From Bdellovibrionales bacterium (GTDB lineage: Bacteria; Bdellovibrionota; Bdellovibrionia; Bdellovibrionales; UBA1609): a stretch of 64,000 nucleotides of DNA. Of this stretch, positions 1-64,000 are shown piece by piece. Within the stretch, counting starts at the first letter, position 1. Every line of letters begins with the position of its first letter. The stretch covers positions 26,069 to 90,068 of the forward strand of contig JBFWVI010000006.1 of the NCBI GenBank assembly GCA_050246815.1, given 5' to 3'. The position numbers and the translations under genes are program-made. The notes beneath the pieces are model-generated. The model did not search any database and was not told the origin of the DNA. It was given only the letters and a program-made list of their open reading frames with translations.

Positions 1-441
1 GCGCAAGCTCAAGTGGGTTCGGTTCATGAGCGCCTGGTACCAAATGCGCGAGTGACAACCGTCTCATTTGAAACGCAAGCCGACGGCAACGTGGCCTTTA
101 GTGGCGCATTTGTCACGATGGCCGGCGGAGATCGCTGCTACATGAACAAAGAAGTCCTAGGCATAGAACGCGCGCGTCCAGTTAATGATGAGCTGGGGCG
201 TAACGGTTATGTGCCGCGCTCTTTCGACTCCGCTGAATTGGCGAAAATCATGAACGCATTTTACCATGAGAATCGTGCAGCCCTGACCCTGCTGGCCGCG
301 ATCACCAGAACACAAGACAACAGCTTTGTTTTGAATCTAAACCAGGCCTTGGCTCAAAGCGATGGTGACATGCAAAACAAGGTGATCGCCCTGCGCTCTG
401 CTTTAATTGACGCCTGCACAGCCGCCGACAAACAACAATAA
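1..441 (+). CDS. hypothetical protein, 5'-truncated by window edge
   Basis: Frame is open from base 1 (gcg caa gct caa gtg...) to TAA at 439-441. No recognisable motif. Confidence 0.6.
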   Translation, partial: AQAQVGSVHERLVPNARVTTVSFETQADGNVAFSGAFVTMAGGDRCYMNKEVLGIERARPVNDELGRNGYVPRSFDSAELAKIMNAFYHENRAALTLLAAITRTQDNSFVLNLNQALAQSDGDMQNKVIALRSALIDACTAADKQQ

Positions 442-506
442 CAAGACGCGCAGCGTAACAAGGGCCTAAGCTTAACCCGCTCCTGGCCCTGTGTTATTCG
501 ATAGGG

Positions 507-2557
<2,051 letters not shown>

Positions 2558-2561
<4 letters not shown>

Positions 2562-3445
2562 GCCGCGCCAAGGCCGAACTTTTCCGAAAATCCGTAAAAC
2601 GGGTGCTGCTGGTTTACCGGCCCGAATCAACCCAAGCTTTGAACGTGGCCCGTGAGGTCAGCACATGGCTGAATGATCGAAAAATCAAAGTGCTCAGTCA
2701 CCCCCAACAACGCATCAACAAAACCACCGCCCAAGTGAAATCCGCCGATATCCGCCGCCTGGACTTGGTTTTGGTCATCGGCGGCGATGGCACTTATCTT
2801 GAAGCGGTTCGCCTGTTGCAAGATGCTCCCACACCCATCCTGGGCGTGAACTTGGGCTCTTTGGGATTTTTGACCGTGGTCCGAGCCGAAGATGTCTACA
2901 CCGCCTTGGAATTGGCTTTAAACGGAAAGATGCAGCTTAAACCACGCAGCCTGATTCAAGTTGAAGTTCACCGTGGCGGTAAAAAACGCGCCCAGTTTCA
3001 TGCGCTCAACGACGTGGTCATCGAACGCGGTGCCGTCAGCCAACTTTTGAACGTAGCTGTCTACATTGAACGCCAATTGATCAGTCCGATCAAAGCCGAC
3101 GGTCTGATCATCGCCACCCCCACAGGCTCCACCGCCTACAATCTTGCCGCTGGTGGGCCCATTTTGCATCCGGATGTAGCCGCGCTGGTGGTGACGCCGA
3201 TTTGTCCTCACTCTTTGACTCATCGCCCTCTAATTGTGCCCGAAGGCGATGCAATGATGTTTAAGATCGTCGGCAAAAGCCAAAAAGCCTTTTTGACTGT
3301 GGATGGCAAGCGCGTCAGCGAACTTAAAGCCCAAGATGAACTTGTGGTGCGCCGGGCCGGGCATAACCATCTCTTGCTTCGTAAACCCACAGACAATTAT
3401 TTTAATTTACTGCGCGACAAACTTAAATTCGGAGAGCGTGCTTAG
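2558..3445 (+). CDS. nadK: NAD(+) kinase
   Basis: GGDGT, GSLGFL, ALND and TPTGSTAYNLAAGGP motifs; adjacent to recN as is typical. Confidence 0.95.
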
Positions 3446-5157
3446 TGTTGATCGAATTAAAAGTCAGCCAGTTTGCGATCATCAATCATCTGGAATTGCC
3501 ATTTCGCCCTGGTTTGAATATTTTGAGCGGCGAGACCGGAGCCGGCAAATCCGTGGTCTTAAAAAGTTTAGCGTTGCTGATGGGTGGGAAATCCGAGGCC
3601 GACACCGTTAGAGCGGGCTGTGACCAAGCTGTCATCGAAGGCCTGTTTGATTTGGAACAACGACCCGACGTGCGCCAGCGCCTTGCCGAACACGGCGTTT
3701 CGATTGAGGAAGACACCTTGGTCGTGCGCCGGGTGATCAATGCCCAAGGCAAAAGCAAAGTTTATTTGAACGGTCAGCTTTCGCCGTTGGCTTCTTTGCG
3801 CGAAACTGTGACGCCTTTGATCGCGGTCACAGGCCATGGCAATTCGGACTCCGTCGCACCCCTTATCGAAATGACCGGCCAGCACGACAATCGCGATCTG
3901 CAGTCGCGCTCGTATCACTTGGATCTTTTGGATCATTACTGTGGAGCCATGAAGCTGCGCCATAATTACGGCACCCAGTTTGCGCGCCTAAGCACCTTGA
4001 ATCAGGAAATCGCTCGTTTAGAAAATGATTCGCGCACCCGCACCCAGCGCTTGGACTTTTTGGTTTACCAGCGTGATGAAATCAGCGCCTTAAACCTGGT
4101 TGCAGGCGAAGAAGAAACTTTAGAGACGCAGGTTTCAAGACTTCGCCATTCGACACGCTTGGTGGATTTTGTCGGTGAAGCCCAAGCGGCCTTGTATGGC
4201 GACGAAGATGCAGTCACGGTGCGTTTGCATCAATTGCTGACCCGTGCTTTGGAACTGAAGGCCGCGGACCCCTCTTTGCCTGAGCGCCTGCAGGCCTTGC
4301 AGCAAGCCAAAACTTTGATCGAAGACGCCGTCTATGAATTGCGTGATTATTCACGTTCACTTTTAGCCGATCCCGAAGAACTCAACCGGACGGAAGAACG
4401 CTTAAGTCAAATTCGCCGTTTGCAAAAAAAGTTCGGCGGCAGTGTCAGCGAAATTCTGGGACAATTAGGCGAGATTGAAGCTGAAATCAGCCGCCTGGAA
4501 TCAGCGGATTCAAACCTGACCTCGCTGCAACAAGAAAAAGAAGAAATCCTGATCACTTTGCGCAAACTTGCGGACGACCTGCATGTTCGACGCGGCAACG
4601 GTGCTACCCTTTTGGCGCAAAGTGTAAATGACGAGTTGGCAGACTTGAACATGAAGGGTGTACGTTTTGGCGTGCACATTGAGGCCCTTGAAAACCTAAA
4701 TGCCACAGGAACCAGTGAAGTGGAGTTCACCATACAAGCCTCAAAAAAAGACGAGCCCCGCCCACTGGCCAAATTTGCCAGTGGTGGCGAGCTAAGCCGC
4801 ATTCTTTTAGCCTTGAAACGCACCGTCGGCCACAGCGACCTACCCCGAACCTATTTGTTTGATGAGGTCGACACCGGCGTCAGTGGCCAAACCGCTGAAA
4901 AAGTGGGACGAAAGTTAAAAGCCATCGCCGCCGGACAACAGGTGATCTGTGTGACTCACCTGCCGCAAGTGGCTGCTTTTGCCGATTCTCATTTTGTGAT
5001 TGAAAAGGGCAACGGCCGTGGCGGCGTTGAAATGTCCGTGACCCCCTTAAATAAAACTGAACGCGTGCGTGAAATCGCGCGTTTGATTTCAGGGGAAAAA
5101 ATAACCTCCAGCAGCCTTGAGCACGCCCGACAATTGCTCAATGAGAGTGCACCATGA
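3445..5157 (+). CDS. recN: DNA repair protein RecN
   Basis: Walker A GETGAGKS, coiled coil, ASGGELSR, FDEVDTG, VTHLPQVAA, EIARLISG. Confidence 0.96.
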   Translation: MLIELKVSQFAIINHLELPFRPGLNILSGETGAGKSVVLKSLALLMGGKSEADTVRAGCDQAVIEGLFDLEQRPDVRQRLAEHGVSIEEDTLVVRRVINAQGKSKVYLNGQLSPLASLRETVTPLIAVTGHGNSDSVAPLIEMTGQHDNRDLQSRSYHLDLLDHYCGAMKLRHNYGTQFARLSTLNQEIARLENDSRTRTQRLDFLVYQRDEISALNLVAGEEETLETQVSRLRHSTRLVDFVGEAQAALYGDEDAVTVRLHQLLTRALELKAADPSLPERLQALQQAKTLIEDAVYELRDYSRSLLADPEELNRTEERLSQIRRLQKKFGGSVSEILGQLGEIEAEISRLESADSNLTSLQQEKEEILITLRKLADDLHVRRGNGATLLAQSVNDELADLNMKGVRFGVHIEALENLNATGTSEVEFTIQASKKDEPRPLAKFASGGELSRILLALKRTVGHSDLPRTYLFDEVDTGVSGQTAEKVGRKLKAIAAGQQVICVTHLPQVAAFADSHFVIEKGNGRGGVEMSVTPLNKTERVREIARLISGEKITSSSLEHARQLLNESAP

Positions 5158-5510
5158 AAATTTTGATCGTCGATGACGAGGCGGAAATCTGCGATTCCCT
5201 GGGTTTGATTCTGAAGTCTCGGGGCCACGAAATTACGGCGGCCAACAACGGGCAAAAGGCCATCGATATCTTGAAAAACCAAAATTTCAACCTGGTGATG
5301 TCCGACGTCAATATGCCTACCATGAATGGCGTGGATCTGCTGAAGCACGTCACCCAAAACTATCCTGACCTTCCCATGATCCTGATGACCGGCTATGCGG
5401 CTTATAAAACCGAAGATCTGCTTGCACTTGGCGCCAAACATGTCTTAAGCAAGCCCTTCAACTCGCGCAATCTGTTGGCCGCTATCGAAATGGTGGCGCA
5501 GCCCAAATAA
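5154..5510 (+). CDS. single-domain response regulator (CheY-like receiver)
   Basis: ILIVDDE, SDVNMP phospho-Asp, MTG and KPF motifs; ATGA overlap with the recN stop. Confidence 0.92.
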   Translation: MKILIVDDEAEICDSLGLILKSRGHEITAANNGQKAIDILKNQNFNLVMSDVNMPTMNGVDLLKHVTQNYPDLPMILMTGYAAYKTEDLLALGAKHVLSKPFNSRNLLAAIEMVAQPK

Positions 5511-5533
5511 AGCAAAACTTCGCGCTGCTGACT

Positions 5534-6334
5534 TTATTTATGAAATGAGCCCTGCTCTTGCAAAGACACGAACTTAAGCTCCTTTTCATTCAGAACAAGG
5601 TACTCCATTTGCCCACCCAACCACGACCCCAAATTGATCGACCGGATGGGTTTGCCGCAGACCTCAAAGATGTAATCGTCTTGAACGTGAACGTGGCCGT
5701 GGATCATCAAATCAAATGATTCGCTCTGGGCAAGATTTTCGGCATGCCGATGCATTTTTGTGAGGGCCTGATCGTGGCTCACCGTTTTTACTTGCGAGGT
5801 GTAAGTGCGGCTGGTTTGGCTGGCCCTTTGCCCCAAAAGCACGGCCGCCTTTGATGGCAAGTGATGGGCCAGCCAGGTCATCACTGAAGTGCGTAAAAGC
5901 CATCGCAAAAATAAATAACCGCGATCATCCGGATCCATTTGGTCGCCATGCTCGACCCGCACCCGACGCGAACCCAATTGAAAGTAGGCCGGGCCGGCAT
6001 GGACTTCTACACCCAGCGCCTGCCCCCAAAATTTCTCGAGGTACAGATCATGGTTGCCCTCGAAATAGTGGATTTCGACCCCCTCATTGTGCAGTCGACG
6101 AATCTGCTCGATGGCCGAAGCATAGTGGCTCAAAAAATAGGTGTGATCCGCCAACCACAGATCAAAGATATCGCCGACTAAAAAAAGATGGGTTAAGGCT
6201 TGAATTTTATCAGCGGAAAGACTGGCCGCGCGAGGTCCCCGCTGACTATGTAGCAGCCTTAAAAAGCACTGACCACGCGGATCGCTCAGCGTGGTCAGAT
6301 GAAGATCAGATAGAAAAATTGCGTTCAACATCAA
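5534..6334 (-). CDS. lpxH: UDP-2,3-diacylglucosamine diphosphatase (LpxH-like metallophosphoesterase)
   Basis: SDLHL, GDIFDLW, EGNHD, HGD, HGHVH and NLGSW motifs. Confidence 0.82.
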   Translation of the reverse strand: MMLNAIFLSDLHLTTLSDPRGQCFLRLLHSQRGPRAASLSADKIQALTHLFLVGDIFDLWLADHTYFLSHYASAIEQIRRLHNEGVEIHYFEGNHDLYLEKFWGQALGVEVHAGPAYFQLGSRRVRVEHGDQMDPDDRGYLFLRWLLRTSVMTWLAHHLPSKAAVLLGQRASQTSRTYTSQVKTVSHDQALTKMHRHAENLAQSESFDLMIHGHVHVQDDYIFEVCGKPIRSINLGSWLGGQMEYLVLNEKELKFVSLQEQGSFHK

Positions 6335-6364
6335 GCGCCCTTATCGCGCTTCACGATTTCAGGG

Positions 6365-7822
6365 TCAACCTTGCTCCGTGCTATCGCCCTCATGCGACTT
6401 TTTACGCCGCAAGAACGAGGGAACTTCAAGGTTTTCGTTATCAAAAGGTGATTTGCCCACCTCTTGGGCCATTTTGCGGGCCAAAGCCAAAGGGTCCACC
6501 GCCTCTTCAACATTCATCGACAACTGCTCCGGCTGGGCATGAGACGGCTCGGGGCGGGCCTGATGCTCACGATAGGCGCGCGCTTTCGCCAATAAAATAT
6601 CACGGGGCAAAACCGCTCGCTCTTTTTGGCCTTCAGGCATCGAACCATCTAGGTTCGGTGATTGGTTTAAGGGTGAAAGTCGCTCGGGCATTTCAACCGG
6701 GGCTGCGGGGCGCGCCATGGCCTGTTGTTGAGCTTGCACCTGGGCTTGAGCGGCACTCAAGGCCGAATGGGTGTACTCAATCGGCATGCCACGCGGAGCT
6801 TCTAGCTTTTGCGATTCGGCGTAAGCCTGTAGCTTGTGCATTTGATCCGAGATCATCTTTTGGTTTTCACCCACGAAGCCGGTCGCAATCACAGTGACGC
6901 TAACGGCATCGCCCATGTTTTCATCGACCACGGCACCGAAGATGATTTCAGAATCTTCATGCGCAGCTTCTTTGATCAGCATCGAAGCTTCGTTGACTTC
7001 CCACATTGTCAGGTTCGGTCCGCCGGTCACGTTGATGATGATGCCCGTTGCGCCATCAATCGAAACGTTTTCAAGCAACGGCGAAGAAATCGCCATGGTG
7101 GCAGCTTCCACGGTGCGGTTGGGACCCGAAGCCAAACCCGATCCCATGATCGCCATGCCTTTTGCCGACATGACGGTGCGAATATCGGCGAAGTCTAAGT
7201 TGATGATGCCGCGAATATTGATCAGGTCTGATATACCCTTGACCGCATGGAATAAAACGCCGTCTGCTTTTTTGAAAGTTTCCAACAAGGGCGTGCTCTC
7301 GGTGGAAATTGCCAATAGCTTTTGATTGGGGATCACGATCAAGGTGTCGACATTTTCTTTGAGCTCTTGCAGACCGTTGTCGGCTTGACGCTTACGTTTA
7401 TTGCCTTCAAACATGAAGGGCTTGGTCACCACGCCAATGGTCAAGGCACCAAGTTCCTTGGCAATCTTGGCCACAATCGGGGCGCCACCCGTTCCGGTTC
7501 CGCCACCCATGCCGGCAGTCACAAACACCATGTCCGCGCCTTCAAGATGCGCCACGATATCATTATATGATTCGATTGCGGCTCGGCGACCGATCTCGGG
7601 GTTAGCGCCTGCGCCCAAACCTTTGGTCAACTCACGTCCCAGTTGGATTTTGCCCTCAGCCTTGTTGTGGCCCAGCGCTTGTCGGTCGGTGTTGGCAACG
7701 ATGAATTGCACGCCTTCCAGGCCGTTTTCGATCATCGTTTGCACGGCATTGCCGCCACCGCCACCGACGCCGATGACTTTGATATTCGCGCCAAAATTGG
7801 CAGTTTCTTCAAGCTCGAACAT
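6365..7822 (-). CDS. ftsZ: cell division protein FtsZ
   Basis: [27 protein letters not shown]; long C-terminal linker ending LEVPSFLRR. Confidence 0.98.
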
Positions 7823-7846
7823 GAGTCCCCCTTAAGAATTAATCCT

Positions 7847-9094
7847 TCAATTCAATAAATCTTTAACTTTTTTTGCCCAACCGGTGAACCGCTGACTCCA
7901 ATCACTGACACTCTCTTTGACGTCAACGGTTAGCACTTTGTCCTTTTCCATTTCGCGACCATACAGCACAAGGCCTATTGCCGTGGCGTAAGCGCTGTTG
8001 CGCACGATATCCGTCAGGCCACCCACTCTTTCAGGCTGCCCACGACGAACCGGCACATCCAATACAAAATCACCCATTTCGATCAGACCCGGCAGTAAAC
8101 TTCCGCCGCCGGTCAACACCACACCGGATCCCAACTTGGCGATAAAATTGTGCTGTTTCAGTTCATTGGCGAGCAACGCCAATGTTTCATCGGCGCGGGC
8201 CTCAAGAATCTCGCACAAATCACGGCGCTGAAGCGTGCGAGCTTTGCGCCCACCAACGCTTTCAACTTCGATGGCCTCGTCTAAATCGACGATATCCGGA
8301 ATTGCAGCACCATATTTTTTCTTCAAGGTCTCGGCATTGATCTGGGTAGTTTTAAGTCCCATCGCCACATCGTGAGTGAAATTTTGCCCACCGACCGGAA
8401 TGACTGCGGTATGCACCACACTGCCGGCCACATACGTGATCATGTCGCATGTGCCGCCGCCGATGTCGATAACGGAAACACCCAGGTTTTTTTCATCGCC
8501 GCTTAAGACCGCTAAGGCCGAAGCAAATTGTTGCAAGACCAACCCGGCCACGCTAAGTCCGGCGCGCTGGGTGCATTTGATGGTGTTCAAGATCGCCGTG
8601 TTGCTGCCCGTGATGATATGCACCGAGGCTTCTAAGCGCACACCGGACATACCGATGGGATCAAAAATCCCCTCTTGGCCATCGATCTTAAAATCTTTGG
8701 GCAAAACATGCAGCACTTGGCGGTCATTGGGGATCGCAACAGCTTTGGCCGCTTCGATCACGCGCTCGATGTCTTCGCTTGAAACTTCTTTGTTGCGAAT
8801 GGCGATCATGCCGCTTGAGTCGAAGGACTCAACATGCGACCCGCCAATCGCCAGCCACACATCGGTGACTCGCTGACCGGCCATCAACTCGGCTTCTTCT
8901 TTTGCTTTGCGAATGGCTTCAGAGGTGGATTCAATATTCACCACCACGCCTTGCTTCATCCCGCTGTTGGGGGCTGTGCCGATCCCGACGACATCCACAC
9001 CTTCTGCGGTCAGCACGCCGATTGAACAAGTCACCTTTGTCGTGCCAACGTCCAGGCCCGCAATCACTTGCGGCTTTTTGTTCGCTTTCGACAT
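7847..9094 (-). CDS. ftsA: cell division protein FtsA
   Basis: GLDVGTTKV, DIGGGT, VLTGGGS, YATAIGL; start placed at ATG 9094 (MSKANKK). Confidence 0.96.
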   Translation of the reverse strand: MSKANKKPQVIAGLDVGTTKVTCSIGVLTAEGVDVVGIGTAPNSGMKQGVVVNIESTSEAIRKAKEEAELMAGQRVTDVWLAIGGSHVESFDSSGMIAIRNKEVSSEDIERVIEAAKAVAIPNDRQVLHVLPKDFKIDGQEGIFDPIGMSGVRLEASVHIITGSNTAILNTIKCTQRAGLSVAGLVLQQFASALAVLSGDEKNLGVSVIDIGGGTCDMITYVAGSVVHTAVIPVGGQNFTHDVAMGLKTTQINAETLKKKYGAAIPDIVDLDEAIEVESVGGRKARTLQRRDLCEILEARADETLALLANELKQHNFIAKLGSGVVLTGGGSLLPGLIEMGDFVLDVPVRRGQPERVGGLTDIVRNSAYATAIGLVLYGREMEKDKVLTVDVKESVSDWSQRFTGWAKKVKDLLN

Positions 9095-9143
9095 CTTTGC
9101 ATCCCCACAGAAGGCACAAACAAGTTGTGCAGCCAACATCCTT

Positions 9144-9186
9144 GTTGAGCTGGGCCAAGGTCCAGTTTTATGAACCTCGACTCAAC
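9144..9186 (-). promoter_or_regulatory. stem-loop in the ftsQ-ftsA intergenic region (possible ftsA leader hairpin)
   Basis: Minus-strand GUCGAGGUUCA-uaaaac-UGGACCUUGGC stem (three G-U pairs) plus outer GUUGAG/CUCAAC; a TAGTAT -10-like hexamer lies just upstream. Confidence 0.4.
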
Positions 9187-9206
9187 TCACGTCCATATAC
9201 TAAAGG

Positions 9207-9944
9207 CTAAGGAGCATTACGCAGTCTGACAACAACTTTCTTTGCAAAGCGCGCATCAATAACGCGGCCTCGAAGTTGCTGGTCTTGAAGGTAGTTGAGA
9301 ACTTGGGCAATACGCTCGGTTTTTTTCTCGATCTCCGTGACTCCTAAGCGCACTTCAATCCCGCTTTGGGTCAGCATCAGGGCAAATCCATTTTTCTGGG
9401 TGTAAGAGATTTCGGCCACACGTTCGCGCGCCAGAGGACCACTTTCGGGCAAAGCCCCAAGAAGCGCAATCGCCTGTTCACGTAGGCTTAAATCATTCTT
9501 AAAGACCTTGCCACGCAACAAGGGCATGTCGCGCACTTCATTCAAAGGCAGGGCGGGCAAAAGACTGGCATCTGTCGCCACCGGAAATAGCCGGCCAACT
9601 TCATCCGCCCAGGCCATCACCGGCTGCTGAGGCTCGATAACCACGCGCAGGCGATTGGGAAAAACCCGGTCCACACGAGCCGAACGCACGCGGCGATCGG
9701 CCTGCACCTTTTGCAGAACCTCGGACAGCCGAGCCTGCCACAGCCATTTGCCCTGATAGTTTTTCAACTCTTTTTGCAAAGATGTTTGAATGCGGGCAAA
9801 AAGTTGCGGCTGGTCCGAACCGTCAGCCATCGACATTTCCACCGGAGCCAACCTACCCCATCCAGCTTCGGCACCCAAATAAAGTGCGCCGGACAAGCAG
9901 GCGGTCAAACTAAGAATGATGGCAAGCCTAACGTACGCCTTCAT
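9207..9944 (-). CDS. ftsQ: cell division protein FtsQ/DivIB
   Basis: N-terminal TM, POTRA-like segment (RVRSARVDRVFPNRLRVVI), C-terminal IDARF; lies between ddl and ftsA. Confidence 0.88.
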   Translation of the reverse strand: MKAYVRLAIILSLTACLSGALYLGAEAGWGRLAPVEMSMADGSDQPQLFARIQTSLQKELKNYQGKWLWQARLSEVLQKVQADRRVRSARVDRVFPNRLRVVIEPQQPVMAWADEVGRLFPVATDASLLPALPLNEVRDMPLLRGKVFKNDLSLREQAIALLGALPESGPLARERVAEISYTQKNGFALMLTQSGIEVRLGVTEIEKKTERIAQVLNYLQDQQLRGRVIDARFAKKVVVRLRNAP

Positions 9945-10881
9945 AATCCAAACTGGCCTTTTCGACCAAGGTGCGAATCAGTTGAGTGAACGAGATCCCG
10001 TCGTAAGCCGCCGCCTTGGGTAACAGCGACGTCGGTGTGCAACCGGGCAGCGTGTTGAGCTCTAAAATGTACGGCGAGCCATCTTTGGCTAAACGAAAAT
10101 CAACGCGACTGTAGACCCGGCACTGCAAGGCTTGGTGTGCGCGCAAGGCCAAGTCTTGGCATTTTTTAATGATGGCGGCATCCACTCGCGGCGGCAAAAT
10201 GTAATCGGTGTTGCCGGCGGTGTACTTGTTTTTGTAATCATAGAAGCCCTGTTTGGGGCTGATTTCGATTGGCGTCAACGCCCGGCCATCAAAAACCGCC
10301 ACGGTCATTTCGGCACCGGGGATAAATTCTTCGATCAGGACTTCTTGATCATACTGCAAAGCCAGCTTCAAAGCCGCCGGCAGTTCAGCAGACGTTTTGA
10401 CAATGGAAATTCCCACCGTCGATCCTTCACGGGAGGGCTTGACCACAATTGGCCAACCCAAGTTCGGCGAAAATTTTTCGACTGCAACTGACGACTTGCC
10501 ATCACGCGAATCCGCAGCTGAATCGGCAAAAAACATTTCAAAGCGCGGCGTAGGCAAATCATGAAAGCGCAGAATCTGTTTGGAGTAATATTTGTTCATG
10601 CAAAGTGCGGACGCCATGACGCCACTGCCACTGTACGGAATTTTCAAGTATTCGCAAAGCCCTTGAACGGTGCCGTCCTCTCCGTATTTACCATGCAATG
10701 CAAGTAACGCCACATCCGGCTTCATGGCTAGTAACCGAGCGGGCAAATCAGGGCCAGCTTCGATCACTTCGTGGCTCATTTTCAATTCATCTAGGGCCTT
10801 GGCAAAAGCTTTGCCAGTCACCAGACTAACGTCTCGCTCAGCACCCATTCCACCCATGATTAAGGCGATTTTTTTAGCCAT
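9928..10881 (-). CDS. ddl: D-alanine--D-alanine ligase
   Basis: GGMGAERDVSL, LHGKYGEDG, VKPSREGS, FYDYKNKY, ELNTLPG; GGAG RBS 9 nt before ATG 10881. Confidence 0.96.
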   Translation of the reverse strand: MAKKIALIMGGMGAERDVSLVTGKAFAKALDELKMSHEVIEAGPDLPARLLAMKPDVALLALHGKYGEDGTVQGLCEYLKIPYSGSGVMASALCMNKYYSKQILRFHDLPTPRFEMFFADSAADSRDGKSSVAVEKFSPNLGWPIVVKPSREGSTVGISIVKTSAELPAALKLALQYDQEVLIEEFIPGAEMTVAVFDGRALTPIEISPKQGFYDYKNKYTAGNTDYILPPRVDAAIIKKCQDLALRAHQALQCRVYSRVDFRLAKDGSPYILELNTLPGCTPTSLLPKAAAYDGISFTQLIRTLVEKASLDYEGVR

Positions 10882-11213
10882 CTGCACGCACTCCCGCTCT
10901 GAAATTCAAGTGTAGCGCGCTGGTGATAGAGTGGCCAATGGAATCTGTTCCCGTTAGCAGAGCCTTCTCAGCCAGACCTGAAACTCGAAAAGCTTTCGCT
11001 GACGGGCCGTGGCACCGTGTTCTTGCTCAAGCAAGTTCGCCCGAAAATATTGCCGCAACTGCAAAACCTCAAAAGAAGTGCGCTAAATTCGCGTGAACGC
11101 CGCCAATCCGACGTACACGAACACCACTTGTCCCTCTCGCCATCAAAAACACTTTTGCGCTTCACGCTGACTGCATTTCACTTGGGGCCACCGCCCAAAC
11201 CAAAGCCCGGTGA

Positions 11214-12122
11214 TTACCAGCGCCCTAAAAACTTAACTTCTGGAATCAATTCGACGCCGTGCTTTTCTTTGACCGTTTGTTGAACGTGGCGAAGAACCGC
11301 CATCACGTCTGTTGCGGAGGCTCCGCCGCGGTTGATGATAAAATTAGCATGTTTTTGAGAAACTTCGGCCGCGCCGATTATAAAACCTTTCAATCCAGCC
11401 TGTTCGATCAGCGCGCCGGCTTTGCCACTGGGCGGGTTACGAAAAGTCGACCCACCGCTGGGCCAATCCAAGGGTTGGCTTTGCAAACGCTTGCGGGTCG
11501 CCAGTCGCACTTGATTCATCACATCGGGATTGGGGTGGTGGGGCCAACTCATGCCCACCCGCACGATCACTCCCGGCTGCCAGCCTGCGCTGTGGCGATA
11601 TTGCCACTCTAGATCGCTCTTTTTAAAACGCAAAACTTCCACTTCGGCGGGAGTAGTTTGGGTCTTGATCCGCGCGACCTCCACCCAGTCCACAATGTCG
11701 ACAAATTCGCGTGGAACAATGGCCTCACCCACACCGGCGTTCATCACCACCCCACCTGCAACATCGCCTGGAAGTCCGCATAAAAAAAGGGCCGGCGCCA
11801 ATTTGTGCTGCAGAAAAATTTTTGTCAGCTCCGCTTTGTTGGTCCCCGCCAGGGCGGCCAGATGCAAGCGGTCGTCGCTCATTGTGACTTCGACCCCACT
11901 CATCTCACGAGTCAAAATCACAAGTCCCTGAACGCCCTGGTCGCTGATCAAAACATTTGAAGCACCACCCAAAACCGTGACCGGTACGTTGTTGTCTGCC
12001 GCCCACAGCAAAGCTTCCTTCAAATCCTCTACGGATTTTGGCCGCGCAAGATATTCGGCGGGGCCACCGACTTTCCACCAAGCCAGTGGGGCAAGTGCGA
12101 CATTTTGCTCAATCTGAATCAT
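11214..12122 (-). CDS. murB: UDP-N-acetylenolpyruvoylglucosamine reductase
   Basis: VGGPA, LGGASNVL, MNAG, YRHS, QPLDWPSGGSTFRNP, KHANFIIN. Confidence 0.96.
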   Translation of the reverse strand: MIQIEQNVALAPLAWWKVGGPAEYLARPKSVEDLKEALLWAADNNVPVTVLGGASNVLISDQGVQGLVILTREMSGVEVTMSDDRLHLAALAGTNKAELTKIFLQHKLAPALFLCGLPGDVAGGVVMNAGVGEAIVPREFVDIVDWVEVARIKTQTTPAEVEVLRFKKSDLEWQYRHSAGWQPGVIVRVGMSWPHHPNPDVMNQVRLATRKRLQSQPLDWPSGGSTFRNPPSGKAGALIEQAGLKGFIIGAAEVSQKHANFIINRGGASATDVMAVLRHVQQTVKEKHGVELIPEVKFLGRW

Positions 12123-12145
12123 AAGTCCCCAATTTACGACAGGCT

Positions 12146-13525
12146 CTAAGACTTGGCCAATTTGTCCATTAACCGCTCGCCCAACTTCACCACATCACCG
12201 GCGCCCAAGGTCACGACCACATCGCCCTCTTGCAGAAAAGTCGCCACCTGGTTCAACTCAGGGTCTTCTTGACGCGAAATGTATTGGCAATGAGTGTGGT
12301 CCATTTCACTGGCCAGGCGGACACTCGTGATGTCTTGGATTGGTTTTTCACCTGCGGGGTAGATGTCTAATAAAAAAAGCTGATCCGCACGCTTAAAGCA
12401 CGTGCGAAACTGCTCCCAGCAGATTTGGGTGCGACTATAGCGGTGGGGCTGAAAGATCACCACCACTCGCTGCTCGGGAAAACGTTCTTTAAAGCCTGAA
12501 AGCACGGCCTCAACTTCGGTGGGGTGGTGACCATAATCATCGTAAAATTCAATGCCACGAATCTTGGCTTTATGCTGAAACCGTCGATCAACACCCTTGA
12601 ATTGCGCGACTCCGGCGCAGGCCACAGACATTTCAAGGCCTGCGGCTCGTGACGCCAGAATAGCCGCGCACGCATTCAAGGCATTATGCCTTCCCGGCAG
12701 GGGCAATTCAAATTGGCCGATGACCGCCCCAATTTCCCACATCTGATAACGACCAGGACCTGCGGGGTCCACCTTCAAAACCACGTCATTGTCGGACTTT
12801 TCACCATAAAAAATGATTTTCTTCGGAAAATCCCGAAACAGTGTTTTGGTTTTGGCGTCGTCACCGCAGACAATCGCAGCACCATAGAATGGAATTTGTT
12901 GGGCAAAATCGACAAAGGCCTCTTGCAGGCGCTTAAAATCGCCGTAGTGATCTAAATGATCGTTGTCTATGTTGGTGATAATCACCACTTCCGGCGCCAA
13001 ACGCAAAAAACTACCATCGCTTTCATCGGCCTCGGCGATCAACCAATCGCCCTGCCCCAATTGGGCTGTGGATTTGATGACATCAAGACGCCCGCCCACC
13101 ACAATGGTCGGATCTTGTTGCGCAGCCAAAAAAATCGAAGCGGTCAAACTGGTGGTGGTGGTTTTACCATGAGTGCCAGCCACTGCGATTCCACGCTTCA
13201 AGCGCATGATCTCAGCCAAAGCTTCAGCACGACGAATCAGGGGCACCTGCCGCTTTCTGGCTTCCACGTACTCAGCATTGTCAGGCTTCACCGCACTTGA
13301 ATACACTACCACTTCGGCCAAAGCCAGATTGTCGGCATGATGCCCTTTGTAGACCGGGATTCCCAAACTTTCCAAACGCTGAGTTTGCAGATTTTCACCC
13401 ACATCGCTGCCGGTGACCGAGGCCCCCATATTGTGCAGCAGTTCCGCCAAACCGCACATGCCAATGCCGCCGATACCGATAAAGTGGACTTTGGCTTGAG
13501 CTAAACGAAAATTCGCTTGTGTCAT
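12146..13525 (-). CDS. murC: UDP-N-acetylmuramate--L-alanine ligase
   Basis: HFIGIGGIGM, GTHGKTTTT, EADESDGSF, DDYGHHPTE, FQPHRYSRT. Confidence 0.97.
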   Translation of the reverse strand: MTQANFRLAQAKVHFIGIGGIGMCGLAELLHNMGASVTGSDVGENLQTQRLESLGIPVYKGHHADNLALAEVVVYSSAVKPDNAEYVEARKRQVPLIRRAEALAEIMRLKRGIAVAGTHGKTTTTSLTASIFLAAQQDPTIVVGGRLDVIKSTAQLGQGDWLIAEADESDGSFLRLAPEVVIITNIDNDHLDHYGDFKRLQEAFVDFAQQIPFYGAAIVCGDDAKTKTLFRDFPKKIIFYGEKSDNDVVLKVDPAGPGRYQMWEIGAVIGQFELPLPGRHNALNACAAILASRAAGLEMSVACAGVAQFKGVDRRFQHKAKIRGIEFYDDYGHHPTEVEAVLSGFKERFPEQRVVVIFQPHRYSRTQICWEQFRTCFKRADQLFLLDIYPAGEKPIQDITSVRLASEMDHTHCQYISRQEDPELNQVATFLQEGDVVVTLGAGDVVKLGERLMDKLAKS

Positions 13526-14622
13526 GAACGAACCGCCTCCAACAGGTGCTGCGCGATCTCTTGATCGGCATGCGGCCGATGGAATTGTCGAATATTTACC
13601 GACAGCCGGTCAATGATTTGTCGGTCTGTTTTAAAGCGGACAATCAGTTGCTCAAAACGATCTGGAGTGAAATCCCGCTGCAACACCATCAGCGCGGCCT
13701 CTTTGTGCAACAGAGCTTCCGCATTGCGCTGCTGGTGATTGTCCGCCGCCGTCGGCAAAGGGATCAACACGGCGGCCTTGCCGCAGGCCGCAAGCTCGGA
13801 CACAGTTCCCGTGCCCGAGCGCGCAATGATCACGTCAGCCCACGCGTAACGACGATCCATGTCGTGCAAATACTCTTTCACTTCCACTTTGGCTTGGCTT
13901 TCTCGGTACAAAGCGGCAACTCGCTCATAATCTGCGGGTCCGGTTTGATGGACAAACTCCACGTTCTCAAGCCAAGCGCCTCCATGGGCAATGGTGGTGG
14001 CCACCACTTGGTTGATGGCCCGCGCGCCCTGGCTTCCACCAAAAATTAAAACCCGCAAAGCGGCTGGAGCGGCCGAAGTCGGTGTGGGACTTTGCCCGAC
14101 GGCCTCAATGGCAGCGCGAACCGGCATGCCGACCTTAAAGATTCGTTTCGAGTTCAAGCCCTTGGCCGCTTCGTCGAAAACCACCAAACATTCGGCTACA
14201 AAAGGCGCCAGCCAACGATTGGCCATACCAGGATGGGCATTGGGCTCCCACAAAAATGATTGACGACGCAAAAGTGCTGCCGCCAAGACCACCGGGCCAG
14301 TTACATATCCACCCACACCCAAAACCAAAACAGGCTTCATGCGAAACACCAGCCAGGCTGCGCGTAAAAGTCCCCACGGCAAAAGCAAAAGGGTTTTGAA
14401 ACGCTCACCAAATCGGGTGTTGCGATTGAGTTTGCCCACGGGCACATGATGCAAAATAAAACCGTCTCGTGGGACCAATTGATTTTCTAAACCCGTGCGT
14501 GTTCCCACAAACTCGACGCGCAGGCCTGGGCGCTGGGCAATCAGCGCGTGGGCGATGGCCAGGGCCGGATAAATGTGTCCCCCAGTTCCGCCCGCGGCAA
14601 TCAAGACGACCTGTGATCTCAC
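13522..14622 (-). CDS. murG: undecaprenyldiphospho-muramoylpentapeptide GlcNAc transferase
   Basis: AGGTGGHIYP, GGY, EPNAHPG, GGSQGA, HQQRNA. Confidence 0.97.
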   Translation of the reverse strand: MRSQVVLIAAGGTGGHIYPALAIAHALIAQRPGLRVEFVGTRTGLENQLVPRDGFILHHVPVGKLNRNTRFGERFKTLLLLPWGLLRAAWLVFRMKPVLVLGVGGYVTGPVVLAAALLRRQSFLWEPNAHPGMANRWLAPFVAECLVVFDEAAKGLNSKRIFKVGMPVRAAIEAVGQSPTPTSAAPAALRVLIFGGSQGARAINQVVATTIAHGGAWLENVEFVHQTGPADYERVAALYRESQAKVEVKEYLHDMDRRYAWADVIIARSGTGTVSELAACGKAAVLIPLPTAADNHQQRNAEALLHKEAALMVLQRDFTPDRFEQLIVRFKTDRQIIDRLSVNIRQFHRPHADQEIAQHLLEAVRS

Positions 14623-15785
14623 CAGCGCTTTGCCTCTCGAGTTTTTACTTCGGCCCGCGCATCACGACGGCCACGCAAGCTGGCGCGCTGCAGATGCCGC
14701 TCTAAACTCAAAAGCCAGCCGCAGGCCAAACCCGTACAAAGCAGTGAGCTGCCGCCGTAACTTAAAAAGGGCAAGGTCAAACCTTTGGTGGGCAGCATTC
14801 CCGTCACTACACCCACGTTGACAAAAACTGAAAGTGCCAAGGTCATGGTGATGCCGGTGGCAATCAATCGATCACGATCGTTTTCGGCCCGCATGGCAAT
14901 TTGCAGGCCGCGAAACACCAAAAATCCATAGATCAACAGCACCAACACGAAGCCTCCGTAACCGGCCTCCTCACCCAACACAGCCAAGGTGAAATCCGTA
15001 TGGGCCTCAGGCAAGAAAAAGAGTTTGCCTTGGCCATGGCCAAGTCCCACCCCAGAAAGCCCCCCTGAATAAAAGCTCAGCATGCTTTGGATCACTTGAA
15101 AGCCCTTTTCTGTCGGGTCAGCCCACGGGTCTATAAAGGCCTGAATTCGGGCCATTCGATAAGGAACATTGATAATCAAAAAATAGGCGCTGACGGCCAG
15201 ACTTCCCACACCTAACGCCACATAACGCCAGCGCAGTCCATTGATAAAAACCAACATCATCGCCACCGAAGCACAAATCGCAAAGCTGCCGAAGTCCGGC
15301 TGCTGCAACATCAACAGCATGGGCGTGCCAAGCAACAAGGTTCTTAGCGGCCACTCCCAAATGCCAAAACGCCGCTTGTGATTGGTCAAGGCCCAGGCCA
15401 TTAAAAATGGATACGTGACTCGCAACAGTTCGGCGGGTTCAAAGCGCTGCCCGAAGGGCAACTGAATCCAGCGATGCGCACCGCCTGCGCGAATGGCAAC
15501 GCTTGGAACAAAGGTGGCCGCCACACCAAGCAAGGCCAACACCCAAAAAATCATCGCCATACGCTGAGCCCAAACCCAAGGAAGACGCATCGTCCAAAAC
15601 AACACGCCCATGGTGGCAACGGCAAAAAACAATTGTTTGCGAAAGAAGAACAACCCGTCGTCATAGGTCTCAATGGCGTACATGTAACTTGAACTATAGA
15701 CCTGCACCAGGCCAAGGCCGATCAAAAATAAAACTGCCACCAAAAGGCTTTTATCGAAGTTGCGATCCATAAGAAGTAAAAACAT
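14619..15785 (-). CDS. ftsW: SEDS peptidoglycan glycosyltransferase FtsW
   Basis: Multi-TM protein with QPDFGS, LPEAHTDF, EEAG and PTKGLTLPFLSYGGSS; directly upstream of murG. Start is 15785 or 15770. Confidence 0.95.
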   Translation of the reverse strand: MFLLLMDRNFDKSLLVAVLFLIGLGLVQVYSSSYMYAIETYDDGLFFFRKQLFFAVATMGVLFWTMRLPWVWAQRMAMIFWVLALLGVAATFVPSVAIRAGGAHRWIQLPFGQRFEPAELLRVTYPFLMAWALTNHKRRFGIWEWPLRTLLLGTPMLLMLQQPDFGSFAICASVAMMLVFINGLRWRYVALGVGSLAVSAYFLIINVPYRMARIQAFIDPWADPTEKGFQVIQSMLSFYSGGLSGVGLGHGQGKLFFLPEAHTDFTLAVLGEEAGYGGFVLVLLIYGFLVFRGLQIAMRAENDRDRLIATGITMTLALSVFVNVGVVTGMLPTKGLTLPFLSYGGSSLLCTGLACGWLLSLERHLQRASLRGRRDARAEVKTREAKRW

Positions 15786-15852
15786 ATTAACATAGGCGGA
15801 TGGCGGCCCGAAGCGGGATTGTGTGGCTTTCTGCACCCCGACTTTGGGCGGG

Positions 15853-18800
15853 CTAGCGAGCCAAACGGAATTCGTCGCAGCCTTGATTGGTGAAACAATA
15901 ATCGGTCGAACGGTGGAAGATGTTCACCTGTCGATTCAGATCCGTCAATAAAGAGGGCGTGATCAAGGTCCTTACACGCTCTTCTATGCTGATATCCATA
16001 AAGGGACGCTGTCCTTCAGGCAAACGCTCCACGCGACTTAAGTGATCCGAAAGTTTTCTTTCAAAATTACCCATTCGGCCAATCTCGTCTTGGATAAAAC
16101 CAGTGACGGCTTTGTCCATAGTCTGGTCCAAAATGGGCGAAATCGGGATCAAAAACAAACGCCGTGCCTCTTGTCCCCGAATTTGCTTGTACAGTTGGCC
16201 CAAACGCAAATAGCTAAAGTGCTTATACCCCTCCATGCGCGCAAAAGCCGCCATGAAAGTGTCTTTTCCGGACATCCCGGCTAGCTCTTGCAAAACTGAA
16301 TCCGCCCCCAAAAGCGGTTTGCTTGCGTAGCGAATAGGCAAATCGTAAAGGCCCCAAACACTTATTAGCTGCTCATTGATAATGTCGTAATCCACCATTT
16401 TGCGTGACAACATGATGTTATCGATTTTGTGGGGCAGCCCCGCCATCTTCATCAAACGCCGTTCTTCGCCGTCAATTCGCATGCCCACCAACATCTGCTC
16501 ATGTATGTGAATAATTTCTTGCGCCGACACCAACTCTTTCTCAGAAGCACAATTCATCGGCGGGCGACAAACATCCTCGATCACTTTTTGATCGCCCAAA
16601 CGATACAAAATGGTGGCCGCATGCAGCCGACTTTCAGCATTGGTTAAACGCGAAGAACCCATGGTGTGCCAGGCCAAAATGTTGCCGTAGTTGATCAAGT
16701 TGATCATACCTTGCGCGACAAACTCGTCTTCATTTTCCAAGAAGGGCAAAAACGGCCGCTCTGTTTTATCCAGACTGCCGACCAATTCGTTCTCGATATT
16801 CAATTGCCCACCGTAATTGACAATCATGCGCGGCGCGATCGGCGGCAAAGTTTTGCCGGCTAAAGTCGTGCCTTTTGTCAGGTTTTGGGCGATGCGCAAA
16901 AGCACATCGACCTGATTGTAGCGATAACCGCCCTTTGAAAATTCATCCAAGCCCGTAAAGCCGCTGGGAAGCCCTTTAAAACCGTACTCTTGCTTTAGCT
17001 GTGCTTGAGTCACTTCGCCCGCGCGCAAACGCTTAAGCTCTTTGTGGACCTGCCTCAGATAGGCCTCTTCTCTTAACAGCAGTTCCACGCGAACCTTTTC
17101 ATCCGCGTGATAAAGATTCATGTAACAGTGCCCAACAGTCCGGAAAGTGCCTAGTCCCAAACGGAAAAAGTTGACTCGCAGATTATGAAGCTTGTCTAAA
17201 ACGGCTTTCGAACGTTTAAGTCTTTGGTCAATTCCTGTTGCTCCCGAACGTTCAAGATATTGCTGATATGACGAAACCAACCCATCCAGCCAGCGCTGCA
17301 CATTGCCTAAATCCAAACGGACTTCTTCGGCAATTGTGTTAAAACCATTGTCATCAAACAACATCAGACTTTGAATATGCTTTTCAACATCGCCTTCCTT
17401 TTTCGATTTGGTGCTATCCTGACTTTTTGAAGAGACCGCCTCAAAAATTGAGCCCTGCAGCCCTCCGTACAAGGGACTCAGCCGTAGATCACGCAGATTG
17501 ACCGTTGTGCTGATCGAGCCGCCATCCACCTGTGAACAAAGGCGCTTGAACTGGTAAAAGTGCGGCCCCGCCGTCCTTTGCACCAGCAGCAGACGATACT
17601 TATTCACCTCATAAGTGCTACGCGACAAAAGCTTTTCCGCGATTTCGGCGACAAATTCATCGGGATTGACCTTAAATTTCTCAAAAACACCTGTGCGCAG
17701 AGCAAAATCAAAAGAATAGAGAAGCTCAACAAAACTAAGTGCGGAACGATCCAACGAGTAATTGAACCAAGCTTTATACTGCCCCAAAAAAAGCTTTTCG
17801 ATCAGGTTCGAAGAATCGATTTCGAGGGTGTACCAACCACGATCGATGGTGGCCTTGCCATTGCGCTTTGCCAGGTAATAGGTCAAGGCCATCATTTGCG
17901 GAAAGACAGCCATAAACTTGATGTTTTTATGTACCCCACCAAAGTATTGACGAGTCTGATCCGCCAGTGCTTCAGACCCGCGCTGCTGTCGAATCAATTT
18001 GACGGTCAAATTCAGCAAAGAGGTCAGCCGCGAAGTGAAGCCATCCCAGATCGGCTGAGCTTCATTGGCCGCCCATATCGCGTGAAAGAAAAAATTTGGA
18101 CCTGCCACATCTTGCTTAAAGAATTGCTTTTGTGCCAAATCGTTCGAAGCCGCCAAAGCTTCCAAGAAACGCAATAAATAAATTTGTCTGGCCTTTTGGG
18201 CGACGACTTGTGGGCTGATATCGTTTGCCGCAATCAATTGCAAAGCTTGATTGTTAGTCAACTGCCCCAAAAACGCCTGATCAAGCAACTGCAGGGTCAA
18301 ATCCCACTCACGGATGGGCTGTACTCCAAGCTGGTCCAACATGGAATGATGTTCTTTTTGCAGACGATTTTGCACCTCACGTAAACTATTCCCGCTGGCA
18401 AAATACTGGGCAACACGTTCTTGGCTTTGCTCTGTCGTTCCGACTTTAGAAAGTCCACCGACTTTCGCCAAGACACCAATCAAAGCATCTGAACTGTAGC
18501 CCAAATCATCCATCCGTTTACGGCTGGTTTCATTGAGCAAATCCAAGTGCTGCACGACAGCCTGCAATTCTGCTTTATTACCACGACGAATCAACTGCTG
18601 GGTCAAGGTGGTCAGCATATGCGAAAAATCCCGCGCCTTTTGTTCATCTTGCATAAGCAAAATTTCAAGATACTTTTGCGCCGGTTTGAGCATTAAAGTG
18701 GCCAGCTCAGAATCATAAAGGCTGCCCTTTAGGGTGTAGGCCAATTGCAACAAACGATAATAGCGGGGCAGATCATCTTGGTGACGCAAGGCCAGCTGCT

Positions 18801-19221
18801 GTGCCACAAATGCAGAATTTTTGGCCAAATTAAAAAAAGTCAGATGCTGGCAGCGGCTCATTGTTTCACCGCAGCCATAGGTCAGCATGATTTCATAATG
18901 TTCCAAAATTTTAACTGTCGCGGGGTCAACCGTTTTTGAACGCGCCGCCTTCAGAATTTCTTCATTTAAGCGCCACAATTTTTGCTGCGTTTGCGGTTGA
19001 CCCAACACTTTGGGTGACTGAATCACTTCCGCGCGCAACAGCTCTTGGGTTAGACTTTGTAAGCTGAGCGCTTCAATGTCAGTCGTGACCTCTGCGGCAC
19101 GGCTTTCCGCAGGAACCAACGCCGTCGCCGCGGCAGGTTCATGCCTGCGCACAGGCTTGCCGCGCTCGACACAGCCGATTAAAAGGCCAAATAAAATGAT
19201 GAAGCTCAACGTGCGACGCAT
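15853..19221 (-). CDS. large hypothetical lipoprotein (1122 aa), paralog of 20068-23643
   Basis: Lipoprotein signal MRRTLSFIILFGLLIG-C; largely helical-looking; many collinear blocks shared with the upstream 1191-aa lipoprotein. Confidence 0.85.
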   Translation of the reverse strand: MRRTLSFIILFGLLIGCVERGKPVRRHEPAAATALVPAESRAAEVTTDIEALSLQSLTQELLRAEVIQSPKVLGQPQTQQKLWRLNEEILKAARSKTVDPATVKILEHYEIMLTYGCGETMSRCQHLTFFNLAKNSAFVAQQLALRHQDDLPRYYRLLQLAYTLKGSLYDSELATLMLKPAQKYLEILLMQDEQKARDFSHMLTTLTQQLIRRGNKAELQAVVQHLDLLNETSRKRMDDLGYSSDALIGVLAKVGGLSKVGTTEQSQERVAQYFASGNSLREVQNRLQKEHHSMLDQLGVQPIREWDLTLQLLDQAFLGQLTNNQALQLIAANDISPQVVAQKARQIYLLRFLEALAASNDLAQKQFFKQDVAGPNFFFHAIWAANEAQPIWDGFTSRLTSLLNLTVKLIRQQRGSEALADQTRQYFGGVHKNIKFMAVFPQMMALTYYLAKRNGKATIDRGWYTLEIDSSNLIEKLFLGQYKAWFNYSLDRSALSFVELLYSFDFALRTGVFEKFKVNPDEFVAEIAEKLLSRSTYEVNKYRLLLVQRTAGPHFYQFKRLCSQVDGGSISTTVNLRDLRLSPLYGGLQGSIFEAVSSKSQDSTKSKKEGDVEKHIQSLMLFDDNGFNTIAEEVRLDLGNVQRWLDGLVSSYQQYLERSGATGIDQRLKRSKAVLDKLHNLRVNFFRLGLGTFRTVGHCYMNLYHADEKVRVELLLREEAYLRQVHKELKRLRAGEVTQAQLKQEYGFKGLPSGFTGLDEFSKGGYRYNQVDVLLRIAQNLTKGTTLAGKTLPPIAPRMIVNYGGQLNIENELVGSLDKTERPFLPFLENEDEFVAQGMINLINYGNILAWHTMGSSRLTNAESRLHAATILYRLGDQKVIEDVCRPPMNCASEKELVSAQEIIHIHEQMLVGMRIDGEERRLMKMAGLPHKIDNIMLSRKMVDYDIINEQLISVWGLYDLPIRYASKPLLGADSVLQELAGMSGKDTFMAAFARMEGYKHFSYLRLGQLYKQIRGQEARRLFLIPISPILDQTMDKAVTGFIQDEIGRMGNFERKLSDHLSRVERLPEGQRPFMDISIEERVRTLITPSLLTDLNRQVNIFHRSTDYCFTNQGCDEFRLAR

Positions 19222-19230
19222 GCTCTTCCT

Positions 19231-20064
19231 TTAAAACTGGTAAGCCGCCGAAAATGAAACGATTCGGCGGTACTGATCGATGTACCACAGCGAAACCCGT
19301 CCATCTTCGGTGTAGCCACCATTGCCGGTGGATAAACTCATGCTCCATGCTTCGCCCAAAACACTTAGGCTGGCGGTGTTGGAGTACGAGTAATCCCAAA
19401 AACCATCCAAATAGCGGGTTTGTTTTAAACCAAAACCCGCGCTCAAACTAAAATGCGAACCCAACTTCAAAGTATTGCCCCAGCTGTAGGTAACTGAGGT
19501 TCCCGGATTTGCGGCGCCACCGCTCGAATAATCATAGCTGTTCAACAACTCCGACAACGCCAGCGAGTGAGTCATCGAAAAACGATCGTCGAAAAAATTC
19601 CAAGTGCCGCCGCCGCTCATCGACAACAATCCAAGATAACCTCCGCGGCGACTGGCGGTGTCCATCAATGCCGTGCCGCCAGCGTTGATAAACCAAGGGC
19701 TAAAATCACCGGGATTGTAACTCAAGTTCAAACTCGGGTTGACACCGGTCGACTCCAAAGCGGAGTCTTCTTGCTTTTTGTCAATCTGCCCATCGACGGT
19801 TGTGAAGTTCGCCGATAAACCCATGGACAAGTTCCATCTGGGGTTGATCACATAACCAATATCCACGCTTAAGCCCTGATAATAAAGGCGAGGCATCGAT
19901 CGGTCCGCCAAATCCGTCGAAACACCATAGCTTGTGCCAAACGACCAAGAACTGACCTTGGGTGCGTCCACCTTGACCACAGACTTGGGTGTTTTAGCAG
20001 ATGCGGCCAACGCGTTGGCCTGCAAGCCGCCGATCAGAATAAGAATTAGCACACGGGCATTCAT
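19231..20064 (-). CDS. putative outer-membrane beta-barrel protein (277 aa)
   Basis: Sec signal (ANA-LA), alternating amphipathic strands rich in S/G/Y/W, C-terminal beta-signal IVSFSAAYQF. Confidence 0.78.
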   Translation of the reverse strand: MNARVLILILIGGLQANALAASAKTPKSVVKVDAPKVSSWSFGTSYGVSTDLADRSMPRLYYQGLSVDIGYVINPRWNLSMGLSANFTTVDGQIDKKQEDSALESTGVNPSLNLSYNPGDFSPWFINAGGTALMDTASRRGGYLGLLSMSGGGTWNFFDDRFSMTHSLALSELLNSYDYSSGGAANPGTSVTYSWGNTLKLGSHFSLSAGFGLKQTRYLDGFWDYSYSNTASLSVLGEAWSMSLSTGNGGYTEDGRVSLWYIDQYRRIVSFSAAYQF

Positions 20065-20067
20065 GGT

Positions 20068-23000
20068 TTAGAAAGCCTCCGCCGCGTTCTTTGTTTTAAT
20101 CAAAGCCTGCCCACGACGTGACAAATAATCGGTGTTGAACTTGTTGCCCGTCTTGTGCGTGAAGTTGTTGTGACTGGCCGCCAAATTGCCCAGCATCAAA
20201 TTGTCCACAACACCCAAAGGCTCTAATCCTTTTGAGCTTTCAATATCCACAACGCGAGCATTTTCATCCAAACGCACTCGGGTTTTGAACAAATCCCGAA
20301 AGGATGGATCCCTTTCAAATTCAGGAGCCTTGGCAAAAAACTCAAACAGGCGGGCTAAAATACGATTGATCGGCTTGCCATAAACGGAATATAGAGTGCT
20401 CTGAAATTCCGGTCCAGGATCAAAAATAATCACACCTTCATTGTTCAAAGTGTTAAACAAGGTGTGCCCGCCCGATAAAAGGCCCCTTAATCCACCACTT
20501 AAACCGGCGCGCTCGTACAATCGCATCATCAGGCTGCGCAGCAGGGGTTGGGCCCGCATCGTGACGGGCTCAAGTAGAAATCCTTCTAAACTTTCCACTT
20601 TCATCCGTCCATCTAGACCCATGATGGTGGCGTTTTCGACATCAAAGTCATTCAGGTTCACCAGCTGCACGATGTCTTTGAAAATATTGGCCAGCTCGCC
20701 CGCACTGATACTTTGCGGCTTGTCGCCCTCGACGGAAATCTGCCCCATCAAGTACAGATCCACCGATGTATCCAGATAATCTTTAAAGGCACTCAATTGT
20801 GCGCCTTGCCCCTGCCACTCGGCATAGGACGCGCCGGATTGCCCGCTGAAATGCTTCAAGCCCTGCCGGATGAAGTCTTCCTTATTTGGCATGTACTGAA
20901 TCACCTCGGCTGGACTTTTCACCGACAGGTCCATGCGCTCTAACCCGTTGGGCACCAGCACCCGCACAGAGCGAGGGCGAACCAATCGAACCAACTCGGG
21001 GCCGTACACTTGGCGTTCTCGGTCCGTAACTTGGGTGAAAATATCCCCTTCGACGCGCTTTTTCACTCGCATAAAAAAGTCGTACTGGGACATGCTGTAG
21101 CCTTCTAATCGCAGATGATCAAATTTGACGGCCCTGTCAGAGAAGTGCTCTTTGTTGAGCTGCTGCAAGCGGGCGCTCTGCCCCGCCACACCTTTAACGT
21201 CATGCACGCTTTTCAACATGTCATGAATGCGGCCCAGATGGGCGCGTTCTTCTTGCACCAGGCGATACGAACGCATCATCTCCACCTTGTAGAGTTGTTT
21301 GGTGCATTCGAACATGCTTTTTCTATACTTCATGTATGTGGTAAAAAAGCGCCGTTCACGCGACTCCACTTCACGAACGATATTGCGAATATTTTCCAGA
21401 TCGGGATGAGCCTCATCACGGCTCTTGATCTCACCAGTTGCCAGCATGTGGTTTTCGAGCAGGGCGATGATCGCCCGCACAAAGGTCAACTTCGGCTCAA
21501 CATCATCAAAGATCGTGGCAACCGTTTGCTGTGATTCTTTGCTGTAGACTTTTTTGAGCAAATCAAAATACTTGTTGTCACCCATGCCCACGTAGGTGAA
21601 CTTGCCCAAATCCAAGAGTTCAACCTCTGTCGTGGGGGCTGCGGGAACCGAGCCAAGAGGCGCCAGCTCATAGCGACAGATATTCACCAATGCGTTGAAG
21701 GACGCATGCCCCAAGACATTGCGCTCGTACTCCATGTACTTGTCTTCCAAGAAGCGCCGTTGACCCTGTAGATATTTGCCCAAGGTCAGTTCAAAAAATT
21801 TGGCACGGTCGGATTGTCCAGAGATCTTCTCGTCGACGGTGAAGGTCTCAAGCGCTTGAGTCTTCAACGCGTAATGAAAGGCGTAAAAAAGACGCTCTCG
21901 CTCTAAACGCACGATGTCCGAAGTGAAGCGGAACCAAAGGTCTTGAGTGTTGTACAGCCCATCAAAAAGATCGCTCACCACGGTTTCAGCCTGAATAGTG
22001 AACTCGGCTCCCCACCATGACTTTTCTTTGACAGTGCCTTTGTTTTTGGCCAAAAAGTACGTCATGCCGATCATGTTGGGGTAAACAGAAATGTAATGGA
22101 CGTTTCGGCTGAAGCTTTTCATCAGCGCACTGGTGTCAGTGAACTCTTGGGGGATCACCGCGCGACGTTTAAAATAGGAGCTCACAAATTTATCCAGCAA
22201 GTCCAACTTGCTTTGAGTTTTCATCCAACGCGTCGACAAATCGCGACTTACCATAATAGCTTCAGAAAAGATCGCACCGCTGGGGATCGACTTCGACTGG
22301 TAAATTCCCATCATAAAATCGATTGTTTCGATGGTGAGATGGGCCAATTGCACGCGCATGTAGGTCCGCAGTGTCGAAAGCAATTCGGTTTGGGCGCGGC
22401 TAGCATCCGTTCGCTCCAAGATGCTCATCGCCTCACCTGAGCTTAAATGTTCATTGAACAGTCGATCCAAAATAAAAAAGTACTCATTGTAAAAACTCGA
22501 CTCAACGTTTTTGAGTCGGTTGAGATCTCCGGCCATCCCCAAGTTTGAAAGAATATCGGCCCCGTTCATATGAGAGCGCCCATGCAGCTTGTTGACGATC
22601 TCGTTAAAAGAAGGAAAATCCTTGTCGCTTTCGTTTTGTGACTCTTTGATCGCGAGAAGCATGGAATCCGAAAGCTTGAACTGCGTCGCATCCTTGTATA
22701 AGCAGCACTGGGTTGCCAGATTCAACATGGCCTTTGAGCCATGTCGAAAGGTGTCGCTACGGCGGCTTGAAAAAGTCCACGGTACAAAGTTTTCGATGAA
22801 CTCACGGATCTCTTTGCTATTCACGTCTTTGGGCTTAAAGCGACTGATGAGCAATTCAAACATTGAGGTGTAAGTTTCACTCATATAACCGATGTCACCA
22901 CCCTGAAGCACCAAATAATCCAGCAAGCGGATGTACTTCATGAAAGCAAAAGACATCTCGGAATCGTTGAGTAGCGTGTTTTTAACCGTGTAGGCCATGG

Positions 23001-23643
23001 CCAAACGGCGATAGCGCAAATCGACTAGCTTGCGGCAGGCCGCACTGGCTTCGATGCAGGTTTTGGGCGATTTATGTGTCCTCATCTCGGCTTCAAGCTT
23101 GACGTCATCTTGAGTGGCCAATCGCACCAGAATGCGCGCACTTAATGCGTCTGTTGCAAAAAGCTTCGAATTGATACAACCACGTTTCAAGTCGACAGAG
23201 CAGCCAGCCATCATTGCGTTTTCATAGCGGCGAAACCACTCTTGTTGGGCATTGGCGGTCAGCCCAGCCGGCTGCGTGGTCAAAGCCTTCCAAAATGCAC
23301 TGTTAAAAATTCGGATGGCTTTCTCTAAACGCACCGAAATATTGGCCGGAGTGCTGATGTACTGCACATCCAGCACATAACGAGCAAGGGGCACTAAAAT
23401 CGCCTGCTCCATTTCAGTTGCAGGACGCTTCAGATCTTCTTCAAACTTGTCCAGATTCAATTGCGCAAAGCTATTGCCCATCGCGCTGATCTGCTGGGGG
23501 GTGTGAAGTGTGGTCACGCCCCAGTCCTTTGCGCCCTCGTGCTCTTGGCGTTTGCGCTGTTTGGGCGAGCACGCCGCTAGAGCCACGACAAGACTTAAGA
23601 GGCTGATTTTCAAGACGATATTTTTTTGCGTCGATGTCTTCAT
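20068..23643 (-). CDS. large hypothetical lipoprotein (~1191 aa), paralog of 15853-19221
   Basis: AGGAGG RBS before ATG 23643; lipobox LAA-C (MKTSTQKNIVLKISLLSLVVALAAC). No recognisable domain. Confidence 0.87.
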   Translation of the reverse strand: MKTSTQKNIVLKISLLSLVVALAACSPKQRKRQEHEGAKDWGVTTLHTPQQISAMGNSFAQLNLDKFEEDLKRPATEMEQAILVPLARYVLDVQYISTPANISVRLEKAIRIFNSAFWKALTTQPAGLTANAQQEWFRRYENAMMAGCSVDLKRGCINSKLFATDALSARILVRLATQDDVKLEAEMRTHKSPKTCIEASAACRKLVDLRYRRLAMAYTVKNTLLNDSEMSFAFMKYIRLLDYLVLQGGDIGYMSETYTSMFELLISRFKPKDVNSKEIREFIENFVPWTFSSRRSDTFRHGSKAMLNLATQCCLYKDATQFKLSDSMLLAIKESQNESDKDFPSFNEIVNKLHGRSHMNGADILSNLGMAGDLNRLKNVESSFYNEYFFILDRLFNEHLSSGEAMSILERTDASRAQTELLSTLRTYMRVQLAHLTIETIDFMMGIYQSKSIPSGAIFSEAIMVSRDLSTRWMKTQSKLDLLDKFVSSYFKRRAVIPQEFTDTSALMKSFSRNVHYISVYPNMIGMTYFLAKNKGTVKEKSWWGAEFTIQAETVVSDLFDGLYNTQDLWFRFTSDIVRLERERLFYAFHYALKTQALETFTVDEKISGQSDRAKFFELTLGKYLQGQRRFLEDKYMEYERNVLGHASFNALVNICRYELAPLGSVPAAPTTEVELLDLGKFTYVGMGDNKYFDLLKKVYSKESQQTVATIFDDVEPKLTFVRAIIALLENHMLATGEIKSRDEAHPDLENIRNIVREVESRERRFFTTYMKYRKSMFECTKQLYKVEMMRSYRLVQEERAHLGRIHDMLKSVHDVKGVAGQSARLQQLNKEHFSDRAVKFDHLRLEGYSMSQYDFFMRVKKRVEGDIFTQVTDRERQVYGPELVRLVRPRSVRVLVPNGLERMDLSVKSPAEVIQYMPNKEDFIRQGLKHFSGQSGASYAEWQGQGAQLSAFKDYLDTSVDLYLMGQISVEGDKPQSISAGELANIFKDIVQLVNLNDFDVENATIMGLDGRMKVESLEGFLLEPVTMRAQPLLRSLMMRLYERAGLSGGLRGLLSGGHTLFNTLNNEGVIIFDPGPEFQSTLYSVYGKPINRILARLFEFFAKAPEFERDPSFRDLFKTRVRLDENARVVDIESSKGLEPLGVVDNLMLGNLAASHNNFTHKTGNKFNTDYLSRRGQALIKTKNAAEAF

Positions 23644-23654
23644 CTTGGCCTCCT

Positions 23655-26600
23655 TTATTTGATGTACAGGTTGGTGATAGGTAGCCAAAAACCGTTCAGC
23701 ATGGCGGCGGCGGCCGAGATCTGCCCCACGCCGCGCATAGACTGGTCACAAACCACACGCATCGGCGTGTCCTTGCGGAAACCGGTCATTCGACTCGCGA
23801 CAGCTTTTTCATATTTGCTAAATTCTTTTTCGATCGAGTTATAAAATTCGATTGTTTTCTCTGTTCCCACTTCTTCCGCGATGCCGGCGGGAATATAGAA
23901 GCCCTCAAAGCCTGCTTCGACGTTGTTTTGGCCGGTCTCAGTGGTGCTAAAAAATTCGCTCAAACCCGTGCCGTTGGGGGCGCTCACACAAGTCGAAGTC
24001 ACTTGTTCGTGCTTTTCTGTCAACATGGCCTTCACGGATTGTTCGGTTAATTTGTCACCCGCCGGTGAATCGTAATCGATTTTGATCGCAATGATGTAGG
24101 CGCTGGTGTCATCCAAAAAGCGCATTTGAGTCAGCGGCACCAAGAACATGTCATTCACCCGCACCATGGCCGTGCCTTCTGGCAATAAATAAACATCACG
24201 CGCCGTGCGCGAACGCTGCAGCATCAAATCAAACATGGTTCCGGTGAAGCGCTTATAGTGATTGGCTTTGGTGCGGATATCTTGCTGCGAAGAATTGGCC
24301 GTGATCAAAACCGCGGCCAAAGTAAACTGAAATTCGGTCTGGTTTTGCATCACGCGATTGAAGTCTGACGGCAATAGGCCGGGGTCAGAGCTCCACCAAT
24401 TTTGCCGCGGCAACATCCAGCTAGAAGATAAAATGATATGACCTAGGCTATTGCGTTCAGTTTTTTCGAGGCCTTCAAAGCGCATATTGCTTTCGACCAT
24501 GTCTGAAATCGTGCGGGTGTATTCACCCGGATAAAGCGTGCGGTAAAGCGGCGATCGGCCCTCTGTGGTGTAGAACGGATTCGCCCAGCCCGGCCACATG
24601 AAAGCATAGGGTGAAGTTAAAGCGTAAAGGCTTGCGATTTTCATCGGCAAGTTGCTGAGCTGATACCACTTTCCGATCATTTGGCGATAGTCCGTGCTGA
24701 CATCACCAACCAAGTAGCCGCTCATGATGTAGCGTTCGCGCGTGTCGATTTTGCTATAATCAGATTCGGGTAAGGTTAATAAAAACTTCATTTCGTTCAA
24801 TGCCAACTTCGAAGCACGGCACAAATCGCGAATTCCTTCTGATTTGCGGCCATGGCGGAACATCAACTCTTTCAGTGCTTCGTGGGCCACACCCGACTCA
24901 TCCTTGGCCATGCACGATGCCGAAAATTCATACAAAGCCGCTTTGTCACGCCGAATGCGATCCCAAATCGGAACCAGTTCCCGATCCGTGCTCAAACGTA
25001 AACGCATCTCATCGTAGAATAAACGGACGCGGCCCATGATCGAAAAAGTTCGGGCCCAAAGACGCCATTCGCTGTTGTCCGCGTCAGAGCGATGACCGCC
25101 GACAAATGAATACAAATCGCTGACCAAATCATCCGTCAGCCATTCAAAATAAAAACGCACCAGTTCTTCCGCCGTGTTGCCACGATCCCAGCGATTGCAA
25201 AACGGGTCCGCACTGTAAGAAGCTTCCACGTCATTGCACTGTGGGAAGTAACCCGTGGGTAATTTGCCTTGCTTTGTGACGGTCATGTCCGGTACGCGAC
25301 CATTTTCAGGCATTTTAAAGTAGTCGAATTTGTCTGCATCCTTATTGTAGGTCGTGTATTCTTGTTTGTATAGGTAGCGCAGAACCAAACGGTCCTGGGG
25401 ACCCGGCATCAAGGTTTGACTGTCCAAAGCCATCCAGGTGCGGCCGCTCAAGTAGCCCATGATGGAGCTTAGGTTGGTGAACTCATGTTCAGGATTGGCC
25501 AGTGCTGCCAATGATTTTTGAATAGCGCTTGGGACCGTGCCTTCCTCGGGCACGATATTTTCTTTGAACTGGTGACCCAGCCCGTACATATGTCCCAATT
25601 CATGCAAAAGCAGTTTCATCATCATGCCGTCAAAGTGCTCGCGGAAGGGGCGGCGAGCGGCATTTTTACCTTCGCGTGCCATGGCTGAGCGCAATTGGGC
25701 GGCGGTCAAATCCTTATCGGGAAATGCAGAAGAGGCCTGCATGCGGTAGCCACGCAGCCTCTTGACGCGCTCACCGCCATCTTTGGTGTCTCGCACGATG
25801 GCGCTAATCGCTGTGCGATCTTCCGCGCTCATCGAAAGCGTGCTTTCCGTATTGCTTTTACCTTGAGTCATTCCCAGATGCTCTAAAAAGCTGCGACCGG
25901 CAAAACGTTTTTCCGTCTCGCGCTTCATTTTTTGCGCTTCCGCCATCAAATCAGCCGCGACCTTGTTGCCAAACTTAGGATTCGACATGGCCGTCATTTG
26001 TTTGCGCAATGACTGAATCTGTTCTTCGATTTTTTTCATGTCGGGAGATCCGGTTTTGCCGCCCCCGTGCTCACTGGCTAAACGGACCATTTCACTGTTC
26101 AAGAATTCGCGACCGTGCTCATTTAATTGCTGCTGCAACACGCTTCGGTTGTTACCATTGAAGTTTTCAAATCCTTCTGGCAACCCCAATGCCGAAGGTA
26201 TTCCCATCGCTTTTGCGTCGCCTGGGAAAATGCGCATTCCCGCAAGGCTGCCACTGCCGCCATGACCGGGATCATTTTCAGAATACATTTGAACCAGGCT
26301 TTCCATCAGGCCGCCAAAAACCAAAACATGGCCCCACAGGATCTTGCCGTTCTGCAAATCGGCGTGGGCATACCCCACACCAAGAGCGTTGTTTTCAGAA
26401 ATGCGGCGATCGGCCACATAGGTGATGCCTGGGTAGCGCAAGTCAAAATCATGCTTGCGAGATTGCACGATGGGCTCAAAGGCTTTTTGCCCTTTGGGCA
26501 CAACACCCTCTTCTTGATAAACTTGATTCCATTTCTCAATGCCAGCGATCAATAAATCTTGAATGGCCTTGTCTTCGGCGCCGTTGATATAAAGCTTCAC

Positions 26601-27491
26601 GGGCTTAGACACATCCCAGTGTGCGGCGTACAGCTCTTCGGCCTGATCATGGCGTTTACCCATGACATGCAAGATGTTCATCAAACGCGAGTTTTCTTGG
26701 TGATAGGGTGTTTTCTGAAAATGTGGGTCATGCTCAAAACGCAAAAAATTGACGCGCACATGGGCCTGCGCATTGGCGGCGCTAATGCGCGACCCGGTTG
26801 ACAGACTCATATTCAAGGTGAAACCCAAAAAACCGCGCTGCTTGTCCCACTCAATATCGGTGGCCGTCGAGTGTGATAGGCCATCGTTCATCGACTTCGA
26901 CCAGAATAAGCCGGGATCCACCAGCTGAATACCCGCCAAATTAAGCTTGATCATGGGACGTGCTGAAAAATCACTCCGGGTGGAATTTTCAACCCACTCG
27001 TTGGTCTCGCGGCCATGTTGGTCTTTGGCGCGCTCGTAATAAAAATGACTCACGATTGGAATGCGAACATACTCTTTCCAGTGCTGGATTTCGCTGTCTG
27101 CACCCTTTCCTTTTTTGGGTTTTTGCATGAAGGTGGGGTTGACCAAACGGCCGACCAACCAGTTTTGGTCTTTGATTTCAAACACCAAATTGCAATGGGG
27201 GGAGGCATGATCCAAATGACCGAAAAGCCATTCACCGTATTCACCCGCTTCAACTTCGGGGGCCCAGCCGCACATGAAATATTTAGGTTTTCCATCGGTT
27301 GAAAGAAAGAAGGATTTTTCGACGTTCAAAACATCCGGCACCGGGGTCTCGGTGGCGCGCTCTTTAAAGGCCTTGAAGTTGAAGATGCTTCCTTTACCTT
27401 GGCAGGCCGTCAGGGCCAAAAATGCCGTGAAGCTGACCACGAATCGCATACTTACGCTTAAGCTGTTAAAACCATTTGGCTTTTTGTACAC
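23655..27491 (-). CDS. large zinc-dependent metalloprotease lipoprotein (Met-zincin, DUF4953/EcxA-like catalytic module)
   Basis: HELGHMYGLGH (HExxHxxGxxH), Met-turn SSIMGY, GPQDR..LRYLY, CND...DPFCNRWDRG; lipobox LTA-C. Start is uncertain: GTG 27491 (AGAGGG RBS), ATG 27449 or ATG 27512. Confidence 0.85.
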   Translation of the reverse strand: MYKKPNGFNSLSVSMRFVVSFTAFLALTACQGKGSIFNFKAFKERATETPVPDVLNVEKSFFLSTDGKPKYFMCGWAPEVEAGEYGEWLFGHLDHASPHCNLVFEIKDQNWLVGRLVNPTFMQKPKKGKGADSEIQHWKEYVRIPIVSHFYYERAKDQHGRETNEWVENSTRSDFSARPMIKLNLAGIQLVDPGLFWSKSMNDGLSHSTATDIEWDKQRGFLGFTLNMSLSTGSRISAANAQAHVRVNFLRFEHDPHFQKTPYHQENSRLMNILHVMGKRHDQAEELYAAHWDVSKPVKLYINGAEDKAIQDLLIAGIEKWNQVYQEEGVVPKGQKAFEPIVQSRKHDFDLRYPGITYVADRRISENNALGVGYAHADLQNGKILWGHVLVFGGLMESLVQMYSENDPGHGGSGSLAGMRIFPGDAKAMGIPSALGLPEGFENFNGNNRSVLQQQLNEHGREFLNSEMVRLASEHGGGKTGSPDMKKIEEQIQSLRKQMTAMSNPKFGNKVAADLMAEAQKMKRETEKRFAGRSFLEHLGMTQGKSNTESTLSMSAEDRTAISAIVRDTKDGGERVKRLRGYRMQASSAFPDKDLTAAQLRSAMAREGKNAARRPFREHFDGMMMKLLLHELGHMYGLGHQFKENIVPEEGTVPSAIQKSLAALANPEHEFTNLSSIMGYLSGRTWMALDSQTLMPGPQDRLVLRYLYKQEYTTYNKDADKFDYFKMPENGRVPDMTVTKQGKLPTGYFPQCNDVEASYSADPFCNRWDRGNTAEELVRFYFEWLTDDLVSDLYSFVGGHRSDADNSEWRLWARTFSIMGRVRLFYDEMRLRLSTDRELVPIWDRIRRDKAALYEFSASCMAKDESGVAHEALKELMFRHGRKSEGIRDLCRASKLALNEMKFLLTLPESDYSKIDTRERYIMSGYLVGDVSTDYRQMIGKWYQLSNLPMKIASLYALTSPYAFMWPGWANPFYTTEGRSPLYRTLYPGEYTRTISDMVESNMRFEGLEKTERNSLGHIILSSSWMLPRQNWWSSDPGLLPSDFNRVMQNQTEFQFTLAAVLITANSSQQDIRTKANHYKRFTGTMFDLMLQRSRTARDVYLLPEGTAMVRVNDMFLVPLTQMRFLDDTSAYIIAIKIDYDSPAGDKLTEQSVKAMLTEKHEQVTSTCVSAPNGTGLSEFFSTTETGQNNVEAGFEGFYIPAGIAEEVGTEKTIEFYNSIEKEFSKYEKAVASRMTGFRKDTPMRVVCDQSMRGVGQISAAAAMLNGFWLPITNLYIK

Positions 27492-27742
27492 AAAGACCCT
27501 CTCTGCAAACATTGTCGATTTTACATGGTACAAATTACAGGCCATTGTCCAACCCTGTTTTATATGCATAACTATTTGAATTTATTAATTAAAATTTGCA
27601 CTCAAAGCGTCCTCATCTCACCCCCCTGTCAGCTTGGCCCCAAAAGTGACGCAAAAGGGCGCCTTTGAAGGGCAGGTTTTTTGGGGTACTTTGGCTGCTC
27701 TTTTGACCCCGCAAAACCGCTTTAGAAAGGCCTTTCAAAGTC

Positions 27743-28795
27743 ATGAACAAATACAGCAAATGGGCCTTGATCGGCCTGGCAACGGCGGCCTTCGTTTTGA
27801 TTTTTATTCCCTTTTACTCACAGATTTTGTTGGCCGGGGTTTTTGCCTTTGCATTGGACCCGCTCTCGCGCGTGCTGGTGTCACGTCGATTTATTCAAAA
27901 CTCCAAAATCAACTTTCGCCGCAAGCAGTGGGTGGCAATTATTTTGGTGGCGCTCTTTATGCTGATCACAACACCGATTTCGATCGCCTTTTATGATGTG
28001 TACGGAACCGTGAGTGAGGCCGCCACCAACGGTCTGCAAAACTCTGAATTCTATGCGGACTTAATGCGCCTGAAGGCTGCGGTGGTCCCCTATGTGGAGG
28101 ACACGATTCAATCCTTCAATCTGAAGAGACAAGTCAACCTGACCACTTTGGCCGAGAATACCTTAAATGATTTGGGCAAGCGAGCCATGGCCTTTGTCGG
28201 CGCGGCACTTGGGCAACTGCCGGACTTTGTACTTTTCATTGTTGTGTTCGTCTGCGCTCTTTACTTTTTCTTGGCTGAGAATCGCCACCTGCGTGCGGCC
28301 CTGGTGCAAAGTAAAGCCATTACCCCACAAGAGCTGGATCGTATCATCTTGATCTTTCAAAAGGCCTGTTCTTCCACAATTCTGGCTTCGGTGATCACAG
28401 GTCTGGTGCAAGCTTCGATCGTGGCGATTGGAAGCGCGATTTTAAAGACCGGCGATTTCTTTTTGATCTTTGTGGTCACCTTCTTTTTGTCATTTGTTCC
28501 GGTCATTGGCGCGGCCCCCGTGGCGCTGCTGTTGTGTCTGTTGGCTTTGGTGAAGGCCTCTTACGGCACTGCCGTGGGTTTTGCCATTTTGGCTGTTATC
28601 ACGGGCAGTATCGACAATGTGCTACGCCCCTATTTGGTGAGTGGCGATGATGACGTTCATCCCATCCTGGTCTTGCTGGGGCTGCTGGGCGCCATCACAA
28701 TTTTTGGACTGCCGGGGCTGTTTTTAGGACCCGTGATCACCTCGGTTACCGTGCAGCTTTACAAGGAGTACGCACTGGGAACACCTGACGTTTAA
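27743..28795 (+). CDS. AI-2E family transporter
   Basis: About 350 aa and multi-TM, with SFVPVIG, DNVLRPYL, HP..VLLGLLG and GLFLGP. Confidence 0.9.
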   Translation: MNKYSKWALIGLATAAFVLIFIPFYSQILLAGVFAFALDPLSRVLVSRRFIQNSKINFRRKQWVAIILVALFMLITTPISIAFYDVYGTVSEAATNGLQNSEFYADLMRLKAAVVPYVEDTIQSFNLKRQVNLTTLAENTLNDLGKRAMAFVGAALGQLPDFVLFIVVFVCALYFFLAENRHLRAALVQSKAITPQELDRIILIFQKACSSTILASVITGLVQASIVAIGSAILKTGDFFLIFVVTFFLSFVPVIGAAPVALLLCLLALVKASYGTAVGFAILAVITGSIDNVLRPYLVSGDDDVHPILVLLGLLGAITIFGLPGLFLGPVITSVTVQLYKEYALGTPDV

Positions 28796-28856
28796 GCCAC
28801 AAGACTTAGATCCGGTTGGCCTGGCCAAAACACCGCGAATCAGGTTTAATTTTCTT

Positions 28857-29324
28857 ATGACCAAAACCATTCGAGCCTCGTTGTTGTTCGCGATTTCTTT
28901 GTCGGCCCTTCAAGCTTTGGCGTTCAACCCCGATAAGTGCGGCGAACTCTTTCCGAAATCCGGTGAAACGCATCGACCCTATTTGGCACCCATCTATTCT
29001 TCGACCATCGCACCGTCGGTGACCTCGTATTTTTCGTCTTTCGGCAAGTGCGCCATGTACAATTCAAAAATTTCCATTCAGCGCAAGAAATTCATCAAAG
29101 CCAGCTATGATCACCTCAGCACCGAAGCGGCTCAAGGCCAAGGTGAGTACGTGGCCGCGCTCGCAAGTTTGAGCGGCTGCCCATCGGAATCCCATGCGGC
29201 GTTCTCGCACGGACTTCAGCGCCAATACAGTCAAGTTTTTGCTCGTGGCGCAGACGGCTTGGACCAACAAGTCGACGCCATGATTCAAGACGATTCTTGG
29301 CTGGCTTTAAGCTGCCGCCAGTAG
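28857..29324 (+). CDS. secreted DUF3015-like protein
   Basis: Signal peptide; L.TEAAQGQGEYVAALASLSGC resembles the DUF3015 core. Confidence 0.65.
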   Translation: MTKTIRASLLFAISLSALQALAFNPDKCGELFPKSGETHRPYLAPIYSSTIAPSVTSYFSSFGKCAMYNSKISIQRKKFIKASYDHLSTEAAQGQGEYVAALASLSGCPSESHAAFSHGLQRQYSQVFARGADGLDQQVDAMIQDDSWLALSCRQ

Positions 29325-29381
29325 CTTAGCTTCGGCCCACCTCTTGCTTTGTTCACACCACGTGACCTTCAGGGGCGTTAA

Positions 29382-30290
29382 ATGGCATTGCACCACCTAA
29401 AAGTTGCCTTGTTTTGTCTGCAGCTTCTGCTTTGTGGCACAGCTCGCGCCGCGGGTCCGATTTGCAATGGCGAACTGAAACCCGGCGAATCGCGCGATTA
29501 CTGCGGTCACAAAGCCAGCACAACCGGTGTTTGGCCCTGCTACAGGCTGACGCGAAATGCTCAAAATCCAAAACAATACACCGCCTTACTTACACTGCGC
29601 TTCAATTACCTGGAATCTCACTGCCGCGGTAACCAGGAGTGCGAGTATGGAGATGCCAACCACTTGATGCAAAAAATGACGGACCCAAAAAAAATTGTCC
29701 AGATGGATCGTGATTATCGAGCCTTTGTGCAAGGCTGCTATGACGACGCCAACCCCTTTTTGAATGGACCCAACTATGAAAATCTAAAGCTGACACTTGG
29801 TGCTCCGATGGCAGCTCACGCCGGCGCCCCACCTGTGCGCGAAGTCAACGTTTACGATTACGCCGTGGACCGTGAGTCCGACGACACTTGGAGCCCACTT
29901 GGTGAGATGTCTTGCGCCACCGTGATGCACGAAACCATGCACATCCTGGGACTGGTGGACGAGTATGAGGAAGCAGAAGGCCACTACCTAAATAAGAAAG
30001 GCCAGCGCACCCATCGCGAGACGGACACATGGCGTTCCATTTACAGCTGCCGCAGTCTTGGCCCTGAAAGCTCGATCATGTCGAATCCCTTCGCGGGTGA
30101 TGACATCGAGGAGGACCCCTCCGGAACGACGGCAATTTTCGCCGCGCAGTTTCGTGAAATTGTTTACCATGATTGCCCCGAACTCAATCGCGTCTACCGT
30201 TCGTGCGCCCGCAATGCCTACCGTGGCGCCGGCCACTGCCTAAAGGTCGACCCCATTTGCAAAGCACCGGATTTCAAATGGCTGGAGTGA
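29382..30290 (+). CDS. secreted cysteine-rich zinc metalloprotease (zincin)
   Basis: Signal peptide (ARA-A), HETMHILGLVDEY motif, SSIMS Met-turn, many Cys. Confidence 0.8.
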   Translation: MALHHLKVALFCLQLLLCGTARAAGPICNGELKPGESRDYCGHKASTTGVWPCYRLTRNAQNPKQYTALLTLRFNYLESHCRGNQECEYGDANHLMQKMTDPKKIVQMDRDYRAFVQGCYDDANPFLNGPNYENLKLTLGAPMAAHAGAPPVREVNVYDYAVDRESDDTWSPLGEMSCATVMHETMHILGLVDEYEEAEGHYLNKKGQRTHRETDTWRSIYSCRSLGPESSIMSNPFAGDDIEEDPSGTTAIFAAQFREIVYHDCPELNRVYRSCARNAYRGAGHCLKVDPICKAPDFKWLE

Positions 30291-30880
30291 AACACTTCTC
30301 TCTTCAATTTATTTTGACTATCTTGGGCACATTGACAGTGGCCGATGCACAACCGCGCAAAGCTAGTGTGACTGCCGCACTTGACTCACAAATTATGCGT
30401 ATTTATAGCCAACACTTTCACACCTATGACACCGTCAACAACATGCCCTGGGACTGCGGCGGCAATGCACTTGATCTGTTTCTTGAGCTGGAGCGTGAAG
30501 ACCTCATTAAAGAGCGAAAAGCTTTTATCGTTCATACCTTCTACGAATATGATTTCAAATTGGACGCGAAAAACCGTCCGCTCTCAAGAGTTTTAATCCC
30601 CTTAAAGGCTCGTCGGGGTCATCCTTGGTGGGCCTTTCACGCTTTCTTAGTTTTGGACGAGGTGGTCTTAGATCAGTACTACACCGACCAACCCCAAGCC
30701 CTTGATCTAGACCGGTATCTTTCACTCATGTGGGGTGACGAAAACCTTCACGATCTGCATTTTCAAATCATTCCCGCGCAACAGTATCGACGAACTCAAG
30801 AGTGGGGCCATTCCCCAAGCATGAAGCTTCATCCCCAACTTAACCACGAGCAATTAAAAGCTCAGCTGCAAAAAATGTAA
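30287..30880 (+). CDS. secreted protein with a papain-like Cys-His-Asp triad (protein-glutaminase/NTAQ1-like fold, inferred)
   Basis: GTGA overlap with the upstream stop; signal peptide VKHFSLQFILTILGTLTVADA; WDCGGNA...WWAFHAFL...VLDQYY. Confidence 0.6.
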   Translation: MKHFSLQFILTILGTLTVADAQPRKASVTAALDSQIMRIYSQHFHTYDTVNNMPWDCGGNALDLFLELEREDLIKERKAFIVHTFYEYDFKLDAKNRPLSRVLIPLKARRGHPWWAFHAFLVLDEVVLDQYYTDQPQALDLDRYLSLMWGDENLHDLHFQIIPAQQYRRTQEWGHSPSMKLHPQLNHEQLKAQLQKM

Positions 30881-30884
30881 ATTT

Positions 30885-30922
30885 TATCTGTTCCAATTTT
30901 TTGGAACAGATATGTTCCAAAA
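30885..30922. promoter_or_regulatory. two overlapping inverted repeats built from three TGTTCCAA half-sites (operator and/or terminator)
   Basis: TATCTGTTCCAA-tttt-TTGGAACAGATA (12-bp IR, 30885-30912) overlaps TTTTGGAACA-gata-TGTTCCAAAA (10-bp IR, 30899-30922), just before TTGACC at 30926-30931. Confidence 0.6.
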
Positions 30923-30960
30923 TCTTTGACCTCGTCGTTTGGTCTCAGTATCTGGGCTTC

Positions 30961-31767
30961 ATGGAAAACACGACCAGCGAAATTAACTTCAAGTCCTTTC
31001 TGCAGAATGAGTTCATCGACCGCTGCCGCAAAAACGGCAGCTACTCGCTGCGCTCGTTTGCCCGAACGCTCAAGGTTTCACCGGCGGCGCTGTCTGAAAT
31101 GATCAATGGCAAGCGCCCCATCACCCCTAAAACCAAAGCCAAGATCGCCCTGCTTTTAAGGCTTAGCCCCGAGCAATTGAACCAGATTGACGGCGCCCCG
31201 CTGCGAACAAAGCCTGCGCTTCAATATGACCAGATGACCGTAGACAGCTTTGCCCTGATCGCAGACTGGTACCACTTTGCGATTATGGAATTGTTGGCCT
31301 TAAAGAATTTCAAAGAGGACATCCGCTGGATTTCCCACACCTTGTCGATCACGCCCACCGAGGCCACGATCGCCCTTGAACGTTTGCTGCGTCTGGGACT
31401 GCTGAAGCGGGATTCAAAAGGAAAACTTAAAGACGGCACCAGCGGCTTCACCACCAGCTTGAACAAAGGTCAGACCAGTGAAGCGGCACAAAGGTTTCAA
31501 AAGCAGGCTTTGCAAAAAGCCATCGATGCCATTGGCCAAGTCCCGCTGGAGTATCGCGACAACACCAGCATGACCTTTGCCATAAACACTGAAGATTTAG
31601 ACAAAGCCAGACAAAAGATCGAGGCCTTCCGCCGCGAAATGAATGCGTTTTTTCAGCTGGCCGCAAGCTTCGACGAAGTTTATCAGTTGTCCGTTGCACT
31701 TTTTCCCCTCTCAAGGGCCGCTTCTGAAAATAAAAAAATAAAAAAATCAAAAGGGAGTCAAAAATGA
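30961..31767 (+). CDS. TIGR02147/DUF4423-like HTH regulator
   Basis: YSLRSFARTLKVSPAALSEMINGKRP HTH, WYHFAIMEL, ERLLRLGLL, C-terminal VYQLSVALFPL; start placed at ATG 30961. Confidence 0.85.
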   Translation: MENTTSEINFKSFLQNEFIDRCRKNGSYSLRSFARTLKVSPAALSEMINGKRPITPKTKAKIALLLRLSPEQLNQIDGAPLRTKPALQYDQMTVDSFALIADWYHFAIMELLALKNFKEDIRWISHTLSITPTEATIALERLLRLGLLKRDSKGKLKDGTSGFTTSLNKGQTSEAAQRFQKQALQKAIDAIGQVPLEYRDNTSMTFAINTEDLDKARQKIEAFRREMNAFFQLAASFDEVYQLSVALFPLSRAASENKKIKKSKGSQK

Positions 31768-33251
31768 AACAGGTTCTAAAACTGGGTGGTTTGTTCACCG
31801 CCATGATAATTTTAGCCGCCTTTACTCGCGGCGCCGATGCAGTCAAGGGTCGAGAGGCCGGTGGCGGCACTTATGTCGTGATCGACGGCAATGTGGTGCT
31901 TGCAGACCCCTTTTACAAAGCGGTGGGCCGCGAACATCGCTTTGACGCCTTTGCGCCAGAAATCCAAGACTACATCACCAGCGCCGAAAAACTCTTAGAG
32001 CGGCTTGCGATCACCAATCCATCATTTTGGAACGACACGGTTCGGGGCTCGAAAGCAATCTACATCCGCGTGCCGGCTGGCGAAGAAAACCGTGTGGTTT
32101 GCGTCAAGTACCTACCGGAGCTGACCCGCGACGTGGAAGGTCACTTTCAGTATGGTTGCAAAGGAAAAGGCAATATCACCTATTTATTTGCAAGCTTCGA
32201 ACAGTCCCGCAGTTTGCGTGAGCAAGGCAAGGCAATCATTCATGAGCGTCTTTGGGTCGCCAATCCCGACGTAGATCAACGCTTCATTGCCAAGTTCGTC
32301 ACAGTTTTAGGCAAATTGATGAAACGTCGTGAAGACCAAATCTTCCGCAACAACCGTGCATCTTTGACGGATGCCGAAATCGCTGAATACGATCAATTGC
32401 AAATGGCGGCCGAACAACTTGGCTTTGAAACCAGAAAGCCGCTTTTGCCGATCGGAATGTCTTGGAAAAATGTTTTGGCGTACCCTTTGAGCAAAAGCGT
32501 CGTACGTAACGGTGGCGGATTGGCGACATTTTATTATTCTGTTGCCACGGGAAAGTACCTCCCCGTCACTAAAGTGGATGCAACCTCATTCGTTGGAGTG
32601 GGCAGTGTTTTAGGCGACCAAGCTGAGCTTCAAAACTCTGTCGTTCTAAGTTCAGTACTGTTTGCAAAAACCCGCCTACAAAATAGCGTGGCAGTCAGCT
32701 CTTTAATTTCGGCCGCTCAAATTAATCAATCTGAGATCCGAGATTCAGAATTGCAGCAAGCAACCGCATATCCATCGGTCACCACCATTAACTATGCGAT
32801 GGTCACAAAGTCCTCTATCGACACGATGTCCTTATTGGGATCTGCGGATGCGCCGGTTGAAATCAACTCTTCTACCGCTTATGGTAACTATACGATTTCG
32901 AGTGTCGCAGCCGGAGCCAAACTAAACAATTCTGTACTGAGGGCTCGCTACAATAGAGACTCACTTCGTAGTGACACTGGGTTCAACATTCAAATCCAGA
33001 CCGGCGCAATCTTAGACAACGTGAGAATCGCCACTGAATTTGACACCGACATGATCGTGACCGCCGGCACCCAAGTTCAAAACTTGAATATGGTCAACAG
33101 GCGGACTCGCGGCGGCGGCATTTTCAACTCGAAACTGGAGTTCAATTCCCCTTCGGGCCCCATGAATTTCGGTGGGTTAAATTGCACACTGAACGAAAGA
33201 GTACTGCGCCTTAACTCGACCGCCGACTTGAACGGCCGTTGTGAGAAGTAA
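31764..33251 (+). CDS. secreted hypothetical protein (Gly-rich N-terminal motif, HERLW motif, beta-solenoid-like C-terminal half)
   Basis: GGGAG RBS and ATGA overlap; signal peptide then GREAGGG; IIHERLW; short repeats LQNSVVLSS / LQNSVAVSS / INQSEIRDS. Confidence 0.75.
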   Translation: MKQVLKLGGLFTAMIILAAFTRGADAVKGREAGGGTYVVIDGNVVLADPFYKAVGREHRFDAFAPEIQDYITSAEKLLERLAITNPSFWNDTVRGSKAIYIRVPAGEENRVVCVKYLPELTRDVEGHFQYGCKGKGNITYLFASFEQSRSLREQGKAIIHERLWVANPDVDQRFIAKFVTVLGKLMKRREDQIFRNNRASLTDAEIAEYDQLQMAAEQLGFETRKPLLPIGMSWKNVLAYPLSKSVVRNGGGLATFYYSVATGKYLPVTKVDATSFVGVGSVLGDQAELQNSVVLSSVLFAKTRLQNSVAVSSLISAAQINQSEIRDSELQQATAYPSVTTINYAMVTKSSIDTMSLLGSADAPVEINSSTAYGNYTISSVAAGAKLNNSVLRARYNRDSLRSDTGFNIQIQTGAILDNVRIATEFDTDMIVTAGTQVQNLNMVNRRTRGGGIFNSKLEFNSPSGPMNFGGLNCTLNERVLRLNSTADLNGRCEK

Positions 33252-33257
33252 AAACCC

Positions 33258-33767
33258 TTAAGCTCCCTCTGGCCTGCCGGCGTTCGCCCGGTGGGCCATC
33301 CCTCCCAAGATGATCAACACCAGCGTTGTCAAAAGCATCGACCACTTCAACCGAGCACTGGCCGCGCCGACGTAAAAATAAATCGAATCAATCGGCACTC
33401 GTTCAAGGGCCAATAAAAGCTGACAAACATTTTCAATCTCATCAAACAAGCCCGCAAGCAGGGGCACGATCAATACGAGCTTGAGTAATTTGTCATTGCG
33501 CGAAGGAGGCCAACGCACCAACATGGCTGCCAGAAATACTCCATAGAAAATGGGGTAAAAAAAATCGATTAAATAATGCCGTATCCACGCGGCTAACCCC
33601 TCAACCCCTTGACTGTGCAGCAAGAGCTGAAATTCACCCGGATCTAACGTGGTCTGCAGCTTGATGATGTTCCAAGGGTCACCAAACTTGTCCAAAATGA
33701 TCATCAGGGTGACTTGGGAATAAAGAAAAAAGCGCCCCGACAAAGCCAAAACTCTTGGGTTACGCAA
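33258..33767 (-). CDS. hypothetical integral membrane protein
   Basis: About four TM segments with DFFYP..YG and LFDEIEN. Start is uncertain: the ORF-track start (33842) lies inside the long palindrome, so TTG 33767 is proposed. Confidence 0.65.
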   Translation of the reverse strand: MRNPRVLALSGRFFLYSQVTLMIILDKFGDPWNIIKLQTTLDPGEFQLLLHSQGVEGLAAWIRHYLIDFFYPIFYGVFLAAMLVRWPPSRNDKLLKLVLIVPLLAGLFDEIENVCQLLLALERVPIDSIYFYVGAASARLKWSMLLTTLVLIILGGMAHRANAGRPEGA

Positions 33768-33776
33768 AAACCTGAA

Positions 33777-33857
33777 TGTGGCTGCTTCTTTTTGCAGAAG
33801 CATCGCATTGGCTTGGCTCATATTTATGCACTGCTTCTGCAAAAAGAAGCAGCCACA
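33777..33857. repeat. 26-bp perfect inverted repeat with 29-nt spacer (REPIN-like doublet)
   Basis: TGTGGCTGCTTCTTTTTGCAGAAGCA (33777-33802) and its exact reverse complement (33832-33857). Each arm is GTGG followed by the internal palindrome (C)TGCTTC-N8-GAAGCA(G). Confidence 0.85.
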
Positions 33858-33858
33858 C

Positions 33859-35244
33859 TTAGTTGAACTTGTTTACGATCTCTTTGAAGTAGTTGCCACG
33901 CTCGACGTACGAATCGAACATGTCAAAGCTGGAGCAGCCCGGTGACAGCAAGACGATGTCGCCAATACGCGATTTTTGATAGGCGATCAAGACCGCCTCT
34001 TCAAAGGTGCCGATCAAAAACGTTTCAGCGAAATCACCAATGTCACGGTTAATACGCTCTTTGGCTTCCCCCACAAGAATCAAAGTTTTTACTTTGCGCT
34101 GAATGCGTTCTTTTAGGGGTTGGTAGTTCAGGTTCGTGTCCTTACCACCCATGATCAGAATCACGTTTTCATCAAAAGAATCCAGGGCCCGCACGACCGC
34201 GTGCACGTTGGTGGCTTTTGAATCGTTGTAGAACTCGACTCCACCGACGCGACGGACGTACTCCAACCGGTGCGCAATACCGCGAAAATTGTCGATGACT
34301 CGCTGAATGGCGTCGTGTTTGGCGCCATGTTCACGGGCCGCCAAAATCGACGCCATGATATTTTCGTACATGTGCTTGCCCTTCACCTTGGTGTTGGCCA
34401 GCGAGTAGTATTCGATCTCAGGTCCGGTGCGCACGCGGATCTGGTCTTTCACATTTACCGCTCCGCCGATGTTCATGATCTGGGGCTCAAGCGAAGGTTT
34501 GCGCGAGAAGTAAAAAATGCGTCCCCGCTGAACAGCCGGGTCACGCGCCAACTCGACCACCGCATTGTCATCCGCGTTCAAAATGCTGGTTGTGCTTTGG
34601 TTGGTGTTCAAGAAAATGCGGCGCTTGGCGTTCACATATTCTTCCATCGAACGATAACGATCCAAATGGTTTTCGGCCAAGTTGGTGAATAAAATATTTT
34701 GAGGAGTGAAGGCTTCCACATGCTCCAGCATGAAGCTCGACAATTCGCAGATCAGCACTTGGGCCTTTTCTTTTTGTTGCAAGTATTCCGACAAAGGGGT
34801 GCCAATATTGCCGCCCAGCCAAGTCTTCACGCCCGATTCACGCAAAAACACATCAATCAAGGTGGCGGTTGAGGTTTTGCCGTTGGTGCCGGTGATGGCC
34901 ACGATAGGCTCTTTGATAAAGCGGCTACAGAACTCAAACTCGCCGGTGACTTTCACCCCTTGGCTGCGGGCGTAATCAAAGATCTTCAGATGCGGAGGCA
35001 CACCCGGACTTAAAATGATCAGGTCCTGATTCAAGAAAGTTTTCGGGGTGTGGCCGCCCAACTCGAGCTGAATATCGCTGCCTTCCATTTGCTCCAAAAA
35101 ACCTGTCAGTTCGGCTTTTGACTTGTGATCGCTGATGGTGACAGCCGCGCCTTGTTCTTTTAGAAAGCGCGCCAAAGTCACGCCAGTTTTGGCCAGACCC
35201 ACGATCAAAATGCGTTTACCGTTCAGTTCAGAAAGCTCTTGCAT
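33859..35244 (-). CDS. murD: UDP-N-acetylmuramoyl-L-alanine--D-glutamate ligase
   Basis: GLAKTG, ITGTNGKTS, ELSSF, HLDRY, YNDSKATN, LLSPGCSSFD. Confidence 0.97.
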   Translation of the reverse strand: MQELSELNGKRILIVGLAKTGVTLARFLKEQGAAVTISDHKSKAELTGFLEQMEGSDIQLELGGHTPKTFLNQDLIILSPGVPPHLKIFDYARSQGVKVTGEFEFCSRFIKEPIVAITGTNGKTSTATLIDVFLRESGVKTWLGGNIGTPLSEYLQQKEKAQVLICELSSFMLEHVEAFTPQNILFTNLAENHLDRYRSMEEYVNAKRRIFLNTNQSTTSILNADDNAVVELARDPAVQRGRIFYFSRKPSLEPQIMNIGGAVNVKDQIRVRTGPEIEYYSLANTKVKGKHMYENIMASILAAREHGAKHDAIQRVIDNFRGIAHRLEYVRRVGGVEFYNDSKATNVHAVVRALDSFDENVILIMGGKDTNLNYQPLKERIQRKVKTLILVGEAKERINRDIGDFAETFLIGTFEEAVLIAYQKSRIGDIVLLSPGCSSFDMFDSYVERGNYFKEIVNKFN

Positions 35245-35246
35245 AC

Positions 35247-36323
35247 TTACCTCAGTTTCAATGTGGCCAGACTCAGCACCGCCAAAAGCAGTGCAATAAT
35301 CCAGAAACGGACAATGATTTTAGTTTCGGTTAAACCTTTAAGTTCAAAGTGATGGTGGATGGGTGCCATCTTAAAAACGCGCTTACCCGTTAGCTTAAAC
35401 GAGATGACCTGGGTGATGACCGACAGAGCCTCAACGACAAAAACCCCACCCAGTAAGATCAGCAGCAATTCGTTTTGCGTGATCACCGAGACAATTCCCA
35501 AAAACCCACCCAAAGAGAGCGAACCCACATCCCCCATGAACACTTGGGCCGGATAGGCGTTAAACCACAAAAAGCCCAGACCTGCAGCCGCCACCGCCGC
35601 AGCCAACGGCACGATTTCGCCCGCGCCCGAGATATAGGGGATTGCCAAATATTCGGCAATTTTCACATGGCCCGCCACGTAGGCAAAAATTCCCAAGGTT
35701 AACGCGGCGATGATCACCGGCACGATCGCCAAACCATCCAAACCGTCCGTCAAATTGACAGCGTTGGCACAGCCGACAACCACCAAAGCCGCGAAGGCGG
35801 GATAAAACCATCCCACCTCAAGAGCGAAATCCTTGAAGAAGGGAAAATAAATCGCCGTCGGAATTTGGTGATTGTAAATCAAATAACTGATGACGCCGAC
35901 CGCGATCAAAAACTCCGCCAGCAGACGAACTTTGCCCGGCACACCACGATGATTTTTTTTCTTCACCTTCATTGAATCGTCCAAATAACCGATCAAGCCA
36001 AACCCCAAAGTGACGATCAAAACGGCCCACACCTTGGGATTCATCAAGTCGGCCCAAAGCAGTGCCGGCACCAGCACACCCAATAAAATCAGCCCGCCAC
36101 CCATGGTGGGTGTGCCCTGCTTTTTTTTGTGCGACTCCGGGCCATCATCACGAATCGACTGCCCCACCTGGCGCCGCACCAAAGTGCGGATGAACAGCGG
36201 GCCATACCACCAGCACAGCAAAAACGCGGTGAAGAATGAAATAAAACTGCGAAACGAAATATAGCGAAAAACATTGAATAAAGAAATCGAATCGGAAAAA
36301 TCGTACAACCACTTGTATAGCAT
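35247..36323 (-). CDS. mraY: phospho-N-acetylmuramoyl-pentapeptide transferase
   Basis: [41 protein letters not shown]. Confidence 0.98.
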
Positions 36324-36358
36324 GAAACTGATGCCGCTCTTGTTTTGAAGTTTTTAAC

Positions 36359-37804
36359 TTACAGCCGGTTCGAGGATGAACCGTAAACGGTGAAATTGAT
36401 CGGCTGCCATTGCTGCAGCACCTGCTCCATTTTCATCGCGCGTGACCCCTTGACGACGGCTATATCTGAGGGGTTTAGCATAGAGCCGACTTTGCGCGCA
36501 AGAGATTCTTCGTAACCATCTGAAACAAAAAAGGTTTTTGAAAATCCCTCGGCTTCCATTCCGGCCTGAAAATCGGCTTTGTGTGGACCCATGAACCACA
36601 CCACATCAAAGCCAGAACGTGCCACCAGTTCGCCGATCTCACGATGCGCCTTGGCTGACTCATGTCCAAGCTCCATCATTTCACCCAGCACCACAACTTT
36701 TTGGCCACTGACTTCGATCTCAAACAAATTCTTTAGCAGTGCGGTCATACTTTCAGGATTTGCGTTGTACCCATCAAACAAAACCTTGGCGCCGGACTTA
36801 AGATCCACAACTTGGTTGCGGCCCCATGCCCCACGACAGCGCGGCATTTCGCGCCAGATTTCTTCAGCTTTCATACCCAGCGCGTAGGCAATGCTGGCTG
36901 CGGCCATCAAGTTGACCACATTGTGTCGTCCCACCACAGAAACCGTGGCCCGCCCCTCTCGACCCCCGATCTTGCCGCTGATTTCTAGCGCAAAATCCGC
37001 CAATCGCTCCACTCGCATTTGCACATCGGCCTCACGAAACGACGAAAAGGTCATAATTCGTTTGGCTTGGCGGCGCTGCCGAGCCCGCTGAAGCATGGGA
37101 ATCGTCCAATGATTGTCCAAATTGAAAATCTGAATTGCCTGGGGCGCGGTCAGGTAAAGCTCCTCCTTGGCGTCAGCCACGGCCTCTTGCGAGCCGACTT
37201 CGCCAATGTGCGAGCGACCAACCATGGTGACCACGCTGATATCGGGCTGGGCGATCCTGGTCAGCTCGGTGAGTTCGCCCGAGTGATTCATGCCCATCTC
37301 TTGAACGACAACCTCATCCTCGGGCGAAGCCGCGAGCAAGCTAATCGGTACACCCCAGTGGTTGTTGAAGCTGCCTTGACTGGCGTGGACTTTAAAATGG
37401 TTTTCTAAAATCGTGCGGGTGAACTCTTTGGTGGAGGTCTTGCCGTTTGAACCCGTAATACCCACCACTTTAAAGCCACAGCGTCGCCGCCAGGCGTGCG
37501 CCAAGGACTGCAACGCGTGTAACGTGTCGGAGACGCGAATCACCACCACCGCGGCTGGCACCTTTAAATGTTTGATGTCTTGATGAACCAACAAACCCGA
37601 TGCGCCGGCTTCGATCGCGGCCGGCAAAAAATCATGAGCATCAAAGCGGTCCCCCTTCAATGCGACGAAAAGTTGTCCGGCCAAAGACTTGCGCGTATCG
37701 GTGCCAATACCTGAAAAATGCACAGCCGAGACGGAGCCGCCAAAATCCGTTTGTCCCCCAGTGCCTGAAAGCGCGTCGGCTAGACTCAGTTGCCATTTTT
37801 TCAT
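36359..37804 (-). CDS. murF: UDP-MurNAc-tripeptide--D-Ala-D-Ala ligase
   Basis: ITGSNGKTSTKE, FNNHWGVP, EMGMNH, DGYNANPES, VKGSR; ATGA overlap with the murE stop suggests start 37804. Confidence 0.96.
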   Translation of the reverse strand: MKKWQLSLADALSGTGGQTDFGGSVSAVHFSGIGTDTRKSLAGQLFVALKGDRFDAHDFLPAAIEAGASGLLVHQDIKHLKVPAAVVVIRVSDTLHALQSLAHAWRRRCGFKVVGITGSNGKTSTKEFTRTILENHFKVHASQGSFNNHWGVPISLLAASPEDEVVVQEMGMNHSGELTELTRIAQPDISVVTMVGRSHIGEVGSQEAVADAKEELYLTAPQAIQIFNLDNHWTIPMLQRARQRRQAKRIMTFSSFREADVQMRVERLADFALEISGKIGGREGRATVSVVGRHNVVNLMAAASIAYALGMKAEEIWREMPRCRGAWGRNQVVDLKSGAKVLFDGYNANPESMTALLKNLFEIEVSGQKVVVLGEMMELGHESAKAHREIGELVARSGFDVVWFMGPHKADFQAGMEAEGFSKTFFVSDGYEESLARKVGSMLNPSDIAVVKGSRAMKMEQVLQQWQPINFTVYGSSSNRL

Positions 37805-39300
37805 TTTCGGTTTGCTTTCAGCCACTCGCGTACGACCTCGCCATCACTAAACGGGCGTTTTTCAGTGCCTACAATTTGATAGTCTTCGTGTCCCTTACCG
37901 GCAATCAAAATCACATCACCAGTTTGTGCACTTTGCAAGGCTCGCCCAATAGCCGCGCCCCGATCCACCTCGGTGAAAACCGTATTCGAGATCAGAGCAG
38001 GCGCCAAACCCGCGACGCAGTCAGCAATAATCGCTTCTGGTTTTTCAGTGCGTGGATTATCTGAAGTGACAAACACCAAATCCGAGCCTGCCACCGCCGC
38101 TTGCGCCATCAGTGGGCGTTTGCCCTTGTCACGGTCACCACCGCAACCAAACACCGTAATGATGCGATTTTGTAAACCGGCTAAGCGCCGCACTTCATTC
38201 AAGGCATTCAAGACCACCTTCAAAGCATCATCGGTGTGCGCATAATCGACAAAGATGTTCAAACCTCCGGGATCCGGCACGCGTTCTAGCCGCCCTGGCA
38301 CGCCGTTGAACTCCGCTATGGCCTGAGCACAAGTCTCAAGAGACGCGCCCGCAGCCAAGCCCACTGCAATTGCCGCAGTGGCATTGTAGACGTTGTGCAA
38401 CCCTGGCAGAGGTAAATGAATGGTTTGCTCTCCTCGAGGGGTTTTCAAATTGAATTCACTACCCGTAAAATCTTGTCGCCCCAACGTAAAACGAAAATCA
38501 GCCGCTTTTTGTCCGTAAGTCCACAGTTTCGCCTGATCGGCGATTTTCAATCTTGCCGACCAGGGATCATCGGCGTTAACCACGGCCCACGTGCGCGGCT
38601 TGCTTGATGTGGCCAACACCTCATGAAACAATCGCTCCTTAGCCGCGAAATACTCTTCCATGGTGTGATGGTAATCCAAATGGTCGCGAGTCAAGTTGGT
38701 GAATACGGCCACGTCAAACGGCAACTGATCGACCCGGTTTTGCGTTAAAGCATGCGAAGAGACCTCAAAGGCCACGGCGCCCGCACCCAAAGCGCGAAAC
38801 TCGGCCAATCTTTTTTGTAAAACCAAGGGGTCGGGTGTGGTCAGCTGCGCATCCCAGACATGCTCACCGAAGTGATGATTGATGGTACCCAGCACGCCTG
38901 TGGGCCAACCAAAACGGTTCAAGATGGCCTCAACCATATAGGTGGTGGAGGTTTTGCCGTTGGTGCCCGTCACTCCCACGCAAAAAAGCTTTTCCGCCGG
39001 CTGGCCAAAGTAGCGCGCCGCCAGTTGATCAAGAGCCGCACGAGTCGACTCAACCACCACGACCGCCCCTTGATAATCTTTGGGAATCAACCTGTCGTCC
39101 TCGACAATCAGAGCTGCGGCACCACTGGCGCAAACTTGCGGAATGAATTTGTGGCCATCGAACTGATTGCCCCGGATCGCCACGTAAACCCAGCCCTCTT
39201 GCACCTGCCTAGAATCGTTGGTGAGGCCTTTGATTTCGCGCTCGGGCCCTTGACCCAATCGAAGCTGCGGATAAAACGACAACAGTTGCATCAGGCGCAT
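37801..39300 (-). CDS. murE: UDP-MurNAc-dipeptide--meso-DAP ligase
   Basis: GTNGKTS, FEVSSH, NLTRDHLDYH, DYAHT, DNPR (DAP specificity), AGKGHE. Confidence 0.97.
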   Translation of the reverse strand: MRLMQLLSFYPQLRLGQGPEREIKGLTNDSRQVQEGWVYVAIRGNQFDGHKFIPQVCASGAAALIVEDDRLIPKDYQGAVVVVESTRAALDQLAARYFGQPAEKLFCVGVTGTNGKTSTTYMVEAILNRFGWPTGVLGTINHHFGEHVWDAQLTTPDPLVLQKRLAEFRALGAGAVAFEVSSHALTQNRVDQLPFDVAVFTNLTRDHLDYHHTMEEYFAAKERLFHEVLATSSKPRTWAVVNADDPWSARLKIADQAKLWTYGQKAADFRFTLGRQDFTGSEFNLKTPRGEQTIHLPLPGLHNVYNATAAIAVGLAAGASLETCAQAIAEFNGVPGRLERVPDPGGLNIFVDYAHTDDALKVVLNALNEVRRLAGLQNRIITVFGCGGDRDKGKRPLMAQAAVAGSDLVFVTSDNPRTEKPEAIIADCVAGLAPALISNTVFTEVDRGAAIGRALQSAQTGDVILIAGKGHEDYQIVGTEKRPFSDGEVVREWLKANRK

Positions 39301-39309
39301 GACGAAAAA

Positions 39310-41241
39310 TTACTCGACCGGCTCAAGGAAGACACGGACTTTTTTATCGCTCGGAAACTCGGCACCCGCGCCCGGATAAGTGTTGGCCACAAGCCCACTG
39401 CCGCGCACCTCGACCGTCAGCCCACTGGCCCGTGCGCGCTGATAGACTTCACGCAAAGTCAAACCGACCAAGTTTGGAATCAACTCGCCCCGACCGGCTT
39501 GAATTTCGTCTTCCAATTTGGCCAGGGCCTGGGCCTGAGCCATTTCGCGGGTCGGCGTGCCCTGATCACGCTTGAGCAAATTTTGCTCTGACAGCAACAC
39601 CGGCGCCAATCCTTGCTGGCGCACCACATACTGTGCAATACGTGCAAACACAGGTGCCGCCACATGCGAGGCATAGTATCCTTTGCGCGGATTGTCCACC
39701 GCCACAAAAATCACGAACTTCGGGGCGTGGGCGGGCACGAAGCCTGCAAAACTCGAGATGTAAGCGTTCTTTTTGTAGCCACCTTTTTCGAGGTCGACTT
39801 TCTGCGCGGTACCGGTTTTGCCGGCCACGGGAAAGCCTGGAATCCGTGCGTTGACACCCGTGGCATGCTCCATCGTTGCGGCCCTGAGCATCAAGCGCAG
39901 AGTGGCGGCCTGGTCTTCACTCAAAACGCGACGAATTGTTTTGGGTTCGAACACCGTTTCTTCTTCGCCTTGCACGATGCGCTTGACCACTTGCGGCCGT
40001 TTCAACAGCCCGCCGTTGGCAATCGCCGAATAGGCACTGGCCAATTGAAGCGGCGTCACCGCCAAACCATGACCGAACGAAATATTACTCAGCAGATGTG
40101 AGCGCCAAGGCAAAGGATGTAAAATGCCGCGAGCTTCTCCGGGCAAATCCACCTGCAAACGATCCCCAAAACCAAAATCAAGTAAAGCTTGGCGCAAATG
40201 ATCAGCACCCAAATCAAAAGCGATCTTGGCCGTACCGATGTTCGAGGAAAACGCCAAAATCTCGGACACTGTAAGCCAACCGAACTCATGTTCCGCGTCG
40301 GCCTCACGAATCCAACGATCGCCGACCTTCATACGGCCACCTTCACAGTTGTAACGGCTGCTGGGCTTGACAACCGCCTCACGCAAAGCCGCCGCGATCA
40401 CAAAGGTCTTCATCACGCTGCCAGCTTCAAAGGCATCGGTGATCACGCGGTTTCGACGATCGGCTGAAGGCTCGGACGCCAAACCTAAAATTTCGCCAGT
40501 ATTGGGATCCATCACCAGACCGACTGCACCGTCGGCTTGATGCAAACTGACCGCATCGGCCAATTCTTTTTCGAGGATAAATTGCACCTGTGAGTCGATC
40601 GTCAGTTCGACGCGCGCACCATCATTGACGTTCGTCAACAGCCCGCCCTCGGGTAAAAGCGGCCGGCCGCGGGCATCGCGGGGCAAAATCACTTTGCGGG
40701 TTTCGCCACTCAACTCACGGTTAAATTTGCGCTCAAGTCCTTCCAGCCCATCGCCCTCTGTGCCAACAAAACCTAAAGTCTGCGCCAGCAGCTGATTGTT
40801 GGGATAGACCCGACGAGATTCATCAACAAAGCCGAGCCCACGGATTTCCCACTTTCGAATGGCGGCGGCCGCCTCTTCGGGCATATGGCGTTTGATCCAA
40901 ACAAAACGCTTATCCCGCTGACGTAGTTTTTTTTGCAGCTCTGCACGAGACATCTTCAATAGCTTGGCCAAACGTTTCGCCACAGAGCGGGGCTGCTCTA
41001 AAATCGCGGGGTCCGCAAAAAGGCTTTGTGAGCCCACACTGGCCGCAAGTTCGCGCCCATTGCGATCAACAATCGCGCCGCGACGCCCACTCACCTCAAT
41101 TTTAGTTGCGAATTGACGACGTTGCAGACCCGCCAGGCGCTCATTGGGGATAATCTGCAAATAGGCACCGCGCAGAATCATGGCGGTCCAAAGCAGCAGG
41201 AACCCCATGAATACCAAAAGTAAACGCGACTTCATCTTCAT
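39310..41241 (-). CDS. ftsI: class B penicillin-binding protein FtsI with C-terminal PASTA-like domain
   Basis: RGAIVDRNG, SxxK (GSVMKT), SxN (SSNIG), KTG (AGKTGTAQK); PASTA-like IPNLVGLT. Confidence 0.94.
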   Translation of the reverse strand: MKMKSRLLLVFMGFLLLWTAMILRGAYLQIIPNERLAGLQRRQFATKIEVSGRRGAIVDRNGRELAASVGSQSLFADPAILEQPRSVAKRLAKLLKMSRAELQKKLRQRDKRFVWIKRHMPEEAAAAIRKWEIRGLGFVDESRRVYPNNQLLAQTLGFVGTEGDGLEGLERKFNRELSGETRKVILPRDARGRPLLPEGGLLTNVNDGARVELTIDSQVQFILEKELADAVSLHQADGAVGLVMDPNTGEILGLASEPSADRRNRVITDAFEAGSVMKTFVIAAALREAVVKPSSRYNCEGGRMKVGDRWIREADAEHEFGWLTVSEILAFSSNIGTAKIAFDLGADHLRQALLDFGFGDRLQVDLPGEARGILHPLPWRSHLLSNISFGHGLAVTPLQLASAYSAIANGGLLKRPQVVKRIVQGEEETVFEPKTIRRVLSEDQAATLRLMLRAATMEHATGVNARIPGFPVAGKTGTAQKVDLEKGGYKKNAYISSFAGFVPAHAPKFVIFVAVDNPRKGYYASHVAAPVFARIAQYVVRQQGLAPVLLSEQNLLKRDQGTPTREMAQAQALAKLEDEIQAGRGELIPNLVGLTLREVYQRARASGLTVEVRGSGLVANTYPGAGAEFPSDKKVRVFLEPVE

Positions 41242-41245
41242 CGGT

Positions 41246-41545
41246 CTATTGGGGTACAGCGATACGCTGTCCCACCAGTTGTATGATCTGACCGTTGCGC
41301 GCCTCGCTCAATGTCAACCGCGACATCGCATAGCGCCGAATGTGATCCGGGCGAGTCACCCGCGCGAACTCCATCGCCCTCAAGCGCTGCTGGTCTTTTA
41401 GTACTTTGTGTTGTTTGGTCTCTTTCAAAACCGTGTACCCCAAACGCCGCACTTCCATTTTCAAAAAGGCGACCATAAATAAAGCGCCAACCAAAATAAT
41501 CAGGCTTAAAAACGGCTTGAATTCATCCATCGCTTCGCGGCTCAT
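41246..41545 (-). CDS. ftsL: FtsL-like small bitopic membrane protein
   Basis: 99 aa, single TM followed by a coiled coil; positioned between rsmH and ftsI. Confidence 0.65.
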   Translation of the reverse strand: MSREAMDEFKPFLSLIILVGALFMVAFLKMEVRRLGYTVLKETKQHKVLKDQQRLRAMEFARVTRPDHIRRYAMSRLTLSEARNGQIIQLVGQRIAVPQ

Positions 41546-42426
41546 GTTGCATTCCCTCGTTCAAAGACTCTGAGTTTGGCACTTCGCGCGCGAGGATTAG
41601 AAACCTCTTCCGCGCGCGAGGGCATCACCACTTTTTTGTTCACCGGGCGGCCCAGGGTGCTCTCTTTAAAAGCATACTTGATGATGCGGTCTTCTAGAGA
41701 GTGGAAAGTGATCACCAGTAGGCGCCCACCGGGGCGCAGACTGGGCATTAATGCTTCGACGGCTGGGCGAAGGGCTGAAAGCTCTTGATTGACCTCTAGA
41801 CGAAGGGCCAGAAAATACTGAGTGGCCGGGTGATGGCCACGTCTTTGCCAGCCTTCTGATCGTTCAATCAATTGCGAGAGTTGTTGTGTGGTTGTAAATG
41901 GTTGTTCTCGGCGTTGTTCGATCATGCGAGCCACCACTCGGTTCGGCCGGCGAATCTCACCCAGGTCATGAAACAAATTCGAAAGCTCTTCCGCTGACCA
42001 CTCATTGACGATTTGCGCGGCGGTCAGCAGTTGGCTTTGGTCCATGCGCATATCCAGTGGGCCATCTTGATAAAAACTAAAGCCGCGCGTGGCCTCATCC
42101 AATTGTGGCGAGCTGACTCCCAAATCGGCCAAGATAAAGTCCCAGCCGCCCTCTTGCGCAGGTATTCCCTCATGAAAATTTTGTTTAGCTAAACTCAAAC
42201 GACCACTGTCCAGTAAAGACGAAAATTGCAAGCGACCATAGTCGATCGCGGCCTGGTCGCGATCGAGGCCGGTCATTTTGAGTTCTGAGAAGCGCTCTAA
42301 AAACGCGGATGTGTGGCCACCACGGCCAAATGTCACGTCCAATCCGTATGCATGCCGCCCGGGCATATCGGCGATGAATTGCAGAATTTCGTCACACAGA
42401 ACTGGAATATGTAAGGGCTTTGTCAT
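41542..42426 (-). CDS. rsmH: 16S rRNA (cytosine-N4) methyltransferase RsmH
   Basis: HIPVL, DVTFGRGGH, DLGVSSPQLD, GPLDMRM, FHSLEDR, NPRARSAKLR. Confidence 0.97.
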   Translation of the reverse strand: MTKPLHIPVLCDEILQFIADMPGRHAYGLDVTFGRGGHTSAFLERFSELKMTGLDRDQAAIDYGRLQFSSLLDSGRLSLAKQNFHEGIPAQEGGWDFILADLGVSSPQLDEATRGFSFYQDGPLDMRMDQSQLLTAAQIVNEWSAEELSNLFHDLGEIRRPNRVVARMIEQRREQPFTTTQQLSQLIERSEGWQRRGHHPATQYFLALRLEVNQELSALRPAVEALMPSLRPGGRLLVITFHSLEDRIIKYAFKESTLGRPVNKKVVMPSRAEEVSNPRARSAKLRVFERGNAT

Positions 42427-42459
42427 GAGCCTCACATTTTACCCATCAAATCAGCAAGA

Positions 42460-42487
42460 TTGACCTTTTGACAGGCCGTGCTAACCT
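42460..42487 (+). promoter_or_regulatory. sigma70-type promoter candidate
   Basis: TTGACC-N16-TAACCT with an extended -10 TG, 9 nt before ATG 42497. Confidence 0.45.
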
Positions 42488-42496
42488 GAAAGAGTT

Positions 42497-43522
42497 ATGA
42501 TGGAATGTCCCCGTTGCGGTTTTGTTCAGCCCGAAGACCGGTTCTGCGCGAATTGCGGCCTGAACATCGCCGCTCATGCAAAGAAACCCAAGTCTCTGTC
42601 GCAGCAAATATTAGCGCGACCGGCTTTCTATGGCGTTTTGGCCATCATCTCCGGGATCATCCTGGTGCAAGTGGTAAAAAAAACCGCCACCACCGTCAAC
42701 GAAAAGAGCGGCCTGAACGCGGTTGAGACCTCACCCGTGGCGAATACAACCAGCGCCCAGCAGACACCAACTCAAGTCGCGCCCACACCGCCGCCCGCAG
42801 CTGCTGGCACACGAGCGGTTCCGCCACCGGTGGAGTCGGAGGTATCTGGCAGCGAGCTTCAGGCTTCGGGCCTTGCGGCCCCCACCCCGACAGTGGCGCC
42901 CGGCGCCATTGCCGCGAAAACTGTGACAGACACGGCGACTGCGGAAGGCAGTAGTGCCGGCGCGACGGCGAAGCCGCCGCCTGCGCAATTTGAATTGGGG
43001 TTTTACGAGATTGGCCGTGAGTCTTGGGTTGTGCTGGTCAATGAAGGTAAGACCGCCGGGGAACAAAATGGCTGGCGCGCAATCAGTTTTGCAACCCGTG
43101 AACGCGTGCAAGCCGCACTCAGCGCAGCTCGTCGCCTGCCCGGTCAAAGACAAATGAACTCCCAGCCGTCCAGCGCCGCGATGTTGCACTTTCCGTTGGC
43201 GGCGGCCACGGCCCAACAAGCTCAACCGATTGGTTTGTTCATGGATCTGGCGGTGGTCAAACTGGACCCGACTCAAGTGGAGATCGATGTGGCCAGCCAC
43301 TTGGGGCTTCGCTCGACGGATGCGACAACTCCTGAATTGCATCAAAAAGCGGACTTCACGGCGAGCTTTTCACCTCACGGAGCTTTGGTGATTTTGGGAT
43401 CTTTGCCACGCAAAGCCCTACCCGAAGGCTCTGCGACGGCCGGCACCCCGCTGAGCGTCTTGGATTCGCCCGACTTCTTAGAGGGCCAATCCGAAATTAT
43501 TTTTGTGATCCAAGGGCGCTGA
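42497..43522 (+). CDS. zinc-ribbon bitopic membrane protein with Pro/Ala/Thr-rich linker
   Basis: CPRCG...FCANCG, one TM, low-complexity linker, globular C-terminal domain. Confidence 0.8.
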   Translation: MMECPRCGFVQPEDRFCANCGLNIAAHAKKPKSLSQQILARPAFYGVLAIISGIILVQVVKKTATTVNEKSGLNAVETSPVANTTSAQQTPTQVAPTPPPAAAGTRAVPPPVESEVSGSELQASGLAAPTPTVAPGAIAAKTVTDTATAEGSSAGATAKPPPAQFELGFYEIGRESWVVLVNEGKTAGEQNGWRAISFATRERVQAALSAARRLPGQRQMNSQPSSAAMLHFPLAAATAQQAQPIGLFMDLAVVKLDPTQVEIDVASHLGLRSTDATTPELHQKADFTASFSPHGALVILGSLPRKALPEGSATAGTPLSVLDSPDFLEGQSEIIFVIQGR

Positions 43523-43535
43523 CCCCGATTAAAAT

Positions 43536-43563
43536 AAAAAAGGACCGCCTTACGGCGATCCTT
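43536..43563 (-). terminator. intrinsic terminator of bcp
   Basis: Minus-strand AAGGAUCGCC-GUAA-GGCGGUCCUU followed by a U-run. Confidence 0.75.
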
Positions 43564-43584
43564 CTTAAATTGTGCCTTTGCCAA

Positions 43585-44304
43585 TTAAACCGATTGCTGA
43601 TTGCGCAAGAAATCTAAAACCTGCTGGGCATGGCCTTCGACCTTCACGCCGCGCCATTCTTTCAGCAGGCGGCCGTCTGGGTCGAGCACGAACGTGCTGC
43701 GTTCGATGCCTTGCACCTGCTTGCCGTACATGTTCTTCATTTTGATCACATCAAACATATTGCAAAGCGTGCTGTCGGTGTCGCTGAGCAAATCCACCGA
43801 ATAACATTCGGCGCTTTTGAATTTTTCATGGGACTTGATGTCGTCGCGTGAAACGCCGAACACTTCTGTGCCCAATTCTTTGAATTGATCATGCAACTTG
43901 GTAAAGTCATGTCCCTCCAAAGTGCAGCCCGGCGTGGCGTCTTTCGGATAGAAATACAACACCACATTTTTGCCGCGTAGACCTTGCAAGCTGATGCGAC
44001 GGCCGCCGGTGGATTCAAGTTCGAAGTTCGGCACAGGTTCACCAATTTTCGGCGCCTGAGTGTGGGCCGCCATCGGATTCGGCGTCGTCACGGCCTGCGA
44101 CATCTTGGGGCTGGCCGCTTTCCTTTTTGTGGTTTTGGCCGGCGTCGCTTTTTTAGCAGCCATTTTCTTAGTGGCGGCTTTTTTGGTTGCCGTCTTTTTT
44201 GTGGTCTTCATACTGATGGCTTTTTTCGCCATTTTACCCGTGGTTTTTTTGGTCGTCTTTTGAGCTGCTTTTTTTGTGGTTTTCTTCGTCGCTTTTTTTG
44301 CCAT
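43585..44304 (-). CDS. bcp: peroxiredoxin (BCP/PrxQ) with Lys/Ala/Thr-rich histone-H1-like N-terminal extension
   Basis: VVLYFYPKDATPGCT, GVSRD, GIERSTF, V.GH motifs; first ~75 aa are KKAT/KKTT/AAKK repeats; GAGGAG RBS before ATG 44304. Confidence 0.9.
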   Translation of the reverse strand: MAKKATKKTTKKAAQKTTKKTTGKMAKKAISMKTTKKTATKKAATKKMAAKKATPAKTTKRKAASPKMSQAVTTPNPMAAHTQAPKIGEPVPNFELESTGGRRISLQGLRGKNVVLYFYPKDATPGCTLEGHDFTKLHDQFKELGTEVFGVSRDDIKSHEKFKSAECYSVDLLSDTDSTLCNMFDVIKMKNMYGKQVQGIERSTFVLDPDGRLLKEWRGVKVEGHAQQVLDFLRNQQSV

Positions 44305-44491
44305 ACCTACGCCCTCCTCAAAGTGAGCGCCTTGGGCTTACCATGGCTCACAGCCCTAAAACAACCGTCCATGCACTGCCGCTTATGAAGATTCACACTC
44401 TTGTCAGAGCGAAAAACATTTGCGTAAATCGTATCTCGCGAACTTGGGACCGATTCGCCTGATCGAACCGGTTAAATTTGGAGAAATCATC

Positions 44492-45112
44492 ATGACTGCA
44501 GGAATTGGCCAATACCGTTTTCGACCCGGCTGGATTGAAGTGATCGTGGGCTGTATGTTTAGCGGCAAAACCGAAGAATTGATCAAACAAGTGCACCGCG
44601 CCCAATATGCCCGTCAGGCTTACCAGGTCTTCAAACCCCGTCTTGACGCCCGCTATTCGGCGGATCATGTGGCCTCGCACAATCAAACCCTACAAAAGGC
44701 CACCCCAGTCGAAACCGCCGAAGAGATGCTGGGCCTAGTCGAACGCCAAACCCAGGTGGTGGGCATCGATGAAGGGCAGTTTTTTGGTCCTGATTTGGTC
44801 GAAGTTGTCACTCTGATGGCCAATGCAGGCAAACGTGTGGTGATTGCAGGTCTTGACACGGATTGGCGTGGACGCCCATTTGGCCCCATGCCCGCTTTGA
44901 TGGCCGTGGCCGAGATGGTCCACAAGCAATACGCCATTTGCATGGTCTGCGGCGAGCCGGCCACCCGAACCCAGCGCCTGATCAACGCCCGTGAAGACAT
45001 CTTGGTGGGTTCCACGGAAGCCTATGAAGCCCGGTGCCGCCTGCACTTTGACCCTGACCTCAGTGCCCGATTGCGCCCGCAAACCTCACCCCAGACCGAG
45101 ACTCGGGCTTGA
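44492..45112 (+). CDS. tdk: thymidine kinase
   Basis: GCMFSGKTEEL, IDEGQF, AGLD, CMVCG, YEARCR; GGAGA RBS before ATG 44492. Confidence 0.96.
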   Translation: MTAGIGQYRFRPGWIEVIVGCMFSGKTEELIKQVHRAQYARQAYQVFKPRLDARYSADHVASHNQTLQKATPVETAEEMLGLVERQTQVVGIDEGQFFGPDLVEVVTLMANAGKRVVIAGLDTDWRGRPFGPMPALMAVAEMVHKQYAICMVCGEPATRTQRLINAREDILVGSTEAYEARCRLHFDPDLSARLRPQTSPQTETRA

Positions 45113-45137
45113 ATTCGTGCCGGTCGAATGGCAAGAT
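45109..45137 (+). promoter_or_regulatory. sigma70-type promoter candidate for hpt
   Basis: TTGAAT-N17-CAAGAT with an extended -10 TG; GAGGAG RBS downstream. Confidence 0.4.
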
Positions 45138-45161
45138 CGTCGCACTTTTTGAGGAGACCAC

Positions 45162-45701
45162 ATGGACCACGACGCGCAAATTAAACTGACCTCATTTTTA
45201 AGTGAGAAGCAGATTCAAGCAAAAGTGAAGGCCATCGGCGCGGCTTTGACAGACCGTTTTCGCGGCAAAGACGTTGTGGCGGTCTGTGTCTTAAAGGGCT
45301 CATTCATGTTCTATTCGGATCTGATCCGCGAGATGGACATGGATATCGCCTGCGAGTTTTGTGGGCTTTCAAGCTATCAAGGCGGGACCTCGTCCACAGG
45401 CGAAGTGCGTGTGACTTTAGATTTGAACTCAGCCGTGCAGGGCAAACATGTCATCTTGATCGAAGATATCGTCGACACTGGCCTGACCATGAATTTCTTA
45501 AAGACACACCTGCAGGCACGCAAACCCAAGTCGCTGACCACCGTGGCTTTGCTTTTGAAGCCCCACGCTTTGAAAGTGAAATGCGACTTGGATCATGTGG
45601 GTTTTGAAATCCCCAATGACTTTGTGGTGGGGTACGGCCTGGATTATCAGGGTTACTACCGCAATCTGCCCTACATTGCGCAGATCCAAAGCATCAACTA
45701 A
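45162..45701 (+). CDS. hpt: hypoxanthine phosphoribosyltransferase
   Basis: VLKGS, LIEDIVDTGLT PRPP motif, FVVGYGLDY, RNLPYI. Confidence 0.96.
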   Translation: MDHDAQIKLTSFLSEKQIQAKVKAIGAALTDRFRGKDVVAVCVLKGSFMFYSDLIREMDMDIACEFCGLSSYQGGTSSTGEVRVTLDLNSAVQGKHVILIEDIVDTGLTMNFLKTHLQARKPKSLTTVALLLKPHALKVKCDLDHVGFEIPNDFVVGYGLDYQGYYRNLPYIAQIQSIN

Positions 45702-45710
45702 GATGCCACC

Positions 45711-46154
45711 GTGAATGCGCTGGAGCTAGATCGACTTTTACGCCAAGAAATCCCTTTGTCCCAGCATATGGGCGTACACGATTTTCAGGTTTCGTCGAAC
45801 GAAGTGTCGCTTGTCTTGCCACTGAAGCCCAATATCAACCACAAAAGCACGCTGTTTGGCGGCAGTCTTTATTCGGCCAGCGCTTTGGCTTGTTATGGTT
45901 TGTTTTTGACGGGGCTGCGTGAAAATGGCATTGGCACCAATAACATCGTGATCGCCGAAGGCCACATCAAATACACGAGGCCCGTCAACACCGACGCAAA
46001 AGTTGTGGCCTCTTGGAATTCGAGGGACGAAAAAGAACGCTTTTTTCGAGCTCTTTTAGCCAAGAAAAAAGCGCGCGTGATGATGACAGCTAAATCTTAC
46101 GTGAACAGCCAGATCTGCACCGATTTCAATAGTTTATTTGCGGCCTGGATCTAA
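45711..46154 (+). CDS. YiiD C-terminal-like hotdog-fold thioesterase
   Basis: IPLSQHMG, PNINHKSTLFGGSL, I.YTRPV. Confidence 0.8.
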   Translation: MNALELDRLLRQEIPLSQHMGVHDFQVSSNEVSLVLPLKPNINHKSTLFGGSLYSASALACYGLFLTGLRENGIGTNNIVIAEGHIKYTRPVNTDAKVVASWNSRDEKERFFRALLAKKKARVMMTAKSYVNSQICTDFNSLFAAWI

Positions 46155-47671
46155 GGCCCTGACAGGGCCTGCTTGACCGGAATGATTAGTCTTTGTTTGG
46201 CGCGAATACGACGAGCGTCGGTGATACCATTCATGTCCATCAGCATTTGAACTTTGACCTTGAAGCGTTCGGCGATCTCACTCAGTGTTTCGCCCTCTTG
46301 CAACACATACTCGTTATCCTCAAGGGGTGCCTCGGTGATGGTGGCCACTTTGCCTTGGTTTAAATCCTGTTGCGCCTGTGCCGCCACTTCGTTGGTCACT
46401 CGAATAAAATTGCGCCCTTGCACGGTGCCCTTGGGCCAGATATGGCTGCGCACATGGGGGTTGTAGGTCTGCGCTTTGCTCAAATCTTCGCCAAACCAAG
46501 TGATGATCTGCTTCACCGCCAAAGGACGACTTAATTTGATCTCGGTGCCACGCAACTCCGCCATCCGCGGCAGCGGCCCGAAATATTTGTCCGCTGCCTG
46601 CTCAACCTGCACCGCCGCCAAAAAACTGGCGTAAAAGTTGGCCGAGGCAAAACCAAAGCGACCTTTGCGCACGTCCGTCAATTCAGCCAAATTATTGGTT
46701 TGGAACTTTCGCACCAATCGCTGTACTCCCGAAGGACCGTGGTTGTAGCCGGTCACGGCTAAGGGCCACGACTGCAACATTTCGTAGTTGTTACGAAGTT
46801 TGCGGGCTGCCGCCACCGTGGAGCGCAAGGGGTCGTTGCGCTCGTCCACGGATCCGTCCATGCGCATGTACGAACGCGCCGTGGAACGCATAAACTGCCA
46901 AATACCGCTGGCGCCGACTTTTGAGCGTGCCTTCAGATTAAATGAGCTTTCAACAAAGGGCAGACGGGTCAGCTCAAGCGGCAAACCCTCGCGCTTGAAG
47001 ATCTCCTCCATCTCTTTGATATGGCGGCCGGATTGATAAATGCCCTCCATAAATCGATCGCGCTGGCCCAATTGAAAGCGCAGGCGGCCGCGGCGCGAAG
47101 CTTCGTAAAACTTCTTTGGCTCAATGACATTGGCAAACAGGTTCCAATAGCGCAGATCATCGCCCTCGAGTCCTTCGGGGGAGCTTAGTTTTTGTAAACG
47201 AAGCAGACGCTCTTCGATTTGTTTTTTGGCCTGCTTGACCCGGTCACGCCGGGCTTTTTCCTTTTGGCGCAGGCTTAAGCTTTCGTTCTGGACCAAATCC
47301 GAAAAGTCGACGCTCTCGTAGATCAAATTGATGTAGCGGCTGTCGTGCAAAAGTCCCTGATCCGTGGTGTATTTGGTGTAGATATCGACCCAAAAGGCCA
47401 CCCGCTCTTCCATGCCCGCAGGGGTTTTAAATGCCTCGACACCATAACCCAAAGCCTTTTCTTGATTGCTGTAACTCGGCGCCGCCCAGGGTTGATCGAC
47501 GCCTATCGTGGGTGGGCGCTCAATGGCCTCGGGTAAAACCGGAGTGTCCACGTCCGCTTCGCTTGAGGTCGGCTCTATTCCGTCGGTGGGCACAGCAACA
47601 ATGGCGTCCGCGCGGATGACCATCAGGCCCAAAAGTAAAAGTGGTATGAAAAAAAAGTGTTTTTGTCTCAT
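46151..47671 (-). CDS. lytic transglycosylase (SLT domain plus LysM, MltD-like)
   Basis: LPFVESSF catalytic Glu, GASGIWQFM, DERNDP, GYNHG; C-terminal LysM (YVLQEGETLSEIA); signal peptide from ATG 47671. Confidence 0.9.
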   Translation of the reverse strand: MRQKHFFFIPLLLLGLMVIRADAIVAVPTDGIEPTSSEADVDTPVLPEAIERPPTIGVDQPWAAPSYSNQEKALGYGVEAFKTPAGMEERVAFWVDIYTKYTTDQGLLHDSRYINLIYESVDFSDLVQNESLSLRQKEKARRDRVKQAKKQIEERLLRLQKLSSPEGLEGDDLRYWNLFANVIEPKKFYEASRRGRLRFQLGQRDRFMEGIYQSGRHIKEMEEIFKREGLPLELTRLPFVESSFNLKARSKVGASGIWQFMRSTARSYMRMDGSVDERNDPLRSTVAAARKLRNNYEMLQSWPLAVTGYNHGPSGVQRLVRKFQTNNLAELTDVRKGRFGFASANFYASFLAAVQVEQAADKYFGPLPRMAELRGTEIKLSRPLAVKQIITWFGEDLSKAQTYNPHVRSHIWPKGTVQGRNFIRVTNEVAAQAQQDLNQGKVATITEAPLEDNEYVLQEGETLSEIAERFKVKVQMLMDMNGITDARRIRAKQRLIIPVKQALSGP

Positions 47672-47681
47672 GATGCAGCTT

Positions 47682-49151
47682 CTATTGCACCAGCTGAACC
47701 GCCAGTTGGTCAAATAATGCGCGCGCATCTTCGCTACGACTGGTCCTTCCGTTGAATAAAAATACGAAGGTCAACTGGCTGCCATCCCCACGGCCGGCAA
47801 AGCCTGCCAAACCCGCCACGCCATTGAGTAATCCGGTTTTAGCCCGCACCCGCCCTTCAGCGGCGGTGCCGCGCATTCTGGACTTGAGCGTGCCATCCAC
47901 TCCCGCCACGGGAAAAGACGCCAACGCTTCAGCAAAAACCCCGAACTCTTCGCGAAGCCCTAATAAAACTTGGTTCAAATCTGTGGCTGTGATCTTATTT
48001 TCCCGGCTAAAGCCAGAGGGGTTCACCAAGGTGAAGCGGTTGGCGGGGACGCCATTTGAAATTGCATACTGTCGCACCAATTCGACTCCCGCCCCAAGAC
48101 TGGCGGGAGTTGATTTTTTTTCTGCGGCTAAGTTTTTAACTAGCATTTCGGCGACAAAATTATTGGAAAATTTCATCATGTCTTTGACCATATCAGCCAC
48201 GGGTTTGCTTTCGGCGCGCGCAGCCTGTTTTGCAGTGGCTGGCAAAGCCCCCACCTTGACCTCGCCGCTCACCGTGATGCCTCGCTGCCTTAAAAATTGC
48301 AGCAGCACGCGACCACTCCAACGCTCCGGAGAGCTGATGTTTTTGTAGGCGATGAATTCTTTGGCATCCACTGGAATTTGACCGTTGATCCAAATCACAT
48401 CTTCGCCCCTGGCACCGGTTTTTCGCTCGACACGAATATCTGTCTTGCCACGGGCACCGACGGTTTTGACATCGCCTCGCAGCTTCACTTCGTCATTTTC
48501 AGGATCCAAGACCACCTGCGCCTGCGCCCCGGCCTTCGCGCCCGGTCGCACAAAAATGTTCACCGAATTCCAGTTGAAAGACATGGCGCCAACCGGAGCA
48601 TCAAAGGCGCGATCGACCCGCTCGGACTGGCGACTGGGATCAGTGCGAATTTGGTCGAAGCGGGCAGAATCGACGATCACATTGCCCTTGATTTTACGAA
48701 TTCCGGTACGGGTGAATTCATTGACTAAAAACCACATGGTTTCCGACACGAACCCCGGGTCACCGCCTCCTTGCAGAATCAAATCACCGTTCAACTCGTC
48801 AGCCACCGTCTCACCGGCGGTCCACAACTTGGTTTCAAGTTTGCGGCTTGGCCCAAGACCCCGCAAAACCGCCCCCGCGGTGATCACTTTGGTCAAAGAA
48901 GCTGGGATCATTTGCTGATCTGAACGGATTTCCCACAACGTTTCTTTCGCCCCACTTTTGGCAAGGACCACTTTGGCCGCGAACTCTTCGCGATGAAGGC
49001 GCGAGGCTTTAAGCAAACGGTCCAATTTTTCGGCTAATTTTTCACTCAACTTTTCGGTGGCCTTTTCCGCCGCACGGTCGGCGGCTGCCGAACCTGAGGC
49101 CAATGCTATCGCCACTCCACCCAATGCCAACCATCGCTTTGCCGACTTCAC
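47682..49151 (-). CDS. dacB: D-Ala-D-Ala carboxypeptidase/endopeptidase (PBP4, peptidase S13)
   Basis: PASLTK (SxxK), GGGDP, SNNF (SxN), SGFSR.N, AKTG; AAGGAG RBS before GTG 49151. Confidence 0.93.
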   Translation of the reverse strand: MKSAKRWLALGGVAIALASGSAAADRAAEKATEKLSEKLAEKLDRLLKASRLHREEFAAKVVLAKSGAKETLWEIRSDQQMIPASLTKVITAGAVLRGLGPSRKLETKLWTAGETVADELNGDLILQGGGDPGFVSETMWFLVNEFTRTGIRKIKGNVIVDSARFDQIRTDPSRQSERVDRAFDAPVGAMSFNWNSVNIFVRPGAKAGAQAQVVLDPENDEVKLRGDVKTVGARGKTDIRVERKTGARGEDVIWINGQIPVDAKEFIAYKNISSPERWSGRVLLQFLRQRGITVSGEVKVGALPATAKQAARAESKPVADMVKDMMKFSNNFVAEMLVKNLAAEKKSTPASLGAGVELVRQYAISNGVPANRFTLVNPSGFSRENKITATDLNQVLLGLREEFGVFAEALASFPVAGVDGTLKSRMRGTAAEGRVRAKTGLLNGVAGLAGFAGRGDGSQLTFVFLFNGRTSRSEDARALFDQLAVQLVQ

Positions 49152-49279
49152 TATCACTCCTTCCGCCCCAAACAAACGAAATCATAACATAAGCCGCGAC
49201 TCGACCAAAGAGCAGCAACCGTGTGACGCAACATTTCGCCCTTCTTCACCTTCGGTCGCGCTGCTACACTTTAAAAACG

Positions 49280-50248
49280 ATGAAAAAATATGACTGGCTA
49301 TATGTGATAGGGGCGGTTTTTGCCGTCTGGGGATTGGATTTTTTCACGAAGGTTTGGGCTCTTGAAACCATCAGTGATCTTCGCTTTTATGGTCCGTTCG
49401 GATTGGTATTGGTGCGCAATCCCGGTGCAATTTTAGGTGCCTTTTCGCATCTTTCGCCTTTGCTGCGGGTGGTTTCGCTGTCGACTGGCGGGGCTTTTTT
49501 AATTTTCATCTATGCTTCGATTCAATACTTACTGCCCCAACGTTCACTGATGCTGCGGGCGGGAATGTCGATTCTGTTGGGTGGTATCCTGGGCAATGTC
49601 ACCGACCGCATTATCGCAGGCTCGGTTGTGGATTTTTTAGTCATCAAATTGCCCATTCTAAACTGGGTATCACCGGCTTTCAATTTAGCAGACGCGTTCC
49701 AATGGATTGGCTACTCGATGGTGGTGATCTCTTTGTTGCGCGAAGGAAACCAAATTTGGCCTTCTGAAAATGAACGCAAAAAAGTTTGGGTTCTGCCTCG
49801 CTTTCAGATTCGCTTCACTTTTGTGATCATGGCCATCGGCTTGGCCTTTGTGATCATCAGCGGAGTGTTTTCATACACCTATTTGAAGGTCACCATCCGC
49901 GATCTTGTGATCGGTCCTTCCGGCGAAACAGAAACCCGTTTTCTGGTGCCCTTTCTTGAAACCTTCGGGATTGTGGTCTTGGGGTTTTTGTTTATGCTGT
50001 TTATCATCGGCAAAATGCTGTCACATCGCATGGCTGGGCCCATTTATGCCTTTGAGCTGTTTTTAGATGACATCCTGCAGGGCCGTGATCGCCCCCTGCG
50101 CCTGAGGGCTGGGGATGATTTTCAGCATTTAGAGGCTTTAGGTGAGCGCGTGCGGCAAAGGCTCAAATCCAACTTTCAAAACGTGGACTCCAACGTGGCG
50201 CAAGAAGAATCCACAACGAACGTTTTGACTGCGGCCTCCGAAAAATAA
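49280..50248 (+). CDS. lspA: lipoprotein signal peptidase II with C-terminal 2-TM/HAMP-like extension
   Basis: D..TK, NPGA, GG.LGNVTDR, VVDFL, FNLAD; about 160 extra aa containing FQ.RF, two TMs, SHRMAGP and LRAGDDF. Confidence 0.85.
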   Translation: MKKYDWLYVIGAVFAVWGLDFFTKVWALETISDLRFYGPFGLVLVRNPGAILGAFSHLSPLLRVVSLSTGGAFLIFIYASIQYLLPQRSLMLRAGMSILLGGILGNVTDRIIAGSVVDFLVIKLPILNWVSPAFNLADAFQWIGYSMVVISLLREGNQIWPSENERKKVWVLPRFQIRFTFVIMAIGLAFVIISGVFSYTYLKVTIRDLVIGPSGETETRFLVPFLETFGIVVLGFLFMLFIIGKMLSHRMAGPIYAFELFLDDILQGRDRPLRLRAGDDFQHLEALGERVRQRLKSNFQNVDSNVAQEESTTNVLTAASEK

Positions 50249-50260
50249 ATAATTTTTGAT

Positions 50261-50911
50261 ATGCATATCAAACAAACTCTGCTTTGGACCTTTACAGCGA
50301 TCGTATTAGTGGGGATCGGCGCGGGATTCTGGCAAATGAGCCGCCCGAAGCTGGCCTACATCGGTCACCCCATGAGCATCCGCGAGATTCAAACCAGCGG
50401 TATTGACCGTGAGGGCGCCCCCCAAGACGTGATTGTGTTTGGTGACGGCACCACCTTGCGTGAAATTGGTTATGATGTGGTCCACGTCGGCACCATTCAA
50501 CCCGAAAAGGGCCGGGCGATCTTTTTGTTCAAAGGCTTTAGCTGTCGCGCCTGCGAGCCCACCATCAGTCTTTGGGTTTACAATTCGGGTGACAAAACCG
50601 CAGAGCGCTTCGTCTACCCCGGCCAACATTTTACGGTGAGTGGGGTCGACGGCAAAGAAGTTCTTGAGCACTCCAGCCAAGCTATCTTTGGCCGCTGCGG
50701 AGAAAAAGATCAGCTCTTGCTATTGGCCCAAAAGCAGCGCGATGTGGAGTCTGACCAATGGAACTTCACCACAACACTCATCTCATTCTCGGCGACCGGT
50801 GAAGCCGTCGTGCAAAACACCAACGACAACAGCTTCGAAAAAGTCAAAACCATGCTCGACAATCAGGGCTGCCTTGAGATCGAACCCGAAGACAGTCACG
50901 ATTACATGTAA
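50261..50911 (+). CDS. hypothetical membrane-anchored protein
   Basis: N-terminal TM and a CRAC motif; no family recognised. Confidence 0.65.
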   Translation: MHIKQTLLWTFTAIVLVGIGAGFWQMSRPKLAYIGHPMSIREIQTSGIDREGAPQDVIVFGDGTTLREIGYDVVHVGTIQPEKGRAIFLFKGFSCRACEPTISLWVYNSGDKTAERFVYPGQHFTVSGVDGKEVLEHSSQAIFGRCGEKDQLLLLAQKQRDVESDQWNFTTTLISFSATGEAVVQNTNDNSFEKVKTMLDNQGCLEIEPEDSHDYM

Positions 50912-50993
50912 ATTCTGCCCTGCCGACTTTCATCTTCTTGTCATTAAAACGTGAGCTTGACCCCTTGAGCACCGCGGCCCCATAACCCCTTTC

Positions 50994-52055
50994 ATGTTGC
51001 GCCTTTTTCTTGTTCTCAACTTGGCACTTGCTCAGGCCGCCGTGGCTGAGCCCGAATCGGGAAACTATCGCCGCTTACGCCCGGTTCAGGATGTCGGTCT
51101 TGCCCACCATGACCACAGCCATCCTCATGTTTTAGAGCTGAATTTATCCGGGGCACAACTCGACCCCAACGGCCTTGCGGCCGAACTGGTTGATGATGCC
51201 CATGAAATCAGCCACCACCACGGCGAAAAGCGCGAGTTGAAAGCATTTGTGCGCAATTGGTTGACACAACTCAACCTGGTGCAAAGCGGACGCGACCTTT
51301 TGCGCTGGGTGGATTATCGCACCCATACCAACCCTGCCCTGCAAGAACATATAGGAAATTTAGGTGTTTTATTTGGCGCCTCGCACGTCCTGGAGACACT
51401 TTCAGGTCCCGTGGGCGCCTTGATCGGCAATCAGGTGGGACTGCCCGAAGCCGTCAACTGGGCTATTTTGGCTGTGGGTGGAGTCATCTCGATCCCGGGG
51501 CTGGATCCTCTGTGCATTGCCTTGGCGGCGGCATACAAAATCAGTCCTGGATTTCGCACCCAAATCACACGCGTACGCCTGACCCTGCTTCGTGGTGGCA
51601 CGGCCCTTGGACGCTTCGCACGCGTGCCACAATTGATGGCCAAATTTGGCCACTGGCAAACGGGGCGTGAACGAATTTTAGTGCAGCTGAAAAACAGCGA
51701 AGACGGCTTGAGTCTGACTTTGCCCGGCGGCTTTTTGCAATTTCAGATGAACCAAAAGCACGTGTGGCTTCACCGCGTGCAGATTCAAAACACTGATGAT
51801 TTTAAGAAGTCTTGGCAGGATTGGCGCAAACACTTTGATGGCAACACTCGTCATGCCGTGGATCATGCTTTAGCGGTGCCCGACACCAAAGCGGCTCCCT
51901 TTTATGTGAGCCAAGCCGGCCCTGCCGCCCAGGTGGATCTATTTGAAAACACTGAGTTCGCCCCGCCCCCCAGTCAAAACTGGAAAATTCTAGATGGCGC
52001 CATCCAACCTTGGGGTCGCTGGCAGTGGTGCAACAACCTTTTATCAAGGCACTAA
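50994..52055 (+). CDS. hypothetical exported protein with His-rich patches
   Basis: Signal peptide; HHDHSHPH and HEISHHHG; central hydrophobic hairpin; TTGACC-N18-CATAAC promoter candidate at 50957-50986. Confidence 0.65.
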   Translation: MLRLFLVLNLALAQAAVAEPESGNYRRLRPVQDVGLAHHDHSHPHVLELNLSGAQLDPNGLAAELVDDAHEISHHHGEKRELKAFVRNWLTQLNLVQSGRDLLRWVDYRTHTNPALQEHIGNLGVLFGASHVLETLSGPVGALIGNQVGLPEAVNWAILAVGGVISIPGLDPLCIALAAAYKISPGFRTQITRVRLTLLRGGTALGRFARVPQLMAKFGHWQTGRERILVQLKNSEDGLSLTLPGGFLQFQMNQKHVWLHRVQIQNTDDFKKSWQDWRKHFDGNTRHAVDHALAVPDTKAAPFYVSQAGPAAQVDLFENTEFAPPPSQNWKILDGAIQPWGRWQWCNNLLSRH

Positions 52056-52879
52056 ATCACTCGCGCGGCTTGGATTTGCGACACGAAAAAACGTTTGGTT
52101 TGTGAGTCGGCGGGCTCGCGTGCCACTAAAAAATCACCGTTTGGATTGCGCACAACTCCCAGCGGGATCAATTGGCGCGGCTGGCCCGGGCGCGAGCCCC
52201 CGGCATAAATCAACTCCACATGACGCTTTTGCCGAATAGCCGAGACCACGTTAAGCAGGGCTTCCTTTTCACTTAAGGCCGCGATGGAGTAGTCGGTCCA
52301 TTTCATTTCGACGCCTTGAAACTTATAAAGATCTTCAAGGCGCACATTTTCACCGATGCGGCGAAAGCAGCGCAAAGCGACCTGTAAACACCCTTTGGTG
52401 TCATCCAGCGCGCGATGCGCCTGCCCTTGCGGCAAGCCCAAATGCTGCAGCAAGGTTTGCAGGCGATGATTGGGTGAGGCCGGGAGCGCTTTACGCGAAA
52501 TCACGGCGGTGCAAAGCGCATCCATCGTTGGTAAATTTAAATTTAAATTTTCGATCTCCCAAGCCAAAAAGCCCATATCAAAGGGAGCGTGATGCGCGAC
52601 CGGTACCGCTCCACCTAAAAATTTCAAAAATTCGGGTACGACCTTCTGCACCGGCGGCGCATTGGCCACCATGTCATTGGTGATGTGGTGAATCGCAATC
52701 ACCTCATCACTCATGGGCCGCGTTGGGCGAACTAAGGTTTGATATTCATCAACGATTTGGCCGGCCTGCCATTTGATCGCGGCCACTTCACAGATCTCGG
52801 CCTCCAGCGGGTACTTGCCCGTCGTTTCCAGATCAAATGCGACAAAAGTGGCCTCAGCCCAAGGGGTGATGCGTGTCAT
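52052..52879 (-). CDS. DEDDh 3'-5' exonuclease (DnaQ-like) with C-terminal WYL-like domain
   Basis: FDLETTG, AHHAPFD, HRALDD; C-terminal I.Y.GGS.PG..R.L.P...LVA...KRFFVSQI. Confidence 0.85.
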   Translation of the reverse strand: MTRITPWAEATFVAFDLETTGKYPLEAEICEVAAIKWQAGQIVDEYQTLVRPTRPMSDEVIAIHHITNDMVANAPPVQKVVPEFLKFLGGAVPVAHHAPFDMGFLAWEIENLNLNLPTMDALCTAVISRKALPASPNHRLQTLLQHLGLPQGQAHRALDDTKGCLQVALRCFRRIGENVRLEDLYKFQGVEMKWTDYSIAALSEKEALLNVVSAIRQKRHVELIYAGGSRPGQPRQLIPLGVVRNPNGDFLVAREPADSQTKRFFVSQIQAARVI

Positions 52880-52936
52880 GAGCCGCGCACACTAGCATTG
52901 GACACGGCCTACTTAAAAGCACTATCCTTTTGGGAT

Positions 52937-53926
52937 ATGCCACTTTTACGTATTCTGTGGGCCATGTTGAGAGCGTTTTGGCCCCGCCGCCTCTTTATGA
53001 TGTTTCGGCGCAAACGCCGAAATCCGTTTAAACCGGTGGTTTTGCTGACCGGCTGTGGTTCAGGCTTGGGTTTTGCCACTGCGGAGGCCTTGGCCAAGAT
53101 CGAAGATTACCGGGTGGTCGTTACGGCTCGAGCCCGCTCTTTGGACTTTTTGCATTCGAAATTTCCCGAATCCGACCGCCTGATCGTGCGCGAATTGGAC
53201 GTGAACAACGTCGAACAAAGAAGGCGCCTGTGTCAAGAGGTGCTCGAAATGTGGGGTGGGGTCGACATCCTCGTCAATAATGCAGGTGTCTCTTACCGTG
53301 CCGTGGTTGAACATATGAGCGACGCGGATGAACTGCACCAGCTCACCACTAATTATTTAGGCCCAATGGGCCTGATCCGTTTAGTCATCGCCCATATGCG
53401 CAACAAAGGCCGCGGCAAAATCATCAACATTTCTTCGGTCAGCGGCATGCTGGCCATGCCGACCATGGCTTCGTACAGCGCCTCGAAACACGCCCTTGAA
53501 GGTGCCAGTGAAGCACTTTGGTATGAAATGAAGCCGCTCGGGATTGATGTGTGTTTGCTGCAGCCGGGATTTATCAATTCGAATTCATTTTTTAATGTGT
53601 CCTACACCAAAGCTTCTGAGCGCTCCGAGCACAGTGACGGACTTTACAGTGATTACTACAAAAATATGACCCCTTTTGTTGAGCGGATGATGCGAAGGTC
53701 GCCCGTCACGCCTGAGACCATCGCGAAACTGGTGATCAAAGTGATTCGCACGGAAAATCCGCCGCTTTGGATTCCCGCCACGCCGGATGCCTGGGTGTTT
53801 TATTATCTGCGCCGTTGGCTGCCGCGCCGTTGGCTGCTGCCGTTTTTATTTTACTGTTTACCCAATGCCACCGAGTGGGCGAAAGAATACACCCACCGTC
53901 GGGCTTCGAAGGACATGTTCAATTAA
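52937..53926 (+). CDS. short-chain dehydrogenase/reductase
   Basis: TGCGSGLG, NNAG, ISS and YSASK; start uncertain (ATG 52937 proposed). Confidence 0.9.
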   Translation: MPLLRILWAMLRAFWPRRLFMMFRRKRRNPFKPVVLLTGCGSGLGFATAEALAKIEDYRVVVTARARSLDFLHSKFPESDRLIVRELDVNNVEQRRRLCQEVLEMWGGVDILVNNAGVSYRAVVEHMSDADELHQLTTNYLGPMGLIRLVIAHMRNKGRGKIINISSVSGMLAMPTMASYSASKHALEGASEALWYEMKPLGIDVCLLQPGFINSNSFFNVSYTKASERSEHSDGLYSDYYKNMTPFVERMMRRSPVTPETIAKLVIKVIRTENPPLWIPATPDAWVFYYLRRWLPRRWLLPFLFYCLPNATEWAKEYTHRRASKDMFN

Positions 53927-53941
53927 ATTGAAGCCAAGTTC

Positions 53942-53999
53942 AGCCTCAGGCTTCTGGCTACAGGCCACTGGCCTCTGGCTGCGGGTTACACGAAGCCTG
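53942..53999. repeat. degenerate tandem heptamer array enclosed by an 8-bp inverted repeat, between convergent genes
   Basis: AGCCTCA GGCTTCT GGCTACA GGCCACT GGCCTCT GGCTGCG GGTTACA (53942-53990); CAGGCTTC (53947-53954) pairs with GAAGCCTG (53992-53999). Confidence 0.55.
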
Positions 54000-54009
54000 T
54001 TCGAAATTT

Positions 54010-54897
54010 TTACTTCTTGATTGGTTGCGGCTTACGATCGCTGATCTGTTTGACGAAGTTGTTGTAGACGTTGGCGCCATCGTCTTTGCCGCCGAACATT
54101 TCGCCTAACTTTCGGGGTTTGCTGCCGTCGGAAAGCGTGTCCTTTTGTTTGATGCGAATGCGGATGAAACCTTCTTGCGGTTTGCCGTCTTTGCCACGCG
54201 TGGCTTTGACGCCTTCGGATTTGCCAAAAACGTCCACACTTTCATGTTCGAGGCTGTGTTGCGCCTTGCCCACGACCAAGTCCAAACGCTTTTCAGAAAT
54301 TTTGCGCGCCAAATCTTGATCTCCGCCCTTGACGGTGTTGGCGTAGACCCTCGAATCGACGAACACATTGGCGTCTTCAAGACCTGCGGTGATTCCCGCC
54401 AGCTTCTCCATGGCGTCGACAAACTTGGCTCCGGGCTCCGCTGTGCCGGGCACAAACAAATTACGCTCAGGGATCTCAATCACGATTTCATCCGAGGTGA
54501 CGTTCATCTCGGAGGCGAAATCGCCCAACTGATCGGCCATTTCGGCCATAACAATGTTTTTTGAACCCATTTGCATGAAGTTCGGGGTGTAATCCATCGG
54601 TGTCACAAACGACTGCAAAAACTTCAAGGGCTCATTGACCAAATCAAGAAACAATTTTTCTAAAGTCAACTCGACCCCATAGTTCGAAAAATTGTATTCG
54701 ATGATACTGGGCGTGGAGAAATAATCTGACACTGCTTTTTTGGTCTGGTCCGATTGACCCAGCAGCCACATCAAAAGAAAGAACGCCATCAACGCCGTCA
54801 TGAAGTCGGCAAAAGCCACCTTCCATGAGCCACCATGACCGCCGCCGGCGACCACCGTGATTTTTTTGATGACTATAATTGGTTCTTTCTCTGCCAC
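54010..54897 (-). CDS. motB: flagellar stator protein MotB
   Basis: HGGSWKVAFADFMTALMAFFLLMWL TM with the conserved Asp; follows motA; OmpA-like domain is divergent. Confidence 0.88.
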   Translation of the reverse strand: MAEKEPIIVIKKITVVAGGGHGGSWKVAFADFMTALMAFFLLMWLLGQSDQTKKAVSDYFSTPSIIEYNFSNYGVELTLEKLFLDLVNEPLKFLQSFVTPMDYTPNFMQMGSKNIVMAEMADQLGDFASEMNVTSDEIVIEIPERNLFVPGTAEPGAKFVDAMEKLAGITAGLEDANVFVDSRVYANTVKGGDQDLARKISEKRLDLVVGKAQHSLEHESVDVFGKSEGVKATRGKDGKPQEGFIRIRIKQKDTLSDGSKPRKLGEMFGGKDDGANVYNNFVKQISDRKPQPIKK

Positions 54898-54917
54898 AAA
54901 CGTCCTTCAATTGCCGC

Positions 54918-55778
54918 TTAAGCGGCTTTTTTCGCTTCTTTAGTTGCCGTGTCCATTTCGTCAAAGCTGGGGCGTTCAGCCGGGTAAACGCTACGACGGG
55001 CAAATTCCACACACACCAGTGGGGGGGCACCACGCTGCAGGGCCACCAATGCGGCTTTGATCACCGACAGATAACGGCCCTCGGCCTCGATGTCGTTTTT
55101 CATTTTAGCGGCGATCGGGCCAATGAAGCCGTAACAGAACAACACACCCAAAAACGTACCGATCAGGGCGGCCGCAACCAACGAACCGATCTTTTGTGGA
55201 CCTTGATCCAAATAATCCATGGTGTGCACGATACCCAAAACCGCCGCCACGATTCCTAGACCAGGCAGGGCGTCCGACATATTCGAGATCGCATGCTGAG
55301 CCGCGTGCTCTTCTTCGTGAGCCACTTTGATGTCTTGATCTAATAGATCGTCGACGTCGTACTGCGATAAATCGGCGGACAAGGTGATTTTCATGGTGTC
55401 GCAAAGAAAATCCACCGCATGGTGATTCTTCAAAAATGCCGGGTATGCTTTGAAAATCTCAGAGCTGTTGGGTTCTTCGATATGCTTTTCGACCGCTTGC
55501 GGGCCGTCCTTACGAAAAATTTGAAACAACTGAAATAGCAACTGTAAAAGTTCGAGATAATCTTTTTTACCGGGTCCTTTGGAGGTCAACGCGTGCAGCG
55601 CTTTACCCACGGCCATTTTGACCGTGCCGACGGGGTTGCCGATAATCAATCCGCCGATAGCGGCGCCGAAAATAATCATGACTTCAAATGGCTGCCAAAC
55701 GACGTGCAAATGTCCACCGGCCAACAGGTAGCCGCCGAACACGCAGACGATCACAACTAAGATGCCGACAAAACCCAT
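54918..55778 (-). CDS. motA: flagellar stator protein MotA
   Basis: VFGGY, QPFE, RKDG..AVE..IE.P, PGLGIVAAVLG, ALIGTFLG, VEFARR, RPSF. Confidence 0.95.
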   Translation of the reverse strand: MGFVGILVVIVCVFGGYLLAGGHLHVVWQPFEVMIIFGAAIGGLIIGNPVGTVKMAVGKALHALTSKGPGKKDYLELLQLLFQLFQIFRKDGPQAVEKHIEEPNSSEIFKAYPAFLKNHHAVDFLCDTMKITLSADLSQYDVDDLLDQDIKVAHEEEHAAQHAISNMSDALPGLGIVAAVLGIVHTMDYLDQGPQKIGSLVAAALIGTFLGVLFCYGFIGPIAAKMKNDIEAEGRYLSVIKAALVALQRGAPPLVCVEFARRSVYPAERPSFDEMDTATKEAKKAA

Positions 55779-55870
55779 AGTTATACCTCTAGTGTCTTTT
55801 CGGAATCGTGGGTTTGAGATGAAGTCCAGCCTGGTCCGGCGCCCATTTTCTTGCTAAAGGTCTAGTCTCT

Positions 55871-56686
55871 ATGAGCAAGGACCCTTCTTTAAAACATGCT
55901 GTTTTGTATTTCCGAGGGCTCAACACCCAAGGTGATGAGCAATTGCGCTTTGGTCGCCTGGCCCTTGGTCCAATGCATGGCCCATGGCTCGAACAGCTGC
56001 ACAAACGCCATGTCACGGCCCTGCCCGTTCCAGGGCGCGGCGGCGGCCCACTGCAAGAGCAAATCGAAAAGGCGGTGGAAAGCATCCGTCGTCTGCCGCT
56101 TTGGCAATCACCTGAGACCCGATTTCATTTTCTAGCCCACTCCACCGGCGGCCTGGTCGCACGGGCGGCCGTCCATCACTTACGCCAACCCAGCCGCATT
56201 CTTTCGGTTGTGACTTTGGCAGCGCCCCACCAAGGATCCTGGTTGGCCGAATTGATTCCGTCCGTGCCTGAGCGACGCCCCCGCTTGAACCGCCTTTTGC
56301 AATTGATCGACTATCGAATTGAAAAAAAGTTGGCGGCGTTCGCAGACCTCACCCCGATGCAAGCCAAACAATTCAATTCGCTTTACCCCGATGTCCCCGG
56401 CATTCGCTATGGCTCTGCGATCTTTGCGATCCCAGAAAAAAAACTGAGCTGGCCTGTGCGTTTTGCCAAACGCATCGTCGATACAAGCGAAGCGCCTATG
56501 AGCGACGGTATCGTGGCTTTGGACGCCCAAAACTGGGGTGAGGTGTTTTTCAAAGGGCAACTGGATCATATGAACCAAATTGGCTACAACTTTAGACTGC
56601 TGCCACACGAACGCCTGAAAACCAACCAAGAGTTTTTGCGCCTGGTGGACAAAGTTGTGGATTTTATGCATCAAAGTGAAAGTTGA
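55871..56686 (+). CDS. alpha/beta-hydrolase (lipase/esterase)
   Basis: AHSTGG nucleophile elbow, PHQGS, SDGIV acid, DHMN His. Confidence 0.85.
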   Translation: MSKDPSLKHAVLYFRGLNTQGDEQLRFGRLALGPMHGPWLEQLHKRHVTALPVPGRGGGPLQEQIEKAVESIRRLPLWQSPETRFHFLAHSTGGLVARAAVHHLRQPSRILSVVTLAAPHQGSWLAELIPSVPERRPRLNRLLQLIDYRIEKKLAAFADLTPMQAKQFNSLYPDVPGIRYGSAIFAIPEKKLSWPVRFAKRIVDTSEAPMSDGIVALDAQNWGEVFFKGQLDHMNQIGYNFRLLPHERLKTNQEFLRLVDKVVDFMHQSES

Positions 56687-58025
56687 CTTGAACCGCTGTG
56701 CCTTGCGGGTCGGACTTTAAGTCCAAATCCCAGCCGTAAAGCCGTACGATTGAACTGACGATGGCAAGCCCCAACCCCGAACTGGATTGCCGCGACTGAT
56801 AAGAGTTTATGCCCTTATTGAAGGGCTGGCCCAGGCGCTCCAACACATCCGCGGCTATCCCTTCACCGTGATCCATCACACGCAGAACTCCCAAATTTAA
56901 TCCAATGTCGATGGGTTGCCCGGGCGGCGAATACTTCAAGGCATTGGACACCAAGTTGCTGATCAGTTGCTCGACGTGCGGTGGAAAGGCAAAGGCGGTG
57001 GTGTCGTCAATTACTTGCAGGCGGATACGCCCTGGCGCCAAGCGATCAAATTTCTCGCGCACTGAAAAAATCAAATCGCGCAAGCGCACCGCATGGATCT
57101 TGGTCTGCACTGTGCTTTGTTCAAGCTCGGCCCAATCCAAAAACTCGGTCACAATGGCCGAGGTGGAATCCACCCCCTCTAGTAACCGCCCGGTTTTATC
57201 TTTGGTTAGATTCAAGTCCCGCACTAAAATTTCCAGATCTGACCGCAGCACAGTCAATGGAGTTTTCATTTCGTGGGCCATACGCATTGCCCACACTTTG
57301 ATCAGGCGGTAGTTCTGGTTGATTTTTTCAAGCAATCTTTGAATGTTGATCACAAGCGCTGAAAACTCGTCGGCCTTGGACCAAAAACCTGAGGCATGCT
57401 GAACCATATCCCGCGGTAACCCCTGAACATCGCGCATATTTTTAAGATCACGCGTGGCTGCGGCCAAATGGCTATTTAATCGGTTGAAGGGCTGAAGCAA
57501 AACCGACGCCAGCAAACCTGAAGTGAACATCGCGATCAAAATCACGACGGCCACGTAACCGATCACCCGGTCACTGACCGTCGACCATTTGAAAAATTCC
57601 GCGTCCACCACCACGCCCACTTGCAGGGTGCGGTCGGGGCGGCTGGGAAGGTTCAGATTCAAGACGCGAATGAATTGCCCCTTGGTTTCAAGGGTCACCC
57701 ACTGGGGTTCGCGCGGGATGGGCGTGCTCAGCATTTGCGCAGTTTCACTCGAAAAAATGATTTGTCCCTGGTTGTTGCGAATAATAAATAGCTTGCCGAT
57801 CCGGCTGGGCCCCAGCTCTTCGGCGATGATGGCTTCAGCTGAAGTAAAGTTGATTTTCGCCAAATCAGTTAAGTCCGAGTTGATCAAGACCGAAGCGCTG
57901 CCGCGAATCTGATTGTCGATCAAATCCAGGCGCTCTGAACGCAGGTAAGAAAAATGCACCCATGTGACCAGCGCCGCGGTTAATAAAATCGCGCTCAAAA
58001 TGATCAAGAAAAATCTAATCTTCAA
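56664..58025 (-). CDS. sensor histidine kinase
   Basis: Two TMs, AHEMKTPL H-box, NLVSNALKYS, DHGEGI, SGLGLAIV; TTG start overlapping the regulator 3' end. Confidence 0.93.
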   Translation of the reverse strand: MKIRFFLIILSAILLTAALVTWVHFSYLRSERLDLIDNQIRGSASVLINSDLTDLAKINFTSAEAIIAEELGPSRIGKLFIIRNNQGQIIFSSETAQMLSTPIPREPQWVTLETKGQFIRVLNLNLPSRPDRTLQVGVVVDAEFFKWSTVSDRVIGYVAVVILIAMFTSGLLASVLLQPFNRLNSHLAAATRDLKNMRDVQGLPRDMVQHASGFWSKADEFSALVINIQRLLEKINQNYRLIKVWAMRMAHEMKTPLTVLRSDLEILVRDLNLTKDKTGRLLEGVDSTSAIVTEFLDWAELEQSTVQTKIHAVRLRDLIFSVREKFDRLAPGRIRLQVIDDTTAFAFPPHVEQLISNLVSNALKYSPPGQPIDIGLNLGVLRVMDHGEGIAADVLERLGQPFNKGINSYQSRQSSSGLGLAIVSSIVRLYGWDLDLKSDPQGTAVQVNFHFDA

Positions 58026-58689
58026 GCCAGTACCCGACGTTACGCATGTTCTTGACCTCGATACTGGCCACGGCCTCACGCAGTTTTTTGCGCACTGAAT
58101 TCACAGTGGCCTCCACCACATTGGATTCAGAATCGGCACTGACCTCCCAAACGGATTCCAAAACGGTGGCTTTACTGAACACCCGCCCGGGATGACGCAC
58201 CAGCAGGCGTAACAACAAAAATTCTTTGTTGGTCAGAACCATTTTTTGACCGTCCACCAGCAAACAACGATTTTGCTCGTCCAAAGTGACATTGCCCATA
58301 CGCACATGTGGCGATGTGCGGCGATTGCGGCGATCCAATGAACGGATGCGTGCCACTAGTTCGGCGAAAGCAAACGGCTTGGCCAGATAATCGTCGGCGC
58401 CGCGGTCGATGGCCGAAGCTTTTTCTTGAGGTGAGCCGATCGCCGACAAAATCAAAATTCCCATCTCTGGAAACTCGGCTCGAATGTCCTCAATCAAAGG
58501 CAAAGAATCCTGTCCAAACAGCAGCCGGTCCAAAACCAATACGCCGGGAATCCTGTCCAGCGCGCGCAAACAGGGCAAAACATCCTCGTAACGAGCACAA
58601 TGATCGAACAAAAAGCCCTCAAGGCGCAGGTGGTCGCCAATGCTTTGCGCGAGCTTGTTTTCATCTTCGACTAAAAACACAAATGCCAT
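58015..58689 (-). CDS. OmpR/PhoB-family response regulator
   Basis: LVEDE, VLDR, GADDYLAKPF, LTNKEF, SNVVE, RNVGY winged helix. Confidence 0.95.
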   Translation of the reverse strand: MAFVFLVEDENKLAQSIGDHLRLEGFLFDHCARYEDVLPCLRALDRIPGVLVLDRLLFGQDSLPLIEDIRAEFPEMGILILSAIGSPQEKASAIDRGADDYLAKPFAFAELVARIRSLDRRNRRTSPHVRMGNVTLDEQNRCLLVDGQKMVLTNKEFLLLRLLVRHPGRVFSKATVLESVWEVSADSESNVVEATVNSVRKKLREAVASIEVKNMRNVGYWLED

Positions 58690-58898
58690 GGCCGGGCATT
58701 ATTGGTCGAAACCAACGCTTTCGCAACAGCGTGCCATGAGGATAATATTTTTTTTATTTTCGTCGCCAGCTTCAACACAACCGCCAAGGACCACCGCACC
58801 GTCAGAGGTTCAGAAAAACAAATTTGCGTTCACCATGGGTGCTCGTTAACTTGAGCGTACCTTTCTTGCCGTGAAGTCGATGCCTGACCAGCGGCGGT

Positions 58899-58927
58899 AA
58901 CCGACAGCGAAAGCTGTCGGTTTTTTT
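58899..58927 (+). terminator. intrinsic terminator-type hairpin directly upstream of dsbD
   Basis: AACCGACAGC-GAAA-GCTGTCGGTT perfect 10-bp stem running into T7 (58921-58927). Confidence 0.8.
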
Positions 58928-58960
58928 ATGCCTAACAACCAATCTGCCGATAAGAAAAGC

Positions 58961-60553
58961 ATGCGCAACCAGATCCGCCAAATTCTTATTTTCTTATTTG
59001 TTTTCAGTGGGTTAGATGCCATGGCAGAGTCCAGCACGCGACCCAAGGTGAATCCCAACCCCTGGGTTTTCAACTCGATCAACGCCACCAAACCGGAGTT
59101 CAATGGCGATGAGCCGCTGACGTTTAAGCTGATGTGGCAACTGGCCCCCGGCTATCACGCCTATTTTGAAGAGTTTAAGGTGGCCCCCAAAAATCCGAAC
59201 GACGCTGTCGTCCGCCTGCAAGACATCCGCAAAGTGGTGGAATTCGACGACAAGTTTTCAAAACAACGCCGCCAGGGCGTTGAGGGCGAGGGGGATGCTT
59301 ATGTGCAAATCGAAGTGCCGCCCATCATGGCAACTGGCGCTTACCAGGGTGAATTTTTATTCACCTATCAGGCCTGCGCCAGTGATCATTGCTTGCTGCC
59401 AAAAACCTTGACCGTGCCCTTCACGGCCCAAGTGCAAGCCATGACCCCCAAACTCATGGGACAAAAGTTCAATCCTACAGATTGGCGCATTTGGCTCACT
59501 GTTTTTTTGGCCGGCCTGCTGACCAGTTTCACCCCATGCGTGTTCCCGCTGATTCCCATTACTTTGGCGATTTTAGGCGCACGCCGCGAGAACGCGAGCC
59601 GCTTGAGCGGTTTTGCTCTAAGCTTGTCTTATGTGATCGGCATCGCCTTGACCTACGCCATCTTAGGACTAATCGCCGCTTCCACTGGCGCTTTGTTCGG
59701 CGGATTTTTAGGTCATCCCTTGGTGGCTATTGCCTTGGCGATCTTATTTACCATTTTGGGGTTCAGCTCGCTTGGCTACATCCCTCTTGAAGCCCCGGCC
59801 TTTTTGCGTGACCGCTTAAGCCGACAAAAAAGCCAAGGCGGACTTCTGGGTGCCTTTATCACCGGCATGGCGGCCGGCATTGTGGCAAGCCCCTGCGTTG
59901 GCCCCGTCCTGGCCGCCATTTTGACTTATGTGGCCCAAACCCAAAATCTTGCGCTGGGGTTTGCGCTGCTGTTCGTGTTTGCCTTGGGGCTTGGGCAATT
60001 GTTTTTGTGGCTTGGCACTTTTTCGAGCGTGCAAAAACTTTTGCCGCGTTCGGGCCGCTGGCTGTTGATCAGCAAGTACATTTTTGCGATTAGCTTTTTT
60101 GGCTTAGCGCTCTTTTACCTGCAACCTTGGCTGAAAAAAATCCCCGAACTCTTCCACACCGGGCAAAAACAGACAGTCGAAGCGTCTTACGCCAAATTAC
60201 CTTGGCAGCCCTACAGCAAAATGATCCGTCAAGTAGCCGCCGAGGCTGGGCGCCCCGTGGTGATCGATTTTTATGCCGATTGGTGCGTGGCCTGCAAAGA
60301 GCTTGAGCACGACACCTTCAGCCAACCCGAAGTACAAGCCTTCAAAGAAGATCTGGTTTTTTTAAAGTTCGACGCCACCAAGGAGTCGCCCGAGTTCGCC
60401 GAGCTTCGCCGCGAATTTGAAATTGTCGGCTTGCCCCACTTAGTTTTTTTGGACCACAAAGGGCACTGGCGGCGTGATTTGACTTTGACCGGCTTTGAAA
60501 AGTCCCCAGAATTCGCCGCCCGGCTGCAAAAGCTCTTAAGACCAAAGAAGTGA
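58961..60553 (+). CDS. dsbD: protein-disulfide reductase DsbD
   Basis: N-domain YQACASDHCLLP, TM domain FTPCVFP and SPCVGP, thioredoxin DFYADWCVACK; start 58961 or 58928. Confidence 0.92.
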   Translation: MRNQIRQILIFLFVFSGLDAMAESSTRPKVNPNPWVFNSINATKPEFNGDEPLTFKLMWQLAPGYHAYFEEFKVAPKNPNDAVVRLQDIRKVVEFDDKFSKQRRQGVEGEGDAYVQIEVPPIMATGAYQGEFLFTYQACASDHCLLPKTLTVPFTAQVQAMTPKLMGQKFNPTDWRIWLTVFLAGLLTSFTPCVFPLIPITLAILGARRENASRLSGFALSLSYVIGIALTYAILGLIAASTGALFGGFLGHPLVAIALAILFTILGFSSLGYIPLEAPAFLRDRLSRQKSQGGLLGAFITGMAAGIVASPCVGPVLAAILTYVAQTQNLALGFALLFVFALGLGQLFLWLGTFSSVQKLLPRSGRWLLISKYIFAISFFGLALFYLQPWLKKIPELFHTGQKQTVEASYAKLPWQPYSKMIRQVAAEAGRPVVIDFYADWCVACKELEHDTFSQPEVQAFKEDLVFLKFDATKESPEFAELRREFEIVGLPHLVFLDHKGHWRRDLTLTGFEKSPEFAARLQKLLRPKK

Positions 60554-60569
60554 CAAAAAACCTTGGTCG

Positions 60570-61085
60570 TTACAAACGCTTCATCCGCGCGATTTCGCGC
60601 TGAGCCTCTTTCAGTTCGGTGCGTGAGCCCATCAGCTGCATTTCTTGCTCAGAGATCAATTTTTGCATCTGTCCCAAGCGAAGCTCGAAACTTTGCACCA
60701 ACTGGTTATGGCGATCGACCAATTCTTGAATTTTCGCGTCGCCCACTTTTCGCTCGTTCACCTTGCTGATCAATTGGGACTGTTTGCCATTCAAATCTTG
60801 TAAACCGGCCTTCACCATCTCATCCAGGCGCTGCGTGACGCCGTTCAAACGTTCAAATTTCAACTTCGTGGCATTGGCAAATTCATTTAAGCGAGAGCTG
60901 GTCAGCTCCAAACGGGCTTCAAACTCTTTGAATTTACGGCGCATAAAATCCACTTGGGTGACCAGTAGTCGCCATTCTTCATCGCGACCTGTCATGGCGG
61001 CGGAGCCGCCCAAACGCGGCTCTGGGCCTGCTTGAGTGGTTCTGGGTAAATCAGGAAATAATTCAGGATTTAATTCACGGCTCAT
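60570..61085 (-). CDS. hypothetical coiled-coil protein
   Basis: Long heptad-rich helix; GGGAGG RBS before ATG 61085. Confidence 0.75.
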   Translation of the reverse strand: MSRELNPELFPDLPRTTQAGPEPRLGGSAAMTGRDEEWRLLVTQVDFMRRKFKEFEARLELTSSRLNEFANATKLKFERLNGVTQRLDEMVKAGLQDLNGKQSQLISKVNERKVGDAKIQELVDRHNQLVQSFELRLGQMQKLISEQEMQLMGSRTELKEAQREIARMKRL

Positions 61086-61143
61086 TTTCCCCTCCCGCAT
61101 TATTCGCTGGACGCGCGGCTTCATCTGAATCTATCGTTTAAAT

Positions 61144-62121
61144 ATGAGTTCTGTCACTCACTTAACGCAGCATTTGCTAAAACTTGATCCGGGCAAAAAC
61201 GTCGCTCGGCAAACGCTGTTCAATTATTTAAAAGTTTTTGTCAGCAGTGGCGCGCAACTGAACGCCGAGATTTTAAATCAATTCTTCGCCTATGTTTTGA
61301 ATTATCAATACTGGCAAGCCAATACCAAAAATTTGGGCCAAAGCGTTCAGGCCGATCTAGAAACCTTCGCGCAAAGTTTTCGCTTGGATTTTGAAATGTC
61401 TCAAGTTCACTTTCCGCACCTCACCCAGTTGGTGATTTTAGAACAGACGCGTGACGTTGAACAGTTGATCAACACCCTTGAGCGCTCACGCCGCGAAGAT
61501 GGCGATCGTGGCAAACTTATGGCGATATCTGATCAGCAAATGCTTGCGGCCACCTTGAAATCCAATGGGGCCTTGATTGTGCGGGTTTATGGGCGCGCAG
61601 CCCAGATCGTGGGTGGCGCCTTGCAGTTGATTCGCCCTTTGACTGAACTGCAGTACACTTCACAACTTGAATTGGATAAACAAGTGGTGCAGCTTTTGGA
61701 AGGCCCCATGGTCACTGCGGCCCGCTTCAACCTGAACGATGACGGCTGCCAAGGGGTGATGGTGCGCGGGCATATGCTTCAACGCTACGAAACCCTGTCG
61801 GCCGGGGGACTCGCCCAGCATGCCGAACTGTTTTACGGATTAAAGCGCATCGAGCGATTTTTCATCAACCCGACCTCGGACCCCTATCACCGTGAATTGG
61901 TGGGGGGCCTGGAGCGTGCGTACCAGCTGTTGCAAAATGGCCATCCCGACGGCAAACGCATGGCCAACGGCGCTTTGCAAAGGGGCAAGGCCGCACTGAA
62001 ACACATCTTTCCCAATGACAAACTGCTCATGGTTCTGGTAACCAATATCGAATTCGCGCTTATTTCACCACAACCCTCAGCGCCACAACCAGAACCATGG
62101 GAACGCCAATTAAAACCTTAA
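61144..62121 (+). CDS. hypothetical cytoplasmic protein
   Basis: 325-aa ORF with a TATCGT -10-like hexamer 6 nt before the ATG; overlaps the rluB start. Confidence 0.75.
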   Translation: MSSVTHLTQHLLKLDPGKNVARQTLFNYLKVFVSSGAQLNAEILNQFFAYVLNYQYWQANTKNLGQSVQADLETFAQSFRLDFEMSQVHFPHLTQLVILEQTRDVEQLINTLERSRREDGDRGKLMAISDQQMLAATLKSNGALIVRVYGRAAQIVGGALQLIRPLTELQYTSQLELDKQVVQLLEGPMVTAARFNLNDDGCQGVMVRGHMLQRYETLSAGGLAQHAELFYGLKRIERFFINPTSDPYHRELVGGLERAYQLLQNGHPDGKRMANGALQRGKAALKHIFPNDKLLMVLVTNIEFALISPQPSAPQPEPWERQLKP

Positions 62122-63017
62122 CTCGCCTGAATAAATTCTTAGCCGATAGCGGTATCACCAGCCGCCGTAAAGCCGACACTTTGATTGAAGAGGGCGCGGT
62201 GCAGGTCAATGGCAAAACCGTGTACGAATTGGGCGTCAAGGTCACCCCTGGCGTGGACCGGGTCACGGTCAATGGCAAACCGATCAAAGTGGTTGAGCAA
62301 CGGATTTACCTGGCTTTTTATAAGCCCGAAAACGTTTTGACTTCGATGTCCGACCCCGAAGGCCGCATGACGGTCGCTGATTTTGTACAAAAACTGCCGA
62401 TGCGGGTGTTTCCGGTGGGGCGTTTGGATTGGGACACCGAAGGGCTTTTGCTTTTGACCAATGACGGTGATTTTGCCCAGCAGATCTCACACCCAAAAGC
62501 GGCAATTCCCAAAACCTATTACGCTAAATTAAACGCCGAGCCCACTCAAGAAAAGCTCTCAAAGCTTCTGCGCGGAGTGACCATCCCCGGCGGCAAGGCC
62601 TCGGCCCTGCACGTCGAAAAAATCAAGCTGGGCACATCTGAAAAGTACGCTTGGGTGAAGATTGTCATCACCGAAGGCCGCAACCGCCAAGTGCGCAAAA
62701 TGTTCGAAAAAATCGGCTTTGACGTCAAGAAACTCAAGCGCGTGGCCATCGGCCGCTTAGAGCTTGGCCCGCTGACTAAAGGACAATTTGTCTTTTTGGG
62801 CCCCAAAGGAGTCAAAGAAGCCCTTTCACCCACCTGGCCACAAAAACGCAGTGAACGCGAAGCCCGTCGTGCCGCCAATGACCAAGCCGCCGCCCCAGGC
62901 ACCCCAGCTCCGCGCACTCGTCGTCCCTTTGACCGTGAAAATACCGGCGGCAAACGCGGTCCCCGCCCGCCGTCACGCCCCGCCAAACACATCGGCAAAC
63001 GGCAGTATTCGCGCTAG
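62097..63017 (+). CDS. rluB: rRNA pseudouridine synthase (RsuA/RluB family)
   Basis: S4 domain RLNKFLA..G..SRR, GRLDWDTEGLLLLTNDG, EGRNRQVRKM; Arg/Pro-rich tail. Confidence 0.88.
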   Translation: MGTPIKTLTRLNKFLADSGITSRRKADTLIEEGAVQVNGKTVYELGVKVTPGVDRVTVNGKPIKVVEQRIYLAFYKPENVLTSMSDPEGRMTVADFVQKLPMRVFPVGRLDWDTEGLLLLTNDGDFAQQISHPKAAIPKTYYAKLNAEPTQEKLSKLLRGVTIPGGKASALHVEKIKLGTSEKYAWVKIVITEGRNRQVRKMFEKIGFDVKKLKRVAIGRLELGPLTKGQFVFLGPKGVKEALSPTWPQKRSEREARRAANDQAAAPGTPAPRTRRPFDRENTGGKRGPRPPSRPAKHIGKRQYSR

Positions 63018-63169
63018 TTCTTGATGCCTCGCCCTTTGTGTGACTTTATGTCGAATAGATCGGCGTCAACATCTTCGACAGTTCGGCTTGTTTCATATTA
63101 GGACAGAACCTTACAAATCAGGGCCTATCTTTTGATGCCCATGCTTTTCCCTAAAAATTAAGGCCTGTT

Positions 63170-63194
63170 CACGAGTAACATATAACTACTCGTG
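63170..63194. promoter_or_regulatory. 8-bp inverted repeat bracketing a TATAAC hexamer (operator candidate)
   Basis: CACGAGTA-acatataac-TACTCGTG, 21 nt upstream of ATG 63216. Confidence 0.45.
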
Positions 63195-63215
63195 TGATTA
63201 TTCTGGGGAAATACG

Positions 63216-64000
63216 ATGAGATCGAAATCCTATTTATCGTGGTTTGGCGTTCTTCAATTTGTGTTGGTCATCACAATTCTGACTCTCAGTCACATGGCGT
63301 GGGCGATCACCGTTAAGTCCCAACCAACTCAAATCAAGGTCGCGGCCCCAACACCACCAGGCACTGTTCCGACCTGGCGCGAAGGACTTGCCATCGGCCA
63401 GTGGAAGGAAATCACCGGCTCGAATATGTCGGCCCTGATCCCCACGGTTTCGGCGCCCGGCAATGGGCGAAATACAATTATTGAAGCGTGGAACTCTTTG
63501 GCCATCGACCCTCGCGACTCGACCATATACTCTGTGGCGAATGGTGGCCACTTTGATTGGGCCGGCAATGAAGTCAATGCCATCAAAATGACCGACAATT
63601 CACCCAAATGGTTTGAAAAGAAACCCTCAACACCAGTAAATCAAATCGTCGAGTCCAGGTCCCACTACTTGGATGGTGCACCAACTTCCCGGCATTCATA
63701 TTACGGCATGGTTTTTAACAAATCCCGGAATCGGGTTATGCTTTTAACCGGTTATTGGTGGGCATCAGCGACCAGCATGACCCCAGCGATGGACGGGTAC
63801 AATATCCTCAGCAACACTTATGACCCTAAGGACACTTTCCCCAATGTGCCGGGCGCAGTCCAAGGTAGCCCCGGAGCTGCAATTATTGAAGATACGGCCA
63901 CTGACAATATTTACTCTGTCGCAAATTATGGTGTTTACCGCTGGAACAATGGCACCAACACCTGGTCAACACTCCTGAGCAACACTCCAGTTTATGGGTA
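63216..64000 (+). CDS. secreted putative beta-propeller protein, 3'-truncated by window edge (absent from the ORF track)
   Basis: Manually translated open frame MRSKSYLSWFG...AWA-IT with motifs GGHFDWAGNEV and DGAPTSRHSY and blade-ending Trp residues; no stop before 64000. Confidence 0.8.
   Translation, partial: MRSKSYLSWFGVLQFVLVITILTLSHMAWAITVKSQPTQIKVAAPTPPGTVPTWREGLAIGQWKEITGSNMSALIPTVSAPGNGRNTIIEAWNSLAIDPRDSTIYSVANGGHFDWAGNEVNAIKMTDNSPKWFEKKPSTPVNQIVESRSHYLDGAPTSRHSYYGMVFNKSRNRVMLLTGYWWASATSMTPAMDGYNILSNTYDPKDTFPNVPGAVQGSPGAAIIEDTATDNIYSVANYGVYRWNNGTNTWSTLLSNTPVYG

Follow-up and report, generated by a model that had tools for sequence, protein, structure and literature searches.

A conserved four-gene cassette of a metzincin lipoprotein, two giant lipoproteins and a predicted outer-membrane barrel in a Bdellovibrionales bacterium

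Surface lipoproteins anchored by an outer-membrane barrel are represented by RcsF-OmpA, TraA-TraB, CglB-Glt and the Slam substrates, in which a dedicated barrel holds or displays the lipoprotein. SusC/SusD utilisomes likewise encode lipoproteins and a hydrolase on the flanks of a barrel gene, and SusC is a TonB-dependent protein of about 1000 residues that contains a plug. Small barrels are also known from the COG4313, SphA and FapF types, and the Fap system is said to combine such a barrel with a peptidase as well. The COG4313-type channels are implicated in hydrophobic molecule uptake (PMC4493636). As for proteases, EcxA is the small secreted A subunit of the AB5 toxin EcxAB, whose B gene lies adjacent. 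To our knowledge, the opening of the prey outer membrane by Bdellovibrio-like predators is an open question. The proteins of the entry phase are described as mostly uncharacterised in PMC12546842.

Gene products of the cassette

Four genes on the minus strand of the window, the whole 64,000-nucleotide stretch of DNA that was analysed, lie inside the dcw cluster with murD on one side and ftsW on the other. They encode, in cassette order, a metzincin lipoprotein (ZINC, 23655–27491; mature form of 1249 residues), a lipoprotein of 1191 residues (BIG1, 20068–23643), a small barrel protein of 277 residues (19231–20064) and a lipoprotein of 1122 residues (BIG2, 15853–19221). The ORF coordinates give gaps of 11, 3 and 9 nt, as reported in the initial annotation, which also pointed to an AT-rich region upstream of ZINC (27570–27600, minus strand). 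This region contains 87% A+T and is likely the promoter region; a sigma-70-like promoter was not found upstream of the cassette (7 sites in 15 kb versus 12.5 expected). ZINC starts at GTG 27491, preceded by GAGAGGG, or at ATG 27449, and its stop is at 23655. Lipoproteins were called by lipobox pattern, which confirmed the proposed LTA-C, LAA-C and LIG-C motifs (the Cys codon of ZINC is at 27404, minus strand) and the mature masses are 142, 134 and 126 kDa for ZINC, BIG1 and BIG2. The lipobox was present in 53/53 full-length relatives of ZINC and its Cys was aligned in 136/149 BIG relatives, which is more than expected by chance. The +2 residues are Q, S and V, and the absence of Asp had been taken to indicate sorting to the outer membrane. 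The rule comes from E. coli, and Asp occupies +2 in 8 of these 136 BIG proteins; the sorting argument is weak and was set aside.

The zinc-binding motif HELGHMYGLGH of ZINC (25572–25604, minus strand) corresponds to mature residues 601–611, and H601, E602, H605, G608 and H611 as well as the Met-turn M649 (codon 25460–25458, minus strand) were unchanged in 54/54 aligned relatives. In a structure model of a ZINC ortholog (44% identical, pLDDT 86.9), the best 13 structural matches were all metzincins (Z 11.7–7.5), which predicts a metzincin catalytic fold for ZINC; together with the invariant residues, this bears out its initial assignment from HExxHxxGxxH and a Met-turn, features common to EcxA-like/DUF4953 metzincins. 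The best match in the model was the EcxA chain of PDB 4l6t (Z 11.7, rmsd 3.1, 185 residues). The predicted architecture consists of an N-terminal beta domain, an EcxA-like catalytic domain interrupted by a variable helical insertion, and C-terminal helical and beta domains. Compared with EcxA, ZINC is five times longer, lipid-anchored and extended by the insertion and the N- and C-terminal domains. An AB5 toxin of the EcxAB type was ruled out, since the protease is a 142-kDa lipoprotein and there is no B-subunit gene; a conserved small B-like ORF was not found beside the cassette in the neighborhoods of related loci. Foldseek matches of the N-terminal domain to lipocalins were not significant. 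No Pfam match to ZINC was obtained at E 0.01, and its score to PF16313 (DUF4953) in a genome search (E 9e-4) fell below the curated cut-off. This profile was matched weakly by 10/11 ZINC relatives (best E 3e-6), and its cut-off was passed by related long metzincins, so that the ZINC group appears by sequence to be a divergent sister group of DUF4953/PF16313.

BIG1 and BIG2 are full-length paralogs, as had been suggested, with 21% identity over 903 columns (E 8e-18) and a profile-profile probability of 100 (E 7e-96, 1023 columns). Their family comprises 456 clusters. The BIGs of the first and of the second position branch as mirrored subtrees; both copies were thus kept since an old duplication, and BIG2 is the faster evolving one. 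The BIG model is confident and all-helical, with predicted helices of up to 68 residues, in line with the helical nature proposed earlier. Most invariant positions are Cys pairs, Trp, Phe or Pro, and no conserved catalytic motif was recognised in the family. A tether of the form C-x(5-9)-R-x-x-H-E is conserved, with a His at +5 to +16 from the lipid Cys in 112/136 relatives, and this stretch is unstructured in the model (pLDDT about 50). No homology was detected between BIG and ZINC. Neither BIG matched Pfam at E 0.01, NCBIfam gave nothing close to cut-off for ZINC, BIG1 or BIG2, and sequence searches of the PDB were blank; a BamC hit was confined to a signal peptide. With the whole 1167-residue BIG1 model as query, TM to PDB structures was at most 0.15, and ClyA, YaxAB, Tc subunits and phage ejection proteins were absent among the structural matches listed. 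The best Z, 9.6 (rmsd 6.6), belonged to a designed helical repeat and was rejected, as matches between helical proteins count as noise below about 13. The viral structure library was blank, and the ESM Atlas gave no usable match. Hence, no characterised family or fold was found to match the BIGs over their full length, and these blanks for the whole model do not prove a new fold.

The 277-residue protein has a Sec-type signal that ends about 15 residues before the barrel start, and it terminates in AAYQF, which confirms the proposed C-terminal YQF beta-signal. Its Atlas model (pTM 0.70) showed a TM of 0.8 to barrel clusters, and we assign the protein to outer-membrane beta-barrels by its signal, predicted fold and aromatic beta-signal. 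Both its size and predicted fold resemble those of COG4313/SphA/FapF-type barrels, with a TM of 0.71 to COG4313/Phenol_MetA_deg-type channels; none of 47 cassette barrels matched PF13557, which was matched by one metzincin-paired barrel (E 2e-7). In contrast to COG4313/FapF systems, the cassette has no amyloid subunits, its partners are lipoproteins and its protease is a metzincin. Membership in SusC/SusD was rejected, as the barrel is too small and lacks a plug and any TonB-dependent or other such Pfam match, and the BIGs have no match to SusD. The barrel is also too short for Omp85 proteins (BamA, TamA and TpsB, with POTRA and a 16-strand barrel), to which no Pfam match was obtained, and the short spacing after the signal leaves it unlike Slam (type XI), which has an N-terminal TPR region before the barrel and gave no match. 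The layout therefore differs from Sus, Bam/Tam, two-partner secretion and Tc arrangements, as originally noted. The RcsF-OmpA, TraA-TraB, CglB-Glt and Slam families have no sequence match to the cassette in Pfam or NCBIfam, and differ in that the cassette has three lipoproteins of 126–142 kDa per barrel gene; by analogy, its barrel likely works in a similar manner, holding or displaying lipoproteins.

Conservation of the cassette and of an older barrel–metzincin pair

Related loci were collected with protease patterns alone; a single-protein pattern found nothing in the contig scan, and alignment-derived patterns found the loci. A BIG gene directly follows the protease in 55 of these 63 loci, and the remaining 8 run into a contig edge within 300 nt, the ZINC-BIG order being unchanged at 17–45% identity. 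Downstream sequence extended for 8.2 kb or more in 52 cassettes; in these, the barrel was located between the BIGs (41), upstream (4) or not nearby (6), and one was broken. A close barrel was encoded elsewhere in the genome in 5/5 tested genomes with barrel-less cassettes (E 9e-50 to 1e-89). BIG was present in 20/301 genomes of the phylum, and all 19 genomes with a close barrel (E below 1e-40) were among those 20, though scores of counted genomes that contributed to the barrel profile are inflated and kin are not independent. Homologs hence co-occur, and the genetic unit of envelope proteins recognised initially is conserved across related loci. The four products probably form one envelope unit. 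The patchy distribution indicates that the cassette, sometimes present in multiple copies, is no general requirement for predation; it was not found in 20 genomes of the genus g44, nor in a 96% complete genome of the same genus (G001).

The wider metzincin group is represented in 128/151 phylum genomes. The upstream barrels of 16 hand-picked long metzincins form one family (leave-one-out E at most 1e-19, 16/16), which is homologous to the cassette barrel (probability 99.3, E 7e-21). These barrel-paired metzincins align with ZINC residues 50–767 (E 1e-36), whereas 8 stand-alone short metzincins align only from residue 178 on. No family barrel was found in the flanks examined of these 8, or of the long metzincins L120 and L121. 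At the sequence level, the cassette is an elaboration of an older, widespread pair of a barrel and a long metzincin lipoprotein. This modifies the initial idea that the barrel anchors or exports the two BIGs and the protease: the genetic unit holds, but the ancestral partner is the protease rather than the two BIGs, and some genomes carry the barrel gene at another site. In the literature covered, which did not include subscription journals, neither the cassette nor the barrel–metzincin pair was found described. The cassette defines a family of 130-kDa proteins for which no fold match was recognised, as well as an undescribed module of barrel plus protease.

A related pair in Bdellovibrio bacteriovorus

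Bd3137 (Q6MIL8) of B. bacteriovorus falls in the barrel-paired metzincin group (E 2e-71), and a family barrel, CAE80892.1 (E 2e-58), which we infer to be Bd3133, lies 1.8 kb upstream. Like the cassette, this locus combines a long metzincin lipoprotein with a homologous small barrel nearby, but it has no BIG genes, contains two genes between barrel and protease, and shows low identity. Bd3137 is a distant relative of ZINC (probability 97.9, E 5e-13, about 270 columns), and the direct match of its barrel to the cassette barrel was weak (probability 76). This link brings an observation made only in uncultured organisms within reach of a genetically tractable predator.

In PMC12546842, where one sentence is given to the uncharacterised Bd3137, the protein belongs to the entry-peak cluster (log2 change of 1.49 at 1 h, FDR 2e-14); it rises in the first 15 min after prey contact and declines from 2 h on. 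In the supplement data of the same paper, Bd3133 tracked Bd3137 (r 0.92), with a step-change correlation of 0.96 as compared with −0.58 to 0.51 for 12 other neighbors; this was set against 13 other proteins only, and co-variation is common among entry-peak proteins. The stand-alone metzincin Bd1841 also followed Bd3137 (r 0.93, steps 0.72). Furthermore, Bd3137 was detected by 2 peptides in uninvaded killed prey in the data of PMC11003981, whose authors pointed out carry-over from broken predators; Bd3133 was not found in the same data.

Proposed function and alternatives

We tentatively favor a barrel-anchored surface protease complex with a BIG scaffold, used at prey contact by a putative predator. 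The four products would form a single outer-membrane complex, to which the Lol pathway would sort the lipoproteins. The small barrel would anchor or display the lipid-tethered zinc protease on the predator's surface, and BIG1 and BIG2, as a heterodimer, would serve as a two-subunit scaffold, positioning or gating the exposed ZINC during attack on prey. The barrel may touch the N-terminal beta domain of ZINC, because this domain aligns with barrel-paired metzincins and not with stand-alone ones. The proposed use at prey contact is carried over from the distant relative Bd3137, which alone lends the initial suggestion of prey contact some indirect support. A further elaboration, which would make this a new class of outer-membrane machine in bacterial predators, is doubtful: BIG1 and BIG2 may adopt a new fold and form a collar or conduit at the predator–prey junction, through which the displayed protease opens the prey envelope, and the barrel–protease core (Bd3137/Bd3133) would be the prey-entry protease of Bdellovibrio.

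Since lipoproteins face the periplasm by default, the complex, with protease and scaffolds lying under the barrel, could instead maintain or remodel the cell's own envelope much as BepA or Prc-NlpI do, perhaps in connection with division. Consistent with this, ftsW lies on the same strand and begins 67–82 nt past BIG2, no terminator-like site was found between them, and 9/63 related loci adjoin ftsW. However, 7 of these 9 point away from ftsW, and it is not beside the cassette in the other 54 loci (some on short contigs). One genome has murD and ftsW adjacent with the cassette elsewhere (G006), and in another this junction is filled by about 11 kb of unrelated genes (G004), indicating that the junction takes insertions. 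In addition, Bd3137 falls in the division phase (7.6 at 4 h, 5.8 at 7 h; PMC12546842). The site beside ftsW thus looks like an insertion site, a division role from dcw adjacency ranks low, and an own-envelope function is unlikely.

It is unlikely that the BIGs are cargo (an adhesin, two-part effector or channel) that ZINC frees onto or into prey by cutting the R-x-x-H-E tether. The frequent His in that unstructured stretch, the long helices and the two non-redundant paralogs would fit such a release, but BIG lacks a hydrophobic membrane segment (its 19-residue hydropathy reaches at most 1.16, with a family mean of 0.79), and in many genomes the protease family operates with a barrel but no BIG partners. 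A TonB-independent feeding unit is quite unlikely; here outside protein would be broken down by the surface protease, with the BIGs as substrate binders and the barrel as the importer of peptides or hydrophobic products. The predicted likeness to COG4313/Phenol_MetA_deg-type channels and a patchy, sometimes multi-copy distribution would suit an accessory nutrition trait; however, the cassette has no conserved neighbor gene for transport or catabolism, and the rise of Bd3137 early after prey contact and its later fall argue against feeding. That these are co-regulated envelope genes without one shared complex is most improbable, for although the barrel gene is able to relocate, the displaced barrel was still kept in all five genomes tested and the ZINC-BIG order is invariant.

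Conservation of the four-gene cassette

The minus-strand cassette (15853..27491; ZINC, BIG1, barrel, BIG2) was seen in the window as four ORFs with gaps of 11, 3 and 9 nt, as claimed in the initial annotation, preceded by an AT-rich leader (87%). Also as claimed, each of the three lipoproteins has its lipobox, the metzincin lipoprotein ZINC its zinc motif and the barrel its C-terminal YQF end, and the proposed paralogy of the giant lipoproteins BIG1 and BIG2 was borne out by sequence homology over their full length. BIG1 matches were obtained in 11 of 41 related genomes, with strong ZINC matches directly upstream. A scan with protease patterns alone yielded 63 loci titled metagenome-assembled Bdellovibrionales, Bdellovibrionia and similar; a BIG gene came next in 55, and in the other 8 the sequence runs out no more than 300 nt beyond the protease gene. 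All fetched loci together gave 77 distinct ZINC sequences, some fetched via BIG matches and hence not independent, and BIG was next in 67 of the 68 ZINC loci with at least 600 nt downstream, the single miss being half of a split protease gene.

Where at least 8.2 kb was available downstream (52 loci), the barrel lay between the BIG genes in 41, upstream in 4 and nowhere nearby in 6, and 1 cassette is broken. Five genomes with barrel-less cassettes were searched, and all five held a close barrel, located in a second cassette in three and away from BIG genes in two. A single sample of 301 genomes from the phylum contained BIG in 20 and a close barrel in 19, all of them among those 20, and the close-barrel E-values show a gap from 2e-41 to 3e-14. 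Some of the genomes counted had gone into the profiles, and related genomes do not count independently. In genus g44, 20 genomes were searched and the cassette was found in none. No description of it was found in the literature searched; the cassette is real and undescribed, and we infer its function. Two diverged cassettes stand head to head, barrel first in each, on one contig of genome G025 (L033/L054, G025:C3), which carries a third in the usual order. Cassette genes are split or truncated in some assemblies (L022, L051, L087, L107), and several breaks in L087 resemble assembly errors.

Predicted protease and giant lipoproteins

HExxHxxGxxH and Met649 were invariant in 54 aligned ZINC sequences, and a lipobox was present in 53 of 53 full-length relatives. 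A model of a 44% identical ortholog (pLDDT 86.9, pTM 0.84), used in place of the window protein, has a β domain at its N-terminus (about 11-225) and helical and β domains at its C-terminus, and a variable helical insertion interrupts the catalytic domain. Among known structures it matched EcxA best (Z 11.7, rmsd 3.1, 185 residues), with archaemetzincin and MMPs next. ZINC is a metzincin with predicted catalysis, a divergent sister of DUF4953 (PF16313) scoring below that family's cut-off.

A BIG profile search gave 456 clusters at 50% identity, and no sequence match was detected in Pfam, NCBIfam or PDB. The BIG1 model is confident (pLDDT 89.3, pTM 0.80) and almost entirely helical, its longest helix having 68 residues, and fold searches with it returned generic helical rows only; no membrane-like segment was found in BIG, nor was a catalytic motif recognised among its conserved columns. 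In a quick FastTree tree of 104 BIG sequences, first- and second-position copies formed mirrored subtrees with exceptions (L031), which points to an old duplication with both copies retained, a pattern that would suit two different subunits. In the unstructured BIG tether the motif R-x-x-H-E is conserved, with the His present in 112 of 136 relatives; in the window it is seen as C-x(5-9)-R-x-x-H-E at 23571-23536 and 19173-19138. ZINC relatives carry a P-x-x-E-T-P-x-P tether, and C-[VAT]-K-x-R is frequent in paired long metzincins; these tether motifs are candidate export or docking signals.

Barrel-protease pairs and the proposed function

The barrel model is similar to COG4313-like channels (TM 0.7) and to unnamed clusters labelled "outer membrane receptor" (TM 0.8). 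In the phylum, 128 of 151 genomes carry PF16313 metzincins; in the fetched loci, short ones (720-920 aa) stand alone and most long ones (1080-1650 aa) are preceded by a barrel gene of 270-390 aa, no barrel being found for the long metzincins of fetched loci L120 and L121. Sixteen such pairs were chosen by hand. Their barrels form one family homologous to the cassette barrel (probability 99.3), and their proteases share the N-terminal β domain of ZINC, to which 8 stand-alone metzincins do not align. From this it follows that the cassette of four genes elaborates a barrel-plus-protease pair, and the shared β domain would be the likely barrel contact. Large metzincin loci of both kinds lie beside addAB helicase-nuclease genes in family f10 (L028, L042/L127/L128, L181, L182), and in genome G095 two pairs flank a four-gene cassette.

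Locus L181 carries a gene whose product is identical to CAE80895.1 (Q6MIL8, Bd3137) of Bdellovibrio bacteriovorus and, 1.8 kb upstream, one whose product is identical to CAE80892.1. The former fits the profile of the paired proteases at E 2e-71 and the latter that of the paired barrels at E 2e-58; both match their window counterparts, ZINC and the barrel, more weakly. From consecutive accessions and matching neighbours, we infer that CAE80892.1 is Bd3133 (Q6MIM1). In published data (PMC12546842), Bd3137 (83 peptides) belongs to an entry-peak cluster and rises by 1.5 log2 units by 1 h, and Bd3133 follows the same course (+1.3). Their abundances correlate at r 0.92 and their step changes at 0.96, whereas the step-change correlation with Bd3137 is at most 0.51 among 12 further neighbours and 0.72 in the case of Bd1841, a stand-alone metzincin. 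Two Bd3137 peptides were reported from killed but uninvaded prey, where carry-over is possible, and Bd3133 was not detected in the supplement rows of that source (PMC11003981). These data are evidence on a distant relative, not on the window cassette. Immediately ahead of the barrel gene in L181 (1-2025) lies what is by accession order Bd3132, a gene with a MIDAS motif that PMC11003981 describes as induced when prey is contacted; its protein profile does not track that of Bd3137.

In the reading that we tentatively prefer, at somewhat under even chances, the products would form a complex: the three lipoproteins would be sent to the outer membrane, the barrel would hold the protease as an anchor or display it, and BIG1/BIG2 would serve as its scaffold or gate while prey is attacked. 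Barrel-anchored surface lipoprotein systems are a known kind, and the cassette likely works similarly, although it is a member of none of those tested. Remodelling of the cell's own envelope on the periplasmic side is unlikely as an alternative; that the BIGs are cargo released by tether cleavage is more doubtful, and a feeding role slightly more so. That the products form no complex at all is improbable.

Genomic surroundings

A feature absent from the initial annotation is that, in the window, ~18 kb separate murD (33859) from ftsW and split the dcw cluster; ftsW begins 67-82 nt past BIG2, and the interval holds the cassette, one membrane-protein gene and six unrelated genes on the plus strand. 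These seven further genes (27743-33842) include an AI-2E transporter, DUF3015, an HTH-DUF4423 regulator, orphans and a secreted-looking 302-aa protein that carries HETMHILGLVDE and has no Pfam match. This position argues little: 9 of the 63 loci adjoin ftsW, 7 of these in opposite orientation, and the murD-ftsW junction holds unrelated genes in the related genome G004 and nothing in G006. The junction is an insertion-prone site in the family. In G004 (L155, 2863-13898) the unrelated genes there span ~11 kb, and the last of them before ftsW encodes a 1267-aa orphan.
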